Assembly: GCA_945920215.1 (NCBI GenBank)
Contig: CAMEJM010000003.1
Span: 65,115-129,114, forward strand
Direction of reading: 5' to 3'
DNA from: an uncultured bacterium
GTDB lineage: Bacteria > Bacillota > Clostridia > Oscillospirales > CAG-272
Length of the DNA stretch: 64,000 nt
Position numbers and translations under genes: made by a program. Shown piece by piece: positions 1 to 64,000 of the stretch. The notes below the pieces were generated by a model. The model did not search any database. It saw only the letters and a program-made list of their open reading frames with translations, and had not been told where the DNA came from. Within the stretch, counting starts at the first letter, position 1. Every line of letters begins with the position of its first letter.

Positions 1-744
1 CGCGGCATGCGTATTACCGAGCGCGGTATAGCAGCCGGCGCTGATTTTACAGGCTTCGATGATATTTTCAACCCATCCGCCGCCCGCCTCTATAAAACTC
101 TTCAGAACGGCGAGCGCGCGCCAGTATTGTCTGTGATAGCAAAGCTCCCGCCCGAAGTAAAACATATCGCGTGGGGAAAAACCGACGCCTGTCGCCAATT
201 GTTTTTCATATATCCTCAGATTGCGATCGGGGTATTCTTCCTTGACCGAGCGGTGCGACACTGCAATGTCCGTGTGGAGGATTGGTCCTTCATAGGATAA
301 CACCTCGTGCACAAATCCGACCCACTCATGAGGTGCGTCCCGCCTGATAATCCGTTCCCGTTCGTAAGAAAAGGTTACGTTTCCGCTTTCGTCATAGGCT
401 GTATCATAGCGCAGACCGACAGCGGAGAAGTCGGACGGAACGCCGCGTTCTTTAAGACTCAGAAAGGCGTCTTTGTTTTCAGAAGTCAGGATATCGTCCG
501 CGTCCAACCACATGATCCATTCACATGTAGCCTTTGAGAACGAAAAATTGCGGGCAGCTGCAAAATCATCACACCATTCAAAGTCATAGACCTGCGCGGT
601 GAATTGCGCCGCAATTTCTTTGGTATTGTCCGTGCTTCCTGTATCGACAATGATTAGTTCATCAAAACACCCTGTCACGCTGTTCAGGCACCTCGCCAGA
701 ACTTTCTCCTCGTTTTTTACAATCATACATAAACTGACACGCAT
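1..744 (-). CDS. Glycosyltransferase family 2 protein (N-terminal GT-A catalytic domain plus start of a helical/TPR-like region); C-terminal part lies outside the window
   Basis: Absent from the ORF track because it is open at the window edge. Manual minus-strand translation from ATG 744..742 (GGAGG at 756..752, 7-nt spacer) gives MRVSLCMIVKNEEKVLARCLNSVTGCFDELIIVDTGSTDNTKEIAAQF...WLDADD...GFVHEV...FYFGREL. This is a typical GT2 N-terminus with a DxD motif. The frame stays open to nt 1. Confidence 0.8.
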   Translation of the reverse strand, partial: MRVSLCMIVKNEEKVLARCLNSVTGCFDELIIVDTGSTDNTKEIAAQFTAQVYDFEWCDDFAAARNFSFSKATCEWIMWLDADDILTSENKDAFLSLKERGVPSDFSAVGLRYDTAYDESGNVTFSYERERIIRRDAPHEWVGFVHEVLSYEGPILHTDIAVSHRSVKEEYPDRNLRIYEKQLATGVGFSPRDMFYFGRELCYHRQYWRALAVLKSFIEAGGGWVENIIEACKISAGCYTALGNTHAA

Positions 745-851
745 TTCAATTCCTCCGTTGTTGACAGAATAAGCGGCACAGCACGGGCACGCTTGCACCG
801 GACGGCGGAATGAGTTATAATCATAGCATCGAAAGAATGGGAGAAAAACAT

Positions 852-1079
852 ATGGAAACTATCAGACCAGGCAGGTACCGCCATTTCAAGGGCGGGGAAT
901 ATGAAGTCATCGCACTTGCCCGCCATTCTGAAACAGGGGAGAAAATGGTGGTCTACCGCGCGCTGTACGGCGCGGGGGAATACTGGGTACGTCCTGCCGC
1001 CATGTGGAATGAAACGGTGGAGCGCGACGGGAAAAGCTATCGCCGTTTTACTTATGTGGGAGATGAAAAAGGTGACTGA
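852..1079 (+). CDS. DUF1653 domain-containing protein
   Basis: Track ORF 810..1079. The core RPGRYRHFKGGEYEVIALARHSETGEKMVVYRALYG...WVRP is the DUF1653 signature. The preferred start is ATG 852 (METIRPG), preceded by GGGAG. Confidence 0.75.
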   Translation: METIRPGRYRHFKGGEYEVIALARHSETGEKMVVYRALYGAGEYWVRPAAMWNETVERDGKSYRRFTYVGDEKGD

Positions 1080-1779
1080 GGAAACGTCGGCTGCACAGAA
1101 GGCAAGAGCAGGACTCCTCGCACGCGCGGACGGCGCTTATCGGGATTTTCAATCCCGTCTGATGCCGGAAATACCGAAAGAGAGAATCATCGGGGTGCGG
1201 ATGCCTGCCTTGCGGGACTTCTCAAAAGAGTTTTCAAGAGAGCCGTTTGTCTCGGATTTTCTTACCGAACTGCCTCATTTTTACTATGAGGAGAATAATC
1301 TTCACGCCTGTTTGATAGAAAGAATCGGGGACTATGAGCAAACGGTAACGGAACTGGACGCATTTTTGCCGTATGTGGACAACTGGGCGACCTGTGACTT
1401 GATGAACCCAAAGGTGCTTGGTAAGTTTCCGAAAAAAACCGAGGTACATATCCGTCGTTGGCTTTCGTCATCCGCTCCTTACGCGGTGCGGTTCGGGATA
1501 GGCTGTTTGATGAGATGGTATCTGAACGACGGCGTTTTCTGTGAGACATATTTGAATACCGTCGCGTCGCTGGACAGGGAAGAATACTATATCCGCATGA
1601 TGCAGGCATGGTTCTTTGCGACGGCACTGGCAAAACGGTACGAGAGCACCTTGCCATATATAGAAGGGCATCTTCTCGGCGAGTGGGTTCGTCGTAAGGC
1701 TATACAGAAGGCATGTGAAAGCCGACGCCTCACAGATGCGCAGAAGGCAAAATTAAGATCTCTGCGCGCAAAAGAGTGA
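1063..1779 (+). CDS. DNA alkylation repair enzyme (AlkD-like HEAT-repeat family)
   Basis: Track ORF 901..1779. The body (MPALRDFSKEF...PHFYYEENNLHACLIERI...LPYVDNWATCDLM) matches the DNA_alkylation family. The first ~54 codons of the track ORF overlap the DUF1653 gene, so an in-frame ATG at 1063 (or 1054), overlapping the DUF1653 stop, is preferred. Confidence 0.7.
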   Translation: MKKVTEETSAAQKARAGLLARADGAYRDFQSRLMPEIPKERIIGVRMPALRDFSKEFSREPFVSDFLTELPHFYYEENNLHACLIERIGDYEQTVTELDAFLPYVDNWATCDLMNPKVLGKFPKKTEVHIRRWLSSSAPYAVRFGIGCLMRWYLNDGVFCETYLNTVASLDREEYYIRMMQAWFFATALAKRYESTLPYIEGHLLGEWVRRKAIQKACESRRLTDAQKAKLRSLRAKE

Positions 1780-1845
1780 GAAATCGGAAAACGGCAAGCT
1801 TATACCGACTTCAAATCAGAATACCATGACTTCTGAATATAATGA

Positions 1846-1885
1846 GGCGGCGCCTTATATTTTAGGCTCCGCCCCGTTTGTTTTA
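1846..1885 (+). terminator. Rho-independent terminator candidate after the AlkD-like gene
   Basis: A 10-bp GC-rich stem (1846..1855 / 1864..1873, one mismatch) is followed by ccgTTTGTTTT. Confidence 0.55.
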
Positions 1886-2015
1886 TTAGGGCATCGGGTA
1901 TATAGACGAGTGTTGTATTAAATCGATTTGTCTAATCTTTATATCTCAACCGGAGTAATATAGGCGCATGATTCTTGTCCCCTAAGCATCTTTGTGTGGT
2001 TTCAACAAAAATAGA

Positions 2016-2031
2016 GTTAGCCAATGCTAAC
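2016..2031. promoter_or_regulatory. Palindromic operator candidate, copy 1 (GTTAGCcaatGCTAAC)
   Basis: Perfect 6+6 inverted repeat with a 4-nt centre. It is one of three copies in the feo locus and lies ~60 nt upstream of the feo -35. Confidence 0.5.
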
Positions 2032-2077
2032 CATTTTTTAAAAAGTGCCGAAATTAAAAAGAATGGTTTGATTTCAA

Positions 2078-2106
2078 TTGACAAAAAACAAGGAAGCGCA
2101 TATAAT
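2078..2106 (+). promoter_or_regulatory. Sigma-A type promoter of the feo operon
   Basis: TTGACA (2078..2083), 17-nt spacer, TATAAT (2101..2106). Confidence 0.75.
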
Positions 2107-2113
2107 TAGCATA

Positions 2114-2129
2114 GTTAGCAACGGCTAAC
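2114..2129. promoter_or_regulatory. Palindromic operator candidate, copy 2 (GTTAGCaacgGCTAAC)
   Basis: Perfect inverted repeat starting 8 nt after the -10 hexamer, so it covers the predicted transcription start. This is the classic repressor position. Confidence 0.6.
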
Positions 2130-2163
2130 CAAAATACATAAGACCGATTTGGAGAGGATCAGA

Positions 2164-2376
2164 ATGATGCCGTTATTATTTGCCAACATCGGGGAAGAAA
2201 GCCTGATCAAGAGGGTAGGCGGCATGCCGGAAGTCAAAAAGCACCTTGAGAATTTGGGCTTTGTGCCGGGGAGCCGCGTCACGGTCGTAACCGCAATGGC
2301 AGGGAACCTGATTGTGAACATCAAAGACTCCCGTGTGGCAATCAGCCGTGAAATGGCGCAGAAAATTATGATATAA
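2164..2376 (+). CDS. feoA: FeoA family ferrous iron transport protein
   Basis: Track ORF 2149..2376 starts at TTG. In-frame ATG 2164 follows GGAGAGG (2151..2157). It is a small SH3-like FeoA sequence (LGFVPGSRVTVV...IVNIKDSRVAISREMAQKI). Confidence 0.85.
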   Translation: MMPLLFANIGEESLIKRVGGMPEVKKHLENLGFVPGSRVTVVTAMAGNLIVNIKDSRVAISREMAQKIMI

Positions 2377-2412
2377 TTCAAAGGTATATGAATGATTGGA
2401 AAGGAGAGACAC

Positions 2413-2634
2413 ATGAAAACTCTGAGAGACGTGAAAGTCGGAGAGACGGCAACGGTGGTGCGCCTGCACGGTGAGGGAGCAGTGAAACGCCGTATCATGG
2501 ATATGGGTTTGACCCGAGGGGTACAATTAACTATCCGAAAAGTGGCGCCGCTCGGCGATCCGATTGAAATGACGGTTCGCGGCTATGAGCTGACGCTGCG
2601 TAAAGATGACGCTGCTATGATTGAGGTGGAATAA
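2413..2634 (+). CDS. feoA: FeoA family ferrous iron transport protein (second copy)
   Basis: Track ORF 2392..2634. ATG 2413 (MKTLRDVKVGE) follows AAGGAGAG. FeoA pattern: RRIMDMGLTRGVQLTIRKVAPLGDPIEMTVRGYELTLRKDDAAMIEV. Confidence 0.85.
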   Translation: MKTLRDVKVGETATVVRLHGEGAVKRRIMDMGLTRGVQLTIRKVAPLGDPIEMTVRGYELTLRKDDAAMIEVE

Positions 2635-2641
2635 AATACTC

Positions 2642-2666
2642 GCGGGAGTTTCCCGCATTCATTTTT
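2642..2666 (+). terminator. Short intra-operon hairpin plus T-run between feoA2 and feoB (possible partial terminator or processing site)
   Basis: GCGGGA-gtt-TCCCGC (2642..2656) followed by attcaTTTTT. Confidence 0.4.
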
Positions 2667-2674
2667 GCCCGCAA

Positions 2675-2690
2675 GTTAGCAATTGCTAAC
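2675..2690. promoter_or_regulatory. Palindromic operator candidate, copy 3 (GTTAGCaattGCTAAC)
   Basis: Perfect inverted repeat 20 nt upstream of the feoB start codon, inside the feoA2-feoB spacer. Confidence 0.5.
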
Positions 2691-2709
2691 CGAAAGAAAG
2701 GAGAATTCA

Positions 2710-5115
2710 ATGGAGCGCAAGACAATCAGGATTGCTTTGGCAGGCAACCCCAATGCCGGTAAAACCACATTATTCAACGCACTGACAGGATCCAACCAGT
2801 TCGTAGGGAACTGGCCGGGGGTGACTGTCGAGAAAAAGGAGGGAAAGCTCAAGCGTCACGACAATGTCATCGTGACAGATCTTCCCGGTATCTATTCTCT
2901 TTCCCCGTATACGCCGGAAGAGGTGGTCGCCCGCGACTATTTAGTCGGAGAAAGACCCGATGCCATTCTCAATATCGTGGACGGTACAAATCTGGAACGT
3001 AACCTGTATCTGACCACACAGCTGACCGAAATCGGGATTCCGGTTGTGGTGGCAATCAACATGATGGATGTGGTTCGGAAGAGGGGCGATCGCATCAACA
3101 CAGCGGAACTTTCGAGACAGCTCGGTTGCCCCGTCGTCGAAATATCCGCATTGAAGGGAAACGGTATCGATGAGGCGGCGGAAGCCGCCATCGCAGCTTC
3201 CGAGAAAGGCGATACTAAGCCGATGCATACCTTTTCCGGCGCTGTGGAACACGCTATCGCGCATATTGAGGAAGCTGCTTTGCACGATATGCCTGAGCAG
3301 ATGCAGAGATGGTATGCCATCAAGATTTTCGAGCGTGATCAAAAGGTACTTGAGCAACTGACTATTGCGCCCGAAACCCTTGCGCATATTGAGCAGGACA
3401 TCCGGGCGGCCGAAAAAGAATGCGATGATGACGCGGAGAGTATGATTACCAATGAAAGGTATGTATATATTGCTTCCATCATCGCCGGTTGCTACCGCAA
3501 GAAAGAAAAAGGAAAACTCTCCGTCAGCGATAAGATTGACCGCGTGGTGACAAACCGCTGGGCGGCGCTTCCGATCTTCGCTGTCATTATGTTCCTTGTG
3601 TATTTCATCTCGGTTTCCACCATCGGCACTTTTGTGACGGATTGGGCAAACGACGGCGTCTTTGGCGACGGCTGGCACCTTTTCGGAATCGGGTCATCCG
3701 CATATGAAAAAGACGCGAACGCATATGCCGAAGAATACATTTTCACAGATGAAGTGAAAGGAATCGTCCAAGCGGCGGCAGAGCAGGGCGTAGTCGGCGC
3801 CGCTGATATTCAGAGCGCAATAGAGGGTGGCAGTTTCGCCGATTTTGAGGAAGCGTACGGTACATACGGCGATTCGCTTGCGGAAGCGGGCTTTGATTTG
3901 TCAGAGTTGGTTGTTCCGGCTTTGGAAGCGGAGGAGGTGCCCGATACTGCCGCGTATGGTGTGTGGGTACCGGGGATTCCCGTATTGCTCGGCAGGTTGC
4001 TGGACGCCATGCATTGCGCGTCATGGCTGGAAAGCCTGATTCTTGACGGAATTGTAGCGGGCGTCGGCGCTGTTCTCGGTTTCGTGCCGCAGATGATAGT
4101 GCTGTTTATTTTGCTGGCGTTTTTGGAGGCGTGCGGTTATATGGCGCGCATCGCATTCGTGCTGGACCGTGTATTCAGGCGGTTCGGTCTGTCCGGAAAG
4201 TCCTTTATCCCGATGCTGATTGGAACCGGCTGCGGCGTGCCGGGAATTATGGCAAGCCGTACAATCGAGAATGAACGTGACCGCCGCATGACGATTATGA
4301 CCACCACGTTCATCCCTTGCGGCGCAAAGCTTCCTATCATTGCATTGATTGCGTCTGCTTTGTTCGGCGGCGCATGGTGGGTAGCGCCCAGCGCATATTT
4401 TATCGGGATTGCGGCAATTCTTGTGTCGGGCATCATGCTCAAGAAAACAAAGTTGTTTGCAGGAGATCCCGCCCCCTTTGTGATGGAACTTCCCGCCTAC
4501 CATATGCCTACCTTCGGCAACCTGATGCGTTCCATGTGGGAGAGAGCAAGCTCGTTTATCAGAAAAGCGGGCACCATCATTCTTCTCTCATCGATTTTCA
4601 TTTGGCTTTTCTCACGGCTCGGTATAGAGAACGGAACATTCGGATTCGATGTGGATATGGAACTGGAGGCGAGCCTGCTGGGGATTATCGGCGGAGCCAT
4701 CTGCTATATCTTCAAACCGCTTGGATTTGGCAATATTCGTTCTACTGTCGCAACCATCATGGGACTTGTGGCGAAAGAGGAAGTAGTCGGCGTTCTCGGC
4801 GTGCTTGACTTTGAGGGGATGTCGAAGTTGGCAGCATATTCCTTTCTTATTTTTAATCTGCTGTGCGCTCCCTGCTTTGCGGCAATCGGTGCTATCAAGC
4901 GCGAGATGAACAGCGCGAAGTGGACTTGGTTTGCCATTGGATATCAGTGCCTGCTTGCATATGCCGTCTCTCTGATCGTGTATCAAATCGGCTCTGTGTT
5001 TGCGGGAAACATTCATGTTGTCGGATTTATCTTTGCGCTCTTGGTACTTGCAGGTTTTGGATATATGATTTTCCGCCCCCGGAGAAAAAACAACTCTGCG
5101 GCGCTTCTGAAGTGA
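2710..5115 (+). CDS. feoB: Ferrous iron transporter FeoB (G-domain plus permease)
   Basis: Track ORF 2683..5115 starts at TTG. ATG 2710 follows AAAGGAGA. N-terminus IALAGNPNAGKTTLFNALTG (G1), DLPGIYSL (G3), NMMD (G4), followed by a long polytopic membrane domain. Confidence 0.95.
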   Translation: MERKTIRIALAGNPNAGKTTLFNALTGSNQFVGNWPGVTVEKKEGKLKRHDNVIVTDLPGIYSLSPYTPEEVVARDYLVGERPDAILNIVDGTNLERNLYLTTQLTEIGIPVVVAINMMDVVRKRGDRINTAELSRQLGCPVVEISALKGNGIDEAAEAAIAASEKGDTKPMHTFSGAVEHAIAHIEEAALHDMPEQMQRWYAIKIFERDQKVLEQLTIAPETLAHIEQDIRAAEKECDDDAESMITNERYVYIASIIAGCYRKKEKGKLSVSDKIDRVVTNRWAALPIFAVIMFLVYFISVSTIGTFVTDWANDGVFGDGWHLFGIGSSAYEKDANAYAEEYIFTDEVKGIVQAAAEQGVVGAADIQSAIEGGSFADFEEAYGTYGDSLAEAGFDLSELVVPALEAEEVPDTAAYGVWVPGIPVLLGRLLDAMHCASWLESLILDGIVAGVGAVLGFVPQMIVLFILLAFLEACGYMARIAFVLDRVFRRFGLSGKSFIPMLIGTGCGVPGIMASRTIENERDRRMTIMTTTFIPCGAKLPIIALIASALFGGAWWVAPSAYFIGIAAILVSGIMLKKTKLFAGDPAPFVMELPAYHMPTFGNLMRSMWERASSFIRKAGTIILLSSIFIWLFSRLGIENGTFGFDVDMELEASLLGIIGGAICYIFKPLGFGNIRSTVATIMGLVAKEEVVGVLGVLDFEGMSKLAAYSFLIFNLLCAPCFAAIGAIKREMNSAKWTWFAIGYQCLLAYAVSLIVYQIGSVFAGNIHVVGFIFALLVLAGFGYMIFRPRRKNNSAALLK

Positions 5116-5129
5116 CATAGGAGGTAGGA

Positions 5130-5342
5130 ATGCTGTTACATTTTATTGGCGACCATATCGGCACAATCATTGTACTGGCGATTCTGATGATTTGCGTGGG
5201 TGCGGTTGTGCGCGGGATGATCAAACGCAAAAAACAAGGGAAATCTGTATGCGGCGGTTGCAGCGGCAGCTGCTCAGGTTGTCCGATGTGCGGACGGTGT
5301 CACGCCAACCCCGAGAAGGAAGAGAGAAAAACAGAACAATAA
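5130..5342 (+). CDS. FeoB-associated Cys-rich membrane protein
   Basis: 70 aa with one N-terminal TM helix followed by KKQGKSVCGGCSGSCSGCPMCGRC. It sits immediately downstream of feoB with GGAGGTAGG as its RBS. Confidence 0.8.
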   Translation: MLLHFIGDHIGTIIVLAILMICVGAVVRGMIKRKKQGKSVCGGCSGSCSGCPMCGRCHANPEKEERKTEQ

Positions 5343-5350
5343 AATTTAAG

Positions 5351-5380
5351 AGCGGAGCCTCGTCTGAGACTCCGCTTTTA
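5351..5380. terminator. Terminator hairpin between the convergent feo operon and fhs
   Basis: AGCGGAG (5351..5357) / CTCCGCT (5370..5376) followed by TTTTA. Confidence 0.65.
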
Positions 5381-5396
5381 TCATAATGGATCAACA

Positions 5397-7073
5397 TCAG
5401 AACAGACCGTGAATGACGCCGTTGTCGTCTACGTCAATACGTTCGGCGGCAGGGACTTTCGGCAGTCCGGGCATGGTCATAATATCGCCTGTAAGAACGA
5501 CAAGGAATCCTGCGCCCGCCGAGACTTTGACGTTTTTCACCGTGACGGTGAAATGCTCCGGCGCGCCGAGTTTTGTCGGGTCATCCGAGAAGCTGTACTG
5601 CGTTTTGGCGATACAGACGGGCACCTTATCAAAACCGAGGGCGGCAAGCTGCCGGATTTGTTTGGCGGCGGCGGGAAGAATGTTGATGCCGTCGCCTCCG
5701 TAAATTCGCCTGACAACAGCTTCGATCTTTTCCTCGATGGTGGCGTCGATTTCATAACTGAAACGGAAGTCCGGCTTTTCCTCTTCGCACAGGCGGACTA
5801 CCTCACGCGCAAGCGCTTCGCCGCCTTTGCCGCCCTCTGCCCAAACGGTTGAGAGAACGACATTCACGCCCAAGGCACGGCATTTCTCAATGATGAATTC
5901 CACTTCACGGTCAGTGTCGGTCGGGAAACGGTTGACAGCCACCACGCAGGGAAGTCCGTACACGTTTTTGATATTGGAAACATGGCGGAGCAGATTGGGG
6001 ATCCCTGCTTCGAGCGCCGTCAGGTTCTCGTTTGCCAGTTCGGTTTTTGCAAGACCGCCGTGCATTTTCAGGGCGCGGACAGTGGCAACCACCACAACGG
6101 CGGACGGGGTCAGAGAAGCCATGCGGCATTTGATATCGAGGAACTTTTCGGCACCGAGATCCGCACCGAAGCCCGCTTCGGTCACAGCATAATCGCCGAG
6201 CTTGAGCGCCATTTTTGTGGCGGTAACCGAGTTGCACCCGTGCGCTATGTTGGCGAAAGGTCCGCCGTGGACAAATGCCGGCGTGCCTTCAAGCGTTTGG
6301 ACAAGATTGGGCTTGAGAGCGTCCTTGAGCAGCGCCGCCATTGCGCCCTGCGCTTTCAGATCCGCGCAGGTAACGGGTTTGTCATCATAGGTGTAGCCTA
6401 CGATGATGCGCGCAAGCCGCGCTTTCAGGTCGGAAATAGAGGAGGAAAGGCAGAGAACCGCCATGATTTCACTTGCCACGGTGATGTCGAAGCCGTCCTC
6501 ACGCGGGGTGCCGTTGGCCTTGCCGCCGAGACCGTCTACCACAAAGCGGAGCTGACGGTCATTCATATCCACACAGCGCTTCCATGTGATTTTTCGAGGG
6601 TCAATTCCAAGGGCGTTCCCTTGTTGAATGTGGTTGTCGAGCATTGCGGCGAGAAGATTGTTTGCCGCGCCGATGGCATGAAAGTCACCCGTGAAATGCA
6701 GGTTGATATCCTCCATGGGGACCACCTGCGCGTATCCGCCTCCGGCAGCGCCGCCTTTGATTCCGAAAACAGGTCCCAAAGACGGCTCCCGCAGGGCGAC
6801 AACAGTATTCTTTCCAATGCGTTTCAGACCGTCTGCAAGTCCGATGGTAGTAGTCGTTTTTCCCTCGCCGGCGGGGGTCGGGGTAATGGCGGTCACAAGG
6901 ATCAGATGTCCGTCCCGTCGATTTGAATCGTTCAGAAGAGACAGGCCTACCTTTGCTTTATACTTTCCGTACTGCTCGAGATAATCGTCTGCGATACCGG
7001 CAGTTTTGGCCACCTCGGTAATGGGGCGCATTTTGCACGCCTGTGCAATTTCAATGTCGCTTAAATAAGTCAT
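5397..7073 (-). CDS. fhs: Formate--tetrahydrofolate ligase
   Basis: 558 aa. It carries the hallmark [18 protein letters not shown]-loop and full-length similarity to FTHFS. It lies 21 nt downstream of purL with AAGGAGA as its RBS. Confidence 0.95.
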
Positions 7074-7094
7074 GCTGTCTCCTTATCTTTGATA

Positions 7095-10000
7095 TCATTT
7101 GGTGAAATAATCCACGGCGGAGCGGAACATATGTATATCATATTCTCCCGGCACGTTTTTGTAAAGCCCGTTGCCGATTCTTTCCGAGTGCCCCATTTTA
7201 CCGAATACGCGCCCGTCGGGGGAGGTGATTCCCTCGATTGCGTACAGGGAGCCGTTTGGATTGAAGCGGATGTCGTCCGTGGCATTTCCGTCAAAGTCCA
7301 CATACTGCGTCGCAATCTGACCGTTTGCCGCAAGCTCGCGTATCAGCTTTTCATCGGCGATGAAGCGCCCTTCACCGTGGGAAATCGGCACAGTGTAAAT
7401 CTGACCGACCTCTGTCCCCGCAAGCCACGGAGATTTGTTGGAGGCAATACGGGTTCTGACAAGGCGGGACTGGTGGCGTGCGATGGTATTGTAGGTCAGG
7501 GTGGGGCAGTCGGCATCGGTATCGATGATTTTGCCGTAGGGAACCAAGCCAAGCTTGATCAGCGCCTGAAAACCGTTGCAGATGCCGCACATCAGCCCGT
7601 CGCGCCGATCGAGAAGTTCCGTCACCGCTTCCTTTACCTCCGCATTGCGGAAGAAAGCCGTGATAAATTTGCCGGAGCCGTCGGGCTCATCGCCGCCGGA
7701 GAATCCGCCGGGAATGAAAATCATTTGGGAGTCGCGCGTGCGCGCCGCAAAATCAGAAACGCTGCGGGCAATAGAATCCGAGGTCAGATTGTTGATAACG
7801 AATATTTCCGCGTCTGCGCCTGCGTCACGCATGACTTTTGCAGAATCGTACTCGCAGTTAGTACCGGGAAAGACGGGAATCAGTACTCTCGGTTTTGCAA
7901 CCTTGACAGCGGGTGCCACGCGTTTATCGGATTTGAACGAAAAGGTTTCCAAGGGGGTGCTTTCGTTTTGAATGTTACAGGGAAATACGCTTTCGAGTTT
8001 TCCCTCGTACAGGTCGGTGAGAGCATCGAGGGAGAGAGACTCTCCAAAGCCGTCGATCGACGCTTTTTCGGTGGTATGGGCAATGGTTTTTCCCGCTGCT
8101 ACATCATCGTCGGTTTCTACGACAAAAGCGCCGTAAGCGTATCCGAACAGGTCCTCCAAGGTACAGCTCTCCGTCAGTGCAACGCCCACCTTGTTTCCGA
8201 TACACATCTTGAAGAGGGCTTCCGCAATCCCGCCGCGGGTAGGGGTGTATGCCGCGTATGCTTTGCCGCTGCGGAAAAGAGCGGTTACGGTTTCAAAGCA
8301 GGAGAGCAGGGAGGCAGGCACCGGGAGCCCATTTTCATCATATTCGGGGGAGAAGAGAGCAACGCGGTGACGGGGCGCTTTGAATTCCGGAGAGACAATA
8401 TGCGAGGTTATGTCGGTTGTGACGGCAAACGAAACAAGGGTCGGGGGAACGTCCAGTTGCTCAAAGGAACCGCTCATGGAGTCCTTACCGCCGATTGAAG
8501 CAACCCCGAAATCCAACTGCGCGCGGAATGCGCCAAGCAGAGCGGACAGCGGCTGCCCCCAGCGGGCTTCGTCGCTGCCGGGGTGCGGAAAATACTCCTG
8601 AAAAGTCAGGTATACGTCTTCAAAAGAGGCGCCTGTCGCAATCAACTTCGAGATGGACTCCACGACGGCAAGATAAGCGCCATGATAGGGGCTCTTTTCG
8701 CTGATGGCAGGATTAAAGCCCCATGCCATCAGAGAGCAGTCGTCCGTATGCTTCTTCTCGACCGAGATTTTCTGCACCATTGCCTGAATGGGGGTCATCT
8801 GATACTTGCCGCCGAACGGCATGAGAACGGTACCTGCGCCGATGGTGGAGTCAAAGCGCTCGGACAGCCCGCGTTTGGAGCAGATATTGAGATCACCTAC
8901 AAGCGCTTCAAAACCCGAGCGGAAATCCGACGGAATATCGGGCGCATAGTCCTGCATTTTCGCGGGAGCAACGGTCACGTGTTTTTCCGCGCCGTTGGAG
9001 TTTAAGAATTCGCGGCTGAGGTCGACAATCGCCTTGCCGTTCCAGTACATGGTCAGGCGGGGTTCTTCCTTGACGACCGCCACGCGGGTGGCTTCGAGGT
9101 TTTCCTCATACGCGGCGGCAAGAAATGCCGCTTCGTCTTCAGGCGCCACGACTACCGCCATGCGCTCCTGAGATTCGCTGATGGCAAGCTCGGTTCCGTC
9201 CAGTCCCTCATACTTTTTCGGCACAGCGTTCAAATTGATTTCAAGACCGTCTGCAAGCTCGCCTATCGCCACAGAGACGCCTCCGGCGCCGAAATCGTTG
9301 CAACGCTTGATCATGCGGCAGGCAGCAGGGTCACGGAAGAGCCTTTGCAGCTTGCGTTCTTCAGGCGCGTTGCCTTTTTGGACCTCCGCACCGCAAGTTT
9401 CGAGAGAAGTAAGCGTGTGGGACTTAGAAGAACCGGTAGCGCCGCCGCAACCGTCGCGTCCTGTCCTTCCGCCGAGGAGAATGACGACGTCACCCGGCGC
9501 AGGGCGTTCCCGGCGTACGTTTTCCTGCGGCGCAGCAGCAATGACGGCGCCGATTTCCATGCGCTTTGCGGCATATCCGCTGTGGTAAATTTCATCGACA
9601 ATTCCTGTGGCAAGTCCGATCTGGTTGCCGTAGGAGGAATACCCCGCGGCGGCAGTTGTCACAATTTTACGCTGCGGGAGTTTGCCCGGCATGGTTTCAG
9701 CAACGGGTTTGAGGGGATCCGCGGCGCCCGTGACGCGCATGGCGCCGTACACAAAGGAACGCCCGGAAAGCGGGTCGCGTATGGCGCCGCCGATACAGGT
9801 GGCGGCACCGCCGAAAGGTTCGATTTCCGTGGGGTGATTATGCGTTTCGTTCTTAAAGAGCAGAAGCCAAGGTTCCTCTTTTCCGTCCGCTTTCACATTG
9901 ATTTTCACCGTGCAGGCGTTGATTTCCTCGGATTCGTCCAATTTGTCGAGTTTGCCGTTCGCACGCAGGTATTTCGCGGCTATGGTGGCAATGTCCATCA

Positions 10001-10787
10001 GATTGACGGGTTTTGTTCTGCCGAGTTGACGGCGGATTTCCAGATACTCGTCGTACGCCTTTTGCAGGAGCGCGTCCTCAAAGCGGACGCTGTCAATGGT
10101 GGTCAGAAAGGTGGTGTGGCGGCAATGGTCGGACCAGTAGGTGTCTATCATGCGGATTTCCGTGACGGTAGGCTCGCGCCCCTCGCTGCGGAAATAATCG
10201 CGGCAGAATCTGAGGTCGTCACGGTCCATCGCCAAACCCCATTTGCGGATAAAAGCGTCAATGCCGTCCTCATCCAGTTCACAGAATCCCGTCAGGGTCT
10301 GCACTTCGGTCGGAATATCGTACTCCGGGGAGAGGGTAGAGGGCATTTCCAAAGAAGCCTCGCGCGCTTCCACGGGGTTGATAACATATTTTTTGATTTC
10401 TTTAAGTTCCTGTTCGGTGCAATTGCCGTACAGCAAATAGATTTTTGCGGTGCGTACGGTGGGGCGTTCCTTGCAGGAAATAATCTGAATGCACTGTGCG
10501 GCGGAATCCGCTCTCTGGTCAAACTGTCCGGGCAGATACTCTACCGCAAACACCGCGTCCGCTCCCTCCGGCAACGCTTCGGTGACAATATCGAGCTGCG
10601 GCTCGGAAAACACGGTTTTCACGGCGTAGGAGAATAGGGAAGCGTCAATTCCCTCCACATCGTAGCGATTGATGATACGCAGATTCGTCAGGTTCTTGAT
10701 TTGCAGCAGATGACGGATGTCATAGCGCAGGCTTTTTGCCTCGTTGGCAAGGGCAGGGCGTTTCTCCACATAGACGCGCTGTATCAT
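7095..10787 (-). CDS. purL: Phosphoribosylformylglycinamidine (FGAM) synthase, single-chain large form
   Basis: 1230 aa. It has an N-terminal PurS-like region, a duplicated AIR-synthase-like core (NHPTEIEPFGGAATCIGG) and a C-terminal glutamine amidotransferase (GICNGFQAL, HGEGRF). Confidence 0.95.
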   Translation of the reverse strand: MIQRVYVEKRPALANEAKSLRYDIRHLLQIKNLTNLRIINRYDVEGIDASLFSYAVKTVFSEPQLDIVTEALPEGADAVFAVEYLPGQFDQRADSAAQCIQIISCKERPTVRTAKIYLLYGNCTEQELKEIKKYVINPVEAREASLEMPSTLSPEYDIPTEVQTLTGFCELDEDGIDAFIRKWGLAMDRDDLRFCRDYFRSEGREPTVTEIRMIDTYWSDHCRHTTFLTTIDSVRFEDALLQKAYDEYLEIRRQLGRTKPVNLMDIATIAAKYLRANGKLDKLDESEEINACTVKINVKADGKEEPWLLLFKNETHNHPTEIEPFGGAATCIGGAIRDPLSGRSFVYGAMRVTGAADPLKPVAETMPGKLPQRKIVTTAAAGYSSYGNQIGLATGIVDEIYHSGYAAKRMEIGAVIAAAPQENVRRERPAPGDVVILLGGRTGRDGCGGATGSSKSHTLTSLETCGAEVQKGNAPEERKLQRLFRDPAACRMIKRCNDFGAGGVSVAIGELADGLEINLNAVPKKYEGLDGTELAISESQERMAVVVAPEDEAAFLAAAYEENLEATRVAVVKEEPRLTMYWNGKAIVDLSREFLNSNGAEKHVTVAPAKMQDYAPDIPSDFRSGFEALVGDLNICSKRGLSERFDSTIGAGTVLMPFGGKYQMTPIQAMVQKISVEKKHTDDCSLMAWGFNPAISEKSPYHGAYLAVVESISKLIATGASFEDVYLTFQEYFPHPGSDEARWGQPLSALLGAFRAQLDFGVASIGGKDSMSGSFEQLDVPPTLVSFAVTTDITSHIVSPEFKAPRHRVALFSPEYDENGLPVPASLLSCFETVTALFRSGKAYAAYTPTRGGIAEALFKMCIGNKVGVALTESCTLEDLFGYAYGAFVVETDDDVAAGKTIAHTTEKASIDGFGESLSLDALTDLYEGKLESVFPCNIQNESTPLETFSFKSDKRVAPAVKVAKPRVLIPVFPGTNCEYDSAKVMRDAGADAEIFVINNLTSDSIARSVSDFAARTRDSQMIFIPGGFSGGDEPDGSGKFITAFFRNAEVKEAVTELLDRRDGLMCGICNGFQALIKLGLVPYGKIIDTDADCPTLTYNTIARHQSRLVRTRIASNKSPWLAGTEVGQIYTVPISHGEGRFIADEKLIRELAANGQIATQYVDFDGNATDDIRFNPNGSLYAIEGITSPDGRVFGKMGHSERIGNGLYKNVPGEYDIHMFRSAVDYFTK

Positions 10788-12058
10788 TTGACTTCCTCCT
10801 TGGCTTTCAGGGCTTTCAAACCGATGTCGCGGCGGTAATAAGCATTTTCAAAACGGATTTCGCCCACCTCGCGGTAAGCTTCTTTGACAGCCTCTTCCAA
10901 TGTGTCGGCAACGGCTGTTACGCCCAGGACACGGCCGCCGTCTGTATACAGCTTGCCGTCTGTGAGCTTGGCACCCGCCACATAGACGTGGGGCAGGACG
11001 GCGGGAGCAACGGTGATCTCAAAGCCGCGTTCATAATGCGTGGGATATCCTTGGGAAGCCATGACAACGCAGCAGGCGTGCGCAGGAGAAAATTCAACCT
11101 TGCACGACGCCAGCGTTCCGTTGGCTGTGGCTTGCATGACGGTCAGCAAATCCGTTTTGAGAAGCGGGAGCACCACCTGCGTTTCGGGGTCGCCGAAGCG
11201 GCAGTTGTATTCAATCACGCGCGGGCCTTTCGGGGTGAGCATCAGACCGAAATACAGACAGCCGCGGAAAGGGCGCCCCTCTGCTTTCATGGCGCGGATG
11301 GTGGGTAAAAAGATGGTTTCCATGCAGATGTCTGCAATTTCCGGGGTGTAGTAGGGGTTGGGGGCAACGGTTCCCATACCGCCGGTATTCAGACCGCGGT
11401 CGCCGTCCAGAGCGCGTTTGTGATCCATGGAAGAAACCATGGGAATCAGGGTTTCTCCGTCCGTGAAAGACAGAACCGAAACCTCCGGACCCGTCAGAAA
11501 TTCTTCCACAACGATCCGCGCGCCGCTTTGCCCGAACACCTTGTCTTCCATAATGGTTTTGACGGCGTCATACGCCTGTTCCCGCGTCTCAGCAATAATG
11601 ACGCCTTTTCCGAGCGCCAGACCGTCCGCTTTGATGACGGCGGGCAGGTGAGCGTCCTTGAGATAGGCAAGCGCGGTTTCCGGAGTATCGAAAACCTCGT
11701 AGGACGCGGTGGGGATCCCGTACTTCTTCATCAGGTTCTTTGCAAAAACCTTACTGCCCTCAATCACAGCGGCGGCGCGGTTCGGACCGAAGCAGGGAAT
11801 GCCGACTTCCGACAGCGCGTCAACCGCGCCGAGAACCAAAGGGTCATCGGGCGCCACAACGGCAAAGTCGACGGCGTGTTCTTTTGCAAAAGAGACAATG
11901 GCGGGAATATCCTTGGCGCCAATGCCGACGCAAACGGCATCCGCGGCAATTCCTCCGTTGCCGGGCAACGCGTAAATGGTTTCAACGCTTTGATTCTCTT
12001 TCAGTTTCTTTATGATGGCGTGTTCTCTCCCACCGCCACCGACAACCATGATCTTCAT
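10784..12058 (-). CDS. purD: Phosphoribosylamine--glycine ligase
   Basis: 424 aa. MKIMVVGGGGREHAI start, ATP-grasp core, and a 4-nt overlap with the purL start. Confidence 0.95.
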   Translation of the reverse strand: MKIMVVGGGGREHAIIKKLKENQSVETIYALPGNGGIAADAVCVGIGAKDIPAIVSFAKEHAVDFAVVAPDDPLVLGAVDALSEVGIPCFGPNRAAAVIEGSKVFAKNLMKKYGIPTASYEVFDTPETALAYLKDAHLPAVIKADGLALGKGVIIAETREQAYDAVKTIMEDKVFGQSGARIVVEEFLTGPEVSVLSFTDGETLIPMVSSMDHKRALDGDRGLNTGGMGTVAPNPYYTPEIADICMETIFLPTIRAMKAEGRPFRGCLYFGLMLTPKGPRVIEYNCRFGDPETQVVLPLLKTDLLTVMQATANGTLASCKVEFSPAHACCVVMASQGYPTHYERGFEITVAPAVLPHVYVAGAKLTDGKLYTDGGRVLGVTAVADTLEEAVKEAYREVGEIRFENAYYRRDIGLKALKAKEEVK

Positions 12059-12104
12059 ATAAAATTCTCCCTGTTATGCAGACAACAGACCGGTCGTTTC
12101 TACA

Positions 12105-13289
12105 TCAATGGTGGAACAGGCGCATTCCGGTGAACGCCATCACCATACCGTACTTATTTGCGGTTTCAATGACAAGATCATCGCGGATGGAACCGCCCGG
12201 CTCGGCGATATATGTGACGCCGCTGCGTTTGGCGCGTTCAATGTTGTCGCCGAAGGGGAAGAAAGCGTCGGACGCAAGAGAAACTCCGGAGATCCCCGCG
12301 AGATAGTCGCGTATTTCGGCATCGGTGAGGGGCTCGGGCCGTCTGGTAAAGTATTTCTGCCAGTTGCCCTCTGCGCACACGTCCTCCTCGTTGCGGTTGA
12401 TATAGCCGTCGATGACGTTGTCTCTGTCCGGACGGCCGAGCGTGGGGAGAAAGGGAAGCGACAGTACCTTATCGTGCTGGCGAAGCTGCCATGTGTCGGC
12501 TTTGGAGCCTGCAAGGCGGGTGCAATGAATGCGCGACTGCTGCCCCGCACCGACCCCGATGGCCTGCCCGTCAACGGCATAGCAGACGGAATTGGATTGG
12601 GTGTATTTGAGGGTAATGAGAGCGAGAATCAGGTCGCGCTTTGCGGTCTGCGGCAGATCCTTGTTTTCGGTGACAAGGTTTGAGAGCAGGCCCTCATTGA
12701 TTTGAAACTCATTCCGCCCCTGCTCAAAGGTAATGCCGTAAACCTGCTTACGTTCCAGCGGCGCGGGAACATAATCCGGGTCAATTTCAACAATGTTATA
12801 GTTGCCCTTACGCTTTGTTTTGAGGATTTCAAGCGCGCTGTCAGTATAACCGGGGGCAATCACGCCGTCCGATACTTCACGCTTAAGCAACAGTGCCGTG
12901 GTTTCATCACAGACGTCGGACAGTGCCACCCAGTCCCCGAAAGAGCACATTCTGTCAGTGCCTCGCGCTCTGGCATAAGCGCAGGCAAGTGGGGAAGCGT
13001 CCAGATTCGGAATATCGTCAACAAAACAGGCTTTTTTCAGCTTGTCCGATAAAGGCAGACCGACAGCCGCAGAGGTGGGGCTGACGTGCTTGAAGGAAGT
13101 CGCAGCAGGCATTCCAAGCGCTGTGCGAAGCTCTTTGACAAGCTGCCACGAATTGAATGCGTCCAGGAAGTTGATGTAGCCGGGTCTGCCGCAATGAATC
13201 TTGATGGGAAGCTCTTCGCCGTTTTCCATAAAAATCCGCGAGGGCTTCTGATTGGGGTTGCAGCCGTATTTCAACTCGAATTCTTTCAT
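12105..13289 (-). CDS. purH: AICAR formyltransferase (PurH-type transformylase domain only, no MGS-like IMP cyclohydrolase domain)
   Basis: Track ORF 12105..13307. ATG 13289 (MKEFELKYGCNPNQKP) follows AAGGAGACAC. The sequence is the AICARFT domain (KYTQSNSV, GAGQQSRI, SDAFFPF). Confidence 0.85.
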   Translation of the reverse strand: MKEFELKYGCNPNQKPSRIFMENGEELPIKIHCGRPGYINFLDAFNSWQLVKELRTALGMPAATSFKHVSPTSAAVGLPLSDKLKKACFVDDIPNLDASPLACAYARARGTDRMCSFGDWVALSDVCDETTALLLKREVSDGVIAPGYTDSALEILKTKRKGNYNIVEIDPDYVPAPLERKQVYGITFEQGRNEFQINEGLLSNLVTENKDLPQTAKRDLILALITLKYTQSNSVCYAVDGQAIGVGAGQQSRIHCTRLAGSKADTWQLRQHDKVLSLPFLPTLGRPDRDNVIDGYINRNEEDVCAEGNWQKYFTRRPEPLTDAEIRDYLAGISGVSLASDAFFPFGDNIERAKRSGVTYIAEPGGSIRDDLVIETANKYGMVMAFTGMRLFHH

Positions 13290-13303
13290 GTGTGTCTCCT
13301 TTG

Positions 13304-14026
13304 TCACTCAGCCTTGTTTTTGTTTATCATGCGGCTCTCCGAGCGTGTGCCGTCGGCAGAGGTGTAACGGACGTACAGGGAAATTTTATTATCGGGGTCA
13401 AGGGATGTCCACAACTCCTCTGTCAGGGCGTCAATAGAGTCCGGAATGGCGACGCGCTCCGGCTCACCCTGAAAAGTGGGGATGGGGTTGCCGTCGGTGA
13501 CATAGGTGTGGAGGAAATGCCCCAAGCCGGGCAGGGAGGGGTATGAGAAGCCGTAACGTGCGCAATCGGTGCCTGCCTCATCAATGCTCTTCAGAATGCT
13601 CATGTCATAGTGGAATCCGCCGTTTTCAAAGGTAATCATTCCGCTGATACGGGGGGTGAGGTTGGGGGCGTCCGGCTCAAAGCAGCGGCTTTCCAGCGCC
13701 TCGTAAAAGTTCTTGCCGGCAAAGAGACCGTCGCGGATGGTATCCGTCTGGTCGCCGTTTGTCACAATCAGGCGGTTGCCCACCTGACGGATGGCGGCGT
13801 AAATAATCAAAGAGGGGTCTTTGACTTTCGCTGCGTCGAACGGCTCTGTAAACAGGGCGCCGTCGCGCTCGACGAAAACGCGGTTCCGACTGTTTTCACT
13901 TCTGCCCATGATGAAGTACGCGCTGACAGCGCGCCCGTCGGGCGCGGTGCCAATGATAATGCCGCGGCCAACATAACTGTTGCCGGAGATGCGGGATGCC
14001 GGGGTGGGAATGGCATAGATGTTCAT
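13304..14026 (-). CDS. IMP cyclohydrolase, PurO-like (stand-alone)
   Basis: Track ORF 13304..14062. ATG 14026 (MNIYAIP) follows AAAGGAGAGAC. The sequence GNSYVGRGIIIG...YFIMGRSENSRNR resembles the archaeal-type IMP cyclohydrolase family. It sits between purN and the transformylase-only purH. Confidence 0.75.
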   Translation of the reverse strand: MNIYAIPTPASRISGNSYVGRGIIIGTAPDGRAVSAYFIMGRSENSRNRVFVERDGALFTEPFDAAKVKDPSLIIYAAIRQVGNRLIVTNGDQTDTIRDGLFAGKNFYEALESRCFEPDAPNLTPRISGMITFENGGFHYDMSILKSIDEAGTDCARYGFSYPSLPGLGHFLHTYVTDGNPIPTFQGEPERVAIPDSIDALTEELWTSLDPDNKISLYVRYTSADGTRSESRMINKNKAE

Positions 14027-14071
14027 ATGTCTCTCCTTTGTCTGAACGGTGCTGAAATACAAAACCGAAGA

Positions 14072-14698
14072 TTAGTTTTGGCAGGTCTTACGGCGCGCGA
14101 TATCCGCGCTGACCAGCTCGGCTGCGGCGGGGAGGAGCTGCCACTCCGCCTGTTCCATGACGCGTTTCTGCAACACTTCCGGCGTGTCGCCCTCCAGCAC
14201 GGGTACCGCCTTTTGCAGAATGATTTCGCCGCCGTCCGGAATCTCATTGACAAAATGGACGGTTGCGCCCGTCAGTTTTACGCCGCGGGCGAGCGCCGCT
14301 TCATGGACGCGCAGACCGTAGTATCCTTTCCCGCAAAATGCGGGAATCAGGGACGGATGAACGTTAATTATGCGGCGGGGGTAACGTGCAACGAAAGAAT
14401 CGGACAGAATATTGAGAAAGCCCGCCAGAATAATCAATTCAATTCCGTGTGCGGTGAGACAGGATAGGATCGCCTCTTCAAAAGGCGCTTGTCCGCCCAA
14501 CTCTTTTTTGGAGAAAGAGAGCCCCTGAACACCCGCTTTCGCGGCTCGCTCCAAAGCGTAAGCGTCCCGATGATCGGAAATCACAAGGCAGATTTCTCCG
14601 CTCGTCAGAGTCCCGTTTCTTTGCGCGTCCAAAAGGGCTTGGAGATTGGTTCCGCCGCCGGAAACAAATACCGCTATCCGCGTCTTTTGCTGCTTCAT
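14072..14698 (-). CDS. purN: Phosphoribosylglycinamide formyltransferase
   Basis: 208 aa. IAVFVSGGGTNLQALLDA ... NVHPSLIP motifs. Confidence 0.92.
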   Translation of the reverse strand: MKQQKTRIAVFVSGGGTNLQALLDAQRNGTLTSGEICLVISDHRDAYALERAAKAGVQGLSFSKKELGGQAPFEEAILSCLTAHGIELIILAGFLNILSDSFVARYPRRIINVHPSLIPAFCGKGYYGLRVHEAALARGVKLTGATVHFVNEIPDGGEIILQKAVPVLEGDTPEVLQKRVMEQAEWQLLPAAAELVSADIARRKTCQN

Positions 14699-14740
14699 CA
14701 GCTGTTCCTTTCATTGCAATTTTACTATGCATCGACAAAA

Positions 14741-15784
14741 TCACAGAATTGTGATTTTGTCCTCGGATTTTTCAATTGTGCCTAAAATGTAGGCGTCTTC
14801 GCCGTTTTGCTTGAGGATTTGCACAGCTCGGTCGGCGTCCTCCTGACCTACTATCGCGCACATACCCACGCCCATGTTAAAGGTGTTGAACATATCGCGC
14901 TCCGGGATTTTTCCAACCTTTGCAAGCAGTTCGAAAATGGGCAGAACACGCACGTTGCGTTTTTCGATGCGGGCGCCGAGCCCGTCGGGAATGGAACGCG
15001 GAATATTTTCGTAGAAACCGCCGCCCGTGATATGCGAAACGCCTTTGACGCGTACTTTTTCGAAGAGAGAAAGCATGGGCTTTACGTAAATCTTAGTGGG
15101 GGTCAGCAGGGTCTCTCCAACCGATTTGCCGCCGAACTCAGCCACTGGGATATGTAAGTCGTTATTCTCAACGTCGAATACTTTGCGGACAAGAGAGAAC
15201 CCGTTGGAGTGAACGCCGCTGGACGGCAGGGCGATGATAACGTCTCCCGGTTTCATTTCTTTATTGTTGAGGATTTTTTCCCGATCCACTACGCCGACCG
15301 AAAAACCGGCAAGGTCATATTCGTCAATCGGATAAAATCCGGGCATCTCCGCCGTTTCGCCGCCGATCAGAGCCGAACCGCTCTGCACGCAGCCCTCTGC
15401 AACACCGCTGACGATCTGCGCGATTTTCTCAGGCACATTTTTACCGCAGGCGATGTAATCAAGGAAAAACAGGGGCTTTGCACCGCAGCAGATCACGTCG
15501 TTGACGCACATGGCGACGCAGTCAATACCAACCGTGTCATGCTTGTCCATGAGGAAAGCAAGCTTCAGCTTTGTACCGACTCCGTCTGTGCCGCTGACCA
15601 AAACAGGGCGTTTCATGCCTGTTACGTCCAATTCAAACAGACCGCCGAATCCGCCGATGTCGGAGCAAACGCCGGACGTCATAGTGCGTGCGATATGCGC
15701 TTTCATAAGCTCCACGGCACGATAGCCGGCAGTGATATCCACGCCTGCTGCGGCGTAACTTTCAGACTTTGAATTTGTGTTCAT
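14741..15784 (-). CDS. purM: Phosphoribosylformylglycinamidine cyclo-ligase (AIR synthetase)
   Basis: 347 aa. YAAAGVDI..., [12 protein letters not shown] motifs. Confidence 0.95.
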
Positions 15785-15820
15785 TGCCTTGTTCCTTTCA
15801 ATACTGGTATGTGGGGCTGT

Positions 15821-17266
15821 TCATTTTTGTTTGTCGCATTTTTCGGAAATTTTCCCTTCGAAACGGTCTTTTTCGGTGTGGGAAGGGATTTCCGTCGGGT
15901 ACGAGCCGTCAAAGCAGGCAGTGCAGAAGCCGTGGGCACCGCGGTTGCCGTTTGCAAGTTTTTTCACACTGTCCACGCTCAGATAGCCAAGCGTGTCTGC
16001 ACCGATGATCTTGCAGATCTCATCAACGGTATGATGGCAGGCTATCAGATTTTCACGGCTGTCAATATCCGTGCCGTAATAGCAGGGGTTCAGAAAAGGA
16101 GGGGCGGAGATGCGCATATGAATTTCGGTTGCGCCCGCATCGCGCAGGAGCTTTACGATTCTTGCACTTGTGGTGCCGCGGACAATCGAGTCGTCTATCA
16201 GAACTACGCGTTTTCCGCGAACTGCCGCGGTAATCGGGTTGAGCTTAATGCGCACACGGTCTTCACGGCTTTCCTGACCGGGGGAAATAAAGGTGCGCCC
16301 GATGTATTTGTTTTTGATAAAGCCTATCTCGTAGGGAATGCCGGATTGCTTGGAATAGCCGACGGCGGCGTCCAGACCGGAATCCGGCACGCCGATCACG
16401 ACGTCTGCCTGCACGGGGTGTTCCAGCGCCAGAAATGCTCCGGCACGCAGGCGGGCCTCATGCACGCAGCACCCCTCAATTACCGAGTCGGGTCTTGCAA
16501 AATAAATGTACTCGAATACGCAGAAGCTGCGGGGGCATTGATTGCAATGGGTGGTAATGCTGCGGACGCCGTTTTTATCGAATATCAGAATTTCACCCGG
16601 CTCCAGATCGCGGATGAAATCGGCGTTGACTGCGTCCAGCGCACAGCTTTCCGAGGCAACCACATATTTGCCGTCTTTGGTTTTGCCGAAGCAAAGAGGG
16701 CGGAATCCGTTTCTGTCGCGCACGGCAATCAACTTTGCGGGAGACATGATCACCAAAGAGTATGCGCCGTGGATGCGGTTCATAGCGGCTTCCACCGCTT
16801 CCTCAATAGAGCCGGTGTGCAGGCGTTCCTTGGTAATGATATAGGAGATGACTTCCGTGTCGCTGGTCGTGTGGAAAATGGATCCCTCCAGTTCCAATTG
16901 CTCGCGCAATTCATAGGAATTGGTGAGATTTCCGTTGTGTGCAAGCGCCATTCTGCCCTTGATGTGATTGACGACGATGGGCTGCGCGTTGTTGCGGTCG
17001 TTCGCGCCGGTCGTGCCGTAACGGACGTGACCGATCGCGCTCTGTCCATGTCCGAGTGAGGACAGATTTTCCGGGGTAAACACGTCGTTGACAAGTCCGA
17101 GATCCTTGTAGTGGGTAAACAAACCGTCGTCGTTGACAACGATCCCGCAGGACTCCTGTCCGCGGTGTTGCAGCGCATACAACCCGTAGTAGGTCATATG
17201 CGCGACATCGGAGTGAACGGGGGAATAGACCCCGAAAACCCCGCATTCTTCGTGTAGAGTGCTCAT
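15821..17266 (-). CDS. purF: Amidophosphoribosyltransferase
   Basis: 481 aa. The N-terminal ...ECGVFGV places a catalytic Cys after a short propeptide. It also has a PRTase motif (VVLIDDSIVRGTT) and C-terminal Cys residues. Confidence 0.95.
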   Translation of the reverse strand: MSTLHEECGVFGVYSPVHSDVAHMTYYGLYALQHRGQESCGIVVNDDGLFTHYKDLGLVNDVFTPENLSSLGHGQSAIGHVRYGTTGANDRNNAQPIVVNHIKGRMALAHNGNLTNSYELREQLELEGSIFHTTSDTEVISYIITKERLHTGSIEEAVEAAMNRIHGAYSLVIMSPAKLIAVRDRNGFRPLCFGKTKDGKYVVASESCALDAVNADFIRDLEPGEILIFDKNGVRSITTHCNQCPRSFCVFEYIYFARPDSVIEGCCVHEARLRAGAFLALEHPVQADVVIGVPDSGLDAAVGYSKQSGIPYEIGFIKNKYIGRTFISPGQESREDRVRIKLNPITAAVRGKRVVLIDDSIVRGTTSARIVKLLRDAGATEIHMRISAPPFLNPCYYGTDIDSRENLIACHHTVDEICKIIGADTLGYLSVDSVKKLANGNRGAHGFCTACFDGSYPTEIPSHTEKDRFEGKISEKCDKQK

Positions 17267-17328
17267 GCCGGTCTCCTTATGAAGATATAGGGAATACTAC
17301 CAAGCTGTTTTGACAATTGCGGGACGGC

Positions 17329-18039
17329 TCATTCGCCGAACACACGGTGCATCATTTCACGGTAAGCGTCTTCGACGCCGCCCATATCGCGACGGAAGCG
17401 GTCTTTGTCAAGTTTTTCGTTCGTTTTGGCATCCCAGAAACGGCAGGTGTCGGGAGAGATTTCGTCTGCAAGGACGATTTTACCGTCTGCGGTTCTGCCG
17501 AATTCCAGTTTGAAATCGACCAGTTTCACGCCCAGTGTGGAGAAGTATTCTTTGAGCACTTCGTTCACACGGAACGCCATGGACTTGATGGTTTCGATTT
17601 CCTCTTTTGTGGCAAGACCGAGGGCGAGGGCGTGATAAGAGTTGATGAGCGGGTCGTGCAGATCGTCGTTTTTGTAGGAGAATTCAATGGTCGGTTCTGC
17701 AAAAACGATACCCTCCTCCACACCGTAGCGCTTTGCAAAAGAGCCGGCGGAGATGTTGCGGATGATGACTTCCAGGGGCACAATCTGCACTTTTCTGACG
17801 ACTGTCTCGCGGTCGTTCAGCTCTTCCACGAAATGTGTGGGCACGCCGGAGCGTTCCAACAGTTTCATCAGATAGTTGGACATACGGTTGTTGATGGCGC
17901 CCTTCCCGAGAATGGTACCCCGTTTCAGACCGTCGAGCGCGGTGGCGTCGTCTTTATAGGATACAATGACATACTCCGGGTTTTCGGTTGCGAATACCTT
18001 TTTGGCTTTGCCTTCGTAAAGTTGTTCGGTCTTGTTCAT
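17329..18039 (-). CDS. purC: Phosphoribosylaminoimidazole-succinocarboxamide (SAICAR) synthase
   Basis: 236 aa. [17 protein letters not shown] and [12 protein letters not shown] motifs. Confidence 0.95.
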
Positions 18040-18075
18040 GGGTTTACTCCTCCGCTCTTTGTTTTGAATGTGATA

Positions 18076-18579
18076 TTATGATTTTGATTGATTGTATTTT
18101 TCTTCGACCGCACGGTTTTTGAGAAGAACCTGTTCGCGGTCCTGCGCGCGCTTGTCGGAAAGCTTCTTTGCCAGTGCGGCGTCTTCTACTGCCAGAATCT
18201 CCACAGACAAAAATGCGGCGTTGGCAGCTCCATCGACTGCCACTGTTGCTACAGGTATGCCGGAGGGCATTTGCACAGTGGAGAGTAGGGCGTCAACGCC
18301 GTTCAGTGCGGCAGATTTTACAGGAATTCCGATCACGGGCAGGGTGGTATTTGCGGCAATGGCGCCGGCAAGGTGCGCCGCCATACCTGCTGCAGCTATG
18401 AGAACGCCGAATCCGTTTTCACGTGCGTGCAGGCTGAATGCACGTGCTTCGTCGGGAGTTCTGTGCGCGGAAAAAACATGTACCTCGTACGGCACACCGA
18501 AGAATGAAAGGGTATTCATTGCTTTTTCGACAACGGGAAGGTCGCTGTCGCTTCCCATGATAATGGCAACCTTTTTCAT
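18076..18579 (-). CDS. purE: 5-(carboxyamino)imidazole ribonucleotide mutase / AIR carboxylase catalytic subunit
   Basis: 167 aa. IIMGSDSDLPV, SAHRTP and AGMAAHLAG motifs. Confidence 0.93.
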   Translation of the reverse strand: MKKVAIIMGSDSDLPVVEKAMNTLSFFGVPYEVHVFSAHRTPDEARAFSLHARENGFGVLIAAAGMAAHLAGAIAANTTLPVIGIPVKSAALNGVDALLSTVQMPSGIPVATVAVDGAANAAFLSVEILAVEDAALAKKLSDKRAQDREQVLLKNRAVEEKYNQSKS

Positions 18580-18630
18580 ACGTATTCCTCCGTTTTGAAA
18601 TTTGATGGGTGACAGAAATCAGACGGAAAT

Positions 18631-18740
18631 ACAAAAGGGCGCACTTACCTCTATATCGTAAGTGCGCCCAGACGGTCGGCTTTCAACGGTTCTTTGCTCC
18701 ACAGTGGTAGCCCACTTACATTCCGTCAGTCACAAAGAAC
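18631..18740 (-). ncRNA. ZTP (pfl motif) riboswitch with intrinsic terminator expression platform, leader of the pur-fhs operon
   Basis: Minus-strand read: GTTCTTTG-TGACTGACGGAAtgtaaGTGGGctACCACtGTGGAGC-CAAAGAAC (P1 closed by 8 bp), a linker, then GCCGACCGTCTGGGCGC. The GUGACUGxCG, GUGGG/ACCAC and CCGnCUGGGC elements match the ZTP consensus. The 3' GGGCGC is shared with a 12-bp terminator stem (18637..18669) followed by TTTTGT. Confidence 0.8.
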
Positions 18741-18759
18741 TTCAATGACTTGCACTATT

Positions 18760-18788
18760 ATTCTATCAAAAATAGGGTTTGCTGTCAA
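18760..18788 (-). promoter_or_regulatory. Sigma-A type promoter of the pur-fhs operon
   Basis: Minus strand: TTGACA (18788..18783), 17-nt spacer, TAGAAT (18765..18760). It lies ~20 nt upstream of the riboswitch P1. Confidence 0.7.
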
Positions 18789-19041
18789 CGGGAGAAATGT
18801 CATAGTTTACGAATTGTTTGCATGGTGCAATTTGTATGTTTTGCCCCAGGCGTTCGGAATGTTTCGGTCTGAGGAATACAAATATCAATGCTTTTCCCCT
18901 GCCGGTTGGATATTTTGGGAAAACGCGGGCATTCTATTATATATCAGGGATGAGGCTTGCACGCTCGCAATTCATATCAATTGACGGGGGCATAAAGCAG
19001 TCTCGGTCTCCCATTGTAACGAAAAATGCAAAAGGAAAGTC

Positions 19042-19968
19042 ATGTACGATATCATTGTCATCGGGGCAGGTCCCGCGGGTCTGACGGCGGCGCTGTATAT
19101 TTGCCGCGCCAATAAAAAGGTACTGGTTCTTGAAAAAGGGACATTCGGGGGTCAGATCACCTATTCGCCGCACCTTGAGAATATTCCCGGATTTCCGCAT
19201 TTGAGCGGGAATGAATATGCGGAGAAGCTGCTTGAGCAGGTGGTGGCGCAGGGGGCGGATATCGAGTACGGCGAGGCACTTTCCGTCAAAGAGAACGGAA
19301 ATACAAAAACCGTTCTGACAGACCGGGGGGAATATACCGCTCTTGCGGTGATTGTGGCAACCGGAGCCAGGCACCGAACATTACAGGTTCCCAACGAGGA
19401 GAAATTTATCGGAAACGGCATTTCTTTCTGCGCCGTATGCGACGGCGCGTTTTACCGTGATAAGGTGGTCGGGGTAGTCGGCGGTGGGAATACCGCATTG
19501 CAGGAGGCCGTTCTTCTGGCAGATACTGCAAAGCAAGTATATGTTTTTCAACTGCTTGACCACCTGACAGGAGAGCAAAAACTGAAGGACAGGATTCAGA
19601 CGCTCGGAAATGTCTCTGTCAAAACAAACGTCACTGTCACGTCCATTCTCGGCGACCGTGTATTGGAGGGTATCAGATACCGTCACACCAAAACCGGGGA
19701 GGAAGATACAATCTCGCTGGACGGATTGTTCATAGCAATCGGATTCATACCGCAGAACGAGCCGTTTGAGAATATCCTGGAGTTGGATCGGGACGGTTAT
19801 GCCGAGGCAGGAGAAAATTGCGCCGCCAAAACACCCGGCGTCTTTGTAGCGGGTGACTGCCGCACGAAAATAATAAGACAAGTCACGACCGCAGCGGCGG
19901 ACGGCACCGTGGCGGCGCTAAACGCCTGCAACTATGTGGATACAGTATCTGCATTTTCCAAAAAGTAA
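19042..19968 (+). CDS. trxB: Thioredoxin-disulfide reductase family flavoprotein
   Basis: 308 aa. GAGPAGLTAA FAD site, redox CAVCDG motif, second GGGNTA dinucleotide site, C-terminal GVFVAGDC. Confidence 0.85.
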   Translation: MYDIIVIGAGPAGLTAALYICRANKKVLVLEKGTFGGQITYSPHLENIPGFPHLSGNEYAEKLLEQVVAQGADIEYGEALSVKENGNTKTVLTDRGEYTALAVIVATGARHRTLQVPNEEKFIGNGISFCAVCDGAFYRDKVVGVVGGGNTALQEAVLLADTAKQVYVFQLLDHLTGEQKLKDRIQTLGNVSVKTNVTVTSILGDRVLEGIRYRHTKTGEEDTISLDGLFIAIGFIPQNEPFENILELDRDGYAEAGENCAAKTPGVFVAGDCRTKIIRQVTTAAADGTVAALNACNYVDTVSAFSKK

Positions 19969-20085
19969 AATATGAAATTATTTTTAAAAAATAATTGACA
20001 AATTATGGATTTTATGATAGGATAAAAAAGCTGCGGAAAGTGTGGTGACTTCCGCGGTGTGAGCAAGTGCTCTTTCATATCAGTT

Positions 20086-20120
20086 TCCGCCGGTCTTTCG
20101 ACCGGCGGATTCTTGTGTAT
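20086..20120 (+). terminator. Rho-independent terminator
   Basis: TCCGCCGGTC-tttc-GACCGGCGGA (20086..20109) followed by TTCTTGTGT. It lies 118 nt after the trxB stop. Confidence 0.7.
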
Positions 20121-20501
20121 CACGTTTTGTGTCTCCGAAAGGTGCTGAAACCGATATCGCAGTTCAAGCCCCGAAGCGGCACTTTGCAAAAGTTTAAGTA
20201 TTCAATGAGAGTTTGCGCCTGGCAGTCCCCGATCGCTTTTGTTCCGCACATTCCTCGCGACGGTTATTTTCTGCTGCTGCACTGGCAAGAATATCGGCAA
20301 ACATCGTCAGAAGCAGGGAAATATCGTTCAGCGCGTCGTCGCTCAGGCAGGCAGTGACCATGACGGCAGTCAGAGCAACGCAAAATGTCACACGCGGAAA
20401 GTTCAATCGTCTCTCCCCCTTTCGTTACAGCCTATGAAACGGTTGCCGCGGATGTGCGGATAGCAAAAGGCTATTCGTTATATCCGAAAACAAACAGAAA
20501 A

Positions 20502-20537
20502 CCCGCGAGAAGCAGGGAAATACCTGCCTTTCACGGG
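20502..20537. terminator. Imperfect hairpin with T-runs on both sides, probable terminator of the GH31 gene
   Basis: CCCGCGAGAAGCAGG / CCTGCCTTTCACGGG (12 of 15 positions pair). On the minus strand it is followed by TTTTCTGTTTGTTTT. Confidence 0.5.
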
Positions 20538-20612
20538 CTTTTTGCCGTGTGATCACCCATGGGTTTGCCGCGTTGCGTATGCGGTTTGGGGATGGCGATC
20601 ACGAGAGGAAGA

Positions 20613-23042
20613 TCAAATCGTTTCAAGCAAACGGGCTTTTACGCAGTCTTCGAATTCGCTTTCATTGACGATGGCACGGAACTCCTCGATGTTCTTGGCA
20701 GTTTTCAGCTTATCAAAGGTCGTCACCTTTAACTGAATGACGGACTCTGTGGACATCATAACCTGCTGCGTGCGGTCGAGCAAACGCTGCAAATCTGTAC
20801 GGGTCTCGTATTCTACTGTGATCTCGTAGGTGTTTGCGGGGTCATAGGCAAAAGTGACGGTGACGCAATCACGCATTTCATCGGGCGTATTTACCTTTTC
20901 GCCATTGATTTTCAAAGACGCTTTTCCATCGGGAATAGAGCGGAATACAACCTTGAGGGTACGGTCTTCCGGAATCACATTTTCATCCCCGACAGAGTGG
21001 ATTATCAAGGTCTGACGGGTCAGGTTCCCATCGGTTGCGCTGCGGTTTTCAAATACCGTTTCAAGCGTTCCGTCCCGATTTTTATCTCTGGCATCCTCAA
21101 AGAGGGTGTAAGAGTAATCGCCTTCGTAGGAAATAATCGCCAGCTTGTGCGGGTTTCCGCAACAATTGTCGTCATCTTCGGAAAGCGGAACGATGCCGCC
21201 CGCCGGAACAAGAACAGGAATCGAATCCAGATTGCGGAGCAGGGTTTTCTTCATACCGCCAACAGGCGCGGTGTATTCGTCGCCGGTAAAGAAATCGAAC
21301 CATCTGCCGGCGGGGATCCATGTCTCCACGCGCGCAAAGCCGTCTGCCTTGGCAGGGTGAGTGACGGGATTAACCAAAAGCTCACCGCCGAAGAAATACT
21401 CGTTTTTGTATGCGTATGCTTCCTTTTGATCGTAGGAATAGTAAAGCGGTTCCACCAGCGCAAGCCCCTCTTTGTGAGTTCTTTGGTTGGCGGTATAAAG
21501 GTACGGAATCAAGGCGTGGCGCAGGCGCATGAAGTCTTCGGCAATCAGACCCGCTCCGTTTTTATAGTACCAAGGCTCCTTTGTCACAGCCGGCGCGTTG
21601 GTGCTGTGCAGACGGTTGATCGGGCTGAAAACGCCGTATTGGATGTGCCGGGTATACAGTTCATAATTCAACTCGCCGTGCATATGACCGCCGATGTCGT
21701 GGCTCCACCAAGTGTAGCCGACATTCGACGAGGTTGAGGTGAAGTAGGGAAGAAAATCGAGCGTTTTCCATGTAATCAGGGTATCGCCCGAGAAGCCGAT
21801 GGGATAACGGTGGGAACCGATGCCGCCGTAACGGGAGAGAATCAGAGGGACAGTGTGTCCCTTGGCATTGTCCAGATAGTGGTAGTGGTTGAGAGACCAA
21901 AGCGGGTCAAGCCCTTTGACGTCGGATTTGGTGCCTTGCTGCCAGTCAATCCACCAGAAGTCGACGCCCTCTTCTTCAAGTGGTTTGTGCATATCGGAAA
22001 AATAATGGTTGATGAAATTGGGATCCGAAATGTGGAACTTTACACGCTTTTTGCTCTTGGGGTCAATGCCTGTGACGGTTGCCATTTTTTCATAGCATTT
22101 TTCCCAGAAACGGACGCCATCGGCAGGGTGGAGGTTCAAGGTAATTTGCAGGTTCCGCTTTTTGACGGCGTTCAGAAAATCGCAGTGGTTGGGGAAGAGT
22201 TCCTCGTTCCATGTATAGCCTGTCCAGCCGGGTCTTTCTCCGACATACTCATCCTTGTCAAGCTTGGACAAACCGTATTTTTCGGTTACACCCTGATCGT
22301 TTGATTCGTGCCAGTCCATATCGATTGTGGCAACAGTCAGGGGGACCTTGTGTTCTTCAAAGCGGTTCAGAAGCTGGAGGTATTCCCGATCGGTGTAGGC
22401 ATGATAACGGCTCCACCAGTTACCGAGCGCGAAACGGGGTAAGAGAGGAACAGACCCTGTGATGCGGAAGAGGGCGCGGACGGCGGCACGGTAATCATGG
22501 CCGAAAGCAAACACGTATTCATCGGTTCCGTCGCCATATTCCGGCTTGAATTCACCGTCGTCCGCAAGGGTCAAGGCTCCCGCATCGTCAAACAGCGCGA
22601 TTCCGCTTTTGGAACATACGCCTGTGCCGAGATCGATAGGGACAGGCGGGTGGTCGGGTTCACCCCAAAATATCGTCTGAGCATTGCCGTCAAAGCAGTC
22701 AAGCGTGCGGTATGTACCCTTGAGGTTGTCTTTGTTTTCAATTTTCAGGCGCTTACCGCCCATGATAACGCGGCAATCCTCACGGTTTTCCGCAAGGATT
22801 ATTTTGATGGCGCCTGTGTCAACGGTGAGACGTCCGTTCCGAATATGCTTCTTGTGCGGGACAAGCGGCAGGTCGCGATACCAGACCGTCTGTGTTGCTG
22901 CGTCACGGAACAGGTCGCTTTCGCTGTGTTCGAGCCGGAACAAACGGTCCTCCAGCAGCGTCAGTCGATAGTGTCCGAAGCGAATGATGTTTTTTTCTTT
23001 TGCCAATGGGGAGGTTTTTGCAATCAAGTGTTGATCAAGCAT
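20613..23042 (-). CDS. Glycoside hydrolase family 31 protein (alpha-glycosidase)
   Basis: 809 aa. GH31-like catalytic region (VDFWWIDWQQG nucleophile-type motif, WWSHDIGGH acid/base region) with N- and C-terminal beta-sandwich domains. AAGGAG serves as the RBS. Confidence 0.8.
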   Translation of the reverse strand: MLDQHLIAKTSPLAKEKNIIRFGHYRLTLLEDRLFRLEHSESDLFRDAATQTVWYRDLPLVPHKKHIRNGRLTVDTGAIKIILAENREDCRVIMGGKRLKIENKDNLKGTYRTLDCFDGNAQTIFWGEPDHPPVPIDLGTGVCSKSGIALFDDAGALTLADDGEFKPEYGDGTDEYVFAFGHDYRAAVRALFRITGSVPLLPRFALGNWWSRYHAYTDREYLQLLNRFEEHKVPLTVATIDMDWHESNDQGVTEKYGLSKLDKDEYVGERPGWTGYTWNEELFPNHCDFLNAVKKRNLQITLNLHPADGVRFWEKCYEKMATVTGIDPKSKKRVKFHISDPNFINHYFSDMHKPLEEEGVDFWWIDWQQGTKSDVKGLDPLWSLNHYHYLDNAKGHTVPLILSRYGGIGSHRYPIGFSGDTLITWKTLDFLPYFTSTSSNVGYTWWSHDIGGHMHGELNYELYTRHIQYGVFSPINRLHSTNAPAVTKEPWYYKNGAGLIAEDFMRLRHALIPYLYTANQRTHKEGLALVEPLYYSYDQKEAYAYKNEYFFGGELLVNPVTHPAKADGFARVETWIPAGRWFDFFTGDEYTAPVGGMKKTLLRNLDSIPVLVPAGGIVPLSEDDDNCCGNPHKLAIISYEGDYSYTLFEDARDKNRDGTLETVFENRSATDGNLTRQTLIIHSVGDENVIPEDRTLKVVFRSIPDGKASLKINGEKVNTPDEMRDCVTVTFAYDPANTYEITVEYETRTDLQRLLDRTQQVMMSTESVIQLKVTTFDKLKTAKNIEEFRAIVNESEFEDCVKARLLETI

Positions 23043-23121
23043 AATAGACTCCTTGCTTCATATTGGGCTTTGGGGCTCGGTATTCAGTGCGCGAAAAGTT
23101 GTCTCGAGGGGGGAAGAAATA

Positions 23122-23197
23122 AAATAAACCTGAATTTAATCCCTGCTGTTTACAAATGTTGTGCTTTGTACATTTCAAGATTAAATTCAGGTTATTT
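23122..23197 (-). terminator. Long hairpin directly after tRNA-Ala(CGC)
   Basis: 19-nt perfect arms, AAATAAACCTGAATTTAATC (23122..23141) and GATTAAATTCAGGTTATTT (23179..23197). On the minus strand they are followed by TTTATTTTATTTCTT. Confidence 0.6.
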
Positions 23198-23273
23198 TGG
23201 TGGAGCTAAGGGGATTCGAACCCCTGACCTATGCGTTGCGAACGCATCGCTCTACCAACTGAGCTATAACCCC
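23198..23273 (-). tRNA. tRNA-Ala (anticodon CGC), CCA encoded
   Basis: Manual fold of the reverse complement GGGGTTATAGCTCAGTTGGTAGAGC...TTCGCAA...GGTTCGAATCCCCTTAGCTCCACCA. Findings: G3:U70 Ala identity pair, 7-nt anticodon loop with CGC, canonical T-loop, 76 nt. Confidence 0.92.
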
Positions 23274-23405
23274 ATGCGTGCTGTGCATAAAACCGTTATT
23301 CATTTCGTAGAGGAGCTGTCAGAGCCAAATCCGAATCACACCATCGCGCGATAAGACTTGGCTCTGCGCGACACTCCATCGACGATTGAGTGCAAGCAAT
23401 GCCTG

Positions 23406-23481
23406 CTGGTGGAGCATAGGGGACTCGAACCCCTGACCCCGACACTGCCAGTGTCGTGCGCTCCCAACTGCGCTAATGCCC
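23406..23481 (-). tRNA. tRNA-Ala (anticodon GGC), CCA encoded
   Basis: Reverse complement GGGGCATTAGCGCAGTTGGGAGCGC...CTGGCAG...GGTTCGAGTCCCCTATGCTCCACCA. Findings: G3:U70, anticodon GGC, 76 nt. Confidence 0.92.
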
Positions 23482-23496
23482 CGCTGATTTCTTAAA

Positions 23497-23525
23497 CAAT
23501 ATACCATAAAAAAAGCGACATTGCA
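23497..23525 (-). promoter_or_regulatory. Promoter of the tandem tRNA-Ala genes
   Basis: Minus strand: TTGCAA (23525..23520), 17-nt spacer ending in TGG, TATATT (23502..23497). Confidence 0.65.
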
Positions 23526-23943
23526 AGCCTGTTTTATTATTTTTCTAAAAAATCGTATTGGCGAAAGAATCCGGCTGAATCGTTGAGATTCAAATGAGTT
23601 TTTTCCAGAAGCGGAGGGGGGCGATTGTATAGTCAGTTTTATTTGCGAGCTATTGTTAGATAATTCCTTGATTATCTTTTCTGCCTATATTATAATAGTC
23701 AAAAAAGGATTGATGGGATATGAGCATCGTGATCGATGTGTCCTGCCTTGGGAAGGGACATGGTGTTCCTGCGTTGGAGCGAATGCTTGACTATTTTTCC
23801 AATCCTTTTTAACAGGTATCATCGCCGTTATCGGTGTATGAATAAAAATTTAGAAGTAGAAAGGGTGGTTCTTTATGAAGATGAATCGTGTATGGAGGGT
23901 TCACGCTTCCTAACCCTCCGAATTGAATTTTGGAGGAAACAGA

Positions 23944-24873
23944 ATGGAAAAACAAATTACCATCCGTGAAGCAACCACGGAAACTGATGTTGTAGCCTTT
24001 TGGGAGCAACTTCACATCTATTACATACGGGACATTTTCCCTGATCCGGAAGATGAGGACAGAGGGTATTTTCTTGATGATGAACACCGCTCAATGATAC
24101 AAAAAATCCATGATCGTCAGCAGGATCGGTGCTACTATCTGTTCTTTCATCGGGATGGACAGGACATTGGCTTTGCCCTCCCGGTAATCTATACCACAGA
24201 GGACGGCAAGTGCTTCCTTATGGAGTTCTGCGTTTATCCGCAATTTCGGGGCAATGGAACGGGCAAAGAATGCGCCAAGGCGCTGCTGCAATGGGCACGG
24301 GAAAAAGGCGCATTGTATGCGGAATTGAACTATGGCAACGACGCTCGTCGCCGTCGCTTTTGGGAAAGCGTTGGCTTTGTCTGCAACGGTGCTGATGAGT
24401 GGGGCGATCCTCTTATGATCCTACCGCCGAACAGGGATGTTCCCATTGCAGTCGAAGTGCTTACCAATCCCGAGGACTGGCAACTCAAAAAGCTGGAAAA
24501 TGGATTTTTGCGGGAAATCGGAGAAAATCCACTGACGGAAGAAAAACAAGGTCAACTGGTACAGGCAATCCGAGATGGAAAGATTCTCTTCTTTGTAGCA
24601 AGGCGTGGCTATCGGGCAGTTGGAATGTGCAGCGTAGCCAAATGTTTCTCTACCTTTTCCTGTTCCGATACCGGCGTGTTTGATGACTTTTTCATTGAGC
24701 CGGTATTCCGAAAGAAAGGTGTTGCCAGACAACTGGCACTTGCAGCGCAATGCTGGTGCAGAGAAAACGGCATTGCAAGCCTGACGGTTTGCTGCGCATC
24801 TTGTGATGAAGAAATGTATCAGTCACTCGGCTTTGACACACATTTAGGCACTACATTTGCATATCTTGGATAA
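23944..24873 (+). CDS. Tandem-domain GNAT family N-acetyltransferase
   Basis: Track ORF 23923..24873. ATG 23944 (MEKQITIRE) follows GGAGGA. There are two acetyl-CoA motif A regions, QFRGNGTGKECAKALLQWA and VFRKKGVARQLALAA. Confidence 0.8.
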   Translation: MEKQITIREATTETDVVAFWEQLHIYYIRDIFPDPEDEDRGYFLDDEHRSMIQKIHDRQQDRCYYLFFHRDGQDIGFALPVIYTTEDGKCFLMEFCVYPQFRGNGTGKECAKALLQWAREKGALYAELNYGNDARRRRFWESVGFVCNGADEWGDPLMILPPNRDVPIAVEVLTNPEDWQLKKLENGFLREIGENPLTEEKQGQLVQAIRDGKILFFVARRGYRAVGMCSVAKCFSTFSCSDTGVFDDFFIEPVFRKKGVARQLALAAQCWCRENGIASLTVCCASCDEEMYQSLGFDTHLGTTFAYLG

Positions 24874-24924
24874 CTGACAGCAGGGTTCCACACGAAAACA
24901 TTGTCCGCTATCATTGGAATAAAG

Positions 24925-24967
24925 AAAGCACCCAATTTGAACCCTAAAAGTTCAAATTGGGTGCTTT
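24925..24967. terminator. Bidirectional terminator shared by the GNAT gene and tRNA-Ser
   Basis: 18-bp perfect stem AAAGCACCCAATTTGAAC / GTTCAAATTGGGTGCTTT with A/T runs on both sides. Confidence 0.8.
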
Positions 24968-25056
24968 TGGCGGAGAGGGCGGGATTCGAACCCGCGTGTG
25001 GTTGCCCACAAACTGATTTCGAGTCAGCCCCGTTATGACCGCTTCGATACCTCTCC
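24968..25056 (-). tRNA. tRNA-Ser (anticodon CGA), long variable arm, CCA encoded
   Basis: Reverse complement GGAGAGGTATCGAAGCGGTC...CTCGAAA...TGTGGGCAACCACAC...GGTTCGAATCCCGCCCTCTCCGCCA, 89 nt. Confidence 0.9.
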
Positions 25057-25084
25057 GTATGAGCGTGGGGGTCGGACGAGGGTT

Positions 25085-25113
25085 ATTATAACATACCACC
25101 GGCGGGAACGCAA
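25085..25113 (-). promoter_or_regulatory. Promoter of tRNA-Ser
   Basis: Minus strand: TTGCGT (25113..25108), 17-nt spacer, TATAAT (25090..25085) with an upstream TG. Confidence 0.65.
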
Positions 25114-25140
25114 GTGTTTTCGCATATTTTACAGCGGGGG

Positions 25141-25169
25141 TTGCAAAAAAATACTGCCTATGTTAAAAT
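25141..25169 (+). promoter_or_regulatory. Promoter of the dCMP deaminase gene
   Basis: TTGCAA (25141..25146), 17-nt spacer, TAAAAT (25164..25169). Confidence 0.65.
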
Positions 25170-25200
25170 GAAAAAAACGTAAGACAAAGGGTAAGATGAT

Positions 25201-25695
25201 ATGAAAAGACAAGGATATATCACATGGGACGAGTATTTCATGGGCGTGGCTCTTCTGACTGCGCAGCGTTCCAAAGACCCCAATACCCAAGTGGGCGCTT
25301 GTATTGTCGACAGAGAGAAAAGAATTCTCTCCACCGGGTATAACGGCTTCCCCAGCGGCTGCTCCGATGACGTTTTCCCGTGGGAACGCGAGGGAGAGCA
25401 GAGCAATGATACCAAATATCCCTTTGTTGTTCATGCGGAACTGAACGCCATCCTGAATGCGCGAGGCAAAAATCTGACCGGGGCAAAGCTGTATGTTGCG
25501 TTGTTTCCGTGTAATGAGTGCGCCAAGGCGATTATTCAAAGCGGCATTACTGAGGTTGTTTACCTTTCGGATAAATACAAGCATACCTCTCCCACTTTGG
25601 CGTCCCGCATGATGTTCGACGCCGCCGGCGTCAAGCTGACGCCTTTTGAAGGCAATCAGGATACCATTACTCTCAATTTCAAGATCGATTCTTAA
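25201..25695 (+). CDS. comEB: Deoxycytidylate (dCMP) deaminase, ComEB family
   Basis: 164 aa. WDEYFMGVALL..., zinc motifs HAELNA and PCNECAKAI. Confidence 0.9.
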   Translation: MKRQGYITWDEYFMGVALLTAQRSKDPNTQVGACIVDREKRILSTGYNGFPSGCSDDVFPWEREGEQSNDTKYPFVVHAELNAILNARGKNLTGAKLYVALFPCNECAKAIIQSGITEVVYLSDKYKHTSPTLASRMMFDAAGVKLTPFEGNQDTITLNFKIDS

Positions 25696-25721
25696 AAAAT
25701 GCGGCGCTGCCGCATTTTTTT
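25694..25721. terminator. Terminator after dCMP deaminase
   Basis: AAAAAATGCGGCgcTGCCGCATTTTTTT. Confidence 0.8.
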
Positions 25722-25829
25722 ATTTTCTGCAAAAAGAAAACCGATGCAGGACATGAATGATATGAAATATATGTTCGGATAATAGAATCGGAAAAAATGG
25801 GTAGGTATCTTTGAGTGCCTGCGCAAAAC

Positions 25830-25858
25830 TTGACTTTTTCAGAGAGTATATATATAAT
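25830..25858 (+). promoter_or_regulatory. Promoter of the COG0523 gene pair
   Basis: TTGACT (25830..25835), 17-nt spacer, TATAAT (25853..25858). Confidence 0.7.
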
Positions 25859-25895
25859 AAGCAATTGAAATAAAATTTGTTCGGAGATGGTTTAA

Positions 25896-27101
25896 GTGAC
25901 AAAGATCGATATTATTTCCGGCTTTTTGGGCGCCGGTAAAACAACTCTGATTAAAAAGTTGATCCGCGAAGTTTATCAGGGCGAAAAGATTGTGCTGATT
26001 GAAAATGAATTCGGTGAAATCGGTATCGACGGCGGATTTTTGAAGGATTCCGGCATACAGATCAACGAGCTGAATTCCGGCTGTATCTGCTGCTCTCTGG
26101 TAGGGGATTTCGGCAATGCACTCGGCAAGGTGCTCAGCGATATGAAGCCGGACCGTATTATTATTGAGCCGTCCGGTGTCGGCAAACTTTCCGACGTTAT
26201 CAGAGCGGTGCAGGGTGCTGGGACCGAGGGGGCTGTCTTAAACGGCTTTACGACGGTTGCCGACGTCAATAAATGCAAGATGTATATGAAGAACTTCGGT
26301 GAGTTCTATAACGATCAGATTGCCAATGCCGGCTGTATCATCCTGAGCCATACAGCCAAAGCAAAGGAAGAAAAAATTGCCGAGTGCGTGGCACTGTTAC
26401 GCGAGCATAATGACAGCGCAGTGATTGTCACAACCGATTGGGACAAGCTCTCCGGTGCGGAAATCCTTGCCGCCATGGAGCGCAAAGATACCTTGAGCGC
26501 TGAAATTGAACGCCTGGCAAAAGAGGCAGAGGAGGCGCACCATCACCATGATGGCGACGACTGCTGCTGCGGGGAACATCACCATCATGATGAGGAGGAG
26601 CATGACCATCACCATCATCACGATGACGATGAAGAGGAGCATGACCATCACCATCATCACGATGATGATGAAGAGGAGCACGAGCATCACCATCATCACG
26701 ATGATGACGAAGAGGGGCACGAGCATCACCATCATCACGGCGATGACGATGATGACGATGATGACGATGAGTGCGATTGCGGTTGCGGGGAACATCACCA
26801 CCACCATCACCATCATCATGCAGATGAGGTCTTTACAAGCTGGGGGAAAGAGACGACCCGCAAGTTTACCGCCGACAGAATCCGTGAGATCTGCGCTGCA
26901 TTTGACGAGGACGCAGAGCGCTACGGCATGATTCTGCGTGCAAAGGGCATTGTGGAAGGGGAAGACGGCACTTGGATTCACTTTGATTATGTTCCCGGTG
27001 AGACCGATGTGCGTACAGGCGCCGCTGCCGTTATCGGGCGCGTGTGCGTGATTGGGTCACACCTTGCGGAAGATGAACTTGCCGAGCTGTTCGGACTGTG
27101 A
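25896..27101 (+). CDS. COG0523-family (CobW/ZigA/YeiR-like) GTPase metallochaperone with a ~97-residue His/Asp/Glu/Cys-rich insert
   Basis: GTG start after GGAGATGG. Walker A GFLGAGKTTL, metal motif GCICCSL (CxCC), IIIEPSGVG, then the insert AHHHHDGDDCCCGEHHHH...EHHHHHHHHH, then a CobW_C-like C-terminal domain. Confidence 0.88.
   Translation: MTKIDIISGFLGAGKTTLIKKLIREVYQGEKIVLIENEFGEIGIDGGFLKDSGIQINELNSGCICCSLVGDFGNALGKVLSDMKPDRIIIEPSGVGKLSDVIRAVQGAGTEGAVLNGFTTVADVNKCKMYMKNFGEFYNDQIANAGCIILSHTAKAKEEKIAECVALLREHNDSAVIVTTDWDKLSGAEILAAMERKDTLSAEIERLAKEAEEAHHHHDGDDCCCGEHHHHDEEEHDHHHHHDDDEEEHDHHHHHDDDEEEHEHHHHHDDDEEGHEHHHHHGDDDDDDDDDECDCGCGEHHHHHHHHHADEVFTSWGKETTRKFTADRIREICAAFDEDAERYGMILRAKGIVEGEDGTWIHFDYVPGETDVRTGAAAVIGRVCVIGSHLAEDELAELFGL
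26592..26747 (+). repeat. Four in-frame tandem copies of a 39-bp unit encoding EEEH(D/E)HHHHHDDD
   Basis: Units at 26592..26630, 26631..26669, 26670..26708 and 26709..26747 differ by a few substitutions. Further GAT/GAC and CAC/CAT runs follow. Confidence 0.9.
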
Positions 27102-27116
27102 TCCGGGGGTGCTTTT

Positions 27117-28064
27117 ATGGAAATGCCCGTTTATCTGTTCACCGGCTTTTTGGAAGCCGGTAAAACAAAGTTTATTCAGGAGACTCTTGCCGACCCCAAA
27201 TTCAACGAGGGGGAACAAATGCTTGTTCTGCTTTGCGAAGAGGGGGAAGAAGAACTTGATCTGAGCGCCATGCCGGGAGGCGGCAAAAATATCTCCGTCA
27301 GCGTATTTGACGATGAACAGAGACTGACACCCGACAGACTTTCCGCATTGCAGAAACGCGCCCGTGCCGAGCGGGTGCTGATTGAGTACAACGGCATGTG
27401 GAATATTGATACTCTGTACAACTCCTTGCCGGACGGCTGGTTTGTGTGCGAGGAGATTTGTCTCTTTGACGCGTCAACCATACAGCAATATAACGCTAAT
27501 ATGCGGCAGCTTGTCGTTGATAAGCTGAAAAGCGCGCAAATGGTGATTTACAACCGCGTCCGCAAAGATATGGATATAGAGTTTATGCATAAGTTGGTGC
27601 GCGCTGTCAGCCGCCGATGCAATATCGGTTACGAGTACGAAGACGGCACCTTTATACCTGATGAAATTGAAGACCCGCTTCCGTTTGACCTGAACGCGCC
27701 GGTGGTGGAAATCAGCGACAAGGATTATGCCATCTGGTACAGTCATATCTCCGAGAATATGGAGCAATATGACGGTAAGACCGTTTCTTTTCTCGGCTTG
27801 GTCGAGCGCGATCCTTCCATGGGGAAGAATCTGCTGGCAATCGGGCGCCAGGTAATGGTGTGTTGCGCGGCGGATACCGCCTACCGCCCCTTGATTGCCA
27901 AATACGAGCAAGCAGGGAAACTGAACAACGGTCAGTGGGTAAGAGCAACAGGGAAAATCACGCTTGAGAATAACCGCTATTACCAAACGAAGGGTCCTGT
28001 TCTGAACGTCACCGCACTTGTTCCTGCGTCAGAACCTGCCGACCCGGTCGCTGCTTTTTATTGA
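27117..28064 (+). CDS. Degenerate COG0523-like P-loop domain fused to a DUF1980/TIGR03943-like C-terminal domain (CC-x-x-D motif)
   Basis: 315 aa. The N-terminus VYLFTGFLEAGKTKFI keeps GxxxxGKT. The CxCC motif is replaced by LLCEEGEEE, and ExSG by IEYNGMW. The C-terminal region is GKTVSFLGLVERD...GRQVMVCCAADTAYRP...WVRATGKI. It starts 16 nt after the preceding gene. Confidence 0.6.
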   Translation: MEMPVYLFTGFLEAGKTKFIQETLADPKFNEGEQMLVLLCEEGEEELDLSAMPGGGKNISVSVFDDEQRLTPDRLSALQKRARAERVLIEYNGMWNIDTLYNSLPDGWFVCEEICLFDASTIQQYNANMRQLVVDKLKSAQMVIYNRVRKDMDIEFMHKLVRAVSRRCNIGYEYEDGTFIPDEIEDPLPFDLNAPVVEISDKDYAIWYSHISENMEQYDGKTVSFLGLVERDPSMGKNLLAIGRQVMVCCAADTAYRPLIAKYEQAGKLNNGQWVRATGKITLENNRYYQTKGPVLNVTALVPASEPADPVAAFY

Positions 28065-28071
28065 TATATTT

Positions 28072-28103
28072 GAACGGCTGCCTTTCGTACAAGGCAGCCG
28101 TTC
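28072..28103 (+). terminator. Terminator hairpin after the COG0523 pair
   Basis: 13-bp perfect stem GAACGGCTGCCTT / AAGGCAGCCGTTC with a 6-nt loop. The downstream T-run is weak (catgcTTTatgTT). Confidence 0.6.
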
Positions 28104-28157
28104 CATGCTTTATGTTCAAAAAAATATGTTGCAGAAGATCGGGTGGGTAGAATATTT

Positions 28158-29315
28158 TTATTCGATCGAATACTTTTTTCCGTAATACGCTGCAAAACTT
28201 TTGATACATTGTTTTGTCGCTGATTCGTCAATTGGTAATTGGACAAATTCCGAATTAAGTTCTCTTAAGCGGGTGCAGGATAGAAACTCGATATTCTCTC
28301 CGTATGACTGTATGTAGGCTAATCTGTACAAATTCAGTTGCAGTTGTACTTTTTTGGGATACAAATGCATGGTCCTTTTGATATCGTTGATTCCCAGCAT
28401 ATGATCCATACTTATCAGCATATCGATTCTGCCGCAAAAGATTGGAATATCGTTATCGTCGCAAAATAATGCGATCTTTTCGGAGTCAAGCACCTTGAAA
28501 TGATTTTTTTCCTTAATTTTCAGGTAATTTGAAAATTCGATACTGTCGGAGTATACGCCGTTTTTTTCATAATTTTCGATTTCCTTATGTAGCACCGTAC
28601 CTTTTGCGGCGGCTCTTTTCAGTACAGCGGGATCAATGTATTTGTAATCATCTAATCCCATTTTTTGACTGGTATATTGTACGATAGCGGATACGCTGAA
28701 TACCTGCACGCCATCAACACGGTAAATATGATTTGTATCATCATACTCTATCCGGTGACCGTTAATCATTAAATGATTGTCAATCGAATAATAGTTATTC
28801 CCTCTTTCATGTGAAACAGCGCTGCTTTCATTCGGCAAAGGTACAGAGATATATTTGGGTATTGCAGCACTGTTTGCGGTGTTTGATATATTGACGCAGG
28901 TACTTGAAACATTGTGAGAAACACCGGCTGTATCTTTGGTTGCATTTGCATTGGTCACATTGCAAACCGTGCTTGCAGCATTTTGAACCGCGTTAGCGGC
29001 TTGTTTGCCCGTTTTTTCCTCCTTTCCCATGAGGTCTTTTATAAATATACATTTGTGAAATAAAGTATCTATATCGTATTCGTTTTTGATATATCCCCAA
29101 ATAGGATCGAAAGGGAAGAATATAAGAATATAAGGAAGTAGCAGATAAATGATATGAGCGAAGATTAGGGAAAAAAGTTGCATCAAAATGTCATCGAGAT
29201 TAAATGTGAAAACAGCATATAGGAGCTTTATGCAATCCCAAATGGCATCAATCACAATTGAAACAACAATAATAATCAATAACACAGGGTATAAAAGAAT
29301 ACTCCAATATCTCAT
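28158..29315 (-). CDS. Membrane-anchored PD-(D/E)XK (RecB/Cas4-like) nuclease-domain protein, hypothetical
   Basis: Track ORF 28158..29378. ATG 29315 (MRYWSILLYPVLL) follows GAGG. It has two hydrophobic helices, an N/S/T/A-rich linker, and a C-terminal domain with GTVLHKEIE, GRIDML, NDIKRT (D..D-x-K) and QLQLNLYRLAY (QxxxY). The gene sits in a 30-33 % G+C islet. Confidence 0.6.
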   Translation of the reverse strand: MRYWSILLYPVLLIIIVVSIVIDAIWDCIKLLYAVFTFNLDDILMQLFSLIFAHIIYLLLPYILIFFPFDPIWGYIKNEYDIDTLFHKCIFIKDLMGKEEKTGKQAANAVQNAASTVCNVTNANATKDTAGVSHNVSSTCVNISNTANSAAIPKYISVPLPNESSAVSHERGNNYYSIDNHLMINGHRIEYDDTNHIYRVDGVQVFSVSAIVQYTSQKMGLDDYKYIDPAVLKRAAAKGTVLHKEIENYEKNGVYSDSIEFSNYLKIKEKNHFKVLDSEKIALFCDDNDIPIFCGRIDMLISMDHMLGINDIKRTMHLYPKKVQLQLNLYRLAYIQSYGENIEFLSCTRLRELNSEFVQLPIDESATKQCIKSFAAYYGKKYSIE

Positions 29316-29403
29316 AGCAACCTCGGTTATATGAATAGGATTCGGATGATATTGACGGAAAAATGAAATGTAGAACAATCGCTCGGTTTTACAGTTTGAG
29401 AAT

Positions 29404-29430
29404 AAAAGAAAAAAGGCACAAGATGCCTTT
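29404..29430 (-). terminator. Terminator of the tRNA-Thr/tRNA-Gly unit
   Basis: Minus strand: AAAGGCA-tcttg-TGCCTTTTTTCTTTT. Confidence 0.7.
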
Positions 29431-29475
29431 AAATTCAGAAGTCGGTTTCTGAAAACCGCTTCGGGGGTTTGTAAA

Positions 29476-29549
29476 TGGAGCGGATGACGGGAATCGAACC
29501 CGCGTAGTCAGCTTGGGAAGCTGAAATTCTACCATTGAACTACATCCGC
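29476..29549 (-). tRNA. tRNA-Gly (anticodon CCC), CCA encoded
   Basis: Reverse complement GCGGATGTAGTTCAATGGTAGAAT...TTCCCAA...GGTTCGATTCCCGTCATCCGCTCCA. Discriminator U73, 74 nt. Confidence 0.9.
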
Positions 29550-29608
29550 AGAGGTTTTTATTGATTTTTATAGACCCGTCATGTATAATAGACAGGCGGG
29601 AAAGAGGG

Positions 29609-29683
29609 TGGAGCTGGTGGTGAGATTTGAACTCACGACCTGCTGATTACGAATCAGCTGCACTGCCCCTGTGCTACACCAGC
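29609..29683 (-). tRNA. tRNA-Thr (anticodon CGT), CCA encoded
   Basis: Reverse complement GCTGGTGTAGCACAGGGGCAGTGC...TTCGTAA...GAGTTCAAATCTCACCACCAGCTCCA, 75 nt. Confidence 0.9.
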
Positions 29684-29704
29684 GTTCTGCGTTACGCGAT
29701 AGTT

Positions 29705-29733
29705 ATTTTAACAAAACCGAGACTGTTTGTCAA
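29705..29733 (-). promoter_or_regulatory. Promoter of the tRNA-Thr/tRNA-Gly unit
   Basis: Minus strand: TTGACA (29733..29728), 17-nt spacer, TAAAAT (29710..29705). Confidence 0.7.
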
Positions 29734-29750
29734 GAGGAATTAAGAGATTT

Positions 29751-30647
29751 ATGAATTTGTGTAACCCTGCCGTCATCAGAGAAGTGATGGCGCGCGCCGG
29801 CATCCGTTTTCGTCATGAATACGGGCAGAATTTTCTGATCGATCCGACTGTGCCGCAGCGGATCGCCGAGATGTGCGCCGACGACCCGGAGAGTTTGATT
29901 CTGGAAATCGGTCCCGGCGTCGGCTCTTTGACGGCTGAGCTTGCACAGCGTTACCGAAAGGTGGCGGCGGTGGAGATAGACCGTGGGCTGATTCCCGTTC
30001 TTGCAGAGACGCTTGCCGAGTATGACAACGTGACCGTCACCAATTCCGACATTATGAACGTGGATCTGCCCTCTTTTCTGGCAGAGCAGAGCCGTGAGGG
30101 TGAGGCCGGGGGGGACACTAAAGTTTCCGTATGCGCCAATCTGCCGTATTATATTACTACGCCGATTCTGATGCGGCTTTTGGAATGCGGCGTGCCTTTT
30201 TCCACGATTACCGTCATGGTTCAGAAAGAGGTTGCTGCACGCCTGACGGCAAAGCCTGGGAAGTCCGATTACGGTGCGATTACGGCTGTCATCGGGTACT
30301 ATGGAACGGTACGAAAGTTGTTTGACATTCCGCGCAGCGCCTTTTTGCCGGCGCCCAAGGTGGACAGTGCGGTCATCCGCATTGATTTGTATGAAAAACC
30401 GCCTTTTCAGCTTTGCGACGTTCCGTTTTTCTTCGGTATTCTGCACGGTGCGTTTGAAATGCGCAGAAAAACGCTGACAAACGCCATCAGCGCCAAATAT
30501 CCCTCGCTACCCAAGCAGGAGATTGCCAAGGCGCTTACGGCAATGAATCTCGATGAGAATATACGCGGAGAAAGGTTGTCCGTTGCCGAGTTTGCAACGC
30601 TATCCAATTGCTTGTATCCCATATGGCACGGAACCAATGAAACATGA
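29751..30647 (+). CDS. rsmA: 16S rRNA (adenine1518/1519-N6)-dimethyltransferase
   Basis: Track ORF 29727..30647 starts at TTG. ATG 29751 gives MNLCNPAVIREVMARAGIRFRHEYGQNFL, followed by EIGPGVGSLT (SAM site) and ANLPYYITTPI. Confidence 0.92.
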   Translation: MNLCNPAVIREVMARAGIRFRHEYGQNFLIDPTVPQRIAEMCADDPESLILEIGPGVGSLTAELAQRYRKVAAVEIDRGLIPVLAETLAEYDNVTVTNSDIMNVDLPSFLAEQSREGEAGGDTKVSVCANLPYYITTPILMRLLECGVPFSTITVMVQKEVAARLTAKPGKSDYGAITAVIGYYGTVRKLFDIPRSAFLPAPKVDSAVIRIDLYEKPPFQLCDVPFFFGILHGAFEMRRKTLTNAISAKYPSLPKQEIAKALTAMNLDENIRGERLSVAEFATLSNCLYPIWHGTNET

Positions 30648-30680
30648 AAAAAGGATATCCCGAACGGATATCCTTTTTTG
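30647..30680. terminator. Bidirectional terminator between rsmA and the KH-domain gene
   Basis: AAAAAAGGATATCC-cgaac-GGATATCCTTTTTT. Confidence 0.85.
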
Positions 30681-30914
30681 TCATTCAATCTCAACAATGA
30701 TGTGTTTGCCACAGGTGTTTCCTGCTGCTTTGAGCAGGGAACGGATTGCTTTTGCAATTTTCCCGTGGTGCCCGATCACTTTACCGGTGTCATTTTCCGC
30801 AACGGTAAGAACAAGGGTAACCTCGTTTTCCTCCTCTGTTTGCGTGACGTTTACTTGATCGGGATCATCGACGATGGCGCGAGCAATATCGGTTAATATC
30901 TGCTTGTAGTCCAT
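30681..30914 (-). CDS. KH domain RNA-binding protein (YlqC/UPF0109 family)
   Basis: Track ORF 30681..30956. ATG 30914 (MDYKQILTDIARAIVD) follows AAAGGAAAGGG. GKVIGHHGKIAKAIRSLL is the KH GxxG region. It sits in the conserved position after rpsP. Confidence 0.85.
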   Translation of the reverse strand: MDYKQILTDIARAIVDDPDQVNVTQTEEENEVTLVLTVAENDTGKVIGHHGKIAKAIRSLLKAAGNTCGKHIIVEIE

Positions 30915-30948
30915 TTCTGACCCTTTCCTTTCGTAACTGAACAGGAAA

Positions 30949-31194
30949 TCAGTCAATGATGTTGGACTTCTTCAGGAGAGCCTTAACGGTATCGGTGGGT
31001 TGTGCGCCGTTCTTGATCCATTTGGTTGCTTTTTCAGCGTCGATCTGGATGGTTTCGGGCTCGGTCAGGGGATTGAAGTAACCGATTTCCTCAATGCATC
31101 TGCCGTCGCGGGGGGATCTCTCGTCAGCGACGACTACGCGGTAGAAAGGAGCCTTTTTCATACCCATTCTTCTCAATCTGATTTTAACTGCCAT
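30949..31194 (-). CDS. rpsP: 30S ribosomal protein S16
   Basis: 81 aa. [32 protein letters not shown]. Confidence 0.95.
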
Positions 31195-31243
31195 TGTTGT
31201 TGTTCCTCCAAATATAATATATAATTTTTTTTGGGAATCAAAA

Positions 31244-32593
31244 TTAGAAATTGAACTTGCCGCCGAGACCCAGCCCGTTCATCATACGCGTTCCGCGCTT
31301 CCCGGAGGCGGCGAACTGGCGCATCATTTTTTTCATTTGGTCAAACTGGCGGAGAAGTTTATTGACATCCTCGACGTTCTGCCCGCATCCTGCGGCAATT
31401 CTGCGGCGGCGGGAGCCGTTGATTATCTCCGGCTTCAAGCGTTCTTTGGGAGTCATGGAAAGCACGATTGCTTCTGTGCGCGCCATTTGCTTTTCGTCAA
31501 GGTTGACATCCTTGAAAGCACCGGTGTTGGCGCCCGGCAGCATGGACATGATCTGTTCAATGTTGCCCATCTTGCGGAGCTGTCTGAGCTGGACCAGAAA
31601 ATCTTCGAGGGAGAAGGTTGCTTCGCGGATTTTCTTTTCCATTTCCGCGGCTTTTTTCTCGTCATATGCCGTTTCTGCCTTTTCAATCAGCGAAAGCATG
31701 TCGCCCATGCCGAGGATACGGGAGGCGATACGGTCGGGATAAAAAGGCTCTATCGCGTCCGATTTCTCACCTGTACCGACAAATTTAATCGGCTTCCCGG
31801 TGACGTAGCGGACTGAAAGCGCGGCGCCGCCGCGGGTGTCGCCGTCCATCTTGGTCAGGACAACTCCGGTAATATCCAAAAGATTGTTAAAGGACTCCGC
31901 CACATTCACGGCATCCTGTCCGAGCATGGCATCTACCGTCAGGAGAATTTCTGTAGGGGAGGTGGCTGCTTTGATTTTCTTCAGCTCTTCCATCAACTCT
32001 TCATCAATATGCAGACGACCTGCGGTATCGATAAAGACCATATCATGGCCGTTCTTGCGGGCATATTCCACACCGGCGGTTGCGATTTTGACGGGGTTTA
32101 CCTTATTGCCCATGGTAAACACGGGCACATCGATATTTTTGCCGACAACCTGTAATTGATCAATTGCTGCGGGACGGTAAATATCGCAGGCAACCAGCAG
32201 GGGATTTTTCCCCTTTTTCTTATACATCAGGGCAAGCTTTCCGGCGTGTGTTGTTTTGCCGGCGCCCTGCAAGCCGACCATCATCACAACAGTCGGAGGC
32301 TTGGGGGCGATTTCCAGCTTTGCCTGTTCACTTCCCATGAGCTTAATCAACTCTTCGTTGACGATCTTGACGATCTGTTGCGCCGGGACAAGACTTTCCA
32401 GTACCTGTGCGCCTACGGCGCGTTCGGTCACTGCCTTGATGAAATCACGGGTGACCTTAAAGTTGACATCTGCTTCCAGCAGCGCAAGCTTGACCTCGCG
32501 CATACCTTCTTTTACGTCTGCTTCGGTGAGCTTACCTTTATTGCGAAATCTGCGAAACGCGTTCGCAAGCTTTTCGGTCAGATTGCCGAACAT
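31244..32593 (-). CDS. ffh: Signal recognition particle protein Ffh
   Basis: 449 aa. N/G domain ([21 protein letters not shown]) and a Met-rich M domain. Confidence 0.95.
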
Positions 32594-32607
32594 AAAAGAC
32601 CTCCCGT

Positions 32608-32958
32608 TTATGAATTTCGCATCAGCTTTACACAGTCAAGGGCTGTTTCACAGAGGGCTTGCGCAGCGCCATCGGAGCCTACGGTTTTCTGCGCCAGTTC
32701 TTCCAACTTGTCGGCGGCGACAGACAGGGAGGAGTAGTGGGCGGCAAGCCCAAGCTTTTCTTCCCAAATGCGCAGCTGTTCTTCGCCGCGTTTAATCAGG
32801 TGGCGAACCCCCTGGCGAGAGATGTCTTCCCCCGCGGCGATTTCGGCAAGCGACAAGTCCTCTTCGTAATACGCGGTCATGACGCGGTTGATTTTCTCCG
32901 GAAGAACTTCTCCGTAAAAATCAAGAAGATAGGCGATATGCAGGTCTTTTTCAAACAT
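32608..32958 (-). CDS. ylxM: YlxM/p13-like putative DNA-binding protein (UPF0122)
   Basis: Track ORF 32608..32988. ATG 32958 (MFEKDLHIAYLLDFYGEVL). The HTH is LSLAEIAAGEDISRQGVRHLIKR. It sits in the conserved position upstream of ffh. Confidence 0.85.
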   Translation of the reverse strand: MFEKDLHIAYLLDFYGEVLPEKINRVMTAYYEEDLSLAEIAAGEDISRQGVRHLIKRGEEQLRIWEEKLGLAAHYSSLSVAADKLEELAQKTVGSDGAAQALCETALDCVKLMRNS

Positions 32959-33000
32959 AGCGTCACGCCCCTTATATGTGTAAAACAAATTACTTTACAT

Positions 33001-33029
33001 ATGATATCACATTCCTTTACGGTTGTCAA
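33001..33029 (-). promoter_or_regulatory. Promoter of ylxM-ffh-rpsP-KH operon
   Basis: Minus strand: TTGACA (33029..33024), 17-nt spacer, TATCAT (33006..33001). Confidence 0.65.
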
Positions 33030-33080
33030 TAGAATTATGACATTCCAAACAAAAAAATAAATTAAATTTTGTGAAAGGAC

Positions 33081-33109
33081 TTGCATTATAAAAACTTGTG
33101 TGTTAAAAT
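33081..33109 (+). promoter_or_regulatory. Promoter of rpsT
   Basis: TTGCAT (33081..33086), 17-nt spacer, TAAAAT (33104..33109). It is followed by a ~120-nt leader. Confidence 0.65.
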
Positions 33110-33232
33110 AACGGTGTTTGATAAGTTGTGGTCGTTTTGTGGACTGATCCCCGCGCACACCCTCTCAGGTGCCGAGGTGGGGTTTGCATTCCGTCACTCT
33201 CAAAAGAAAGTATTTAGGAAGGGTTAATCGAG

Positions 33233-33496
33233 ATGCCGAATATCAAGTCTGCAAAGAAGCGTGTTCTGGTTAACAAGACCAAGGCGCTCCGCAATAAGAT
33301 GATCAAATCCGAGCTCAAGACTGTTGTGAAGAAGTTCTTGTCCGCTGTCAATGACGGCGATAAGGCTGCTGCAACCGAGGCATATGCTTTGGCGGTCAAG
33401 AAGGTGGATCAGGCTGCTGCGCACGGCGTGCTTCATAAGAACGCTGCCGCTCATAAGAAGAGCCAGTTCACTCTCAAGCTCAACGCAATGGCGTAA
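33233..33496 (+). CDS. rpsT: 30S ribosomal protein S20
   Basis: 87 aa. MPNIKSAKKRVLVNKTKALRNK. Confidence 0.95.
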   Translation: MPNIKSAKKRVLVNKTKALRNKMIKSELKTVVKKFLSAVNDGDKAAATEAYALAVKKVDQAAAHGVLHKNAAAHKKSQFTLKLNAMA

Positions 33497-33506
33497 ACGA
33501 TTTGTC

Positions 33507-33537
33507 AGCGGAGGCGCAAGTCTCCGCTTTTTCTTTT
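33507..33537 (+). terminator. rpsT terminator
   Basis: AGCGGAG-gcgcaagt-CTCCGCT followed by TTTTTCTTTT. Confidence 0.8.
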
Positions 33538-33793
33538 GTGAACGCCTTTCTTCGCAACCGGCGGGATATTCTTTCCAAGAGTGCTTTTGAATTCACGCAA
33601 TATACAAGTATCACCAAGAATTACCGCAAATGTTTGCAGTTGCGCCATTGCTTTTTGTCAGTATAGATGATATAATTTTGAAATGATAAAACGGTGTGTA
33701 TCGATCGTTGCATTTTTACGGAATGGTGCTTTGCCCAATAATTCGATAGATGGTGACACCGCGAAGTAGGAATAACAGGGAGGAACTATCAAT

Positions 33794-34951
33794 ATGAACC
33801 ACGTTACCAACGATATTGTCTACGTCGGAGTCAATGACCATAAGATCGATTTGTTTGAATCGCAGTATTCTGTGCCCTGCGGCATGGCGTATAATTCCTA
33901 TGTCATTCTCGACGAGAAAATTGCCGTCATGGATACGGCAGAGTCTCATTTTGTCGAAGAATGGCTGTCAAATTTGAAAGAGGCATTGGGAGACAAAAAG
34001 CCTTCCTACCTGATTGTACAGCATATGGAACCGGACCATTCGGCAGGGATCATGCGTTTCGCGGAAGAATATCCGGAAGCAACTGTGGTCGGTAATGCCA
34101 AAACATTTGCCATGATGGGACAATTCTTTAATCGGCTTCCCGCGCACACATTAACCGTCAAAGAGGGAGAAACCCTGAATCTCGGAAAGCATATTCTAAC
34201 TTTCGTGTTTGCACCGATGGTGCATTGGCCCGAGGTCATGGTGACCTATGATGCGACGGACAAAGTGCTGTTTTCCGCAGACGGCTTCGGAAAATTCGGC
34301 GCCCTTGATACGGATGAAGCGTGGACAGATGAAGCCAGAAGATACTATATCGGAATTGTAGGGAAATACGGGGTACAGGTACAGTCTCTTCTTAAAAAAG
34401 CGTCCGCCCTGGACATTGCAGCGATTTGCCCCTTGCATGGCCCTGTGCTGAAAGACCGGCTTCCTTTCTATATCAATCTGTATCACACTTGGTCTTCTTA
34501 TCTTCCCGAAAAAAAAGGCGTGCTGATTGCGTATACCTCTGTTTACGGGCATACGAAAGCAGCGGCAGAAGAACTTGCAAATATGCTGCGCCAAAAGGGG
34601 GCGGATGTGGTACTGACCGATTTGGCACGCGGGGATATGTCAAAGGCAGTGGCGGAAGCGTTCTGTTATGACAGAATCGTACTTGCGACAACTACATATA
34701 ATGCCTCCGTATTTCCTCCGATGAATGCCTTTCTGACACATTTAGCGGAACGGAACTTCCAGAATCGGACGGTTGGCATTATCGAAAACGGCACATGGGC
34801 GCCTGCGGCGGCGAAAGTCATCAAAGAAAGACTGGCGGCGGCGAAGAATCTGAACTTCCTTGAGCCTGTTGTAACAATCAAGTCCGCTTTGACAGAGCAA
34901 AACCGCGAGCAACTTCAGGCGCTTGCGGAAGCATTGGTTGCGCAAGATTAA
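33794..34951 (+). CDS. FprA-family flavodiiron protein (metallo-beta-lactamase-like plus flavodoxin-like domains)
   Basis: 385 aa. Di-iron motif QHMEPDHSAG and a C-terminal flavodoxin-like region (VLIAYTSVYGHTK). The RBS is AGGGAGG. Confidence 0.85.
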   Translation: MNHVTNDIVYVGVNDHKIDLFESQYSVPCGMAYNSYVILDEKIAVMDTAESHFVEEWLSNLKEALGDKKPSYLIVQHMEPDHSAGIMRFAEEYPEATVVGNAKTFAMMGQFFNRLPAHTLTVKEGETLNLGKHILTFVFAPMVHWPEVMVTYDATDKVLFSADGFGKFGALDTDEAWTDEARRYYIGIVGKYGVQVQSLLKKASALDIAAICPLHGPVLKDRLPFYINLYHTWSSYLPEKKGVLIAYTSVYGHTKAAAEELANMLRQKGADVVLTDLARGDMSKAVAEAFCYDRIVLATTTYNASVFPPMNAFLTHLAERNFQNRTVGIIENGTWAPAAAKVIKERLAAAKNLNFLEPVVTIKSALTEQNREQLQALAEALVAQD

Positions 34952-34971
34952 CTGTTTTACAAGCGTTTTTT

Positions 34972-35020
34972 AAGGCACAGTATGACCGCATGAAACGGAG
35001 ATACTGTGCCTTATATTTAT
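34972..35020 (+). terminator. Terminator candidate after the flavodiiron gene
   Basis: AAGGCACAGTAT / ATACTGTGCCTT 12-bp stem with a 17-nt loop, followed by ATATTTAT. Confidence 0.55.
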
Positions 35021-35045
35021 GCGAGAATGCAATTTTCCGTAACCC

Positions 35046-35078
35046 GAAAAAATTATCCCGCTGCGAGAGCAGCGGGAT
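35046..35078 (-). terminator. Terminator of the rpsF-ssb-rpsR operon
   Basis: Minus strand: ATCCCGCTGC-tctc-GCAGCGGGAT followed by AATTTTTTC. Confidence 0.8.
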
Positions 35079-35083
35079 TCAAA

Positions 35084-35332
35084 TCAGTTGGATACAAACG
35101 GCAGGAGCGCCATCTGACGCGCACGCTTGATAGCGGTGGTCAGTTCACGCTGATGCTTTGCGCAGGTGCCGGTGACGCGGCGGGGAAGGATCTTGGCGCG
35201 CTCGGAAATGTACTTTCTGAGGCGGGGAACATCCTTGTAGTCAATTACAGCGACGTTTTCCGTGCAGAAAGCGCAAACCTTTTTTCTTCTGTGCATAGGA
35301 CGGAAGGGACGCTGAGCTTCATTTCTTTCCAT
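35084..35332 (-). CDS. rpsR: 30S ribosomal protein S18
   Basis: 82 aa. RRKKVCAFC...IDYKD...[18 protein letters not shown]. Confidence 0.95.
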
Positions 35333-35426
35333 GGTAGAATTCCTTTCTGACTCACTGTTTCAAGTCACTGCCCATGGCGTGAGCCTACCGGGGACAGCGC
35401 ACATACGTGCGGGTTCATCTGCTCTG

Positions 35427-35906
35427 TCAGAAGGGCAGATCGTCATCGTTCTGAATTTCTTCAAAGCCGCCGTTGGAAGCAGCTGCGTTCCCGCCCTGGT
35501 TATTGTAGGCGGGAGTGTTATAAGCATCAGGAGTGTACTGTGCATTTCCTCCCTGTGCCGAGTCTCCCTTGTTTTCGACAAAGGTCACCTCATCGGCAAC
35601 AACCTCGGTTGCATAGTGTTTCTGCCCGTTTTGGTCGGTCCAAGAACGGGATTGAATCTGTCCGCATACGAGGATCGGGCGCCCCTTCTTGAAGTATCTG
35701 ACCACAAATTCAGCGCTTTGCTTCCATGCCACTACGGTGATGAAATCGGCAGTCTGTACATTTGCCTCGCCGCCGTTGTTGCGGGAGACGAAACGACGAT
35801 TGACCGCCAGCGTAAATCTGCAAACGGATACACCGTTCGGAGTCTGCTTGAGTTCAGGGTCTGCTGTCAGATTACCAATCAGAATTACTTTGTTAAAACT
35901 AGCCAT
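35427..35906 (-). CDS. ssb: Single-stranded DNA-binding protein
   Basis: 159 aa. MASFNKVILIGNLTADPEL OB-fold start, Gly/Asn/Gln-rich tail ending in DDDLPF. Confidence 0.95.
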   Translation of the reverse strand: MASFNKVILIGNLTADPELKQTPNGVSVCRFTLAVNRRFVSRNNGGEANVQTADFITVVAWKQSAEFVVRYFKKGRPILVCGQIQSRSWTDQNGQKHYATEVVADEVTFVENKGDSAQGGNAQYTPDAYNTPAYNNQGGNAAASNGGFEEIQNDDDLPF

Positions 35907-35933
35907 TTTAACCTCCTGATGTCTTTACAACTG

Positions 35934-36332
35934 TTATTCCGCGTCTTTTTCAGCGGTTTCGGAATTTGCAGCGGCTTCGGTCTGCGCTTCAGCCTTTTCG
36001 GCAGGAGCAGCTTCTGCAACTGCAGGAGTCACCACAGCCCCGTCAAATCGAGTGGTCATAGAACGAATGATACCGTCGGTGATACCGAGGATACGCTCCA
36101 GCTCGAGGGGGAAAGTGGGTTCGCTCTTGAAGTTCATCAGCACATAGTACCCCTCATTTTTGTAGTTGATGGGGTATGCCAGTCTGCGCTTGCCCCACTC
36201 TGCAATCACAACATCGGATGCGTTGTCATTGACAAGTGCGGTGAACTTTGCCACGATTGCTGCGATGGCGTCATCAGCGAGAGTGCCGTCCACAACATAC
36301 ATGGTTTCGTAAGCAGCGAGTTTCTTTTCCAT
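35934..36332 (-). CDS. rpsF: 30S ribosomal protein S6 (with an acidic/Ala-rich C-terminal tail)
   Basis: Track ORF 35934..36392. ATG 36332 (MEKKLAAYETMYVV) follows AAAGGAGG. Also contains GKRRLAYPI. Confidence 0.92.
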   Translation of the reverse strand: MEKKLAAYETMYVVDGTLADDAIAAIVAKFTALVNDNASDVVIAEWGKRRLAYPINYKNEGYYVLMNFKSEPTFPLELERILGITDGIIRSMTTRFDGAVVTPAVAEAAPAEKAEAQTEAAANSETAEKDAE

Positions 36333-36413
36333 TTCGTTATTACCTCCTTTTGGACTTTTGGCTGCCGATGGCAGCAAGGAAGCATGGGTCAAAACAACCC
36401 TTGCCGATTATCC

Positions 36414-36442
36414 ATAATACCATCATTTATTAAAAAAGTCAA
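36414..36442 (-). promoter_or_regulatory. Promoter of rpsF-ssb-rpsR
   Basis: Minus strand: TTGACT (36442..36437), 17-nt spacer, TATTAT (36419..36414). Confidence 0.65.
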
Positions 36443-36455
36443 GTATTATATATCA

Positions 36456-37940
36456 TTATTTTTTTCTTCCGAACAACCCTCGTTTTTTGGGCGGAGCAGG
36501 AGTCTCGTCTGCCGACGGAGAGCTTTCTGAAAATTCTTGTACGGATTCCGCGGCTGCGTCGCCGCTGTCGGCATCACCGGCGGGTACATCTGTTTCGGTG
36601 ACGGCGGTGGCGGATTCATTTTCTTCCGTGTCATCCGTGAGAATGACATAGTTGCCGGAAGCGGCTTCCTCCGGCGTCATACCGTAATGCTCGGTAAAAG
36701 CGTCGACATCCTCCACGGTCACCCGTTCGTCGTCGCCTGCTTTTTTCTTTTTCGGCGGAACGGGAAGCTCTTCCAATTTGTCGTAAAAGGCATTGTTGAG
36801 AGGAAGATTCTTGCGCGCTAACAAACGGGCTTGGATTTCACGGTAGGCAACATCAAAGGATGTATAAAGGGGAACTGCGAAAATAATGCCGCCGAAGCCG
36901 AAGATCGCATAAAAAACGATGATGCAGGTGACGACAGTACCGGGACCGGGGCGAAGTTTTTTACGGAGAAAGAACGGTTCTATCAACAGGTTGGAAAGAA
37001 TGTTGATGGATGCCAGAATAATCAGCACCGCAAGCGCCTGCCACAAACGGTTGTCGGAGGTTGAGAACACAGCGACAAGTACAGTCGAGACCGCTGTCGC
37101 CGCAACCGGACCGAACACTGGTACAAAGTTGGCAACAAATACAAGCACCGCGATGATAATTCTGTACGGCACATGGAAAGGCAGACACAGGAGATAGGAC
37201 AGCAGTGCGAGAATAAACCCGGATATGAGACGGTAGGAAAAGAATTCAACGAAGAAGTTATAAATACGCTTTACCACCGCGAAAGTAGCGGTGCGGAATT
37301 TATCCGGCAGAATAGCGGTGAACAGTTTGTTGGAGACGGTTGTGAGGTACCGCCGGCAGACAAGGAAATAAGTTGCAAGAACAAGCCCTACCACAATGTC
37401 GTAAATCTTTGAAACGATTGTGGAGACGAGGGTAGTGACCGTGGTAATCAGACTGCCGGAGTCGGGTGCGAGGAGGTTGTCAAAGAAGTCATAGACGACA
37501 TGATACAGCTTTGCCCAGATGGCAGACGCGGAAGCGTCAACACGCTCCGTAATGGCGTCAATCTGCGGTGCAACGCTGGAACGGAATGAGTTGTATGCCG
37601 TAACGAACGCAGGTACAATGTTTATCAGAACAACGGCAAGCAGGGATACAAAAAGTATATCCACAAAAATGGTTGCCAAAAGAGCAAGCAGCACAGGGTG
37701 TTCTTTGCGCCTGTTGACCATTTTGGAAAAAACGCGCTCAAAGAAACGTACAAGAGGCAGAAAGCAAAAAGTGAAGAAAATGCCGAAGAACAGGCTCGCA
37801 AGTTTACTCAGAAAGACGCCGATGCCGTGGATGATCACATCGATGTTTAAGCATATAACGCCCAAAACCAAGGCGAACGCGATAACAAGCAGGGCATAAA
37901 CCGCAATGGTCGTATAAGTTCTGTTCAGTTTTAGTTTCAC
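36456..37940 (-). CDS. AI-2E family transporter (PerM/UPF0118) with a long acidic C-terminal tail
   Basis: 494 aa, GTG start. It is a polytopic membrane protein of the AI-2E type (VANFVPVFGPVAATAV). The last ~110 residues are hydrophilic and acidic. Confidence 0.8.
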   Translation of the reverse strand: MKLKLNRTYTTIAVYALLVIAFALVLGVICLNIDVIIHGIGVFLSKLASLFFGIFFTFCFLPLVRFFERVFSKMVNRRKEHPVLLALLATIFVDILFVSLLAVVLINIVPAFVTAYNSFRSSVAPQIDAITERVDASASAIWAKLYHVVYDFFDNLLAPDSGSLITTVTTLVSTIVSKIYDIVVGLVLATYFLVCRRYLTTVSNKLFTAILPDKFRTATFAVVKRIYNFFVEFFSYRLISGFILALLSYLLCLPFHVPYRIIIAVLVFVANFVPVFGPVAATAVSTVLVAVFSTSDNRLWQALAVLIILASINILSNLLIEPFFLRKKLRPGPGTVVTCIIVFYAIFGFGGIIFAVPLYTSFDVAYREIQARLLARKNLPLNNAFYDKLEELPVPPKKKKAGDDERVTVEDVDAFTEHYGMTPEEAASGNYVILTDDTEENESATAVTETDVPAGDADSGDAAAESVQEFSESSPSADETPAPPKKRGLFGRKK

Positions 37941-39280
37941 TGCGAATCGCCTCCTTTTTGACCTTTGTTCTTATCGGAGGCAAAATGTTTACGGCTCATA
38001 TCTTCCATGCTGTTTTCATCAAGCATATCGGAAAGAAGAGCCGGATCGGGCTGCGGAGGTTCCTTGGATTCCCAGGAAAATTTTGCAGCCGATTCTTTTT
38101 CCTGCGGGGCATAGGCTTCGGTTTCTGTCGGGAGATTCTTTTTCCGCAGGCGTTTATTTGTCATATCTTTGACAAGGTTATAGATGACGGTAAACAGCGG
38201 TACGGCAATGAACATACCGAACATTCCCCAGAAACTGCCGAGTACAATGATGGAGACAACCACCCACAAGGAGGAAATACCAATGGTTTTACCGAGAATT
38301 TTCGGACCGATGACATTGCCGTCAAGGGTCTGAATAGCAATGACGATCAGCAGAAGAATAAACGCGCGCAGAAAACCGCCTTCGTTATCGATTAAGACCA
38401 GTAACACGCACGGAACCGCGCCGATGATAGGACCTATGTAGGGGATGATGTTGGTGATGCAGATAACGGCGGCAATCAAAAGGAAATATGGCATATGGAA
38501 TGCCGCGGGGAAAATAGGCAGGCGTAAAAACGCCAAAACCGCCAGTGTGATGACGCCGATAATCAGAGAGTCAAAAATTTTGCCGATAAAGAACTGACCG
38601 AAAATACGGTTCGACATATGGACGGTATGAATGGTTGCGTTGAATGCCCGCGGCGGGAGGATCGACGCCAGGAGCTTTTTGCTGCCGCGGCGCAGGTTTT
38701 CATTGTGCAGGAGGATGAAAAAAGAGAGAAACAGTCCCACCAGGAAATTGAACACGACACGCCCGATTTTACTGCCGAAATTCCGGAAATAGTTGACAAT
38801 GAAGTTGGAAACCTGATCAATTGTCTGGGAAGCGTCCCCGATGGAAATGCCGAAGGTGTTGAGCAGCAATGTGCGGATTTTCTCATACAACATTGAAATG
38901 TTCGTTGAGATGTTGTGGGAAATTGAGTCAAAGTTCTGAATGAGCTGCGGAAAAATAAGAAAGCCGAACAGCGCGATGATACAGCAGAGGATCACATAAG
39001 TGACGATCAGGCATATGATACGCTTGATGTACGGGGTGCGCTTTTTTCGGTCTACATACTTCATCAGACGTTTTTCAGTCAGAGAGAGCAAAGGATTGAT
39101 CAGATATGCCAGCATCAATCCGTAAAAAATCGGCGAGATGATATAAAAGAAGCGTCCGATAGCGCTGAAAATGGTGGGCAGGTACACGCAAATGGCAACA
39201 CCGATGATGGTCAGTGCCAATACGGCGCAGACATAGAGGGAAATTGTCAGATACTTCTTATTCCAGTTGATTTTATTCAT
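37937..39280 (-). CDS. AI-2E family transporter (PerM/UPF0118), paralogue
   Basis: Track ORF 37937..39388. ATG 39280 (MNKINWNKKYLT) follows GGAGAA. It has the ITNIIPYIGPIIGAVP motif. Its stop overlaps the GTG start of the downstream paralogue (GTGA). Confidence 0.8.
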   Translation of the reverse strand: MNKINWNKKYLTISLYVCAVLALTIIGVAICVYLPTIFSAIGRFFYIISPIFYGLMLAYLINPLLSLTEKRLMKYVDRKKRTPYIKRIICLIVTYVILCCIIALFGFLIFPQLIQNFDSISHNISTNISMLYEKIRTLLLNTFGISIGDASQTIDQVSNFIVNYFRNFGSKIGRVVFNFLVGLFLSFFILLHNENLRRGSKKLLASILPPRAFNATIHTVHMSNRIFGQFFIGKIFDSLIIGVITLAVLAFLRLPIFPAAFHMPYFLLIAAVICITNIIPYIGPIIGAVPCVLLVLIDNEGGFLRAFILLLIVIAIQTLDGNVIGPKILGKTIGISSLWVVVSIIVLGSFWGMFGMFIAVPLFTVIYNLVKDMTNKRLRKKNLPTETEAYAPQEKESAAKFSWESKEPPQPDPALLSDMLDENSMEDMSRKHFASDKNKGQKGGDSQ

Positions 39281-39320
39281 GGCTTCTCCGTGCAAAAGCG
39301 TATCATTCAAGATTATAACA

Positions 39321-39349
39321 ATTATAAAGGATATAAAAAGGAATTGCAA
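39321..39349 (-). promoter_or_regulatory. Promoter of the AI-2E transporter pair
   Basis: Minus strand: TTGCAA (39349..39344), 17-nt spacer, TATAAT (39326..39321). Confidence 0.65.
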
Positions 39350-39378
39350 GAGCGGAAAGCCATTTTTCAAAAAACGCG

Positions 39379-39407
39379 TTGCAAACAAAGGGCGGTCATG
39401 TTAAAAT
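39379..39407 (+). promoter_or_regulatory. Promoter of ispE
   Basis: TTGCAA (39379..39384), 17-nt spacer ending in TGT, TAAAAT (39402..39407). Confidence 0.65.
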
Positions 39408-39472
39408 ACAGAAAAGCGAAACGGCGAATTGAACATTTTTGGCGCCGTTGCCGAAAGGAGCTGAAAGAACGG

Positions 39473-40345
39473 ATGATCACTCTAATTGAAAGCGCTCCTG
39501 CTAAAATCAATTTCTGGCTTTCGGTCGGCGCCAAGCGCGCGGATGGTTTTCACGAGATTGAAACAGTGATGCACACCGTATCACTTGCCGATACCGTGCG
39601 TGTATCCGTAGGGGAGGGGAGCGGCATCTCTCTGACGGTTGCGGGCAACCCCTCCGTTCCGAGTGACGAGAGCAACCTCGCCGTGCGGGCGGCGCAGCTG
39701 TTCTTAACGCGCGCAGGGCAAAGTTGTAAGGTACAAATCCACTTGGAAAAAAGAATTCCGATGGCGGGAGGTCTGGCAGGCGGCTCCGCAGATGCGGCAG
39801 CAGTTCTCAGAGCCTTAAACAAATCGTTTCACGGGTATTATTCTTTGGCAGAACTTGCGGGACTGGCTGCGGAATTAGGGTCTGATATTCCTTTTTGCGT
39901 ATATGGCGGTTTGGCGCTGTGCCGCGGGCGGGGAGAAATATTGACGCCGTTGTCTTCAGGACGGAAATACTCTTTTCTGATTGCAAACGCGGGGGAAAAG
40001 GTCAGCACGGCTGCGGCATATGCGGCTTTGGATTCCTGCCCTGTAAAGAGGGGTGCGGACAGAAGCTCCGCCGGGTGTCTTGGCGCCTTGGAACAGGGTG
40101 ATTTTACGGCGCTTGCGCAGTCCTTGTACAATCGTTTTGAGGAGTATGTGCTTCCGATTTGTCCCGGTGCAGCCGGAATGCGCGCAGCACTCAGGGAACA
40201 GGGGGGCTCCGCACTCATGAGCGGGAGCGGACCAAGCGTGTTCGGCGTGTTTGAAAGTAAAGCAGCCGCACTTTCGGCGCAAAAGAAGCTTTCGTTCGAA
40301 ACTGTATATGCCGAAAGTCTGTTCCCGGAGTATGATTTCAGATAA
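39473..40345 (+). CDS. ispE: 4-diphosphocytidyl-2-C-methyl-D-erythritol kinase
   Basis: Track ORF 39290..40345. ATG 39473 gives MITLIESAPAKINFWLSVGAKRADGFHEIETVM. The GHMP kinase motif is IPMAGGLAGGSADAAA. Confidence 0.92.
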   Translation: MITLIESAPAKINFWLSVGAKRADGFHEIETVMHTVSLADTVRVSVGEGSGISLTVAGNPSVPSDESNLAVRAAQLFLTRAGQSCKVQIHLEKRIPMAGGLAGGSADAAAVLRALNKSFHGYYSLAELAGLAAELGSDIPFCVYGGLALCRGRGEILTPLSSGRKYSFLIANAGEKVSTAAAYAALDSCPVKRGADRSSAGCLGALEQGDFTALAQSLYNRFEEYVLPICPGAAGMRAALREQGGSALMSGSGPSVFGVFESKAAALSAQKKLSFETVYAESLFPEYDFR

Positions 40346-40352
40346 GCAACAG

Positions 40353-40379
40353 GCGCTCGCGTTTCGCGGGCGCTTTTTA
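40353..40379 (+). terminator. ispE terminator
   Basis: GCGCTCGC-gtttc-GCGGGCGC (8 bp including one G:U) followed by TTTTTAC. Confidence 0.7.
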
Positions 40380-40414
40380 CTGCTTAAAACAGGTCATGTT
40401 TTTTATACGCGTTG

Positions 40415-40443
40415 TTGACACTCTATAAGAAAAATGTTATAAT
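40415..40443 (+). promoter_or_regulatory. Consensus sigma-A promoter of the TerB-like/ATPase/helicase cassette
   Basis: TTGACA (40415..40420), 17-nt spacer ending in TGT, TATAAT (40438..40443). It lies 32 nt upstream of the GTG start. Confidence 0.75.
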
Positions 40444-40475
40444 CAAACTTATGAAAAAACGAGGAGGGCGGAAGA

Positions 40476-42152
40476 GTGGACGAGCGCAAAATGCGTGAAA
40501 ACGACGCTTTTTGGGACATCGCGTCACTGGTGCCGCGAAAACAGCGCCCTACGCTTTCTTCTTTTATTCCCACCCCCGCCGCGCCGATGTACGAAGCGGA
40601 AGAAACCGAGAGTGGGGAGCAGCATTCCGGAGAGTCGCGCACGCTGCATTTTGCCGAGACAGCCGGCACTGCCGAAACATACCTGCCGGAGGGCAATCCT
40701 TTCCTTGGGAGCGTAAGTATCCTGCGCCGGACAGGCGGCTATGATTTTTACCGCTTGTTTTTATCGGACGCCGTAAAATATTTTTCTTTATGGGGAACAG
40801 AAATGCCCTATGTACCGTTTTTTTCCTATATGCCGCAATATTCTCAACTGTCGCCGCAGCAGTCGGCTTACTATCTTTGGTGGCGGGAACAAGTAAAAAC
40901 GGGGAATTTTCTGCGCTGTGACGAAGGTTACTTTTACCTGTACGTGTATGAGATCCTGAATTTGACTCCGTCGCTGATCGACCCCCATGACGGCATACTT
41001 CAGCTTTGCCGCGTGTGGTCGGCATATCATAAAGAAATGCCGAAAATCAACAAATTCCTTTCGGAATGGATCATTGATTATTGCTTGATTTTTCGTTTGC
41101 GTTGCCCGCAAAAAGAGCTTTCCGGGATGATGGCCGCGGTATTGTCTCAAACCGCTTTCAGGGAATTTTATCTCGGCGCTTTGGCAGAGCGTACAACCGA
41201 AAGCACGGAAACGCTGTTGGCGCTTCTCAGCGATTACAACTGGCATACCAGCCGCTATGCGGCGGGAGACACTGCCGGGGCTTATGCCCAGCACATTCCG
41301 GGGTCGATGTATTCCGTTTTCGAGCACTTGTTTGAACGGGGCGACTTGTCTATCGGTGACGGAGCAGAGAGTGAACTTGAACGCACTGCGTTTTGCGGCG
41401 CTTTGTGTGCCGGCGGAATCAAAACGGCTCTGCGCGTGATTTATCGTCCTTTTTCGGGCGCCACTGCTTTGCGGTCGAATATCTCGGCTGCCGTTAAGTA
41501 CAGCGAGAATATCCTGCGTGCGAAATTGGGGCTGAAAAGCAGGTTGAATGTTCCGCCGCTTGACGAGGAATACAAGCGTTTGATCGACGCGTATTACCGC
41601 GTCATGTATGTCCGGGAAGCACCACTGAAAAAAACCGTGACAGCGCCAACGCCTGCGTATGAGGCGCTTTATGATGCGCCGGAAACCGGATTTGACTTTA
41701 CACGCGCGGATGAGATCGAAGCGCTTTCATGGGAGAATACCAAACGCCTGATTCCGGAAGCGGAATTGTCTGAGAGCGCCGATGAAGAGACGGTTCAACC
41801 TTTCCCTCGCATCCAAGAGAACGGTGCGGAAAGCACGCATGATAATAACGGTTGCGCAGAAGCCGACGCGACGCTTTCCCACGGTGCCGCCGATACCTTT
41901 GGCTTGAGTGAAGAAGCAATATTGTTTCTTTGTGCGTTGGAAAGCGGAGCAAAACCGGGAGAGAAATTCCGCGGGCGGGAGGATCTTCTGGCAGATCAGA
42001 TCAACGTTGCGTTTTCGGAGCGCAGCACGATAGGCGATATTATTCTTGAAAATGAGGGCGAAGGATACGTCCTGATACCCGACTACGCAGAGGAGGTTCA
42101 ACAATGGATAGCAGCCATACGGCGGGAGTTGCCGTACCCAAAAGAATACTGA
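40476..42152 (+). CDS. TerB-N / TerB-C domain protein (SngA-like, Shango-type system component)
   Basis: 558 aa, GTG start after GAGGAGGG. TerB-N-like core: VPFFSYMPQYSQLSPQQSAYYLWWREQVKTGNFLRCDEGYFYLYVYEILN. TerB-C-like end: FGLSEEAILFLCAL...LADQINVAFSERSTIGDIILENEGEGYVLIPDY. Confidence 0.75.
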   Translation: MDERKMRENDAFWDIASLVPRKQRPTLSSFIPTPAAPMYEAEETESGEQHSGESRTLHFAETAGTAETYLPEGNPFLGSVSILRRTGGYDFYRLFLSDAVKYFSLWGTEMPYVPFFSYMPQYSQLSPQQSAYYLWWREQVKTGNFLRCDEGYFYLYVYEILNLTPSLIDPHDGILQLCRVWSAYHKEMPKINKFLSEWIIDYCLIFRLRCPQKELSGMMAAVLSQTAFREFYLGALAERTTESTETLLALLSDYNWHTSRYAAGDTAGAYAQHIPGSMYSVFEHLFERGDLSIGDGAESELERTAFCGALCAGGIKTALRVIYRPFSGATALRSNISAAVKYSENILRAKLGLKSRLNVPPLDEEYKRLIDAYYRVMYVREAPLKKTVTAPTPAYEALYDAPETGFDFTRADEIEALSWENTKRLIPEAELSESADEETVQPFPRIQENGAESTHDNNGCAEADATLSHGAADTFGLSEEAILFLCALESGAKPGEKFRGREDLLADQINVAFSERSTIGDIILENEGEGYVLIPDYAEEVQQWIAAIRRELPYPKEY

Positions 42153-43486
42153 ACAATCTCCTCTCCGCTCTGGAAGCGGGTGTGGTACCGCGCAGCGGCG
42201 CGCCCTATATTGCCATCGGGCGCGGGGAAGAAATCAAGTCCTTGCTTGAAAATCTCGAAACGGTCTCCGACGGCGGCGCCGTCGTCAGATTCCTGATCGG
42301 GCGTTACGGAAGCGGTAAGAGTTTTTTGATACAGTTGATCCGAGGGTATGCGCTCGATCGTGACTTCCTTTGCGCCGATGCGGATTTGTCACCCGAGAGA
42401 AAACTGTCAGGCGCCGGAGGAATTGCCACATACCGGGAGTTGATGCGCAACTTCGCGTCCAAAGCGGCGCCGGATGGCGGCGCTCTGCCGTTGGTGCTTT
42501 CCAGGTTTTATAACGGATTGCGGGAAAAACTTGTCGCGCAGGGGATGGACCCTGAGAGTTCTTCTTTCCAAAACGAACTGAAAAAAGAAATACACGCCGT
42601 TTTGTCCGAGATGGAGACCGGGATCGGCGGGTTTGAGTTCGCGCGGGTGCTCGGCGCCTATTTCACCGCCCTGTCCGACGATCATTCCGAAATCAAAAGC
42701 GCCTGCCTGCGTTGGTTGCGCGGGGAATTCGCCACAAAAACCGAAGCGCGCGCCGCGCTGGGCTTTGCGGTCGGCGGAATTATCGATGACGCCAACTGGT
42801 ACGAGTATCTGAAGCTGTGGGCGGCTCTTTCGGCAAAAATCGGGTATCACGGATTGATTGTGTACGTCGACGAGTGCATCAACCTTTATAAAATTCCGAA
42901 CCGTATCTCACGGGAGGCAAATTACGAGAAGCTCCTCGCCGTGTTCAACGATACTTTACAGGGCAGGGCGGCGCATCTCGGCGTCTTTTTCGGCGGCACT
43001 CCGCAGTTTCTCGAGGACACGCGTCGCGGACTGTTCAGCTATGAGGCCCTGCGCTCTCGTCTGGAGGACAGCCGCTTCGTCGCGGAGGGCGGCTTCCGTA
43101 ATTTATCTGCGCCCGTGATGCGCCTCCGCCGCTTGTCCGATAACGAGTTGCTTGCGCTGATTGCGCGTTTGTCGCGCCTTTATGCGCAAAAGTATAACAC
43201 TGACGAACTGGTCAGCGAAAAGCAAATGCAGACCTTTTTGCAGTACGAGCTTTCCCGCGCAGGGGCGCAGACAATGGTGACGCCGCGCGAAATGATACGT
43301 GACTTCCTGTCACTGCTTTCGGTTCTTCGCGAGAATCCGGGAACGGAATTTGAAACCTTAGTCAAACTGACGGCGGTCAGTACCGGCATACAGGAAGAGG
43401 AGGATATTCCGTCGGGTTCCACGTCCGCGGCGCAACCAATCAATAGCTCCGCTTCTACTGTTAAAATGTTTGATATTGATATTTGA
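42104..43486 (+). CDS. DUF2791/BrxD-like P-loop ATPase (SngB-like)
   Basis: 460 aa. ATG follows GAGGAGG (7-nt spacer) and overlaps the upstream gene by 49 nt. Walker A IGRYGSGKSF, Walker B GLIVYVDEC. The N-terminus LSALEAGVVPRSGAPYIAIGRGEE is typical of this family. Confidence 0.75.
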   Translation: MDSSHTAGVAVPKRILNNLLSALEAGVVPRSGAPYIAIGRGEEIKSLLENLETVSDGGAVVRFLIGRYGSGKSFLIQLIRGYALDRDFLCADADLSPERKLSGAGGIATYRELMRNFASKAAPDGGALPLVLSRFYNGLREKLVAQGMDPESSSFQNELKKEIHAVLSEMETGIGGFEFARVLGAYFTALSDDHSEIKSACLRWLRGEFATKTEARAALGFAVGGIIDDANWYEYLKLWAALSAKIGYHGLIVYVDECINLYKIPNRISREANYEKLLAVFNDTLQGRAAHLGVFFGGTPQFLEDTRRGLFSYEALRSRLEDSRFVAEGGFRNLSAPVMRLRRLSDNELLALIARLSRLYAQKYNTDELVSEKQMQTFLQYELSRAGAQTMVTPREMIRDFLSLLSVLRENPGTEFETLVKLTAVSTGIQEEEDIPSGSTSAAQPINSSASTVKMFDIDI

Positions 43487-43602
43487 GTTGCGGCAGAATT
43501 GGCTACGCACGTCAAAATGTTAAAAAGGCACCGTATCCGACGGCAATTTCATGTCAGAGAGATATTTGAAGCAGACAATAAGAGAGAAAGGAGAGCCGCA
43601 CA

Positions 43603-45831
43603 GTGACAGCCGACGAAATCTTTTCAAGGTTCCCACCGTTTATTCAGGACTATATTTACCGAAACTCGTGGCAGGAACTCCGCGAAGTGCAAATGCAAGC
43701 GGCGGAAGCCATTTTCACAACATCCGACAATCTGCTTCTGACTTCTTCCACTGCGTCCGGTAAAACCGAAGCGGCTTTTTTCCCGATTCTTGCCGACCTA
43801 TGGGAAAATCCACCGCAGGGCGGGGGCGTCAGCGTTCTGTATATTGCTCCTTTGAAAAGCCTGATAAACGATCAATTCGGACGGATGGAAGAGCTGCTTG
43901 ATATGAGTGGCGTAAGCGTATGCCATTGGCACGGCGACGTCTCCGGTTCCCAAAAAGCAAAACTGTTGAAGAACCCGGAGGGAATTCTGCAAATAACGCC
44001 GGAATCTTTGGAGAGCATTCTGATGCGGCGCTCCAACGATATTCCGCGCTTGTTTGCTTCTCTGCGCTATATCGTTATCGACGAAGTGCATACGCTGATC
44101 GGAACCGACCGCGGCAATCAAATCATTTGTCAGTTGTGCCGTATGGAACGCTTGCTCGGCTTTCGCGCGCGCCGCATAGGACTTTCCGCTACGATCGGCG
44201 ACCTCTCCGTTGCGGCAGATTGGCTGGAAGCGGGAAGCGCGCGGCACACAATCGCTCCCGTGCCGACACGGGAAAAACTGCACTGGCGGCTGGGCATGGA
44301 GCATTTTTATATTCAAAATTCCGTTGCGGCTCCCCTTCCTTCCGAAAGCGATGAGGGGGAAAATAAGCCTGCGCCACTTGACCCGGGATACGAATTCCTG
44401 TATGATACGGTGAAGGATAAAAAAGCGTTGGTGTTTTCAAACTCCCGCGAGGAAACCGAGTATACTACCGCCACATTACGTCAGATTGCGGAACGCAGAG
44501 GAGACGAGGACGTTTTTCTGATTCATCACGGGAACCTGTCCGCCGCTCTGCGCGAGGACGCGGAGATGAAAATGAAAGAGGAGAGCCCCCGTCCCGTCGT
44601 GACCTGCGCCACGGTTACCATGGAGCTTGGGATAGACATCGGACGTCTGGAACGGGTGGCGCAGCTCGGTGCGCCGACGACGGTCTCCGGCTTTTTGCAG
44701 CGCCTCGGCAGAAGCGGGCGCAGAAATGCGCCGCCTGAGATGATGATGGTCTTCCGGGAGGAAATGCCGCTTCCGAACGCACCGCTGCCGCAGTTGATCC
44801 CGTGGGAGCTTCTGCGCGCCATTGCGATCGTAGAGCTGTACAGTAAGGAGCGGTTTATTGAACCGCCTGTCAAGCGCCGTCTGCCGCTGAGCCTTGCATA
44901 CCATCAGACAATCAGTATCCTTGCTTCGGCAGGGGAGCTTCTTCCCAAACAGCTTGCCGACCGGGTTTTGTCGCTTCCGCCCTTTGCGCATATCAGCCGC
45001 GAGGATTACCGCACGCTTCTGATTTCAATGCTCCAAAACGATGATTTGGAGACGACGGAGCGGGGAGGCTTGATTGTCGGTCTGCGTGGCGAACGCCTGA
45101 TTTCCAGTTACAAGTTTTTTGCCGTGTTTAAGGACAGCGAGGATTATACGGTCCGCTGCCGTTCAGACGAAATAGGGACGATTACCAACCCGCCGCCCGT
45201 AGGAGACAGATTTGCCCTTGCGGGGCGCGTGTGGGAGGTCACCGAATTGGATATGCCGCGCCGACTGGTATACGTCCGCGGCGTCAGCGGTAAAATGGAG
45301 GTTTCATGGCCGGGCGACAGCGGGGAGATCCATACGCGCCTGCTCGAAAAGATGAGAGACGTGCTGTTCGGAACCGAGGAGTATCCGTATCTCTTGCCGG
45401 CAGCGCGTGAAAGGCTTGCCACCGCAAGACGTGTGGCAAATGCAACCGGGATGCGCGGCAATATGCTTGTGCATATCGGCGGGAGCAGTTGGGTGCTGTT
45501 TCCATGGCTTGGTACACGCCCGTTCCGTTGCCTTAAACGCTTCCTGAAACGGGAAGCGGGGCAGTTCGGTATTTCCGACATTCAAAGCGAGGGGTGTTGT
45601 TATATCACCTTTAAGGGAAAAGGAAATCTGCGGGCTTCGCTTCTTCCTGCCATGGCAGATCGGTTAAAACTGGAACCGCTCGACCCTTTGACATTGTTGG
45701 CTGATTCGGAATGCCCTGTATTTGATAAATACGACGATTATATACCGGCAGAACTTCTGAGAAAGTCCTATGCGCTGGATCGCCTTTCGGTTAATGAAAT
45801 GACGGAGCGTATTTTGGGAGAAAACACATGA
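43603..45831 (+). CDS. Lhr-like superfamily-2 DEAD/DEAH-box helicase (SngC-like)
   Basis: 742 aa, GTG start after AAAGGAGAG. Motifs: I SSTASGKTEAAF, II VIDEVHTL, III LSATIGD, VI FLQRLGRSGRR. A long C-terminal extension follows. Confidence 0.8.
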   Translation: MTADEIFSRFPPFIQDYIYRNSWQELREVQMQAAEAIFTTSDNLLLTSSTASGKTEAAFFPILADLWENPPQGGGVSVLYIAPLKSLINDQFGRMEELLDMSGVSVCHWHGDVSGSQKAKLLKNPEGILQITPESLESILMRRSNDIPRLFASLRYIVIDEVHTLIGTDRGNQIICQLCRMERLLGFRARRIGLSATIGDLSVAADWLEAGSARHTIAPVPTREKLHWRLGMEHFYIQNSVAAPLPSESDEGENKPAPLDPGYEFLYDTVKDKKALVFSNSREETEYTTATLRQIAERRGDEDVFLIHHGNLSAALREDAEMKMKEESPRPVVTCATVTMELGIDIGRLERVAQLGAPTTVSGFLQRLGRSGRRNAPPEMMMVFREEMPLPNAPLPQLIPWELLRAIAIVELYSKERFIEPPVKRRLPLSLAYHQTISILASAGELLPKQLADRVLSLPPFAHISREDYRTLLISMLQNDDLETTERGGLIVGLRGERLISSYKFFAVFKDSEDYTVRCRSDEIGTITNPPPVGDRFALAGRVWEVTELDMPRRLVYVRGVSGKMEVSWPGDSGEIHTRLLEKMRDVLFGTEEYPYLLPAARERLATARRVANATGMRGNMLVHIGGSSWVLFPWLGTRPFRCLKRFLKREAGQFGISDIQSEGCCYITFKGKGNLRASLLPAMADRLKLEPLDPLTLLADSECPVFDKYDDYIPAELLRKSYALDRLSVNEMTERILGENT

Positions 45832-46586
45832 AAAGCATTTACGCATTGCTCGCCCCGGTGTACGACCGACTGAACGAGGAAATAGACTACGAGAGTTGGG
45901 CGGACTATACCGGCGAAGTATTTTCAACCTATGCGAAGCGTGAGATCAAAATCGTTCTTGATTTGGGTTGCGGTACAGGCAGTATGACGCTGCCGCTTGC
46001 CCGCCGCGGATTTGATATGATCGGATTGGATCTTTCTCCCGAGATGCTCACCGTGGCGCGTACTCGCGCTGAGGAGGATCATCAGAACGATATTCTTTGG
46101 ACGATGCAAAGCATGACGGAGTTTGAGCTGATGAATCCGGTAGATGCCGTTGTCTGTACACTGGACGGCATCAATCATCTGACAAGCAAGCAAGATTTGG
46201 AAGCCTGTTTCGCTTGCGTGAACAGGTATCTCGCGCCCGGCGGCGTGTTCGTATTTGACGTGAACAGCCGAAGAAAGTTTGAAGAGATATACGGGGACGA
46301 GGTGTATGCCCTGGAGACGGAGGGCGCATTCTGCGTGTGGCAGAATACATACAGACCCTCCACGCATTTGTGCCGCTTTTATATCACCCTGTTTTCAGAG
46401 CGCGCAAACGGCTCCTATGGGCGAAGCGACGCAGTGCAGAGCGAACGCTACTACCCGCTTGCAACTTTGGAAAAAGCGCTTTCGGGAAACGGGATGAAAC
46501 TGCTTGCCGCATTCGGCGGACAGGATTGTCACGCGATTTGCCCGCAGGATGAGCGCTGGTATATTGTAGCCGGAAAGGCTGAATGA
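45828..46586 (+). CDS. Class I SAM-dependent methyltransferase (small-molecule/generic type)
   Basis: 252 aa. SAM motif I VLDLGCGTGSMTL and post-I acidic residue IGLDLS. The start ATG overlaps the helicase stop (ATGA). No DPPY/NPPY-type DNA methyltransferase motif was seen. Confidence 0.8.
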   Translation: MKSIYALLAPVYDRLNEEIDYESWADYTGEVFSTYAKREIKIVLDLGCGTGSMTLPLARRGFDMIGLDLSPEMLTVARTRAEEDHQNDILWTMQSMTEFELMNPVDAVVCTLDGINHLTSKQDLEACFACVNRYLAPGGVFVFDVNSRRKFEEIYGDEVYALETEGAFCVWQNTYRPSTHLCRFYITLFSERANGSYGRSDAVQSERYYPLATLEKALSGNGMKLLAAFGGQDCHAICPQDERWYIVAGKAE

Positions 46587-46595
46587 GGAGACAAA

Positions 46596-47549
46596 ATGGC
46601 ATTATCGAAACTGATGAGAGGTATGACCAGAGACGGCAGCGCCCGCGTACTGGTCATTGATTCCACCGAAATCGTACGGAGCGCGGCAGCGGTTCATCAT
46701 ACGTCGCCGACGGCAACGGCGGCACTCGGCAGACTTCTGACCGCAGCCTCCATGCTTGGTTCCATGATGGGAGAAAAAACGGACAGTCTTACCGTCGGCA
46801 TCAACGGAGACGGCGCGGCGGGCAAGATGATTGCCGTCGCCGACTACTACGGCAATGTGCGCGGATATATGGAGAATCCGGCAGTCGACCCGCCCGTCTG
46901 CGGAGACGGAAAATTGGATGTGGGCGGCGCTGTCGGACGAGGGGTGCTGTATGTCATCCGTTCGGAGGGGCAGGGAGAACCGCAGACGGGGATGATCGCG
47001 CTGAAGAGCGGTGAGATTGCCGAAGACATCGCTGCGTATTACGCCGAAAGCGAGCAGATTCCGACAGTATGCGCCCTCGGCGTACTGGTGGACAGGGATC
47101 GCACCTGCCGCGCCGCCGGCGGGGTGTTGATTCAACTGCTTCCTTTTCCTGCGGAGCAGACGGTTGCAAAGCTGGAGGAGAACGCGCGGAAGCTTACCAA
47201 TGTATCTTCCATGATTGACAGCGGTATGACGCCGCATCAGATCATGGAAAGCGTCATGGACGGCATTGCATACGACCCGTTTGATGAAATTGACGTGGAG
47301 TACCTCTGCACTTGTTCGCGGGAGCGCATGGAACGCGGACTTCTTTCGCTGGGAGAAAAGCAGGTACAGGACCTTCTTTCCGAGCAGTTGGCGGAAGGGA
47401 AACCGGACGCTCTGACCGCTACCTGCCGCTTCTGCAACGCGGAGTATACCTATACAAGAGCCGAGTTGGATGCGGGATTCAGAAAAATGAAAGAACAGCA
47501 GACGGCACAGGAAAACCTCTCGCCGGCAGATCAATCCGGGGTATCGTGA
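46596..47549 (+). CDS. hslO: Hsp33 family redox-regulated chaperone
   Basis: 317 aa. AAVHHTSPTATAALGRLLTAA plus the zinc-centre cysteines CTCS...CRFCN near the C-terminus. The RBS is GAGGAG. Confidence 0.9.
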   Translation: MALSKLMRGMTRDGSARVLVIDSTEIVRSAAAVHHTSPTATAALGRLLTAASMLGSMMGEKTDSLTVGINGDGAAGKMIAVADYYGNVRGYMENPAVDPPVCGDGKLDVGGAVGRGVLYVIRSEGQGEPQTGMIALKSGEIAEDIAAYYAESEQIPTVCALGVLVDRDRTCRAAGGVLIQLLPFPAEQTVAKLEENARKLTNVSSMIDSGMTPHQIMESVMDGIAYDPFDEIDVEYLCTCSRERMERGLLSLGEKQVQDLLSEQLAEGKPDALTATCRFCNAEYTYTRAELDAGFRKMKEQQTAQENLSPADQSGVS

Positions 47550-47641
47550 ATCCGGGATCAATGCCGCGCCGTGGAAATTCTGACAGAAGCGCAGGAAGCA
47601 ATCGAAACGAAAGACCGACAGACGTGAAAAGGAGTTATAAC

Positions 47642-48880
47642 GTGGAAAAACTATACGGAAATGCAATCGTAGGACAATCGGGAGGTCCCACTGCGGCAAT
47701 CAACGCAACTCTTGCGGGGGTCATCCGCGGAGCACAGACGGCAAGGGATTGCGGAGAGATGGAAACCCTTTACGGAATGTTTAATGGGATAGAAGGCTTT
47801 CTGCGGGAGGATTTTTGCGATTTGCTGACCGTCTTTGATGAGGAGCAGAAGATATCCGACCTGATTCATACTCCCGCCGCCGTGCTCGGTTCCTGCCGGA
47901 AAAAGCTGCCTTCGGATCCGAAGGATGAAATGTATGACAGGATATTTTCCCTGTTTTCCAAACATAATATCCGCTATTTCTTTTACATCGGCGGCAACGA
48001 TTCTATGGATACCGTCGCAAAGCTCAGTCGCGCTTCGGCTGAACGTGATTATGAAATCTGCCTTGTGGGAGTTCCGAAAACCATTGATAATGATCTTGAC
48101 GGCACCGATCATACTCCCGGGTTTGGTTCTGCCGCAAAATATATTGCGACAACTGTGGAAGAAATCATTCGGGATTGCAGCGTTTATACCGTTCCTGCCG
48201 TGACCGTCGTGGAAGTGATGGGCCGTGACGCCGGCTGGCTCACGGCGGCTTCCGCACTACCGTCTTTGGTATTCGGCGAAGGTCCCGATCTTGTCTATGT
48301 GCCTGAGAGAGTGTTTGACGTTGACGCTTTTCTCTCTGATGTGAAAGCGGCGCTCGCCCGCCACCCCAATGTGGTGGTGACCGTTTCGGAGGGGGTGCGA
48401 AACGCGGCAGGCGAATACGTAGGTTCTCTTGGGCAATCCGGCACAACAGACGTCTTTGGTCACAAATATCTTGCAGGAACCGGTAAGGTGCTGGAGCAAC
48501 TGGTGCGGGAGCATATCGGATGCAAGGTGCGCGCGATCGAGCTGAGTCTGCCGCAGCGCTGTGCCGGGCATTTGGCATCCGCTACCGACTTGGCTGAATC
48601 TGTACGGGTCGGACAGGGAGCTGTGCAAACGGCGCTTGAGGGAGGCACCGGCTGCGTTGTTACCATTCTTCGCAATGATGGCGCGGAATACGGTATAACC
48701 ATCGGGCACTCGGATGTCAATGCGGTTGCCAACCGTGTCCGCACTTTGCCTGAGACTTTCGTCAACGAAGCGGGCAACGGCGTGACGGAGGAATGCCTGC
48801 GCTATCTGCTTCCTCTTATTCAGGGAGAGGATACTCCGCGTTATGTAGACGGTTTGCCGTATCAGTTCAAATTGCGTTGA
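47642..48880 (+). CDS. pfp: Pyrophosphate-dependent 6-phosphofructokinase (PFK-A family)
   Basis: Track ORF 47312..48880 overlaps hslO. GTG 47642 follows AAGGAG (7-nt spacer) and gives MEKLYGNAIVGQSGGPTAAINA. GGNDS (Asp where ATP-PFKs have Gly) and PKTIDND (Lys where ATP-PFKs have Gly) are the PPi-type determinants. Confidence 0.85.
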   Translation: MEKLYGNAIVGQSGGPTAAINATLAGVIRGAQTARDCGEMETLYGMFNGIEGFLREDFCDLLTVFDEEQKISDLIHTPAAVLGSCRKKLPSDPKDEMYDRIFSLFSKHNIRYFFYIGGNDSMDTVAKLSRASAERDYEICLVGVPKTIDNDLDGTDHTPGFGSAAKYIATTVEEIIRDCSVYTVPAVTVVEVMGRDAGWLTAASALPSLVFGEGPDLVYVPERVFDVDAFLSDVKAALARHPNVVVTVSEGVRNAAGEYVGSLGQSGTTDVFGHKYLAGTGKVLEQLVREHIGCKVRAIELSLPQRCAGHLASATDLAESVRVGQGAVQTALEGGTGCVVTILRNDGAEYGITIGHSDVNAVANRVRTLPETFVNEAGNGVTEECLRYLLPLIQGEDTPRYVDGLPYQFKLR

Positions 48881-48916
48881 AATACGGGTTTTGCAGACGA
48901 GTGATCTAATTTTCGG

Positions 48917-48950
48917 AAAGGGGCGTACGACTTGCGCCCCTTTTGCTTTT
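48917..48950 (+). terminator. pfp terminator
   Basis: GGGGCG / CGCCCC stem followed by TTTTGCTTTT. Confidence 0.75.
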
Positions 48951-48969
48951 GACGGCGTTTTTTCGACAC

Positions 48970-48998
48970 TTGACTTTTTTTATACATGACACTATAAT
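48970..48998 (+). promoter_or_regulatory. Promoter of trkH-trkA
   Basis: TTGACT (48970..48975), 17-nt spacer, TATAAT (48993..48998). It is followed by a ~95-nt leader. Confidence 0.7.
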
Positions 48999-49095
48999 AT
49001 TGGCAACGTGCGTAAGTGGGTGAGGGAACTGCATCGGTTCTGCCGCGCACCGCCGCATAGGAGTTGTCTTAATTCTGTCACAAGGAGGGAAAGGC

Positions 49096-50436
49096 TTGAA
49101 AAAGCTTTTACGCAAGCTTACATCGACGCAGTTGATTGCGATATGCTTTCTTTGCTTGATACTGCTCGGTGCCTTGCTGCTGAAATTGCCGGTTTCCTCA
49201 GCCGACGGTGCTTCCGCGCCGTTTCTGACCTGCCTGTTTACATCTACCAGCGCTACCTGCGTCACCGGTCTTGTAGTTGCGGATACCTATATGCAATGGT
49301 CTGTATTCGGACAGATCGTTATTATTCTGCTGATCCAGACAGGCGGTCTTGGCTTTATGACGATCGTCTCGATCTTCTCGCTTCTCCTCCGACATCGTCT
49401 CGGTCTGTATGAACGTACTTTGTTGATGCGGACAACAGGGTTTCTGACCCACGGGGGCTTGACGCATTTGATACGGCGGGTCCTGTACGGTACCATGATT
49501 TTTGAGGGGGCGGGCGCTCTGCTGCTCTCTGTTCGTTTTATTCCGCGTATGGGTTTTTTCCGCGGGGTCTGGAACGCGGTGTTCCACAGCGTTTCCGCGT
49601 TCTGTAATGCCGGCTTTGACCTGATGGGCAAATACGGTGCGTATTCCTCAGTGACCCAATTCAGGGACGACCCGTTGGTATGTCTGACACTTTGCGCGCT
49701 TATCATCATCGGCGGGATCGGCTTTTTGGTTTGGGAAGATGTATACCGGAATGGCACGCACTTCAAGCGCTATCATCTGCACACAAAGATTTCCTTGGTC
49801 AGCACAGCCATTCTTCTATGCACCGGTACCGTTTTCTTCTTCATTCTTGAAAGAAATGCGACCATGAGCGGTATGAACTTCGGGGAGCATTTGCTTTCTT
49901 CGTTCTTCCTTTCCGTGACTTTCCGCACCGCCGGTTTCGACATTGTCGGCGTGTCCGGATTGTCTGACAGCTCTGTGTTTTTGGGTGTTGTGCTGATGTT
50001 TATCGGCGGTTGTCCCGGATCCACTGCCGGCGGTATTAAGACAACTACCGCCGCCGTGCTTTTGCTGGACGCACTTGCCTCTTCGACTCGCCGAGGAAAC
50101 GTCACGGTATTCAAGCGACGCATCGGTGACGATATCATCAAGCGGGCAGTTGCAATTGCCACCATCTATTTGGTAGTTATTGTGACCGCGACCATACTGA
50201 TCTGCGCGTTTGAACCTTACCCACTGAACCAAGTGCTGTTTGAGGTTACCTCTGCTATCGGTACGGTAGGTCTGTCCATGGGAATCACCTCTTCGCTTTG
50301 CGCTTTCTCCCGTTGTATTCTGATATTCCTGATGTACGCAGGCAGAATCGGCGGTATTTCGCTTGTGATGATTCTCGGACAGAAGAGCAGAAGCGCTCTG
50401 ACAGAGCGTCCGACGGAAAATATCCTGATTGGTTAA
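49096..50436 (+). CDS. trkH: TrkH/KtrB family potassium uptake membrane protein
   Basis: 446 aa, TTG start after GGAGGGAAAGG. It has repeated pore-loop motifs (TATCVTG, NAGFD, TAGFD, GGCPGSTAGGIKT, AIGTVGLS). Confidence 0.9.
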   Translation: MKKLLRKLTSTQLIAICFLCLILLGALLLKLPVSSADGASAPFLTCLFTSTSATCVTGLVVADTYMQWSVFGQIVIILLIQTGGLGFMTIVSIFSLLLRHRLGLYERTLLMRTTGFLTHGGLTHLIRRVLYGTMIFEGAGALLLSVRFIPRMGFFRGVWNAVFHSVSAFCNAGFDLMGKYGAYSSVTQFRDDPLVCLTLCALIIIGGIGFLVWEDVYRNGTHFKRYHLHTKISLVSTAILLCTGTVFFFILERNATMSGMNFGEHLLSSFFLSVTFRTAGFDIVGVSGLSDSSVFLGVVLMFIGGCPGSTAGGIKTTTAAVLLLDALASSTRRGNVTVFKRRIGDDIIKRAVAIATIYLVVIVTATILICAFEPYPLNQVLFEVTSAIGTVGLSMGITSSLCAFSRCILIFLMYAGRIGGISLVMILGQKSRSALTERPTENILIG

Positions 50437-50448
50437 AGGAGAGAAATC

Positions 50449-51102
50449 ATGAAATCCATCATAGTCATCGGCATGGGGCGTTTCGGTCGCCAGTTGGCAA
50501 AGAATATGCAGGAGCTCGGTAACGATGTCATGATCGTTGACCAGGACGAAGACATTATTGAGGAGCTTGCGGACAAGTTTACGGATTCTCACATAGGGGA
50601 TTGCACAAGCGAAGCGGTGCTTCGCTCGCTTTCGGTTGACAGCTTCGATATATGTTTTGTGACGATCGGTTCCAACTTTCAGTCCTCTTTGGTGATTACC
50701 TCGCTGCTCAAAAAACTCGGCGCGCGGTTTATCGTTGCCAAGGCAAAGCAGGATATTCAGGCGGAACTTTTGCATACAATAGGCGCCAACGAGGTGATTT
50801 ATCCCGATCGCGATATTGCGGAAAAATTAGCGGTGCGCTATAACGCAAGTAATATTTTTGACTACATTCAGTTGACCGATAAGTATGCCATTTATGAGAT
50901 TCCCGTGCCGGAGTCTTTAGTGGGGGTGACAATTAAGGACGCCGATATCCGTCGCAACTTTAATGTCAATATTATTGCAATCAAGCACGATAAGGTTCTC
51001 AACCCTGCGCCGGACGCGGAATATGTTTTTGAGGCGGGCGACGTATTAGTGGTGATCGGGCAGTCGGCGGACGTATTCCGTCTGGCAAGCATGACGGCCT
51101 GA
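50449..51102 (+). CDS. trkA: TrkA/KtrA family potassium uptake NAD-binding subunit
   Basis: 217 aa. VIGMGRFGRQLA Rossmann (RCK_N) start followed by an RCK_C region. Confidence 0.9.
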   Translation: MKSIIVIGMGRFGRQLAKNMQELGNDVMIVDQDEDIIEELADKFTDSHIGDCTSEAVLRSLSVDSFDICFVTIGSNFQSSLVITSLLKKLGARFIVAKAKQDIQAELLHTIGANEVIYPDRDIAEKLAVRYNASNIFDYIQLTDKYAIYEIPVPESLVGVTIKDADIRRNFNVNIIAIKHDKVLNPAPDAEYVFEAGDVLVVIGQSADVFRLASMTA

Positions 51103-51120
51103 TATGTAAAAACTGAAAGC

Positions 51121-51149
51121 AAAAAGGAGAGGAAGCCCTCTCCTTTTTT
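51121..51149. terminator. Bidirectional terminator between trkA and the convergent membrane-protein gene
   Basis: AAAAAGGAGAGG-aagc-CCTCTCCTTTTTT. Confidence 0.85.
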
Positions 51150-51187
51150 GTGTGTTAAACCGATGATTGTTTGTGAAATACGTGATA

Positions 51188-51643
51188 TTACGAATAGCGG
51201 TTCGTATAAGTCTGTTCTGCTTTGGGCTTTTCGGCACGCGGCAGATAAGACAGGTTTTTCTGATAATAGCCGACGGCGCGCAGAACCGGGAACAGAATCC
51301 CACAGACGACTGCGTAAATGAGAGTAAAAAGCAGAATGTAAATCAATATACTGTTTGCGTTTGCCGCAATCTTTCCGGTTTTGATAAAGAGGACCAGAAA
51401 GGAAATCAGGAGTGCGGCATACTGAACAAGGATTCGCAGAAGAATGTGTATAAAACGCAGTGCGTAGATTTCTCCGCTCAGGGAAATTAACATGGAAAAC
51501 GCGAAAATCAAAAGATACTGTGTGAGGGTTATCCCGTTCAAGTCACTGCCGACCGATGCAATCAGAAACATAAAAAGGGTAATCAGAGCGGTCAGCGCAC
51601 AACCGCGTACAAAGACCCTGCGGATCAATTTTAATGCTTTCAT
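51188..51643 (-). CDS. Hypothetical integral membrane protein (4 predicted TM helices)
   Basis: Track ORF 51188..51706. ATG 51643 (MKALKLIRRVF) follows GGAGG. The sequence is strongly hydrophobic and I recognise no family signature. Confidence 0.55.
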   Translation of the reverse strand: MKALKLIRRVFVRGCALTALITLFMFLIASVGSDLNGITLTQYLLIFAFSMLISLSGEIYALRFIHILLRILVQYAALLISFLVLFIKTGKIAANANSILIYILLFTLIYAVVCGILFPVLRAVGYYQKNLSYLPRAEKPKAEQTYTNRYS

Positions 51644-51751
51644 GGAAACCTCCGGCAGATTTGTCTTAATTAGATTATCACACCGAATGTAAAAATGCAA
51701 GCGCAAGGCAATGAAAAGCTGTATATTATTTGTAAATCCCGCCTTATCAAC

Positions 51752-51779
51752 TTGACAAGCGCATAAATAATTGTATAAT
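51752..51779 (+). promoter_or_regulatory. Promoter of the nusB operon
   Basis: TTGACA (51752..51757), 16-nt spacer ending in TG, TATAAT (51774..51779). Confidence 0.7.
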
Positions 51780-51814
51780 TAGTATGAATATACACTAATA
51801 AGGACGCCGAGGAT

Positions 51815-52228
51815 ATGACGAGAAAAGAAGAACGTGAACTTGCCTTTGCCATTCTGTTTGAATATGCTTTTGATTCCGGGGAAACACCCCTTTCCCATTA
51901 TGAAAAAGCGATCGAGACGCGCGGAGAGAAAGATTCCGCATATGTGCGTCGCGTGCTGGACGGGGTGGAGAAGAATCTCGGCTTGATTGACAGCGCTATC
52001 GACAGTTACGCACTCAACTGGAAGAAAGAACGTATTTCGCGCGTTTCCATGGCGGTGTTGCGTCTTGCCGCATACGAGATGTTCTATATGGAGGACGTGC
52101 CTTTGCGCGTATCTCTCAACGAAGCAATTGAACTCTCCAAAAAATACGATGACGAAAAGGCATACGGCTTTGTCAACGGGGTGTTGAACTCGCTTCTGCA
52201 CGATGAACGTGCCGTCGGTGAGAAATGA
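51815..52228 (+). CDS. nusB: Transcription antitermination factor NusB
   Basis: 137 aa. RELAFAILFEY..., ISRVSMAVLRLAAYEM and AIELSKKYDDEKAYGFVNGVL. Confidence 0.92.
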   Translation: MTRKEERELAFAILFEYAFDSGETPLSHYEKAIETRGEKDSAYVRRVLDGVEKNLGLIDSAIDSYALNWKKERISRVSMAVLRLAAYEMFYMEDVPLRVSLNEAIELSKKYDDEKAYGFVNGVLNSLLHDERAVGEK

Positions 52229-53163
52229 AACGCTGCGTACTCGGAGTTGATACCAGCAACTACACGACCTCCGTCGCCGTGATTGACGAAGAACTCAATT
52301 TGATTGCCAATATCAAATATCCTCTTCCCGTCGGAGAGGGGGAGAGAGGAATCCGCCAGTCGGATGCGGTATTCGCGCACATAAAGAATCTGCCGCTTGC
52401 CTTTGAAGATTTGCGCGATAAGCTGCTCGGCTATGAGATTTGCGCAGTCGGTGTGTCAGAGCGCCCGCGCAATCATGACGGCTCCTATATGCCGTGCTTT
52501 CTTGCGGGGGTCAGCGCCGCCGGTGCGGCTGCCGCCGCGGCGGGAGTCCCCCTGATGCACTGGTCGCATCAGTGCGGGCACATTATGGCTGCCATTTACG
52601 GTGCCGGGGCGCTTCATCTTTTGAGCGAACCTTTCGGCGCCTTTCATATCTCGGGCGGAACCACAGAGCTTGTGCGAGCCTACCTTGCGGAAGGCGGCTT
52701 TCACACCGAGGTGGTCGGCGGCTCATCGGACTTGCATGCGGGACAGGTGATCGACCGTATCGGCGTCGCGCTCGGTATGCGTTTCCCGGCGGGACCGGCT
52801 CTGGAGCGCGCGGCACTTTCATGCGCCACTCGTCCGCCGCACAGAAAAATTGCCGCCGACGGTTGCTATGTGCATCTTTCCGGTCTTGAAAATATGGCGA
52901 TGAAGCTCTATACGGATACCCGGGATGTCCCTTTTACCGCGGCGTTTGTGTTTGATTATATCGGCGCTGCCATTGAGCACATGGCGAAAAGTTATATCGA
53001 AACTTACGGTTCCATGCCGCTTGTCTTCGCGGGCGGCGTGATGTCCAGTTGCATTTTGCAGCAAAGATTAAAGGAAAAATTCAACGCCTATTTTGCGCCT
53101 CCCGCGCTGAGCGCCGATAATGCGGTGGGAATTGCATTCCTGACCGCACACGAGGTTTTCTGA
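52225..53163 (+). CDS. Kae1/TsaD (peptidase M22) family protein, short clostridial-type paralogue
   Basis: 312 aa. N-terminal VLGVDTSNYTTSVAV (ASKHA fold phosphate-1) and an H-x4-H-x3-H region (MHWSHQCGHI). The start overlaps the nusB stop (ATGA). Confidence 0.7.
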   Translation: MKRCVLGVDTSNYTTSVAVIDEELNLIANIKYPLPVGEGERGIRQSDAVFAHIKNLPLAFEDLRDKLLGYEICAVGVSERPRNHDGSYMPCFLAGVSAAGAAAAAAGVPLMHWSHQCGHIMAAIYGAGALHLLSEPFGAFHISGGTTELVRAYLAEGGFHTEVVGGSSDLHAGQVIDRIGVALGMRFPAGPALERAALSCATRPPHRKIAADGCYVHLSGLENMAMKLYTDTRDVPFTAAFVFDYIGAAIEHMAKSYIETYGSMPLVFAGGVMSSCILQQRLKEKFNAYFAPPALSADNAVGIAFLTAHEVF

Positions 53164-53230
53164 CAATCCTACTTGGCGGGTGAGAATGCGTTTCCTGTAT
53201 CTTTGAATGAAAAAGAAAGGGGTCGGGGAG

Positions 53231-54454
53231 ATGGATGAATTGCAGCGCGACAGTGCCGTGACGGTGACTGCCTTGAACGAATACATCAATATGCTGATGC
53301 AGGCAGACCCGATTCTGACAAGTGTCAAAGTGCGCGGGGAACTGTCCAATTTCAAGCGTCATCCGAGCGGACACCTCTATTTTTCCCTGAAAGATGAGGG
53401 AGGAGTTCTGAGGTGTGTGATGTTCCGCAGCGCCGCGGCAAAAATGAAACTCGCGCTAACGGATGGCATGAAGCTCATTGCGCGCGGATATGTGCAGGTG
53501 TATTCCGGCACGGGACAATATCAGTTGTACGTGCAAACTCTTGAATCGGACGGCGTAGGTGATCTGTACCGGGCTTTTGAACAATTGAAAGCCAAACTCG
53601 CAAAAGAAGGGCTGTTCGACGAGGCGCGGAAGCGTCCGATCCCCGCCTATCCCGCAAAAATCGGAATTGTGACCTCTCCCACCGGCGCCGCTATTCAGGA
53701 TATGCTGAATATCCTCGGGCGCAGATTCCCGTACGCAGAGGTCGTTTTGTATCCAGCGCTTGTGCAGGGGAGCGATGCGCCTGCGGATTTGATACGCGGT
53801 ATCCGCTATTTTGGCGCCAATCCGCCCGATTTGATCATTATCGGCCGCGGCGGCGGTTCGATTGAGGATTTGTGGTGCTTTAACGACGAGGGACTTGCGC
53901 GCGAGATCGCCGCCTGCGAAGTACCCGTGATTTCAGCCGTAGGGCACGAAACCGATTTTACCATCTGCGATTTCGTGGCGGATTTGCGCGCCCCAACGCC
54001 ATCTGCTGCGGCGGAACTTGCGGTTCCGGACACGCAGGATGTTCTACGCGGGCTTTCCGCGCTTCTGAGACGCGCCGCCAAGGCGCTTGAGGCAAAGACG
54101 GCATATGCGCGCCTGCGCCTGACTCGTCTGACAGAATCTCAGGCGATGCGTTCCCCGGAACGGGCGCTTGCCCCGTATCTGATGCACCTTGCACAACTGG
54201 AAGACCGTCTGAGAGCCGCAGGGCGGCAGGAAATGACCGTGCGCCGGCACACGCTCGGCTTGCTTGCAGGAAAATTGCAGGCGTTGAGTCCGTTGGCGGT
54301 GCTGGACAGAGGCTATGCCATTCCGACTACCGAAAGCGGCGAGTGCATCCGCAGCGCCGATGATATTGTAAAAGAACAATTGCTGCATTTCCGTCTGCGC
54401 GACGGTGTTATCATTGCACGTGCGCAGGAAGTGACCAAGGAGGTTTTGAAGTGA
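53231..54454 (+). CDS. xseA: Exodeoxyribonuclease VII large subunit
   Basis: Track ORF 53207..54454, with ATG 53231 preferred for its RBS-like AAAGGGG upstream. Motifs: VTALNEYIN...VRGELSNFKRHPSGHLYFSLKD (OB fold) and GRGGGSIEDLW. Confidence 0.9.
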   Translation: MDELQRDSAVTVTALNEYINMLMQADPILTSVKVRGELSNFKRHPSGHLYFSLKDEGGVLRCVMFRSAAAKMKLALTDGMKLIARGYVQVYSGTGQYQLYVQTLESDGVGDLYRAFEQLKAKLAKEGLFDEARKRPIPAYPAKIGIVTSPTGAAIQDMLNILGRRFPYAEVVLYPALVQGSDAPADLIRGIRYFGANPPDLIIIGRGGGSIEDLWCFNDEGLAREIAACEVPVISAVGHETDFTICDFVADLRAPTPSAAAELAVPDTQDVLRGLSALLRRAAKALEAKTAYARLRLTRLTESQAMRSPERALAPYLMHLAQLEDRLRAAGRQEMTVRRHTLGLLAGKLQALSPLAVLDRGYAIPTTESGECIRSADDIVKEQLLHFRLRDGVIIARAQEVTKEVLK

Positions 54455-54669
54455 GCGCTAAAGAACAGAATTTTGAAACTGCGATTGCGGAGCTTGAAGA
54501 AACAGTCAAGCGTATGGAGGATGGCAACGAAACGCTGGACGAATTGCTTTCCGCGTATGAACGTGCCGTTTCGCTGGTCAGGCTTTGCACCGAAAAACTG
54601 ACAGCGGCTGAAACAAAACTGACAAAACTGACAGGGGAGGAAATGACCGATGACAGCGGAGAAAAATGA
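54451..54669 (+). CDS. xseB: Exodeoxyribonuclease VII small subunit
   Basis: 72 aa. GTG start overlapping the xseA stop. FETAIAELEETVKRMEDGNETLDELL. Confidence 0.88.
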   Translation: MSAKEQNFETAIAELEETVKRMEDGNETLDELLSAYERAVSLVRLCTEKLTAAETKLTKLTGEEMTDDSGEK

Positions 54670-55528
54670 AATGGCGCTCTTTGCGGAGCGCGTGGATCGG
54701 TTGCTTGATACTCTTCTCCCGCAGACGACCGACGGGACGCGCCGCGTCTGGGAAGCCATGCGTTACAGTACGCTCAGCGGAGGGAAACGCATTCGACCTT
54801 ACCTTGTGCAGGAAACGGCAAAAATACTCGGAGGGGACAGCGAGGTATCTCTCTGGTTCGCCGCTGCGGTGGAGCTGATTCATACCTATTCCCTCATACA
54901 CGACGATTTGCCTTGCATGGATAACGACGATTACAGGCGCGGGAAGCTGACCTGCCATAAAATGTTTGACGAAGCGACGGCGTTGCTTGCGGGAGACGGA
55001 CTTTTGACCTTGGCGTTTCATACGCTTGCCGCCTCGCACGCGACAGACCGGCAAAAGGCGGCGGCAGTGTGTCTGCTGTCGGAAACGGCGGGGTGCCATG
55101 GAATGATCGGCGGACAGGTCATGGATTTGGAAGCCGAGAATATTGAAATCACATTTGATACATTGCGCAAGCTGTATAAAGGCAAAACAAGCGCCCTCAT
55201 GCGCGCCTCCGTCGGGCTGGGGTGCATTGCTTCCGATATTTATGACGGAGAGGTATTTGACGCTTTCGCCACCTATGCGGAAGAAGTGGGAATGACTTTC
55301 CAGATGGTTGACGACCTGTTGGACGTTTATGGCACGGAAGCACTCGGAAAACCCATCGGAAGCGATGCGCGGAACGGGAAGAACACGTATCTTTCGTTTT
55401 TGAAACCCGAAGAGGTCAAAGCCGAAGCAAAGGAGCGGACAGCCGCCGCAAAAGCGGCAATCGCGGATATTCCCGGTACAAAGGCGCTATGCGACCTTGC
55501 CGACTCTTTGCTGACCCGTCAGAGATGA
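54650..55528 (+). CDS. ispA: Polyprenyl (farnesyl/geranylgeranyl) diphosphate synthase
   Basis: 292 aa. First Asp-rich motif LIHDDLPCMDNDDYRRG, second FQMVDDLLD. Confidence 0.9.
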   Translation: MTAEKNEMALFAERVDRLLDTLLPQTTDGTRRVWEAMRYSTLSGGKRIRPYLVQETAKILGGDSEVSLWFAAAVELIHTYSLIHDDLPCMDNDDYRRGKLTCHKMFDEATALLAGDGLLTLAFHTLAASHATDRQKAAAVCLLSETAGCHGMIGGQVMDLEAENIEITFDTLRKLYKGKTSALMRASVGLGCIASDIYDGEVFDAFATYAEEVGMTFQMVDDLLDVYGTEALGKPIGSDARNGKNTYLSFLKPEEVKAEAKERTAAAKAAIADIPGTKALCDLADSLLTRQR

Positions 55529-56274
55529 GACTCGACGTATATCTGACTGAAAACAGTTACGCCTCCAGCCGCAGTGAGGCGCAACGCCTGATACGCGCCG
55601 GTGCCGTCCTCCTTAACGGCAGAGTTTGTACCCGCTGTGCGGAACAGATAGACGACGGAGCGGAAGTCTCCGTCGACCGCTCCGCGTGCCGATATGTCAG
55701 CCGCGGAGGGCTGAAATTGGAAGGAGCGCTTGCACATTTTTCCTTATCGCCCGCCGGGCAGGTTTGTCTGGATGTGGGCGCTTCAAGCGGCGGATTTACG
55801 GATTGCCTGTTACAGCATGGCGCGGCAAAGGTTTACGCGCTTGAAAACGGAAGCGGACAATTGTCTCCCGTGTTGCAGAACAGAGATGATGTTGTCAGTA
55901 TTGAAAACTGCAACGCACGGTATATCACGGCGGCAGATTTTCCGGAACCAATTACTTTTGTAACCATGGATGTCTCCTTTATCTCACAGACTTTGATTTT
56001 GCCTGCGCTTTCGCAGGTCCTCGGAGACGGAGGAGTCCTCGTCACGCTGATCAAACCGCAGTTTGAGGTGGGACGCGCCGAGGTTGGCGGAGGCGGAATC
56101 GTCAGGCGTGCCGCCGCGCGGGAAAAAGCGATCGAGAAGGTATGTTCCGCCGCAACGCAGGCGGGCTTTACCGTGGAAGGAACCATGGAGTCTCCCATCT
56201 GCGGCGGAGACGGAAATATAGAGTATCTCGCGTATTTCAGAAAGAAAGGGAGTGCGTTACAATCAAAAGCATGA
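55525..56274 (+). CDS. tlyA: TlyA family rRNA 2'-O-methyltransferase
   Basis: Track ORF 55489..56274. ATG 55525 overlaps the ispA stop (ATGA) and gives MRLDVYLTENSYASSRSEAQRLI (S4 domain). The FtsJ-like region is DVGASSGGFTDCLL. Confidence 0.88.
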   Translation: MRLDVYLTENSYASSRSEAQRLIRAGAVLLNGRVCTRCAEQIDDGAEVSVDRSACRYVSRGGLKLEGALAHFSLSPAGQVCLDVGASSGGFTDCLLQHGAAKVYALENGSGQLSPVLQNRDDVVSIENCNARYITAADFPEPITFVTMDVSFISQTLILPALSQVLGDGGVLVTLIKPQFEVGRAEVGGGGIVRRAAAREKAIEKVCSAATQAGFTVEGTMESPICGGDGNIEYLAYFRKKGSALQSKA

Positions 56275-57134
56275 CACGTTTTCTGCTTGTGACCAATGCA
56301 AAAAAGGATCCGCAGTATGCGGTGACGCGCCTTGTGACAGAGCGCCTTTTGGAAAACGGGGGATATGTGGCGTTCGGAGCCAAGCAGGCGGAAATTGCCG
56401 CGCATTTCGGCGTGGATACCGCGCCCGAAATTTTGGATGGCTTTGACGCTGTGATTGTTATCGGGGGCGACGGCTCGGTTCTTGACGCGTCTGTGTGCGC
56501 CATTCAATATGATCTCCCTCTGCTTGGTATCAATCTCGGCAGGCTCGGTTATCTTGCGGAGCTGGAGGCAGATGAGTTGCCGGCGCTGGACCGGCTGTTT
56601 GACTCGCGGTATGAAATTCAGGACAGAATGACTCTTTCGCTTGAGTTGCTTCCCAAGGATGGGAAGAGCATTGTGTGTGAGCGCTTCGCGCTCAATGAGA
56701 TTTCGCTTTCTCACATGGGGCATAACGGAATAGCGGATATGTTTCTGACCGACAACATGGGCAACCGCATTCATTACCGCGGGGACGGGTTGCTGCTTGC
56801 CACTCCTTCCGGGTCTACCGCCTATTCCTTTTCTGCAGGCGGTCCGGTCATTGACCCAACGCTTGAGGCTATCTGCGTGACCCCTGTATGCCCTCACTCT
56901 TTCTTTAACAGATCCATGCTGCTCGGCGCGGGTGCCGTCATCACGGTGGAGAATACGACAAAAAACGATTCTCTTTACGTCAGTATAGACGGTCGCACCG
57001 CTTATGAACTTTCTCAAAACGAAAAAATAGTCGTGCGCAGAGCCGATCGTCGGTTGCGTATGATTTCATTCGGGGAAATCCCCACCTTTACAAGTCTGCG
57101 CCGGAAAATGGAACTGGCAGAACTCAAAGAATGA
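56271..57134 (+). CDS. nadK: NAD kinase
   Basis: Track ORF 56142..57134. ATG 56271 overlaps the tlyA stop (ATGA). Motifs: VIVIGGDGSVL, GINLGRLGYL and ATPSGSTAYSFSAGGP. Confidence 0.9.
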   Translation: MTRFLLVTNAKKDPQYAVTRLVTERLLENGGYVAFGAKQAEIAAHFGVDTAPEILDGFDAVIVIGGDGSVLDASVCAIQYDLPLLGINLGRLGYLAELEADELPALDRLFDSRYEIQDRMTLSLELLPKDGKSIVCERFALNEISLSHMGHNGIADMFLTDNMGNRIHYRGDGLLLATPSGSTAYSFSAGGPVIDPTLEAICVTPVCPHSFFNRSMLLGAGAVITVENTTKNDSLYVSIDGRTAYELSQNEKIVVRRADRRLRMISFGEIPTFTSLRRKMELAELKE

Positions 57135-57149
57135 CGAGGAGATAACACC

Positions 57150-57602
57150 ATGAAGAATAAAAGACAAGAAGCCATTCTGCGCATCGTCAGCACCTGCGAC
57201 GTGGATACGCAGGAGGGGTTGCTCGAAAAATTGCAGGCAGAGGGGTTCCAAGCAACACAGGCAACCATTTCCCGCGATATCCGTGAGCTGAAACTGGTGA
57301 AGAGCATGACCACCAGCGGATCGTATCGCTACGAGCTCACATCTCGGCAGGATTCGACAATTCCCAAATTCAACAGCGCATTGACCGAATCCATTACCCG
57401 CGTTGAGGTAGGCGGGAACATCGTGGTAATTCATACCTACTCCGGCATGGCGCAAGCGGTTGCCGCCTGCTTCGACTCCATGAAACTGGAGAATGTACTG
57501 GGGTGTGTCGCGGGGGATGATACGATCATGGCAGTCACCCGCGACGCGCATTCCGCCACAACGCTCGCAGAAAACCTGCGCACGATGATGAACACGTTAT
57601 AA
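57150..57602 (+). CDS. argR: Arginine repressor
   Basis: 150 aa. RQEAILRIVS...TQEGLLEKLQAEGFQATQATISRDIRELKLVK and C-terminal GCVAGDDTIM. Confidence 0.92.
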   Translation: MKNKRQEAILRIVSTCDVDTQEGLLEKLQAEGFQATQATISRDIRELKLVKSMTTSGSYRYELTSRQDSTIPKFNSALTESITRVEVGGNIVVIHTYSGMAQAVAACFDSMKLENVLGCVAGDDTIMAVTRDAHSATTLAENLRTMMNTL

Positions 57603-57610
57603 GTTGCAAT

Positions 57611-59305
57611 ATGTTATTGACTTTACACATTCGGAATGTCGCTTTGATACGGGAACTCGAAATGGATTTTTCGACCGGCTTTCAGGTTCTGACCGGTGAG
57701 ACGGGCGCGGGGAAGTCCATTCTGATCGACAGTATCGGCTTGCTCTGCGGTGCCAAAGCCGACAAAACGCTAATCCGTACGGGAGAGGAATACGCCTGTG
57801 TAGAGGGCACTTTCGGCGCCTTTTCTCAACAGGCGGTCAAAAACCTTGCGGAGATGGATTTACCGGTCGACGAGGAGGGGAAACTTCTTGTTCAGCGGTA
57901 TCTGTATGCCGACGGCCGCGGAAAAATCAAAGTTAACGGAGTCGCTGTCACGCTGGCTTCTCTGAAAGCGATTTCAAAATATCTTGTGGATATTCACGGG
58001 CAGACGGACACACTTGCCCTTTACGACAGCACCACATATATTCATGTTTTGGATACGTTTGCATCGCTTGATACGGCGCTTTCAGCCTACAAAGCCGCAT
58101 TCGACACCTACGAGAGTCTGCGACGTGAAATGGATGAAATCAACCGTGGGGAAGCCGAGCGCCTGCGCACCATAGAAATGCTGGCGTATCAGGTTGCCGA
58201 TATTGACGCGCTTTCACTCAAGCCCGGCGAAGATGAGGCGTTGGAAGAAAAGGAGAAACGCATCAAGAACCACGAGCGCATATACCGCCAGACAAATTTT
58301 GCATGGCGAGCGCTTAAAGGTGCGGAAAAAGGGAATGCCGCACTGTTGCTTGACCGCAGCGCCGCCGCCATCGAAACGCTGGGGGACGTGATTCCGGACG
58401 CGGAAAAGCTTGCCGCCGAAATACGTGATTGTCTGTACCGTATTGAGGACATTGCGGACAGGATATACGATATTTCCGAAAGCGATGAGGGGGATCCCAC
58501 TTCGCTCATTAACAAAATCGAACTGCGCCTTGACGCTATTTCAAAGTTGAAAAAGAAATACGGCGGTACGGTTGCCGAAATACTCGCTTACCGTGCAAGT
58601 GCCGCGCAGCGTCTCGAGAATATGCAGAACGCCGACGAGCGCTTGGAGGAACTTCGCGCCAAAGTTAAAACCGCGAAAGTCGAGGCGGACAAGCTGGCGC
58701 TTACGCTCCACAATACCCGCGTTGCCGCGGCGCAAACCCTTTCCGAACGTGTGGTCGAAACGCTTGTTTTTCTGGATATGCCTAAAGTGTCGTTCCGCGT
58801 GGAGATTGCGGAAAACAAGGATTCCGACGGGGAATATATACTATCCTCGGACGGCTTTGACAGCGTTGAGTTTCTGATTTCCGCGAACAGCGGGGAGCAA
58901 ATGCACTCTTTGTCCAAGGTTGCCTCAGGCGGAGAACTCGCCCGCATGATGCTCGCGCTTAAGAGCGTTGAAAACGAAAAAGATAATTCCACGGCAATGA
59001 TTTTTGATGAAATCGATGCCGGGGTGTCCGGCAAAACCGCTCGCAAAATCGGCATGAAACTGCTGGAACTGTCGCGCCGCACACAGATTTTCTGCGTCAC
59101 ACATTCGGCACAGATTGCCTCGCTTGCAGACGTTCATTTTCTGATTGCCAAGCATGAGAGCGAGGGACGCACCGTCACGACGGTGACTTCTTTGGACGAG
59201 GATGGTCGTATCCTTGAGTTGTCGCGTATACTCGGCGGTATTCATGTGACGGATGCTCAAAGACAGGCAGCAATTGATATGCGAGGCGAGAGAGGCAAAA
59301 TCTGA
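57611..59305 (+). CDS. recN: DNA repair protein RecN
   Basis: 564 aa. LTGETGAGKSIL Walker A, a coiled-coil middle region, and C-terminal ASGGELARMMLAL / MIFDEIDAGVSG. Confidence 0.95.
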   Translation: MLLTLHIRNVALIRELEMDFSTGFQVLTGETGAGKSILIDSIGLLCGAKADKTLIRTGEEYACVEGTFGAFSQQAVKNLAEMDLPVDEEGKLLVQRYLYADGRGKIKVNGVAVTLASLKAISKYLVDIHGQTDTLALYDSTTYIHVLDTFASLDTALSAYKAAFDTYESLRREMDEINRGEAERLRTIEMLAYQVADIDALSLKPGEDEALEEKEKRIKNHERIYRQTNFAWRALKGAEKGNAALLLDRSAAAIETLGDVIPDAEKLAAEIRDCLYRIEDIADRIYDISESDEGDPTSLINKIELRLDAISKLKKKYGGTVAEILAYRASAAQRLENMQNADERLEELRAKVKTAKVEADKLALTLHNTRVAAAQTLSERVVETLVFLDMPKVSFRVEIAENKDSDGEYILSSDGFDSVEFLISANSGEQMHSLSKVASGGELARMMLALKSVENEKDNSTAMIFDEIDAGVSGKTARKIGMKLLELSRRTQIFCVTHSAQIASLADVHFLIAKHESEGRTVTTVTSLDEDGRILELSRILGGIHVTDAQRQAAIDMRGERGKI

Positions 59306-59370
59306 GGGCGGATTCATGATTTCCCGGCGCGCCACGTAAACTGTAACAGTTTATGATGAAGGAGCCTGCC

Positions 59371-60270
59371 GTGGAAAACCAGTTTGAAAAAATCCTCAGC
59401 CGCATTCCCGACGTTCGTCTGATTACGCACTATCCAGCTTCCGCTCTTACCAGTTTCCGAATCGGAGGGGAAATTGCCTATGTGCTATACCCCGGCACCG
59501 AGAAAGCCCTTTGCGGTGCGGTCAAGTCGTTGCGGGAAGCGGGAATGGAATATCGCATTGTCGGCAGAGGAAGCAATATTCTTGCGCGCGATGAGCCGTT
59601 TTCCGGCGCGTGGATTGTTACGAAAGATTGCTGCAAATTGCATTTTCACGATCACCGAGCGGAAGCAGAGTGCGGTGTTTCACTGGATAGTCTGCTGGAA
59701 AGTTGCGCCGAGCGCGGACTTGGCGGGCTTGAAAACCTCCGTGGTATTCCGGGCAGCGTCGGAGGTGCCGTGAGCATGAACGCCGGAGCTTTCGGGACGC
59801 AGTTTTCCGATATTCTCACAGCGGTCAGGGCATACGATATACAAGCCGACAAGGTGGTTTGTCTAAGTTATGAGGAATGTGGCTTCGGCTACCGCCAAAG
59901 TATATTTCAAAGCGGGCGTTATGCGGTGTTGCAGGTTGCCTTGCGCTGTGCTGTGACCCGCACCGACTTAGTGCGGTCGCGCATGGACAGAGTAGCGACA
60001 TTGCGCGGGGCTTCACAGCCAATGGATCTACCCAGTGCCGGCAGCGTTTTTCGTCGCCCTGCCGGAAACTACGCGGGAAAACTGATCAGCGAAGCAGGAT
60101 TGTCCGGCGTTTCAATCGGCGGTGCGCAGGTCTCGGAAAAACACGCGGGTTTCATTGTGAACCGCGGAGGCGCCACGGCTGCCGATGTACGGGCGCTGAT
60201 TGAATTGATTCGCAAAACAGTGTACGAGAAATCGGGAATTCTGTTAGAGCCCGAACTGTTGATGGAATGA
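59371..60270 (+). CDS. murB: UDP-N-acetylenolpyruvoylglucosamine reductase
   Basis: Track ORF 59353..60270. GTG 59371 is preferred because GAAGGAG lies 6 nt upstream (ATG 59353 is the alternative). Motifs: TSFRIGGE, GRGSNIL, PGSVGGAVSMNAGA and AGSVFRRP. Confidence 0.9.
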   Translation: MENQFEKILSRIPDVRLITHYPASALTSFRIGGEIAYVLYPGTEKALCGAVKSLREAGMEYRIVGRGSNILARDEPFSGAWIVTKDCCKLHFHDHRAEAECGVSLDSLLESCAERGLGGLENLRGIPGSVGGAVSMNAGAFGTQFSDILTAVRAYDIQADKVVCLSYEECGFGYRQSIFQSGRYAVLQVALRCAVTRTDLVRSRMDRVATLRGASQPMDLPSAGSVFRRPAGNYAGKLISEAGLSGVSIGGAQVSEKHAGFIVNRGGATAADVRALIELIRKTVYEKSGILLEPELLME

Positions 60271-60287
60271 GTGAAAGGAGGGGCGGT

Positions 60288-61166
60288 ATGTCGTACGCGA
60301 AGCAAATGAAGCAGGCACTGATACAGCAGCCGCCTCAGAAACCCTGCTGTCGCAAGGCGCTTATCAACGGTTTTTTGTATGTCACCGCGTCACTGCGCGG
60401 ACAAGAAATCTGTGCCTTACTCTCCGGTAAAGAAACAGTTTCGTACTTTACGGAATTGGTCGCAGCGGTTTATCACACAGAACCGCATATCGAGAGCCGT
60501 CGTGGCGGCGGAGGTGCTGTTACAGTTTTATTTCATGCCCCATCTGCCTTGAAATTTGTGCAGAAACTTTCTGATTGCGGTACAGATTTACCGCTTTTTC
60601 ATAGATGCGATGAGTGCCAAACGCATTTCCTGCGCGGCGTATTTCTCGCCTGCGCGCATCCGTCAGACCCGAATAAAGAATTTCGCCTCGACCTCACGCC
60701 GTCTTACCGTGCGGTACCGCTCGCCGCTTATTTGTCCTCGCTCGGATTGCCGCCTCATCAGACACTACGCGGGGAGAGAGAACTGCTGTATTACCGCTCC
60801 GCCGACGCAGTTTCCGACTTCTTCGGCCGCATGGATATGATGGACGCTTATTTTCAACTGCAAAACGAGTACCTGAAAAAAGACTTGAACAATCTGGCGA
60901 ACAGGCAAAGCAACTGCACCATTCACAACATCGGTCGCAGTGTGGAATCCACGGCGGAGCAGGTGCGCCTGATTCGTCGTATGAAAGAGCAGAACAAGCT
61001 GTCTCTTTTACCGGAGGAGCTGAAAGCCACAGCCGAACTGCGGCTCATGTACGATAACTATTCGCTTTCTCAGCTGGTTGGTGTGGCTGTCCCGCCCATT
61101 TCAAAATCAGGGCTGAACCACCGTTTGCAGAAAATTATGGAAATTGCGCAGAAAACAGATTTGTAA
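60288..61166 (+). CDS. whiA: DNA-binding protein WhiA
   Basis: Track ORF 60267..61166. ATG 60288 (MSYAKQMKQAL) follows AGGAGG. It has LAGLIDADG-like repeats and a C-terminal HTH (ISKSGLNHRLQKI). Confidence 0.88.
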   Translation: MSYAKQMKQALIQQPPQKPCCRKALINGFLYVTASLRGQEICALLSGKETVSYFTELVAAVYHTEPHIESRRGGGGAVTVLFHAPSALKFVQKLSDCGTDLPLFHRCDECQTHFLRGVFLACAHPSDPNKEFRLDLTPSYRAVPLAAYLSSLGLPPHQTLRGERELLYYRSADAVSDFFGRMDMMDAYFQLQNEYLKKDLNNLANRQSNCTIHNIGRSVESTAEQVRLIRRMKEQNKLSLLPEELKATAELRLMYDNYSLSQLVGVAVPPISKSGLNHRLQKIMEIAQKTDL

Positions 61167-61176
61167 AGGAACGGAT

Positions 61177-64000
61177 ATGGGAGACTTTGTTCACCTGCAT
61201 TTGCACAGTGAATACAGCTTACTGGACGGCGCCTGCCGCATAGCGGAAATCCCAAAAGCGGCGAAGGCGCAGGGACACAGCGCTGTTGCGATTACAGACC
61301 ACGGTGTTTTATATGGCATCGTGGACTTTTACCGCGCCTGCAAGCAGGAGGGAATCAAGCCCATTATCGGTTGTGAAGTGTATGTGGCGCCGCGTGGGAG
61401 GCTTTCCAAGGATGGGCGTGTCGATATGTCCGGCAACCATCTGGTGCTTTTGGTAAAAAACGAAATCGGGTACCATAATCTCATTCAGATGGTTTCACGC
61501 TCTTTCACCGAGGGATTCTATATGCGCCCCCGCGTGGATATGGAACTGTTACGGGAATATCACGACGGACTGATCGCGCTTTCTGCCTGCCTTGCGGGTA
61601 CGGTGCCGCAACTCATCCTCTCGGGCGACTATGAGGGTGCCAAAAAGGTAGCGCTTGAGTATCAGGCGTTGTTCGGCGTGGATAATTATTATCTGGAAGT
61701 GCAGGATCATCTTCTGCCTGACGAAAAGCGAGTAGCGTCGGCTCTGCGTTCCATCTCACAGGAAACAGGGATTCCGCTTGTTGCGACGAACGACGTGCAT
61801 TACCTACGCCGCCGTGATTCCGAAACCCAGGCGGTGTTGATGTGTATTCAAACAAACCGCACGCTTGCGGAGGGAAGACCGATCGGTTTTGAGACGGACG
61901 AGTTCTATTACAAGAGCACCGAGGAAATGGAGCGTCTGTTTGCGGCGTTTCCCGGTGCGGTTGAAAACACGACTCGGATAGCGGAACGATGCAACTTTGA
62001 TTTTACCTTCGGAAAACTGTATTTGCCGAACTATCCCGCCGAAGCGGGGAAAAGCCACCGCGAAACGCTGGAGGCGTACGCGTTGGAGGGATTCGAGAAG
62101 CGGATCCGCCATGGCGAGATTACGTTTGAGAAACACAGCCGGGAGGAGTATGAGGCGCGTATCCGTTACGAGCTCGGCGTGATCGATACAATGGGCTTCA
62201 ATGCCTATTATCTCATCGTGCGAGATTTTGTCATGTATTCCAAGACGCACGGGATTGCAGTGGGACCCGGACGGGGGAGCGGGGCGGGAAGTCTCGTCGC
62301 CTATTGCGTGGGGATCACGGACGTGGACAGCATTCGTTATGATTTGCTGTTTGAGCGTTTTCTGAACCCGGAGCGGCAGACCATGCCCGACTTCGACGTG
62401 GATTTCTGTTATGAAAAGCGTGACCGCGTAATTGCCTATGTCAAAGAACGATATGGGGAAGATCACGTGGCGCAGATTATCACTTTCGGAACACTGGCGG
62501 CGCGTGCCGCGGTTCGCGACGTAGGTCGGGCACTGGGGATGTCCTATGCCGACGTTGACGCCGTCGCCAAGATGATACCCAACAACTGCACCTTAAGGGA
62601 AGCCTTGCAATCCCGCGATTTGAAAGAGCGGTACGAAAATGACGAGGATGTCCGTCGCCTGCTTGATTTTTCCCTTGACGTGGAGGGAATGCCGCGCCAT
62701 GCTTCCACGCACGCAGCGGGCGTGGTGATAACGGAGGAACCCGTTTCACATTATGTTCCCCTTGCCGTCAACGGCGATATGACGGTGACGGAGTTCGATA
62801 TGGACACGGTGGCGGCACTCGGACTTGTCAAATTTGATTTTCTCGGGCTCCGCTACCTGACGGTTATGGAAAAGGCGGTCGAGCAGATAGTCCGGGAAAA
62901 TCCCGATTTTGACCTGCTGTGTCTGCCGTTTGACGACGCTGCGACCTATCGGATGATTTCAGCCGGCCGCACGGACGGGGTATTTCAGCTTGAATCCGCC
63001 GGCATCCGTCGGGTGCTGACCGAAATGAAGCCAAACTGCTTTGATGACATCATTGCGACCATCGCCCTCTACCGTCCCGGCCCCATGGATTCCATCAATA
63101 CCTTTATCGCACGTAAGCACGGAAAAGAACCCATCCGGTACGATACGCCCGAGCTGGCGGAGATTTTGGACAGCACCTACGGGTGCATCGTGTATCAGGA
63201 ACAGGTCATGCAGATATTCCGCGCACTTGCCGGATATTCATTTGCGCGCGCGGATCTAGTGCGCCGTGCCATGTCGAAGAAAAAGGCGGACGTGATGGCG
63301 GCGGAGCGCACGGCGTTTATAGAAGGGTGCGCCGCGCGCGGTATCTCCGACGGAATCGCGGAAAAGATTTTTGAGGACATGGAGAGCTTCGCCAGTTATG
63401 CGTTCAATAAAAGCCATGCGACTGCATACGCGGTCATATCTTACCGCACGGCATATCTGAAGTGCCATTATCCCGCTGCCTTTCTGGCGGCTCTGATGTC
63501 CTGCGGGACCCCCTGTGACCCGGCAGCATTCGGCGTGAAAGTTCTGCCGCCGGACGTCAATGAGAGCTTGCTCGGTTTTTCCGCAGGCGACGGGTATGTC
63601 CGATACGGCTTTCTTGCAATCAAGAACGTCGGAAAGCAGTTTATTGACGCGCTTCTGCAAGAACGCGAAAACGGAAAGTTCCACTCTTTTGAAGATTTCA
63701 TTGACCGTATGGCAACCTCCGACCTGAACCGTCGGCAGATCGAATCCATGATCAAATGCGGTTGCTTCGACGCCTTTGGCATTTACCGCTCCCGCTTGCT
63801 TGCGGTGTATGAGGAGTTGATTGCGCGTGCTGTCCGTCGGGCGCATGAAAACGTGACGGGGCAAATGGATTTCTTCAGTTTTGCCGCCACACCGGCAGAG
63901 GGGCATCCCCTCGGCGGGGTCGTATATCCGAACCTGCCGGAATTTCCACTCAAAGACCTCTTGGCTTTCGAGAAAGAAATCACAGGCATCTGCTTCTCCG
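61177..64000 (+). CDS. dnaE: DNA polymerase III alpha subunit (DnaE type), N-terminal ~940 codons; continues beyond the window
   Basis: Not in the ORF track because it is open at the window end. Manual translation from ATG 61177 gives MGDFVHLHLHSEYSLLDGACRIAEIPKAAKAQGHSAVAITDHGVLYG (PHP domain). Downstream I read GPGRGSGAGSLVAYCVGIT and FDVDFC-type motifs. The frame stays open to nt 64000. Confidence 0.9.
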   Translation, partial: MGDFVHLHLHSEYSLLDGACRIAEIPKAAKAQGHSAVAITDHGVLYGIVDFYRACKQEGIKPIIGCEVYVAPRGRLSKDGRVDMSGNHLVLLVKNEIGYHNLIQMVSRSFTEGFYMRPRVDMELLREYHDGLIALSACLAGTVPQLILSGDYEGAKKVALEYQALFGVDNYYLEVQDHLLPDEKRVASALRSISQETGIPLVATNDVHYLRRRDSETQAVLMCIQTNRTLAEGRPIGFETDEFYYKSTEEMERLFAAFPGAVENTTRIAERCNFDFTFGKLYLPNYPAEAGKSHRETLEAYALEGFEKRIRHGEITFEKHSREEYEARIRYELGVIDTMGFNAYYLIVRDFVMYSKTHGIAVGPGRGSGAGSLVAYCVGITDVDSIRYDLLFERFLNPERQTMPDFDVDFCYEKRDRVIAYVKERYGEDHVAQIITFGTLAARAAVRDVGRALGMSYADVDAVAKMIPNNCTLREALQSRDLKERYENDEDVRRLLDFSLDVEGMPRHASTHAAGVVITEEPVSHYVPLAVNGDMTVTEFDMDTVAALGLVKFDFLGLRYLTVMEKAVEQIVRENPDFDLLCLPFDDAATYRMISAGRTDGVFQLESAGIRRVLTEMKPNCFDDIIATIALYRPGPMDSINTFIARKHGKEPIRYDTPELAEILDSTYGCIVYQEQVMQIFRALAGYSFARADLVRRAMSKKKADVMAAERTAFIEGCAARGISDGIAEKIFEDMESFASYAFNKSHATAYAVISYRTAYLKCHYPAAFLAALMSCGTPCDPAAFGVKVLPPDVNESLLGFSAGDGYVRYGFLAIKNVGKQFIDALLQERENGKFHSFEDFIDRMATSDLNRRQIESMIKCGCFDAFGIYRSRLLAVYEELIARAVRRAHENVTGQMDFFSFAATPAEGHPLGGVVYPNLPEFPLKDLLAFEKEITGICFS

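Follow-up and report, generated by a model that had tools for sequence, protein, structure and literature searches.

A putative membrane-tethered PD-(D/E)XK exonuclease in an apparently foreign islet beside a tRNA-Gly gene

Why does a solitary, AT-rich gene lie between a transcription terminator and two tRNA genes in an otherwise ordinary chromosomal neighborhood, and what might its product do? Here we address the origin, architecture, and likely function of this gene, the sole gene of its islet, within a 64-kb stretch of DNA referred to below as the window.

A low-GC islet at the 3' end of tRNA-Gly

The original prediction placed the gene between a terminator and a tRNA-Gly/tRNA-Thr locus, and both boundaries could be located:

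28072..28103, plus strand: intrinsic terminator hairpin of the cobW/DUF1980_C gene (perfect 13-bp stem with 8 GC pairs); bounds the islet on the left
28158..29315 including the stop codon, minus strand: gene for the predicted membrane-anchored PD-(D/E)XK exonuclease (385 aa, ATG start; ORF, PHROG 298, AF2 model, Foldseek)
29374..29346, minus strand: promoter-like TCTACA-17-TATCAT in the 5' region of the gene (29316..29374), found by consensus scan (9/12; consensus matches only)
29412..29430, minus strand: terminator-like hairpin and T-run downstream of tRNA-Gly (scan and sequence reading)
29476..29549, minus strand: tRNA-Gly(CCC) (ARAGORN; Rfam, 69.7 bits); the islet ends on the right at its 3' end
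29609..29683, minus strand: tRNA-Thr(CGT), upstream of tRNA-Gly within the same tRNA operon (ARAGORN, Rfam)

The hairpin at 29412..29430 is predicted to set the tRNA transcript apart from the nuclease gene. A GAGG ribosome-binding site, likewise a consensus match, was read 5 nt ahead of the ATG at 29315, and this start was therefore preferred over a longer TTG start at 29378, which lacks such support.

The islet lies directly 3' of the tRNA-Gly gene and deviates in composition, as is characteristic of tRNA-associated islets. The GC content of the gene and of the islet is 36.7-36.8%, against a mean of 51.7% (sd 3.7) for all 1158-nt windows of the 64 kb; with a z of about -4, the gene ranks lowest among 1257 such windows. 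The compositional break had initially been drawn from short samples, and recomputation gave identical values both inside the islet (33.3% at 28501-28560 and 30.0% at 29161-29220) and in its flanks (46.7% at 27901-27960 and 61.7% at 29821-29880). Third codon positions tell the same story, the GC3 of the gene being 38.6%, compared with 57-62% in cobW, rsmA, and ffh.

A search for empty sites covered 80 loci reached through the flanking cobW-like protein, one of which (L003) proved to be syntenic, the others sharing the cobW pair alone. Where the window has the nuclease gene, L003 has a HicB-like antitoxin and an ORF of 149 aa, and nucleotide homology restarts exactly at 29476, the 3' end of tRNA-Gly. 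The gene, far from being present with native composition in all relatives, is thus absent from the closest syntenic genome and has a foreign GC content. This one syntenic relative supports the view that the tRNA-Gly site is variably occupied, and the deviant GC together with the different cargo supports the suggestion that the gene is foreign and was acquired horizontally. In one metagenome run (X2), near-identical flanks were found with no contig over the nuclease gene, at a depth of 2-3x, so that its absence there is not callable.

Sequence divergence between strains suggests that the gene is maintained. A pig-gut strain differs from the window gene by 13 synonymous and 6 nonsynonymous changes and by no indels, where only about 20% of random mutations would be synonymous by chance; a single nonsynonymous change falls in the nuclease domain, and most lie in the tether region. 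The gene has also diverged less than its flanks. The ratio of 13:6 and the absence of indels indicate purifying selection on the gene in pig-gut strains.

As first noted, signs of mobility are missing: there is no integrase ORF within 24-34 kb of the window, and a search of the islet flanks for direct repeats of the tRNA 3' end returned just short chance repeats. The neighboring genes are cobW-like genes, tRNAs, and rsmA, a housekeeping setting rather than a defense island. No phage genes were found near the nuclease gene and no cas genes among the neighboring ORFs, a plasmid collection yielded no match to the nuclease, and an exact-sequence look-up of the 385-aa product returned no identical protein on record.

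A phage-type exonuclease domain behind a membrane anchor

The product had been read from its sequence as two N-terminal hydrophobic helices, an N/S/T/A-rich low-complexity linker, and a C-terminal nuclease domain with RecB/Cas4-type motif order, and each of these parts was recovered:

29106..29315, minus strand: two hydrophobic helices, predicted transmembrane hairpin (residues 1-70; Kyte-Doolittle, AF2)
28782..29090, minus strand: juxtamembrane helix, then a disordered low-complexity tether (residues 76-178; AF2, composition)
28161..28781, minus strand: RecB/Cas4/MGME1-type PD-(D/E)XK exonuclease domain (residues 179-385, about 205 aa; AF2, Foldseek, motifs)

The hydrophobic segments (approximately residues 1-36 and 40-73, with Kyte-Doolittle maxima of 2.8 and 2.3) agree with helices 3-37 and 40-66 of the AF2 model (pLDDT 70-86). 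An exhaustive search returned no homologue of residues 1-70, the protein lacks a signal peptide, and the orientation of the hairpin is ambiguous from charge counts. N, S, A, V, and T abound in the tether (13, 11, 9, 7, and 6 of 75 residues, respectively), and its residues ~116-178 are disordered in the model (pLDDT < 50).

All four motifs originally quoted are present in the nuclease domain: GTVLH243 (motif I), GRID298 (motif II), and D311-I-K313 (motif III), followed by Q326LNLY330. H243, D298, D311, K313, Q326, and Y330 are invariant across 28-30 aligned homologues, among them the catalytic residues D298, D311, and K313, whose conservation had been proposed as a check. The PHROG 298 "exonuclease" profile matches residues 182-382 (E = 1.2e-16), and AF2 pLDDT exceeds 90 across the domain. 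The domain has the restriction-endonuclease-like alpha-beta-beta-beta-alpha-beta fold. A structure search with Foldseek recovered this nuclease fold in human MGME1 (E = 7e-8; target-normalized TM-score, 0.6), in AdnAB, Cas4 SSO0001, AddAB, Dna2, and RecE, and most closely in a phage MGME1-like protein (TM-score, 0.94; rmsd, 1.0 Å). Pfam PDDEXK_1 (PF12705), whose gathering cut-off is 22 bits, scores the window protein at 11.7 bits and E = 0.24; PF12705 is detected at E <= 0.01 in 9 of 31 close relatives, and precomputed PF12705 hits exist for several relatives. No NCBIfam family or PADLOC 2023 model matches the nuclease, and a PDB sequence search gave chance matches only. On the model and the motifs, we are confident in assigning the C-terminal domain to the RecB/Cas4/MGME1-type PD-(D/E)XK exonucleases, with its catalytic motifs intact. 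MGME1, Cas4, AddB/AdnAB, Dna2, EXO5, and RecE, which share this fold and catalytic constellation, are all end-dependent exonucleases. Unlike RecB-family nucleases, the window family lacks the conserved four-Cys Fe-S cluster, and the window protein has no fused helicase and a membrane anchor unique to its clade. Cas4 itself was rejected as an identity, the family alignment containing no invariant Cys and the neighboring ORFs no cas genes.

Soluble homologues of ~200 aa are phage recombination exonucleases adjoining Erf, RecT, or SSB: Lactobacillus delbrueckii phage c5 has the gene order exonuclease-SSB-NinB-HNH-RusA, FP_Brigit has exo-exo-RecT, and a temperate phage has an ERF...exo-SSB arrangement. 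The domain is homologous (~40% identity) to ORF28 of Lactobacillus phage c5 and to the MGME1-like Siphoviridae protein A0A8S5N8T7 (PHROG 298). The PHROG 298 phage exonucleases share motifs I-III and the QxxxY motif with the window protein at a TM-score of 0.94, but they are soluble, ~200 aa long, and adjoin Erf/RecT, SSB, and RusA, whereas the window protein has a TM hairpin and a ~100-aa tether in addition, is chromosomal, and lacks recombination partners. Across 80 viral loci, no TM segment turned up beyond the nuclease domain, hydropathy peaks inside the nuclease core (residues 94-113 of the phage proteins) being counted as buried beta-strands. On our reading, the nuclease domain descends from the soluble exonuclease of phage recombination modules, where it partners Erf/RecT and SSB. 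The alternative of a prophage remnant, offered at the outset, found no support and was rejected: the locus is free of phage genes, none of the 80 viral loci has an anchored form, and purifying selection acts on the gene.

Anchored relatives and their neighborhoods

Anchored proteins make up 30 of 176 cluster representatives; 17 of these 30 are among the 29 best-scoring relatives of the window protein, and these closest relatives form a cellular clade that clusters apart from the phage group. Membrane anchoring is the norm in this clade (17/29 best-scoring). The layout of anchor, tether, and nuclease, described at the outset as unusual, is thus real, but it is no one-off, since the nearest relatives share it. 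A survey of about 10 distinct loci, which is not a statistical enrichment test, showed that anchored relatives often lie in toxin-antitoxin or defense surroundings; besides the helicases described below, their neighbors include RelB-PIN, BrnA, Fic, AIPR, MazG, and PDDEXK_4, together with ORFs that read as AbiEii/AbiEi-like by sequence, outside the HMM tests. The distribution of the clade is patchy.

In six contexts, an SF1 helicase of ~900 aa (~904-923 aa) carrying AAA_11, AAA_12, and DUF2726 domains is encoded adjacent to the nuclease gene or one gene away. The description of the nuclease as standing alone accordingly holds for the window copy, tblastn with six such helicases finding none in the 64 kb, but not for the clade, whose members usually pair with the SF1 helicase-DUF2726. 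Lacking this partner, which is present in most characterized contexts, the window copy may therefore not be autonomous, although solo anchored copies occur elsewhere (P0019 and P0020). In its pairing with a large SF1 helicase, the clade resembles Nhi, Hachiman, Gabija, and Mokosh, and the helicase core matches the MkoA/MkoC models; in contrast to those helicase-nuclease systems, the core alone matches, the nuclease partner having no PADLOC model and the window copy no helicase.

The relatives also bear on topology. P0037 is a fusion of an anchor, a PIF1-like ATP-dependent helicase, and the nuclease; several single-pass relatives have a K/R-rich stretch just C-terminal to the TM helix; and P0010, P0019, and P0020 are tail-anchored proteins that have no signal peptide. 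BspA-type LRRs are fused to one relative. By analogy with its relatives, we infer that the nuclease domain lies on the cytoplasmic side.

A possible role against incoming DNA

A role in defense or exclusion, as first proposed, is still the best reading of these data, in which topology, substrate, and defense role alike are inferred. We tentatively suggest that the gene was acquired horizontally and that its product is an exonuclease tethered to the membrane, dependent on DNA ends, and directed at incoming DNA. The nuclease would face the cytoplasm, restricted to a shell beneath the membrane, and would need a free DNA end, as its relatives do. Its target would be linear DNA during entry into the cell, most likely an injected phage genome, though possibly conjugative or transforming DNA. 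Because the nuclease would be both membrane confined and end dependent, the circular chromosome would remain out of reach. In most relatives, an adjacent soluble SF1 helicase-DUF2726 probably feeds or processes the substrate, and the window copy might act alone or with a host helicase.

This would be spatial discrimination of self from non-self after the pattern demonstrated experimentally for the unrelated SNIPE (PD-lambda-1), a nuclease bound to the membrane that cuts phage DNA as it is injected (Saxton et al., Nature 2026, PMC13190303). Like SNIPE, the window protein combines in one polypeptide a membrane anchor at the N terminus, a variable N-terminal region, and a nuclease at the C terminus, and the logic proposed for it is the same. 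SNIPE, however, has a DUF4041 DNA-binding domain and a GIY-YIG nuclease, both missing from the window protein, whose nuclease has a PD-(D/E)XK fold and which is not known to contact a tape-measure protein or a receptor; Pfam and PADLOC gave no match to DUF4041, and the middle region is disordered. The window protein is accordingly not a member of SNIPE, and the likeness is one of functional analogy, not homology.

Among the alternatives, it is unlikely that the protein is an abortive-infection toxin, one of the roles first suggested, that is, an inactive nuclease held at the membrane until membrane damage or linker proteolysis frees it to degrade host and phage DNA and kill the cell. SNIPE does become toxic once its TM domain is removed (PMC13190303), the long disordered linker could serve as a cleavage site, and the relatives have toxin-antitoxin and Abi neighbors. 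However, an end-dependent exonuclease of the MGME1/RecE kind is poorly suited to an intact circular chromosome, the gene has no linked protease or sensor gene in the window, and no feature separates this reading from direct defense.

We consider it slightly less likely still that the gene is the leftover half of a helicase-nuclease module or mobile element and functionless in its present host. The helicase so often found adjacent to anchored relatives or one gene away is missing from the window, as are an integrase and repeats from the locus, but the ORF, its catalytic residues, the ribosome-binding site, and the promoter-like site are all intact, the 13:6 ratio with zero indels across strains speaks for selection, and the solo copies P0019 and P0020 exist elsewhere.

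There is only a small chance that the protein faces outward and degrades extracellular DNA in scavenging, biofilm remodeling, or DNA-uptake processing, for which EndA and NucA of Gram-positive bacteria offer a comparison. The unfixed orientation of the hairpin, the N/S/T-rich linker, which resembles surface-protein stalks, and the BspA-type LRR fusion would suit such a role. Against it are the absence of a signal peptide, descent from an intracellular recombination exonuclease, and the relatives, some tail-anchored, some with a positive-inside C-flank, and some fused or adjacent to helicases, the last arguing for a cytoplasmic nuclease because ATP-dependent helicases must be cytoplasmic.

Least probable is housekeeping DNA processing at the membrane, such as end resection in repair, segregation, or sporulation: the fold family includes the repair nucleases AddAB, AdnAB, Dna2, and MGME1, but the foreign composition, the variable site, the absence from the closest syntenic genome, the lack of an NCBIfam family, and the patchy distribution with toxin-antitoxin and defense neighbors all argue against it.

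Beyond the window, and with less assurance than for the single protein, we propose that the anchored MGME1/RecB-like clade may be an undescribed anti-phage or anti-mobile-DNA family that, solo or with helicase-DUF2726, destroys DNA ends at the inner side of the membrane, a second, independently evolved form of SNIPE-like spatial immunity built on a captured phage recombination exonuclease. The nuclease and helicase-DUF2726 together make a testable two-gene candidate system, unnamed in PADLOC 2023, Pfam, and NCBIfam. Should the function differ, the locus would still be a clearly bounded case of one gene acquired horizontally at a tRNA hot spot. If the proposal is correct, the clade would be a clean case in which a host has domesticated an exonuclease of phage recombination for use against incoming DNA. 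That a membrane-localized nuclease can destroy phage DNA was first shown in 2026, for SNIPE (PMC13190303); if an unrelated PD-(D/E)XK clade works in the same way, then spatial discrimination would be convergent, and therefore a general immune strategy, reaching the Firmicutes of the gut.

The single-gene islet and its variable site

The original prediction described an AT-rich islet carrying one gene between a terminator and a tRNA locus, and the GC content, the GC3, the terminator and the tRNAs bear this observation out in full. The features that define the islet and its edges, with positions counted in the window, are as follows.

28072-28103: terminator of the convergent cobW/DUF1980_C gene, with a 13-bp stem; left islet edge
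28158..29315, minus strand: nuclease ORF, 385 aa
5 nt ahead of the ATG of the nuclease gene, minus strand: GAGG ribosome-binding site
29374..29346: promoter-like hexamer pair upstream of the nuclease gene
29430-29412, minus strand: second terminator-like hairpin, between the tRNAs and the nuclease gene
29476: 3' end of tRNA-Gly(CCC); right islet edge
Upstream of tRNA-Gly(CCC), same orientation: tRNA-Thr(CGT)

The GC values sampled earlier were reproduced exactly. The GC content of the nuclease gene is 36.8%, compared with a window mean of 51.7% (standard deviation 3.7, windows of equal length), making it the lowest-GC stretch of its length in the 64 kb, and its GC3 is 38.6%, compared with 57-62% in cobW, rsmA and ffh. 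Neither an integrase near the islet nor meaningful repeats flanking it were found. Separately, the upstream CobW-family GTPase (25896-27101) contains a His/Asp/Glu-rich low-complexity insert of ~110 aa, which suggests that it is a metallochaperone, and metagenome contigs show numerous length variants and rearranged joints within this CobW repeat.

The flanking cobW-like protein led to 80 loci, of which a single one, the closest (L003, 66% identity), is syntenic, with the order cobW1-cobW2-[2.1 kb]-tRNA-Gly-tRNA-Thr-rsmA-KH-rpsP-ffh. Nucleotide homology between the window and L003 ends inside cobW2 and restarts exactly at the 3' end of tRNA-Gly. The 2.1-kb insert of L003 contains no nuclease; at the tRNA-Gly 3' site (L003:1796-3043) it encodes a HicB-like antitoxin (PF15919, E = 4.5e-12) and a 149-aa ORF without a family match. 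As seen in this one syntenic relative, the tRNA-Gly 3' site is a variable cargo site. The nuclease gene itself is present in pig-gut metagenome runs at ~98% identity, and in one strain a contig joins it to the cobW gene. The gene of that strain differs from the window gene by 13 synonymous and 6 nonsynonymous changes, with no indels and only 1 nonsynonymous change inside the nuclease domain, a pattern that indicates purifying selection. In two of the runs (X1 and X3), divergence is ~2% in the nuclease gene (28229-29270) and 5-10% in the flanking housekeeping genes (27386-28218 and 29895-31354) on contigs of similar depth, a difference that recent transfer of the islet from strain to strain might explain.

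A phage-type exonuclease domain on a membrane anchor

The structural reading in the original prediction proved correct. The N-terminus has two strongly hydrophobic stretches (residues ~1-36 and ~40-73), which an AlphaFold2 model folds into a hairpin of helices 3-37 and 40-66 (pLDDT 70-86), followed by a disordered, N/S/T/A-rich tether (residues 116-178) and a confident alpha/beta nuclease domain (residues 179-383, pLDDT >90). The N-terminal 175 residues had no homologue among 1.8 billion representatives, searched exhaustively. The only Pfam match was to PDDEXK_1, below threshold, and the phage 'exonuclease' profile PHROG 298 matched residues 182-382 (E = 1.2e-16). Foldseek against the PDB ranked human MGME1 first (E = 7e-8, target-normalised TM-score 0.6), followed by the AdnAB/AddAB nuclease domains, Cas4 SSO0001, and then Dna2, RecE and EXO5; the top viral model was a 197-aa Siphoviridae MGME1-like exonuclease (TM-score 0.94, rmsd 1.0 Å, 36% identity). 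Alignments of 28-30 homologues show no variation at H243, D298, D311, K313, Q326 or Y330 and contain no conserved cysteine. Judged by these alignments, the domain is a RecB-type PD-(D/E)XK exonuclease that is catalytically intact and has no Fe-S cluster.

The soluble homologues, ~200 aa long, are encoded by phages within recombination modules, including those of Lactobacillus delbrueckii phage c5 (ORF28, SSB, NinB, HNH, RusA), Faecalibacterium phage FP_Brigit (exo-exo-RecT) and a metagenomic temperate phage (ERF ... exo-SSB); in a PinkBerry-associated phage, the match lies under annotated exonuclease and Erf-like annealing protein features. Relatives are encoded at 117 IMG/VR loci, and the best 80 of these are ORFs of ~150-280 aa, mostly 190-205, none with a transmembrane segment outside the nuclease domain. 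The suggestion that the window gene is a prophage remnant found no support.

A hydrophobic segment outside the nuclease domain is present in 30 of 176 cluster representatives (24 N-terminal, 6 C-terminal); among relatives ranked by their score with the window protein, 17 of the top 29 have one, compared with only 1 of the bottom 76. When nuclease domains are clustered, the anchored proteins fall in adjoining groups, separate from the large phage-type soluble group. The anchor is thus a trait of a whole clade and not a one-off, and this clade has no name in Pfam, NCBIfam or PADLOC 2023. The usual layout is that of the window protein, namely one or more transmembrane helices, a low-complexity N/S/T/K linker of 60-240 residues and the nuclease (P0031, P0033, P0036, P0038, P0039, P0043, P0177, P0180 and others). 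Variants include tail-anchored proteins (P0010, P0019, P0020), a nuclease with a linker and a DUF805-type multi-pass domain (P0032), a 554-aa protein with two tandem nuclease domains, an N/S-rich linker and a C-terminal transmembrane helix (P0002, L095:418-2082), and a fusion of anchor, coiled coil, PIF1-like helicase and nuclease (P0037).

Several further architectures were noted. High-GC variants (L189:763-2043, L190:2999-4285 and P0047), in which a C-terminal multi-pass membrane domain follows the nuclease, lack both motif III (DIK changed to GIR) and the His of motif I (replaced by Q) and are therefore probably catalytically dead. In P0003 (L092:970-5294), BspA-type leucine-rich repeats take the place of a transmembrane helix, and a UvrD/GajB-like helicase is encoded two genes upstream of it. 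In P0023 the nuclease is joined to an N4/N6 DNA methyltransferase domain (PF01555).

A helicase partner of the anchored relatives

In six independent contexts, the gene for the anchored nuclease has a gene for a soluble SF1 helicase of ~904-923 aa (AAA_11, AAA_12, C-terminal DUF2726) as its immediate neighbour or at a distance of one gene.

L084:7261-10768
L184:7033-10627 (L184/186/187, 246-258-kb contigs)
L085:190-3247
L258:7184-10870 (L258/259)
L261:920-5158 (L261/262; one gene, for a CBS-domain protein, lies between)
L263:1889-5682

One close pair excepted, these helicases share only 29-39% pairwise identity, which points to an old and conserved pairing. The helicase-DUF2726 and anchored nuclease genes look like a conserved two-gene module without a name in PADLOC 2023. 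PADLOC matches were limited to the helicase core (MkoA/MkoC), there being no PADLOC model for the nuclease, and the sole literature located on DUF2726 classes it as PD-(D/E)XK. Other nearby genes encode RelB-PIN and MazE-PIN pairs, BrnA, Fic, AIPR, MazG, DUF4357-PDDEXK_4, YhcG, a Schlafen-type helicase, PIF1 and AbiEii/AbiEi-like ORFs, the last recognised by reading the sequence and not by HMM. The window contains no SF1 helicase with DUF2726; P0019 and P0020, like the window gene, are solo anchored members.

Topology and a possible role at the point of DNA entry

Charge counts flanking the hairpin of the window protein give no decisive orientation. Its relatives point to a nuclease on the cytoplasmic side: the P0037-type helicase fusion requires ATP, K/R-rich stretches immediately follow the transmembrane helix in several single-pass members, and the tail-anchored members have no signal peptide. 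The best-supported reading, which we hold tentatively, is that the window protein is a membrane-tethered, end-dependent exonuclease that would encounter foreign linear DNA at its point of entry into the cell. The chromosome would be spared both because the anchor keeps the nuclease away from it and because a free end is required.

Specific evidence counts against each of four other explanations. Abortive infection through release of the nuclease is unlikely, and an orphan remnant slightly more so; a surface nuclease facing outward is more doubtful again, and a housekeeping role in repair is the least probable. The defence role advanced in the original prediction is strengthened at the level of the family by the neighbourhoods of the anchored relatives, although we still infer it.

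An experimental precedent for the spatial logic proposed for the tethered exonuclease is found in SNIPE, which sits in the inner membrane with its nuclease in the cytoplasm, cuts lambda DNA while it is being injected and becomes toxic when its transmembrane domain is removed (PMC13190303). The DNA-targeting defences that a 2026 review names as membrane-localised are Zorya, Kiwa and SNIPE alone (PMC12904381). SNIPE (DUF4041 and GIY-YIG) and the window protein have no domain in common, so the relationship is one of analogy and not of membership. On this analogy, the window protein would be a PD-(D/E)XK counterpart of the membrane-bound-nuclease strategy.

Follow-up and report, generated by a model that had tools for sequence, protein, structure and literature searches.

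What are three co-directional genes doing among the housekeeping genes of an uncultured Clostridia bacterium (Ruminococcaceae-like, from gut or rumen), and are they recent arrivals or a settled part of its chromosome? In the window, i.e., the whole 64,000-nucleotide stretch of DNA that was analysed, they lie between ispE and a methyltransferase-hslO-pfk gene run, and they had been described in the original prediction as a self-contained candidate anti-phage cassette of the Shango type. The features of the locus are as follows.

40353..40379, + strand: intrinsic terminator of ispE (stem 40359..40373, then a T run)
40415..40443, + strand: promoter of the extended -10 sigma-A/sigma-70 type, TTGACA-17(TG)-TATAAT, 12/12 positions
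40461..40468, + strand: RBS GAGGAGGG, 7 nt upstream of the sngA GTG start
40476..42152, + strand: sngA, 558 aa, GTG start (PADLOC SngA 1.8e-39, Pfam TerB_N 9.9e-19)
42104..43486, + strand: sngB, 460 aa, ATG start (PADLOC SngB 1.5e-158, Pfam BrxC_BrxD (DUF2791) 9.7e-146)
43603..45831, + strand: sngC, 742 aa, GTG start (PADLOC SngC 3.4e-237, Pfam DEAD 7e-28, Helicase_C 4.7e-14)
45828..46586, + strand: class I SAM-dependent methyltransferase, 252 aa (Pfam Methyltransf_25/11/12)
46596..47549, + strand: hslO (Hsp33), separated by 9 nt from the methyltransferase gene (Pfam HSP33 2.8e-84)

Assignment to the Shango family

Judged by sequence, the three genes clearly belong to Shango (SngA/SngB/SngC), an anti-phage family that has been described before, as had been predicted. 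All three ORFs are intact and occupy the expected positions; they are neighbours in one direction, and the start of sngB overlaps the end of sngA by 49 nt. With PADLOC models, SngA, SngB and SngC are the top matches of the first, second and third protein, respectively, and the profiles span them nearly full length (e.g., SngA residues 95-545 against profile positions 83-527/528). These three proteins, a TerB_N (and TerB_C) protein followed by a DUF2791 ATPase and then a helicase of the DEAD/DEAH type, also make up, in this order, the published Shango systems (Millman et al. 2022; Johnson et al. 2023, P. aeruginosa PA14 cDHS1), with no known effector or mechanism. Protection against phages has been published for systems from E. 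coli and from P. aeruginosa PA14 (PMC10250203; bioRxiv 10.1101/2022.05.11.491447), and a search of the literature up to 2026 yielded no mechanism.

The N-terminal part of SngA consists of a conserved motif (aa 10-24), a disordered linker and the TerB_N core (aa 69-215), followed by a helical middle domain, an acidic linker and a TerB_C-like tail (aa ~478-551). The predicted core is borne out by the Pfam match and by both sequence motifs (FFSYMPQYSQL..., aa 115-145, and GYFYLYVYEILN, aa 151-162). For the predicted TerB_C-like tail the picture is mixed: the window's SngA has no Pfam TerB_C match even at E<=1, but the domain is matched in 40 of the 48 aligned homologues, and in an alignment with an SngA from a plasmid this tail pairs with the plasmid protein's TerB_C tail. 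The two proteins are very divergent, and outside the TerB_N core motif and this tail they do not align; the score of the window's SngA against the Shango model is 135 bits. A clade-specific N-terminal motif, DDFWDIxKLVPKKK, recognised in the alignment, sets this copy apart from published Shango. The AlphaFold model of SngA (mean pLDDT 79.5, mostly >90 across aa 60-380) retrieved no structural relative from the PDB or BFVD.

SngB is, by its sequence, a BrxD-like DUF2791 P-loop ATPase, in agreement with the prediction. Both anticipated motifs are found (Walker A GRYGSGKSF, aa 66-74, with K72; Walker B LIVYVDEC, aa 251-258, with D256/E257), and in all nine lineages that carry the cassette, as well as in a plasmid copy, Walker A reads GR[Y/F]GSGKSF and Walker B has IDE or VDE at its core.

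The four motifs claimed for SngC as an Lhr-like SF2 helicase are likewise present, namely TASGKTEAAF (aa 50-59, K54), IDEVH (159-163, D160/E161/H163), SAT (195-197) and QRLGRSGRR (366-374), and they are invariant across 33 homologues. In a PDB sequence search, SngC matches M. smegmatis Lhr (5v9x, 4.1e-27). Its predicted model superposes on the same structure over the whole length (Foldseek, 5v9x_A, E 2e-23, TM 0.62), with B. subtilis MrfA (6znp) next. As modelled, SngC has the full Lhr-core fold and is an Lhr-core-type SF2 DExH helicase. It nevertheless differs from the Lhr-core repair helicase in sequence (about 21% identity, no Pfam DEAD_assoc match), and NCBIfam Lhr-type models score far under their cutoffs (209.7 vs 850 and 183 vs 849 bits). 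SngC is also encoded together with SngA and SngB, whereas Lhr-type helicases stand alone or are paired with a ligase or exonuclease. Thus, of the Pfam domains expected for the three proteins, TerB_N, DUF2791, DEAD and Helicase_C were recovered, but TerB_C on the window's SngA and DEAD_assoc on SngC were not.

Relation to type 2 BREX

A homologous DUF2791 ATPase and Lhr-like helicase, also adjacent, occur as BrxD and BrxHI in type 2 BREX (Pgl-type), and SngC, BrxHI, DruE and DpdJ form one clade in a helicase phylogeny (PMC12278908). The locus could then be a degenerate or minimal type 2 BREX in which SngB and SngC are leftovers and the adjacent methyltransferase is the self-marking enzyme: the BrxD model does match SngB (9.2e-47), that of BrxHI matches SngC (8e-120), and in nine of nine lineages sngC is directly followed by a gene for a SAM-dependent methyltransferase. 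The Sng models score far higher, however, with 526 vs 158 bits for SngB and 788 vs 399 bits for SngC, and NCBIfam BREX_BrxD reaches 158.9 bits on SngB against a cutoff of 350. PglX, PglZ, PglW and BrxC are absent from the window and from eight related loci; a TerB_N protein is encoded in place of the PglX methyltransferase, PglZ phosphatase, PglW kinase and BrxC. Elsewhere in the window, the large ORFs encode FeoB, FTHFS, PurL/D/H/F, GH31, Ffh, XseA and RecN, and the nearest neighbours of the cassette are AI-2E permeases, ispE, the methyltransferase, Hsp33, PFK and TrkH/A.

The methyltransferase itself fits poorly with self-marking. It matches small-molecule class I families only and no DNA-methyltransferase family; the PDB entries closest to it (3d2l, 1y8c) are small SAM-dependent methyltransferases that have not been characterised, and its gene remains beside hslO in the three relatives that have no cassette (L001, L023 and L024). 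It belongs to the operon that received the cassette and forms no part of the defence system. The BREX remnant is contradicted by the Sng scores, the missing Pgl/BrxC genes, and the class and position of the methyltransferase, and we regard it as extremely improbable. Because the Sng models outscore their BREX counterparts and PglX, PglZ and PglW are missing, the locus is assigned to Shango and not to BREX, as originally proposed.

Promoter and operon junctions

Both control elements foreseen upstream of sngA are present. The hairpin and T run of the ispE terminator insulate the cassette from upstream transcription, and the promoter (-35 TTGACA at 40415..40420, -10 TATAAT at 40438..40443, 17-nt spacer with a TG extension) is the sole 12/12 site in the 39-49 kb part of the window. 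TTGACA-17-TA[T/A]AAT precedes sngA in nine of nine lineages, with 11-12 of 12 positions matched and TGn present in eight, while the rest of the intergenic sequence looks unrelated between them. Judged by eye, an equivalent hairpin and T run also precede this promoter in each of nine lineages.

At the other end the cassette is less self-contained than had been claimed. No 3' terminator of the cassette was found; the sole + strand terminator-like match between sngC and hslO (46232..46247) falls within the methyltransferase coding sequence and its T run is interrupted, and the first 4 nt of the methyltransferase gene are shared with the end of sngC. The methyltransferase gene is probably co-transcribed with the cassette, and hslO, also a recipient-operon gene, is probably now transcribed from the cassette promoter.

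A shared slot and its empty counterparts

The same slot, ispE ... sngABC-methyltransferase-hslO-pfk, is occupied in eight other lineages (SngA 33-88% identical), i.e., in at least nine deeply diverged uncultured Clostridia lineages of gut or rumen, including that of the window. L023 and L024 group beside the window's lineage (84% bootstrap); in both, ispE runs straight into the methyltransferase gene with an overlap, hslO and pfk follow, and no scar is visible. The claim of an insertion among housekeeping genes therefore has the topology right. Universal presence of the cassette with conserved synteny, which would have marked it as core, is approached, but sites without it exist.

If read as recent or mobile, the insertion is at odds with the occupation of one slot in nine deep lineages and with the co-divergence of cassette and flanks. 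Their identity matrices correlate at r=0.985, their neighbour-joining trees have 5/6 splits in common, and dS of the cassette genes is similar to flank dS in two close pairs. G+C of the cassette (52-55%), GC3 and codon usage fall inside the spread seen for the housekeeping genes of the window, consistent with the native appearance noted before, and the expected lack of a nearby integrase or transposase was also confirmed. The shared slot, the matched divergence of cassette and flanks, and the relatives without a cassette mean that it is an old, stably inherited, dispensable insertion and not a recent mobile one. Co-transfer of ispE-pfk between relatives as one block would likewise yield matching cassette and flank trees.

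Alternatively, the ispE/methyltransferase junction could be a hotspot where Shango was gained independently or exchanged by recombination. The empty-site lineages are nested among occupied ones, which needs at least one loss or two gains, the empty sites are scarless with a clean ispE/methyltransferase overlap, and the cassette and flank trees place L006 and L018 differently. That conflicting split has only 48% bootstrap, however, and such recurrence is also difficult to reconcile with the matched dS and identity matrices. Furthermore, Shango is the only system ever seen in the slot, the cassette has no integrase, transposase or repeat beside it in the related loci, and the outer gene order (a sod gene separating hslO from pfk; upstream, either rpsF-ssb-rpsR or AI-2E permeases) tracks the cassette clades. 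Recurrent acquisition is accordingly considered quite unlikely.

Selection and a possible role on the host's own DNA

SngB and SngC have a mean pairwise identity of 69-71%, as against 50-66% for ispE, hslO and pfk, and dN/dS of 0.05-0.09; SngA, with dN/dS of 0.16-0.26, is the fastest evolving of the three. Ter-family domains were reportedly first linked to stress responses by Anantharaman, Iyer and Aravind in 2012. The cassette might be a domesticated genome-maintenance or stress module that acts on the cell's own DNA and is no longer, or not only, anti-phage, e.g., in Lhr/MrfA-like repair or removal of RNA:DNA hybrids, co-expressed with Hsp33 as a stress operon. Synteny and co-divergence over nine deep lineages would agree with such a role, as would the strong conservation of SngB and SngC, the conserved promoter, the tight or overlapping junctions to the methyltransferase gene and hslO with no convincing terminator, the DNA-repair helicases Lhr and MrfA as top structural matches of SngC, and the lack of a toxin or nuclease effector.

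Against domestication, the cassette is dispensable, as seen from the clean empty sites of L023 and L024 and its absence from L001, and the adjacency to hslO is explained by insertion history, the empty-site operon being ispE-methyltransferase-hslO-pfk. The sole published phenotypes of the family are anti-phage, and close family members reside on conjugative plasmids and in defence islands: SngB relatives are found on 694 plasmids, 541 of them conjugative, and a C. estertheticum plasmid has the order relaxase-sngABC-IS110. Conservation alone implies no housekeeping role because species-level 'core' defence systems are documented, which are likewise chromosomal and outside mobile elements and defence islands (PMC13064858). 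That concept applies within one species, to orthologues at least 95% identical (PMC13064858), whereas the window's Shango is retained across lineages with housekeeping proteins 46-70% identical. On balance, domestication seems unlikely, though it deserves some weight.

Proposed history and mode of action

The explanation that we favour, and consider likely as a whole, is a chromosomal Shango defence member, anciently inserted and vertically inherited, with helicase/ATPase-based interference. As the compared loci show, a unit of terminator, strong promoter and sngABC was placed exactly between ispE and the methyltransferase-hslO-pfk operon in an ancestor and has since been passed on together with its flanks, under strong purifying selection; some lineages lost the cassette or never gained it. 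The conserved near-consensus promoter probably keeps the cassette transcribed constitutively, with readthrough into the methyltransferase gene and hslO.

No nuclease, toxin or membrane-spanning domain is recognisable in SngA, SngB or SngC, and a dedicated killing effector is not apparent from the cassette's sequence. Interference therefore most likely works by using ATP to unwind or remodel intermediates of phage DNA replication or recombination, or else by recruiting host nucleases. By analogy with mycobacterial Lhr, SngC would translocate 3'-to-5' on single-stranded DNA. SngA, owing to its TerB_N and TerB_C domains and its fastest evolution, is the best candidate for a specificity or sensor subunit, or a scaffold.

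Published and plasmid-borne Shango systems are found in variable defence islands, genomic islands and conjugative plasmids; the window's Shango, unlike these, has stayed in one fixed core-genome slot while its carriers diverged to the family level or beyond, and its transcription probably continues into housekeeping genes. Defence systems are not usually retained vertically for so long, and it is also unusual that SngB and SngC are better conserved than the products of ispE, hslO and pfk. The less ordinary point of this locus is the same chromosomal slot across nine deep lineages, while some close relatives have it empty.

Family assignment of the cassette

The cassette is a member of the already-known Shango family and not a new kind of system. 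Reports of 2022-2023 describe Shango as a set of three genes, for a TerB-like protein, an ATPase and a helicase (PMC10250203; bioRxiv 10.1101/2022.05.11.491447). Checking the ORFs returns exactly the coordinates of the original prediction; all sequence motifs quoted there are found in the proteins, and the TTGACA-17-TATAAT promoter that it placed after the ispE terminator is present at 12/12 positions.

Genes and signals of the cassette
sngA: 40476..42152, + strand; 558 aa, GTG start
sngB: 42104..43486, + strand; 460 aa, overlaps sngA by 49 nt
sngC: 43603..45831, + strand; 742 aa, GTG start
Promoter: TTGACA 40415-40420, 17 nt, TATAAT 40438-40443, + strand; TG extension
ispE terminator hairpin: 40359..40373, then a T run, + strand; upstream of the cassette promoter
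Ribosome-binding site: GAGGAGGG, + strand; downstream of the cassette promoter and upstream of sngA

The three genes are adjacent and co-directional, forming one operon (junctions of -49 nt between sngA and sngB and +116 nt between sngB and sngC), and their order is identical in eight other lineages. A promoter scan finds no other 12/12 match within 39-49 kb than the one upstream of sngA. The sngB-sngC spacer (43487..43602) measures 116 nt in the window, 115 nt in the relative L005 and 14-34 nt in the seven other lineages; in the window it holds a short hairpin (43529..43545) that resembles a terminator in the scan, though solely on the minus strand.

Against PADLOC-DB, the best models are SngA for gene 1 (1.8e-39, 134.8 bits; residues 95-545 on profile positions 83-527 of 528), SngB for gene 2 (1.5e-158, 526.5 bits) and SngC for gene 3 (3.4e-237, 787.7 bits; residues 5-734 on 4-714 of 720), each match spanning nearly the whole protein and profile. 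The BREX models score lower (BrxD 158 bits on gene 2, BrxHI 399 bits on gene 3), and no BREX counterpart in PADLOC-DB matches gene 1. The NCBIfam model BREX_BrxD likewise reaches only 158.9 bits on SngB, below its cutoff of 350. PglX, PglZ, PglW and BrxC/PglY are absent from the ten large ORFs scanned in the window and from the neighbours of the cassette. All ten are housekeeping genes (FeoB, formate-THF ligase, PurL/D/H/F, a GH31 glycosidase, Ffh, XseA and RecN), and the immediate neighbours are two AI-2E permeases, ispE, a methyltransferase gene, and the genes for Hsp33, PFK and TrkH/TrkA. With the Sng models best, the BREX scores low and PglX, PglZ and PglW missing, the cassette is therefore Shango and not BREX, as originally proposed. 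A BREX remnant is rejected on the low Brx-model scores together with the absence of PglX, PglZ, PglW and BrxC.

The expected Pfam domains were recovered in part: TerB_N in SngA (9.9e-19, 68.3 bits against a cutoff of 25), BrxC_BrxD/DUF2791 (PF10923) in SngB (9.7e-146) and DEAD plus Helicase_C in SngC were matched, whereas TerB_C in the window's SngA and DEAD_assoc in SngC were not. The cassette is native in G+C content, as the earlier impression had it, and likewise in GC3 and codon usage, and its neighbours in the window include no mobility genes.

Elsewhere in the window, a ZMP/ZTP riboswitch (18659..18743, - strand; 60.2 bits) adjoins the genes of purine biosynthesis (purL/D/H/F, 7-17 kb), and five tRNA genes lie at 23201..29683.

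Properties of the three proteins

SngA consists of a conserved N-terminal motif, a disordered linker, a Tyr-rich TerB_N core, a helical middle domain, an acidic linker and a small TerB_C-like tail. Pfam TerB_C gives no match at E<=1 in the window's own SngA; it is found in 40 of 48 aligned homologues (best 4.8e-12), and the tail of the window protein (aa 499-550) aligns with that of a plasmid-encoded SngA. Judged by this homology, without a direct HMM match, a TerB_C domain is predicted to be present. The AlphaFold model (mean pLDDT 79.5, mostly >90 over aa 60-380) has no structural relatives in PDB or BFVD (Foldseek, E<=0.001), apart from faint winged-helix-like matches to a small domain. The subfamily of the window's SngA is large: its profile retrieves 2374 clusters (50% identity) at E<=1e-10, of which at least 150 match at near full length with E<1e-114. 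Its N-terminal motif, DDFWDIxKLVPKKK (aa 10-24; 40503..40547), contains a Trp (W13) that is invariant in 48 homologues, precedes a variable disordered linker and is lacking in the SngA encoded on a Clostridium estertheticum plasmid. The motif could serve in docking or membrane binding.

SngB has conserved and intact Walker A and B motifs, and the helicase motifs of SngC are invariant in 33 homologues. The AlphaFold model of SngC (mean pLDDT 74.6) matches the Lhr-core helicase of Mycobacterium smegmatis over its whole length (5v9x_A; E 2e-23, TMq 0.62, TMt 0.60, 830 alignment columns; Foldseek), with MrfA as the second-best match. The superposed model is consistent with the RecA1-RecA2-winged helix-domain 4 architecture of Lhr-core, the domain names being taken from the published Lhr-core description and not from the Foldseek output. 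SngC thus has its fold in common with the Lhr-core helicases but differs from them in family-level sequence features: Pfam DEAD_assoc has no match at E<=0.01, and the Lhr equivalog models score below their NCBIfam cutoffs (TIGR04121, 209.7 bits against 850; PRK13767, 183 against 849). In a published helicase phylogeny, SngC groups with BrxHI, DruE and DpdJ (PMC12278908). SngC carries no extra nuclease domain, and no transmembrane segment, nuclease or toxin is detected in SngA, SngB or SngC. By sequence, neither SngA nor SngB has a match in PDB.

A single slot in nine lineages

In relatives, eight independent homologues of SngA (33-88% identity to the protein of the window) were looked up, and all eight lie in one slot: ispE, zero to three extra genes, sngA-sngB-sngC, a methyltransferase gene (250-255 aa), hslO, in some cases sod, and pfk. 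The extra genes between ispE and sngA encode an EamA protein, an LRR protein or unknown products. Such insertions in part of the lineages show that the cassette has a less stable boundary upstream than downstream. In two of the relatives, large LRR_5-repeat proteins and an EamA transporter are encoded there (L017 3790..6486 and L020 2075..7762), and L020 also has an unannotated 730-aa protein.

Cassette and flanks have diverged in step. Across the nine lineages (the window and eight relatives), the identity matrices of SngA+B+C and IspE+HslO+Pfk correlate with r=0.985, the neighbour-joining trees have five of six splits in common, and the dS of the cassette in two close pairs (0.21-0.39 and 0.58-0.82) matches that of the flanks.

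Conservation of the cassette proteins and their neighbours in nine lineages (mean pairwise identity; dN/dS in the two closest pairs)
SngA: 42%; 0.16-0.26
SngB: 69%; 0.07-0.09
SngC: 71%; 0.05-0.07
IspE: 50%; 0.12-0.14
Methyltransferase: 54%; 0.07-0.20
HslO: 63%; 0.05-0.07
Pfk: 66%; 0.06-0.11

By these values SngB and SngC are more conserved than the housekeeping neighbours, and sngA is the fastest-evolving gene of cassette and flanks. Upstream of sngA, all nine lineages have a terminator-like hairpin followed by TTGACA-17-TA[T/A]AAT, and the remaining intergenic sequence looks unrelated between lineages. On the downstream side, the junctions of sngC with the methyltransferase gene (-17 to +45 nt) and of the latter with hslO (-4 to +50 nt) can hardly accommodate any signals, so that transcripts started at the cassette promoter probably run on into both genes.

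The methyltransferase (45828..46586), a conserved class I SAM-dependent enzyme of 252 aa, is tightly coupled to hslO in 12 of 12 relatives examined, including the three that lack the cassette at this locus (L001, L023 and L024). It belongs to the recipient operon: it matches only small-molecule-type class I families, its nearest structures (3d2l and 1y8c, small SAM-dependent methyltransferases) are uncharacterised structural-genomics entries, and it persists without the cassette. Its PADLOC 'mad2' match covers only the generic SAM-binding domain. A role as a fourth system component is rejected, as the gene is kept with hslO in the absence of the cassette and shows no DNA-methyltransferase signature; self-marking of the restriction-modification kind is rejected on the small-molecule families and the lack of a tie to the cassette.

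Empty sites and age of the insertion

As all eight cassette loci had been found via SngA, relatives were also sampled via HslO. In L023 and L024 (HslO 64-65% identical to that of the window), the end of ispE and the start of the methyltransferase gene share 4 or 8 nt, and hslO-pfk follows with no cassette. The outer context in L024 is that of the window, with two AI-2E permeases upstream and DUF3021 plus nusB downstream. This makes the cassette a true insertion between two genes of an ispE-methyltransferase-hslO-pfk operon; the original view of an insertion among housekeeping genes holds, with the qualification that the event is old and the insert has been inherited with its flanks. In L001, methyltransferase-hslO is preceded by a small ORF (8823..9136), read from its sequence alone as TrpR/YerC-like, and no cassette is present; the region has undergone rearrangement, as ROK and MutY genes are found upstream in the opposite orientation. 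Further HslO scans of genome and metagenome contigs, too insensitive to sample the clade, gave three distant genomes and one fragment, none with the cassette.

In the tree of IspE+methyltransferase+HslO+Pfk, L023 and L024 group with the window and L005 (84% bootstrap), nested among cassette-bearing lineages. At least one loss or two gains of the cassette must be assumed; the empty sites bear no scar that would favour one course over the other. Congruent trees of cassette and flanks would also be expected from co-transfer of the whole region between relatives. Against this counts the outer synteny (sod; rpsF-ssb-rpsR), which follows the same clades as the cassette. The cassette is old, inherited with its flanks and dispensable. 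Right beside this region, trkH-trkA (49096..51102) is a second lineage-specific indel, located between pfk and DUF3021/nusB in the window and L005 and absent there in L018, L023 and L024.

The main rival explanation holds that the clade domesticated the triad for genome maintenance, DNA repair or stress tolerance, as part of a constitutive operon with the methyltransferase gene, hslO and pfk, all read from the one conserved consensus promoter. The deep conservation of the cassette and the resemblance of SngC to Lhr and MrfA speak for such a role; it nevertheless appears unlikely, given that close relatives have clean empty sites and that the only known phenotype of the family is anti-phage.

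Mobile relatives and possible mechanism

Shango usually, though not by definition, resides in defence islands or mobile elements; the window copy is not so placed, whereas its plasmid relatives are. SngB has relatives (41-50% identity) on 694 plasmids, of which 541 are predicted to be conjugative; on the C. estertheticum plasmid, the triad has a relaxase gene on one side and IS110 transposase genes on the other. Carriage by phages or prophages is rejected: tblastn finds no SngB relative in 50,697 phage records, and SngA and SngB have no PHROG match. Shango is widespread: it is reported to rank with the more common systems of rumen MAGs (PMC13356809) and to occupy about 12% of the cDHS1 loci of P. 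aeruginosa (PMC10250203). Protection against phages, modest to clear in E. coli and P. aeruginosa, has been published only for the homologues of these species (PMC10250203; bioRxiv 10.1101/2022.05.11.491447). The literature searched, to 2026, calls the mechanism unknown and offers at most speculation on 'membrane surveillance', derived from the TerB domain.

For an anti-phage function, SngB and SngC might form an ATP-driven DNA-translocating module by analogy with BrxD/BrxHI. SngA, being the fastest-evolving subunit, is likely the specificity subunit and would supply specificity or regulation. Interference could then proceed via unwinding or remodelling of phage DNA intermediates, or via recruitment of host nucleases. 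If the triad has instead been domesticated, it would act on a generic aberrant DNA structure and not on a phage-specific cue, and the natural occupied and empty sites would offer a handle on the mechanism of Shango.

What is new here is the fixation of Shango at a single core-genome position in lineages that diverged at family level or deeper, together with a conserved consensus promoter and motor subunits that are more conserved than their housekeeping neighbours. In this clade Shango behaves almost as core genes do, being kept in a single slot despite very deep divergence, and the occupied and empty alleles of this site are useful for comparative and functional tests. For metagenomes, the case advises caution, as 'defence-system' calls can include vertically inherited, possibly dual-purpose modules.
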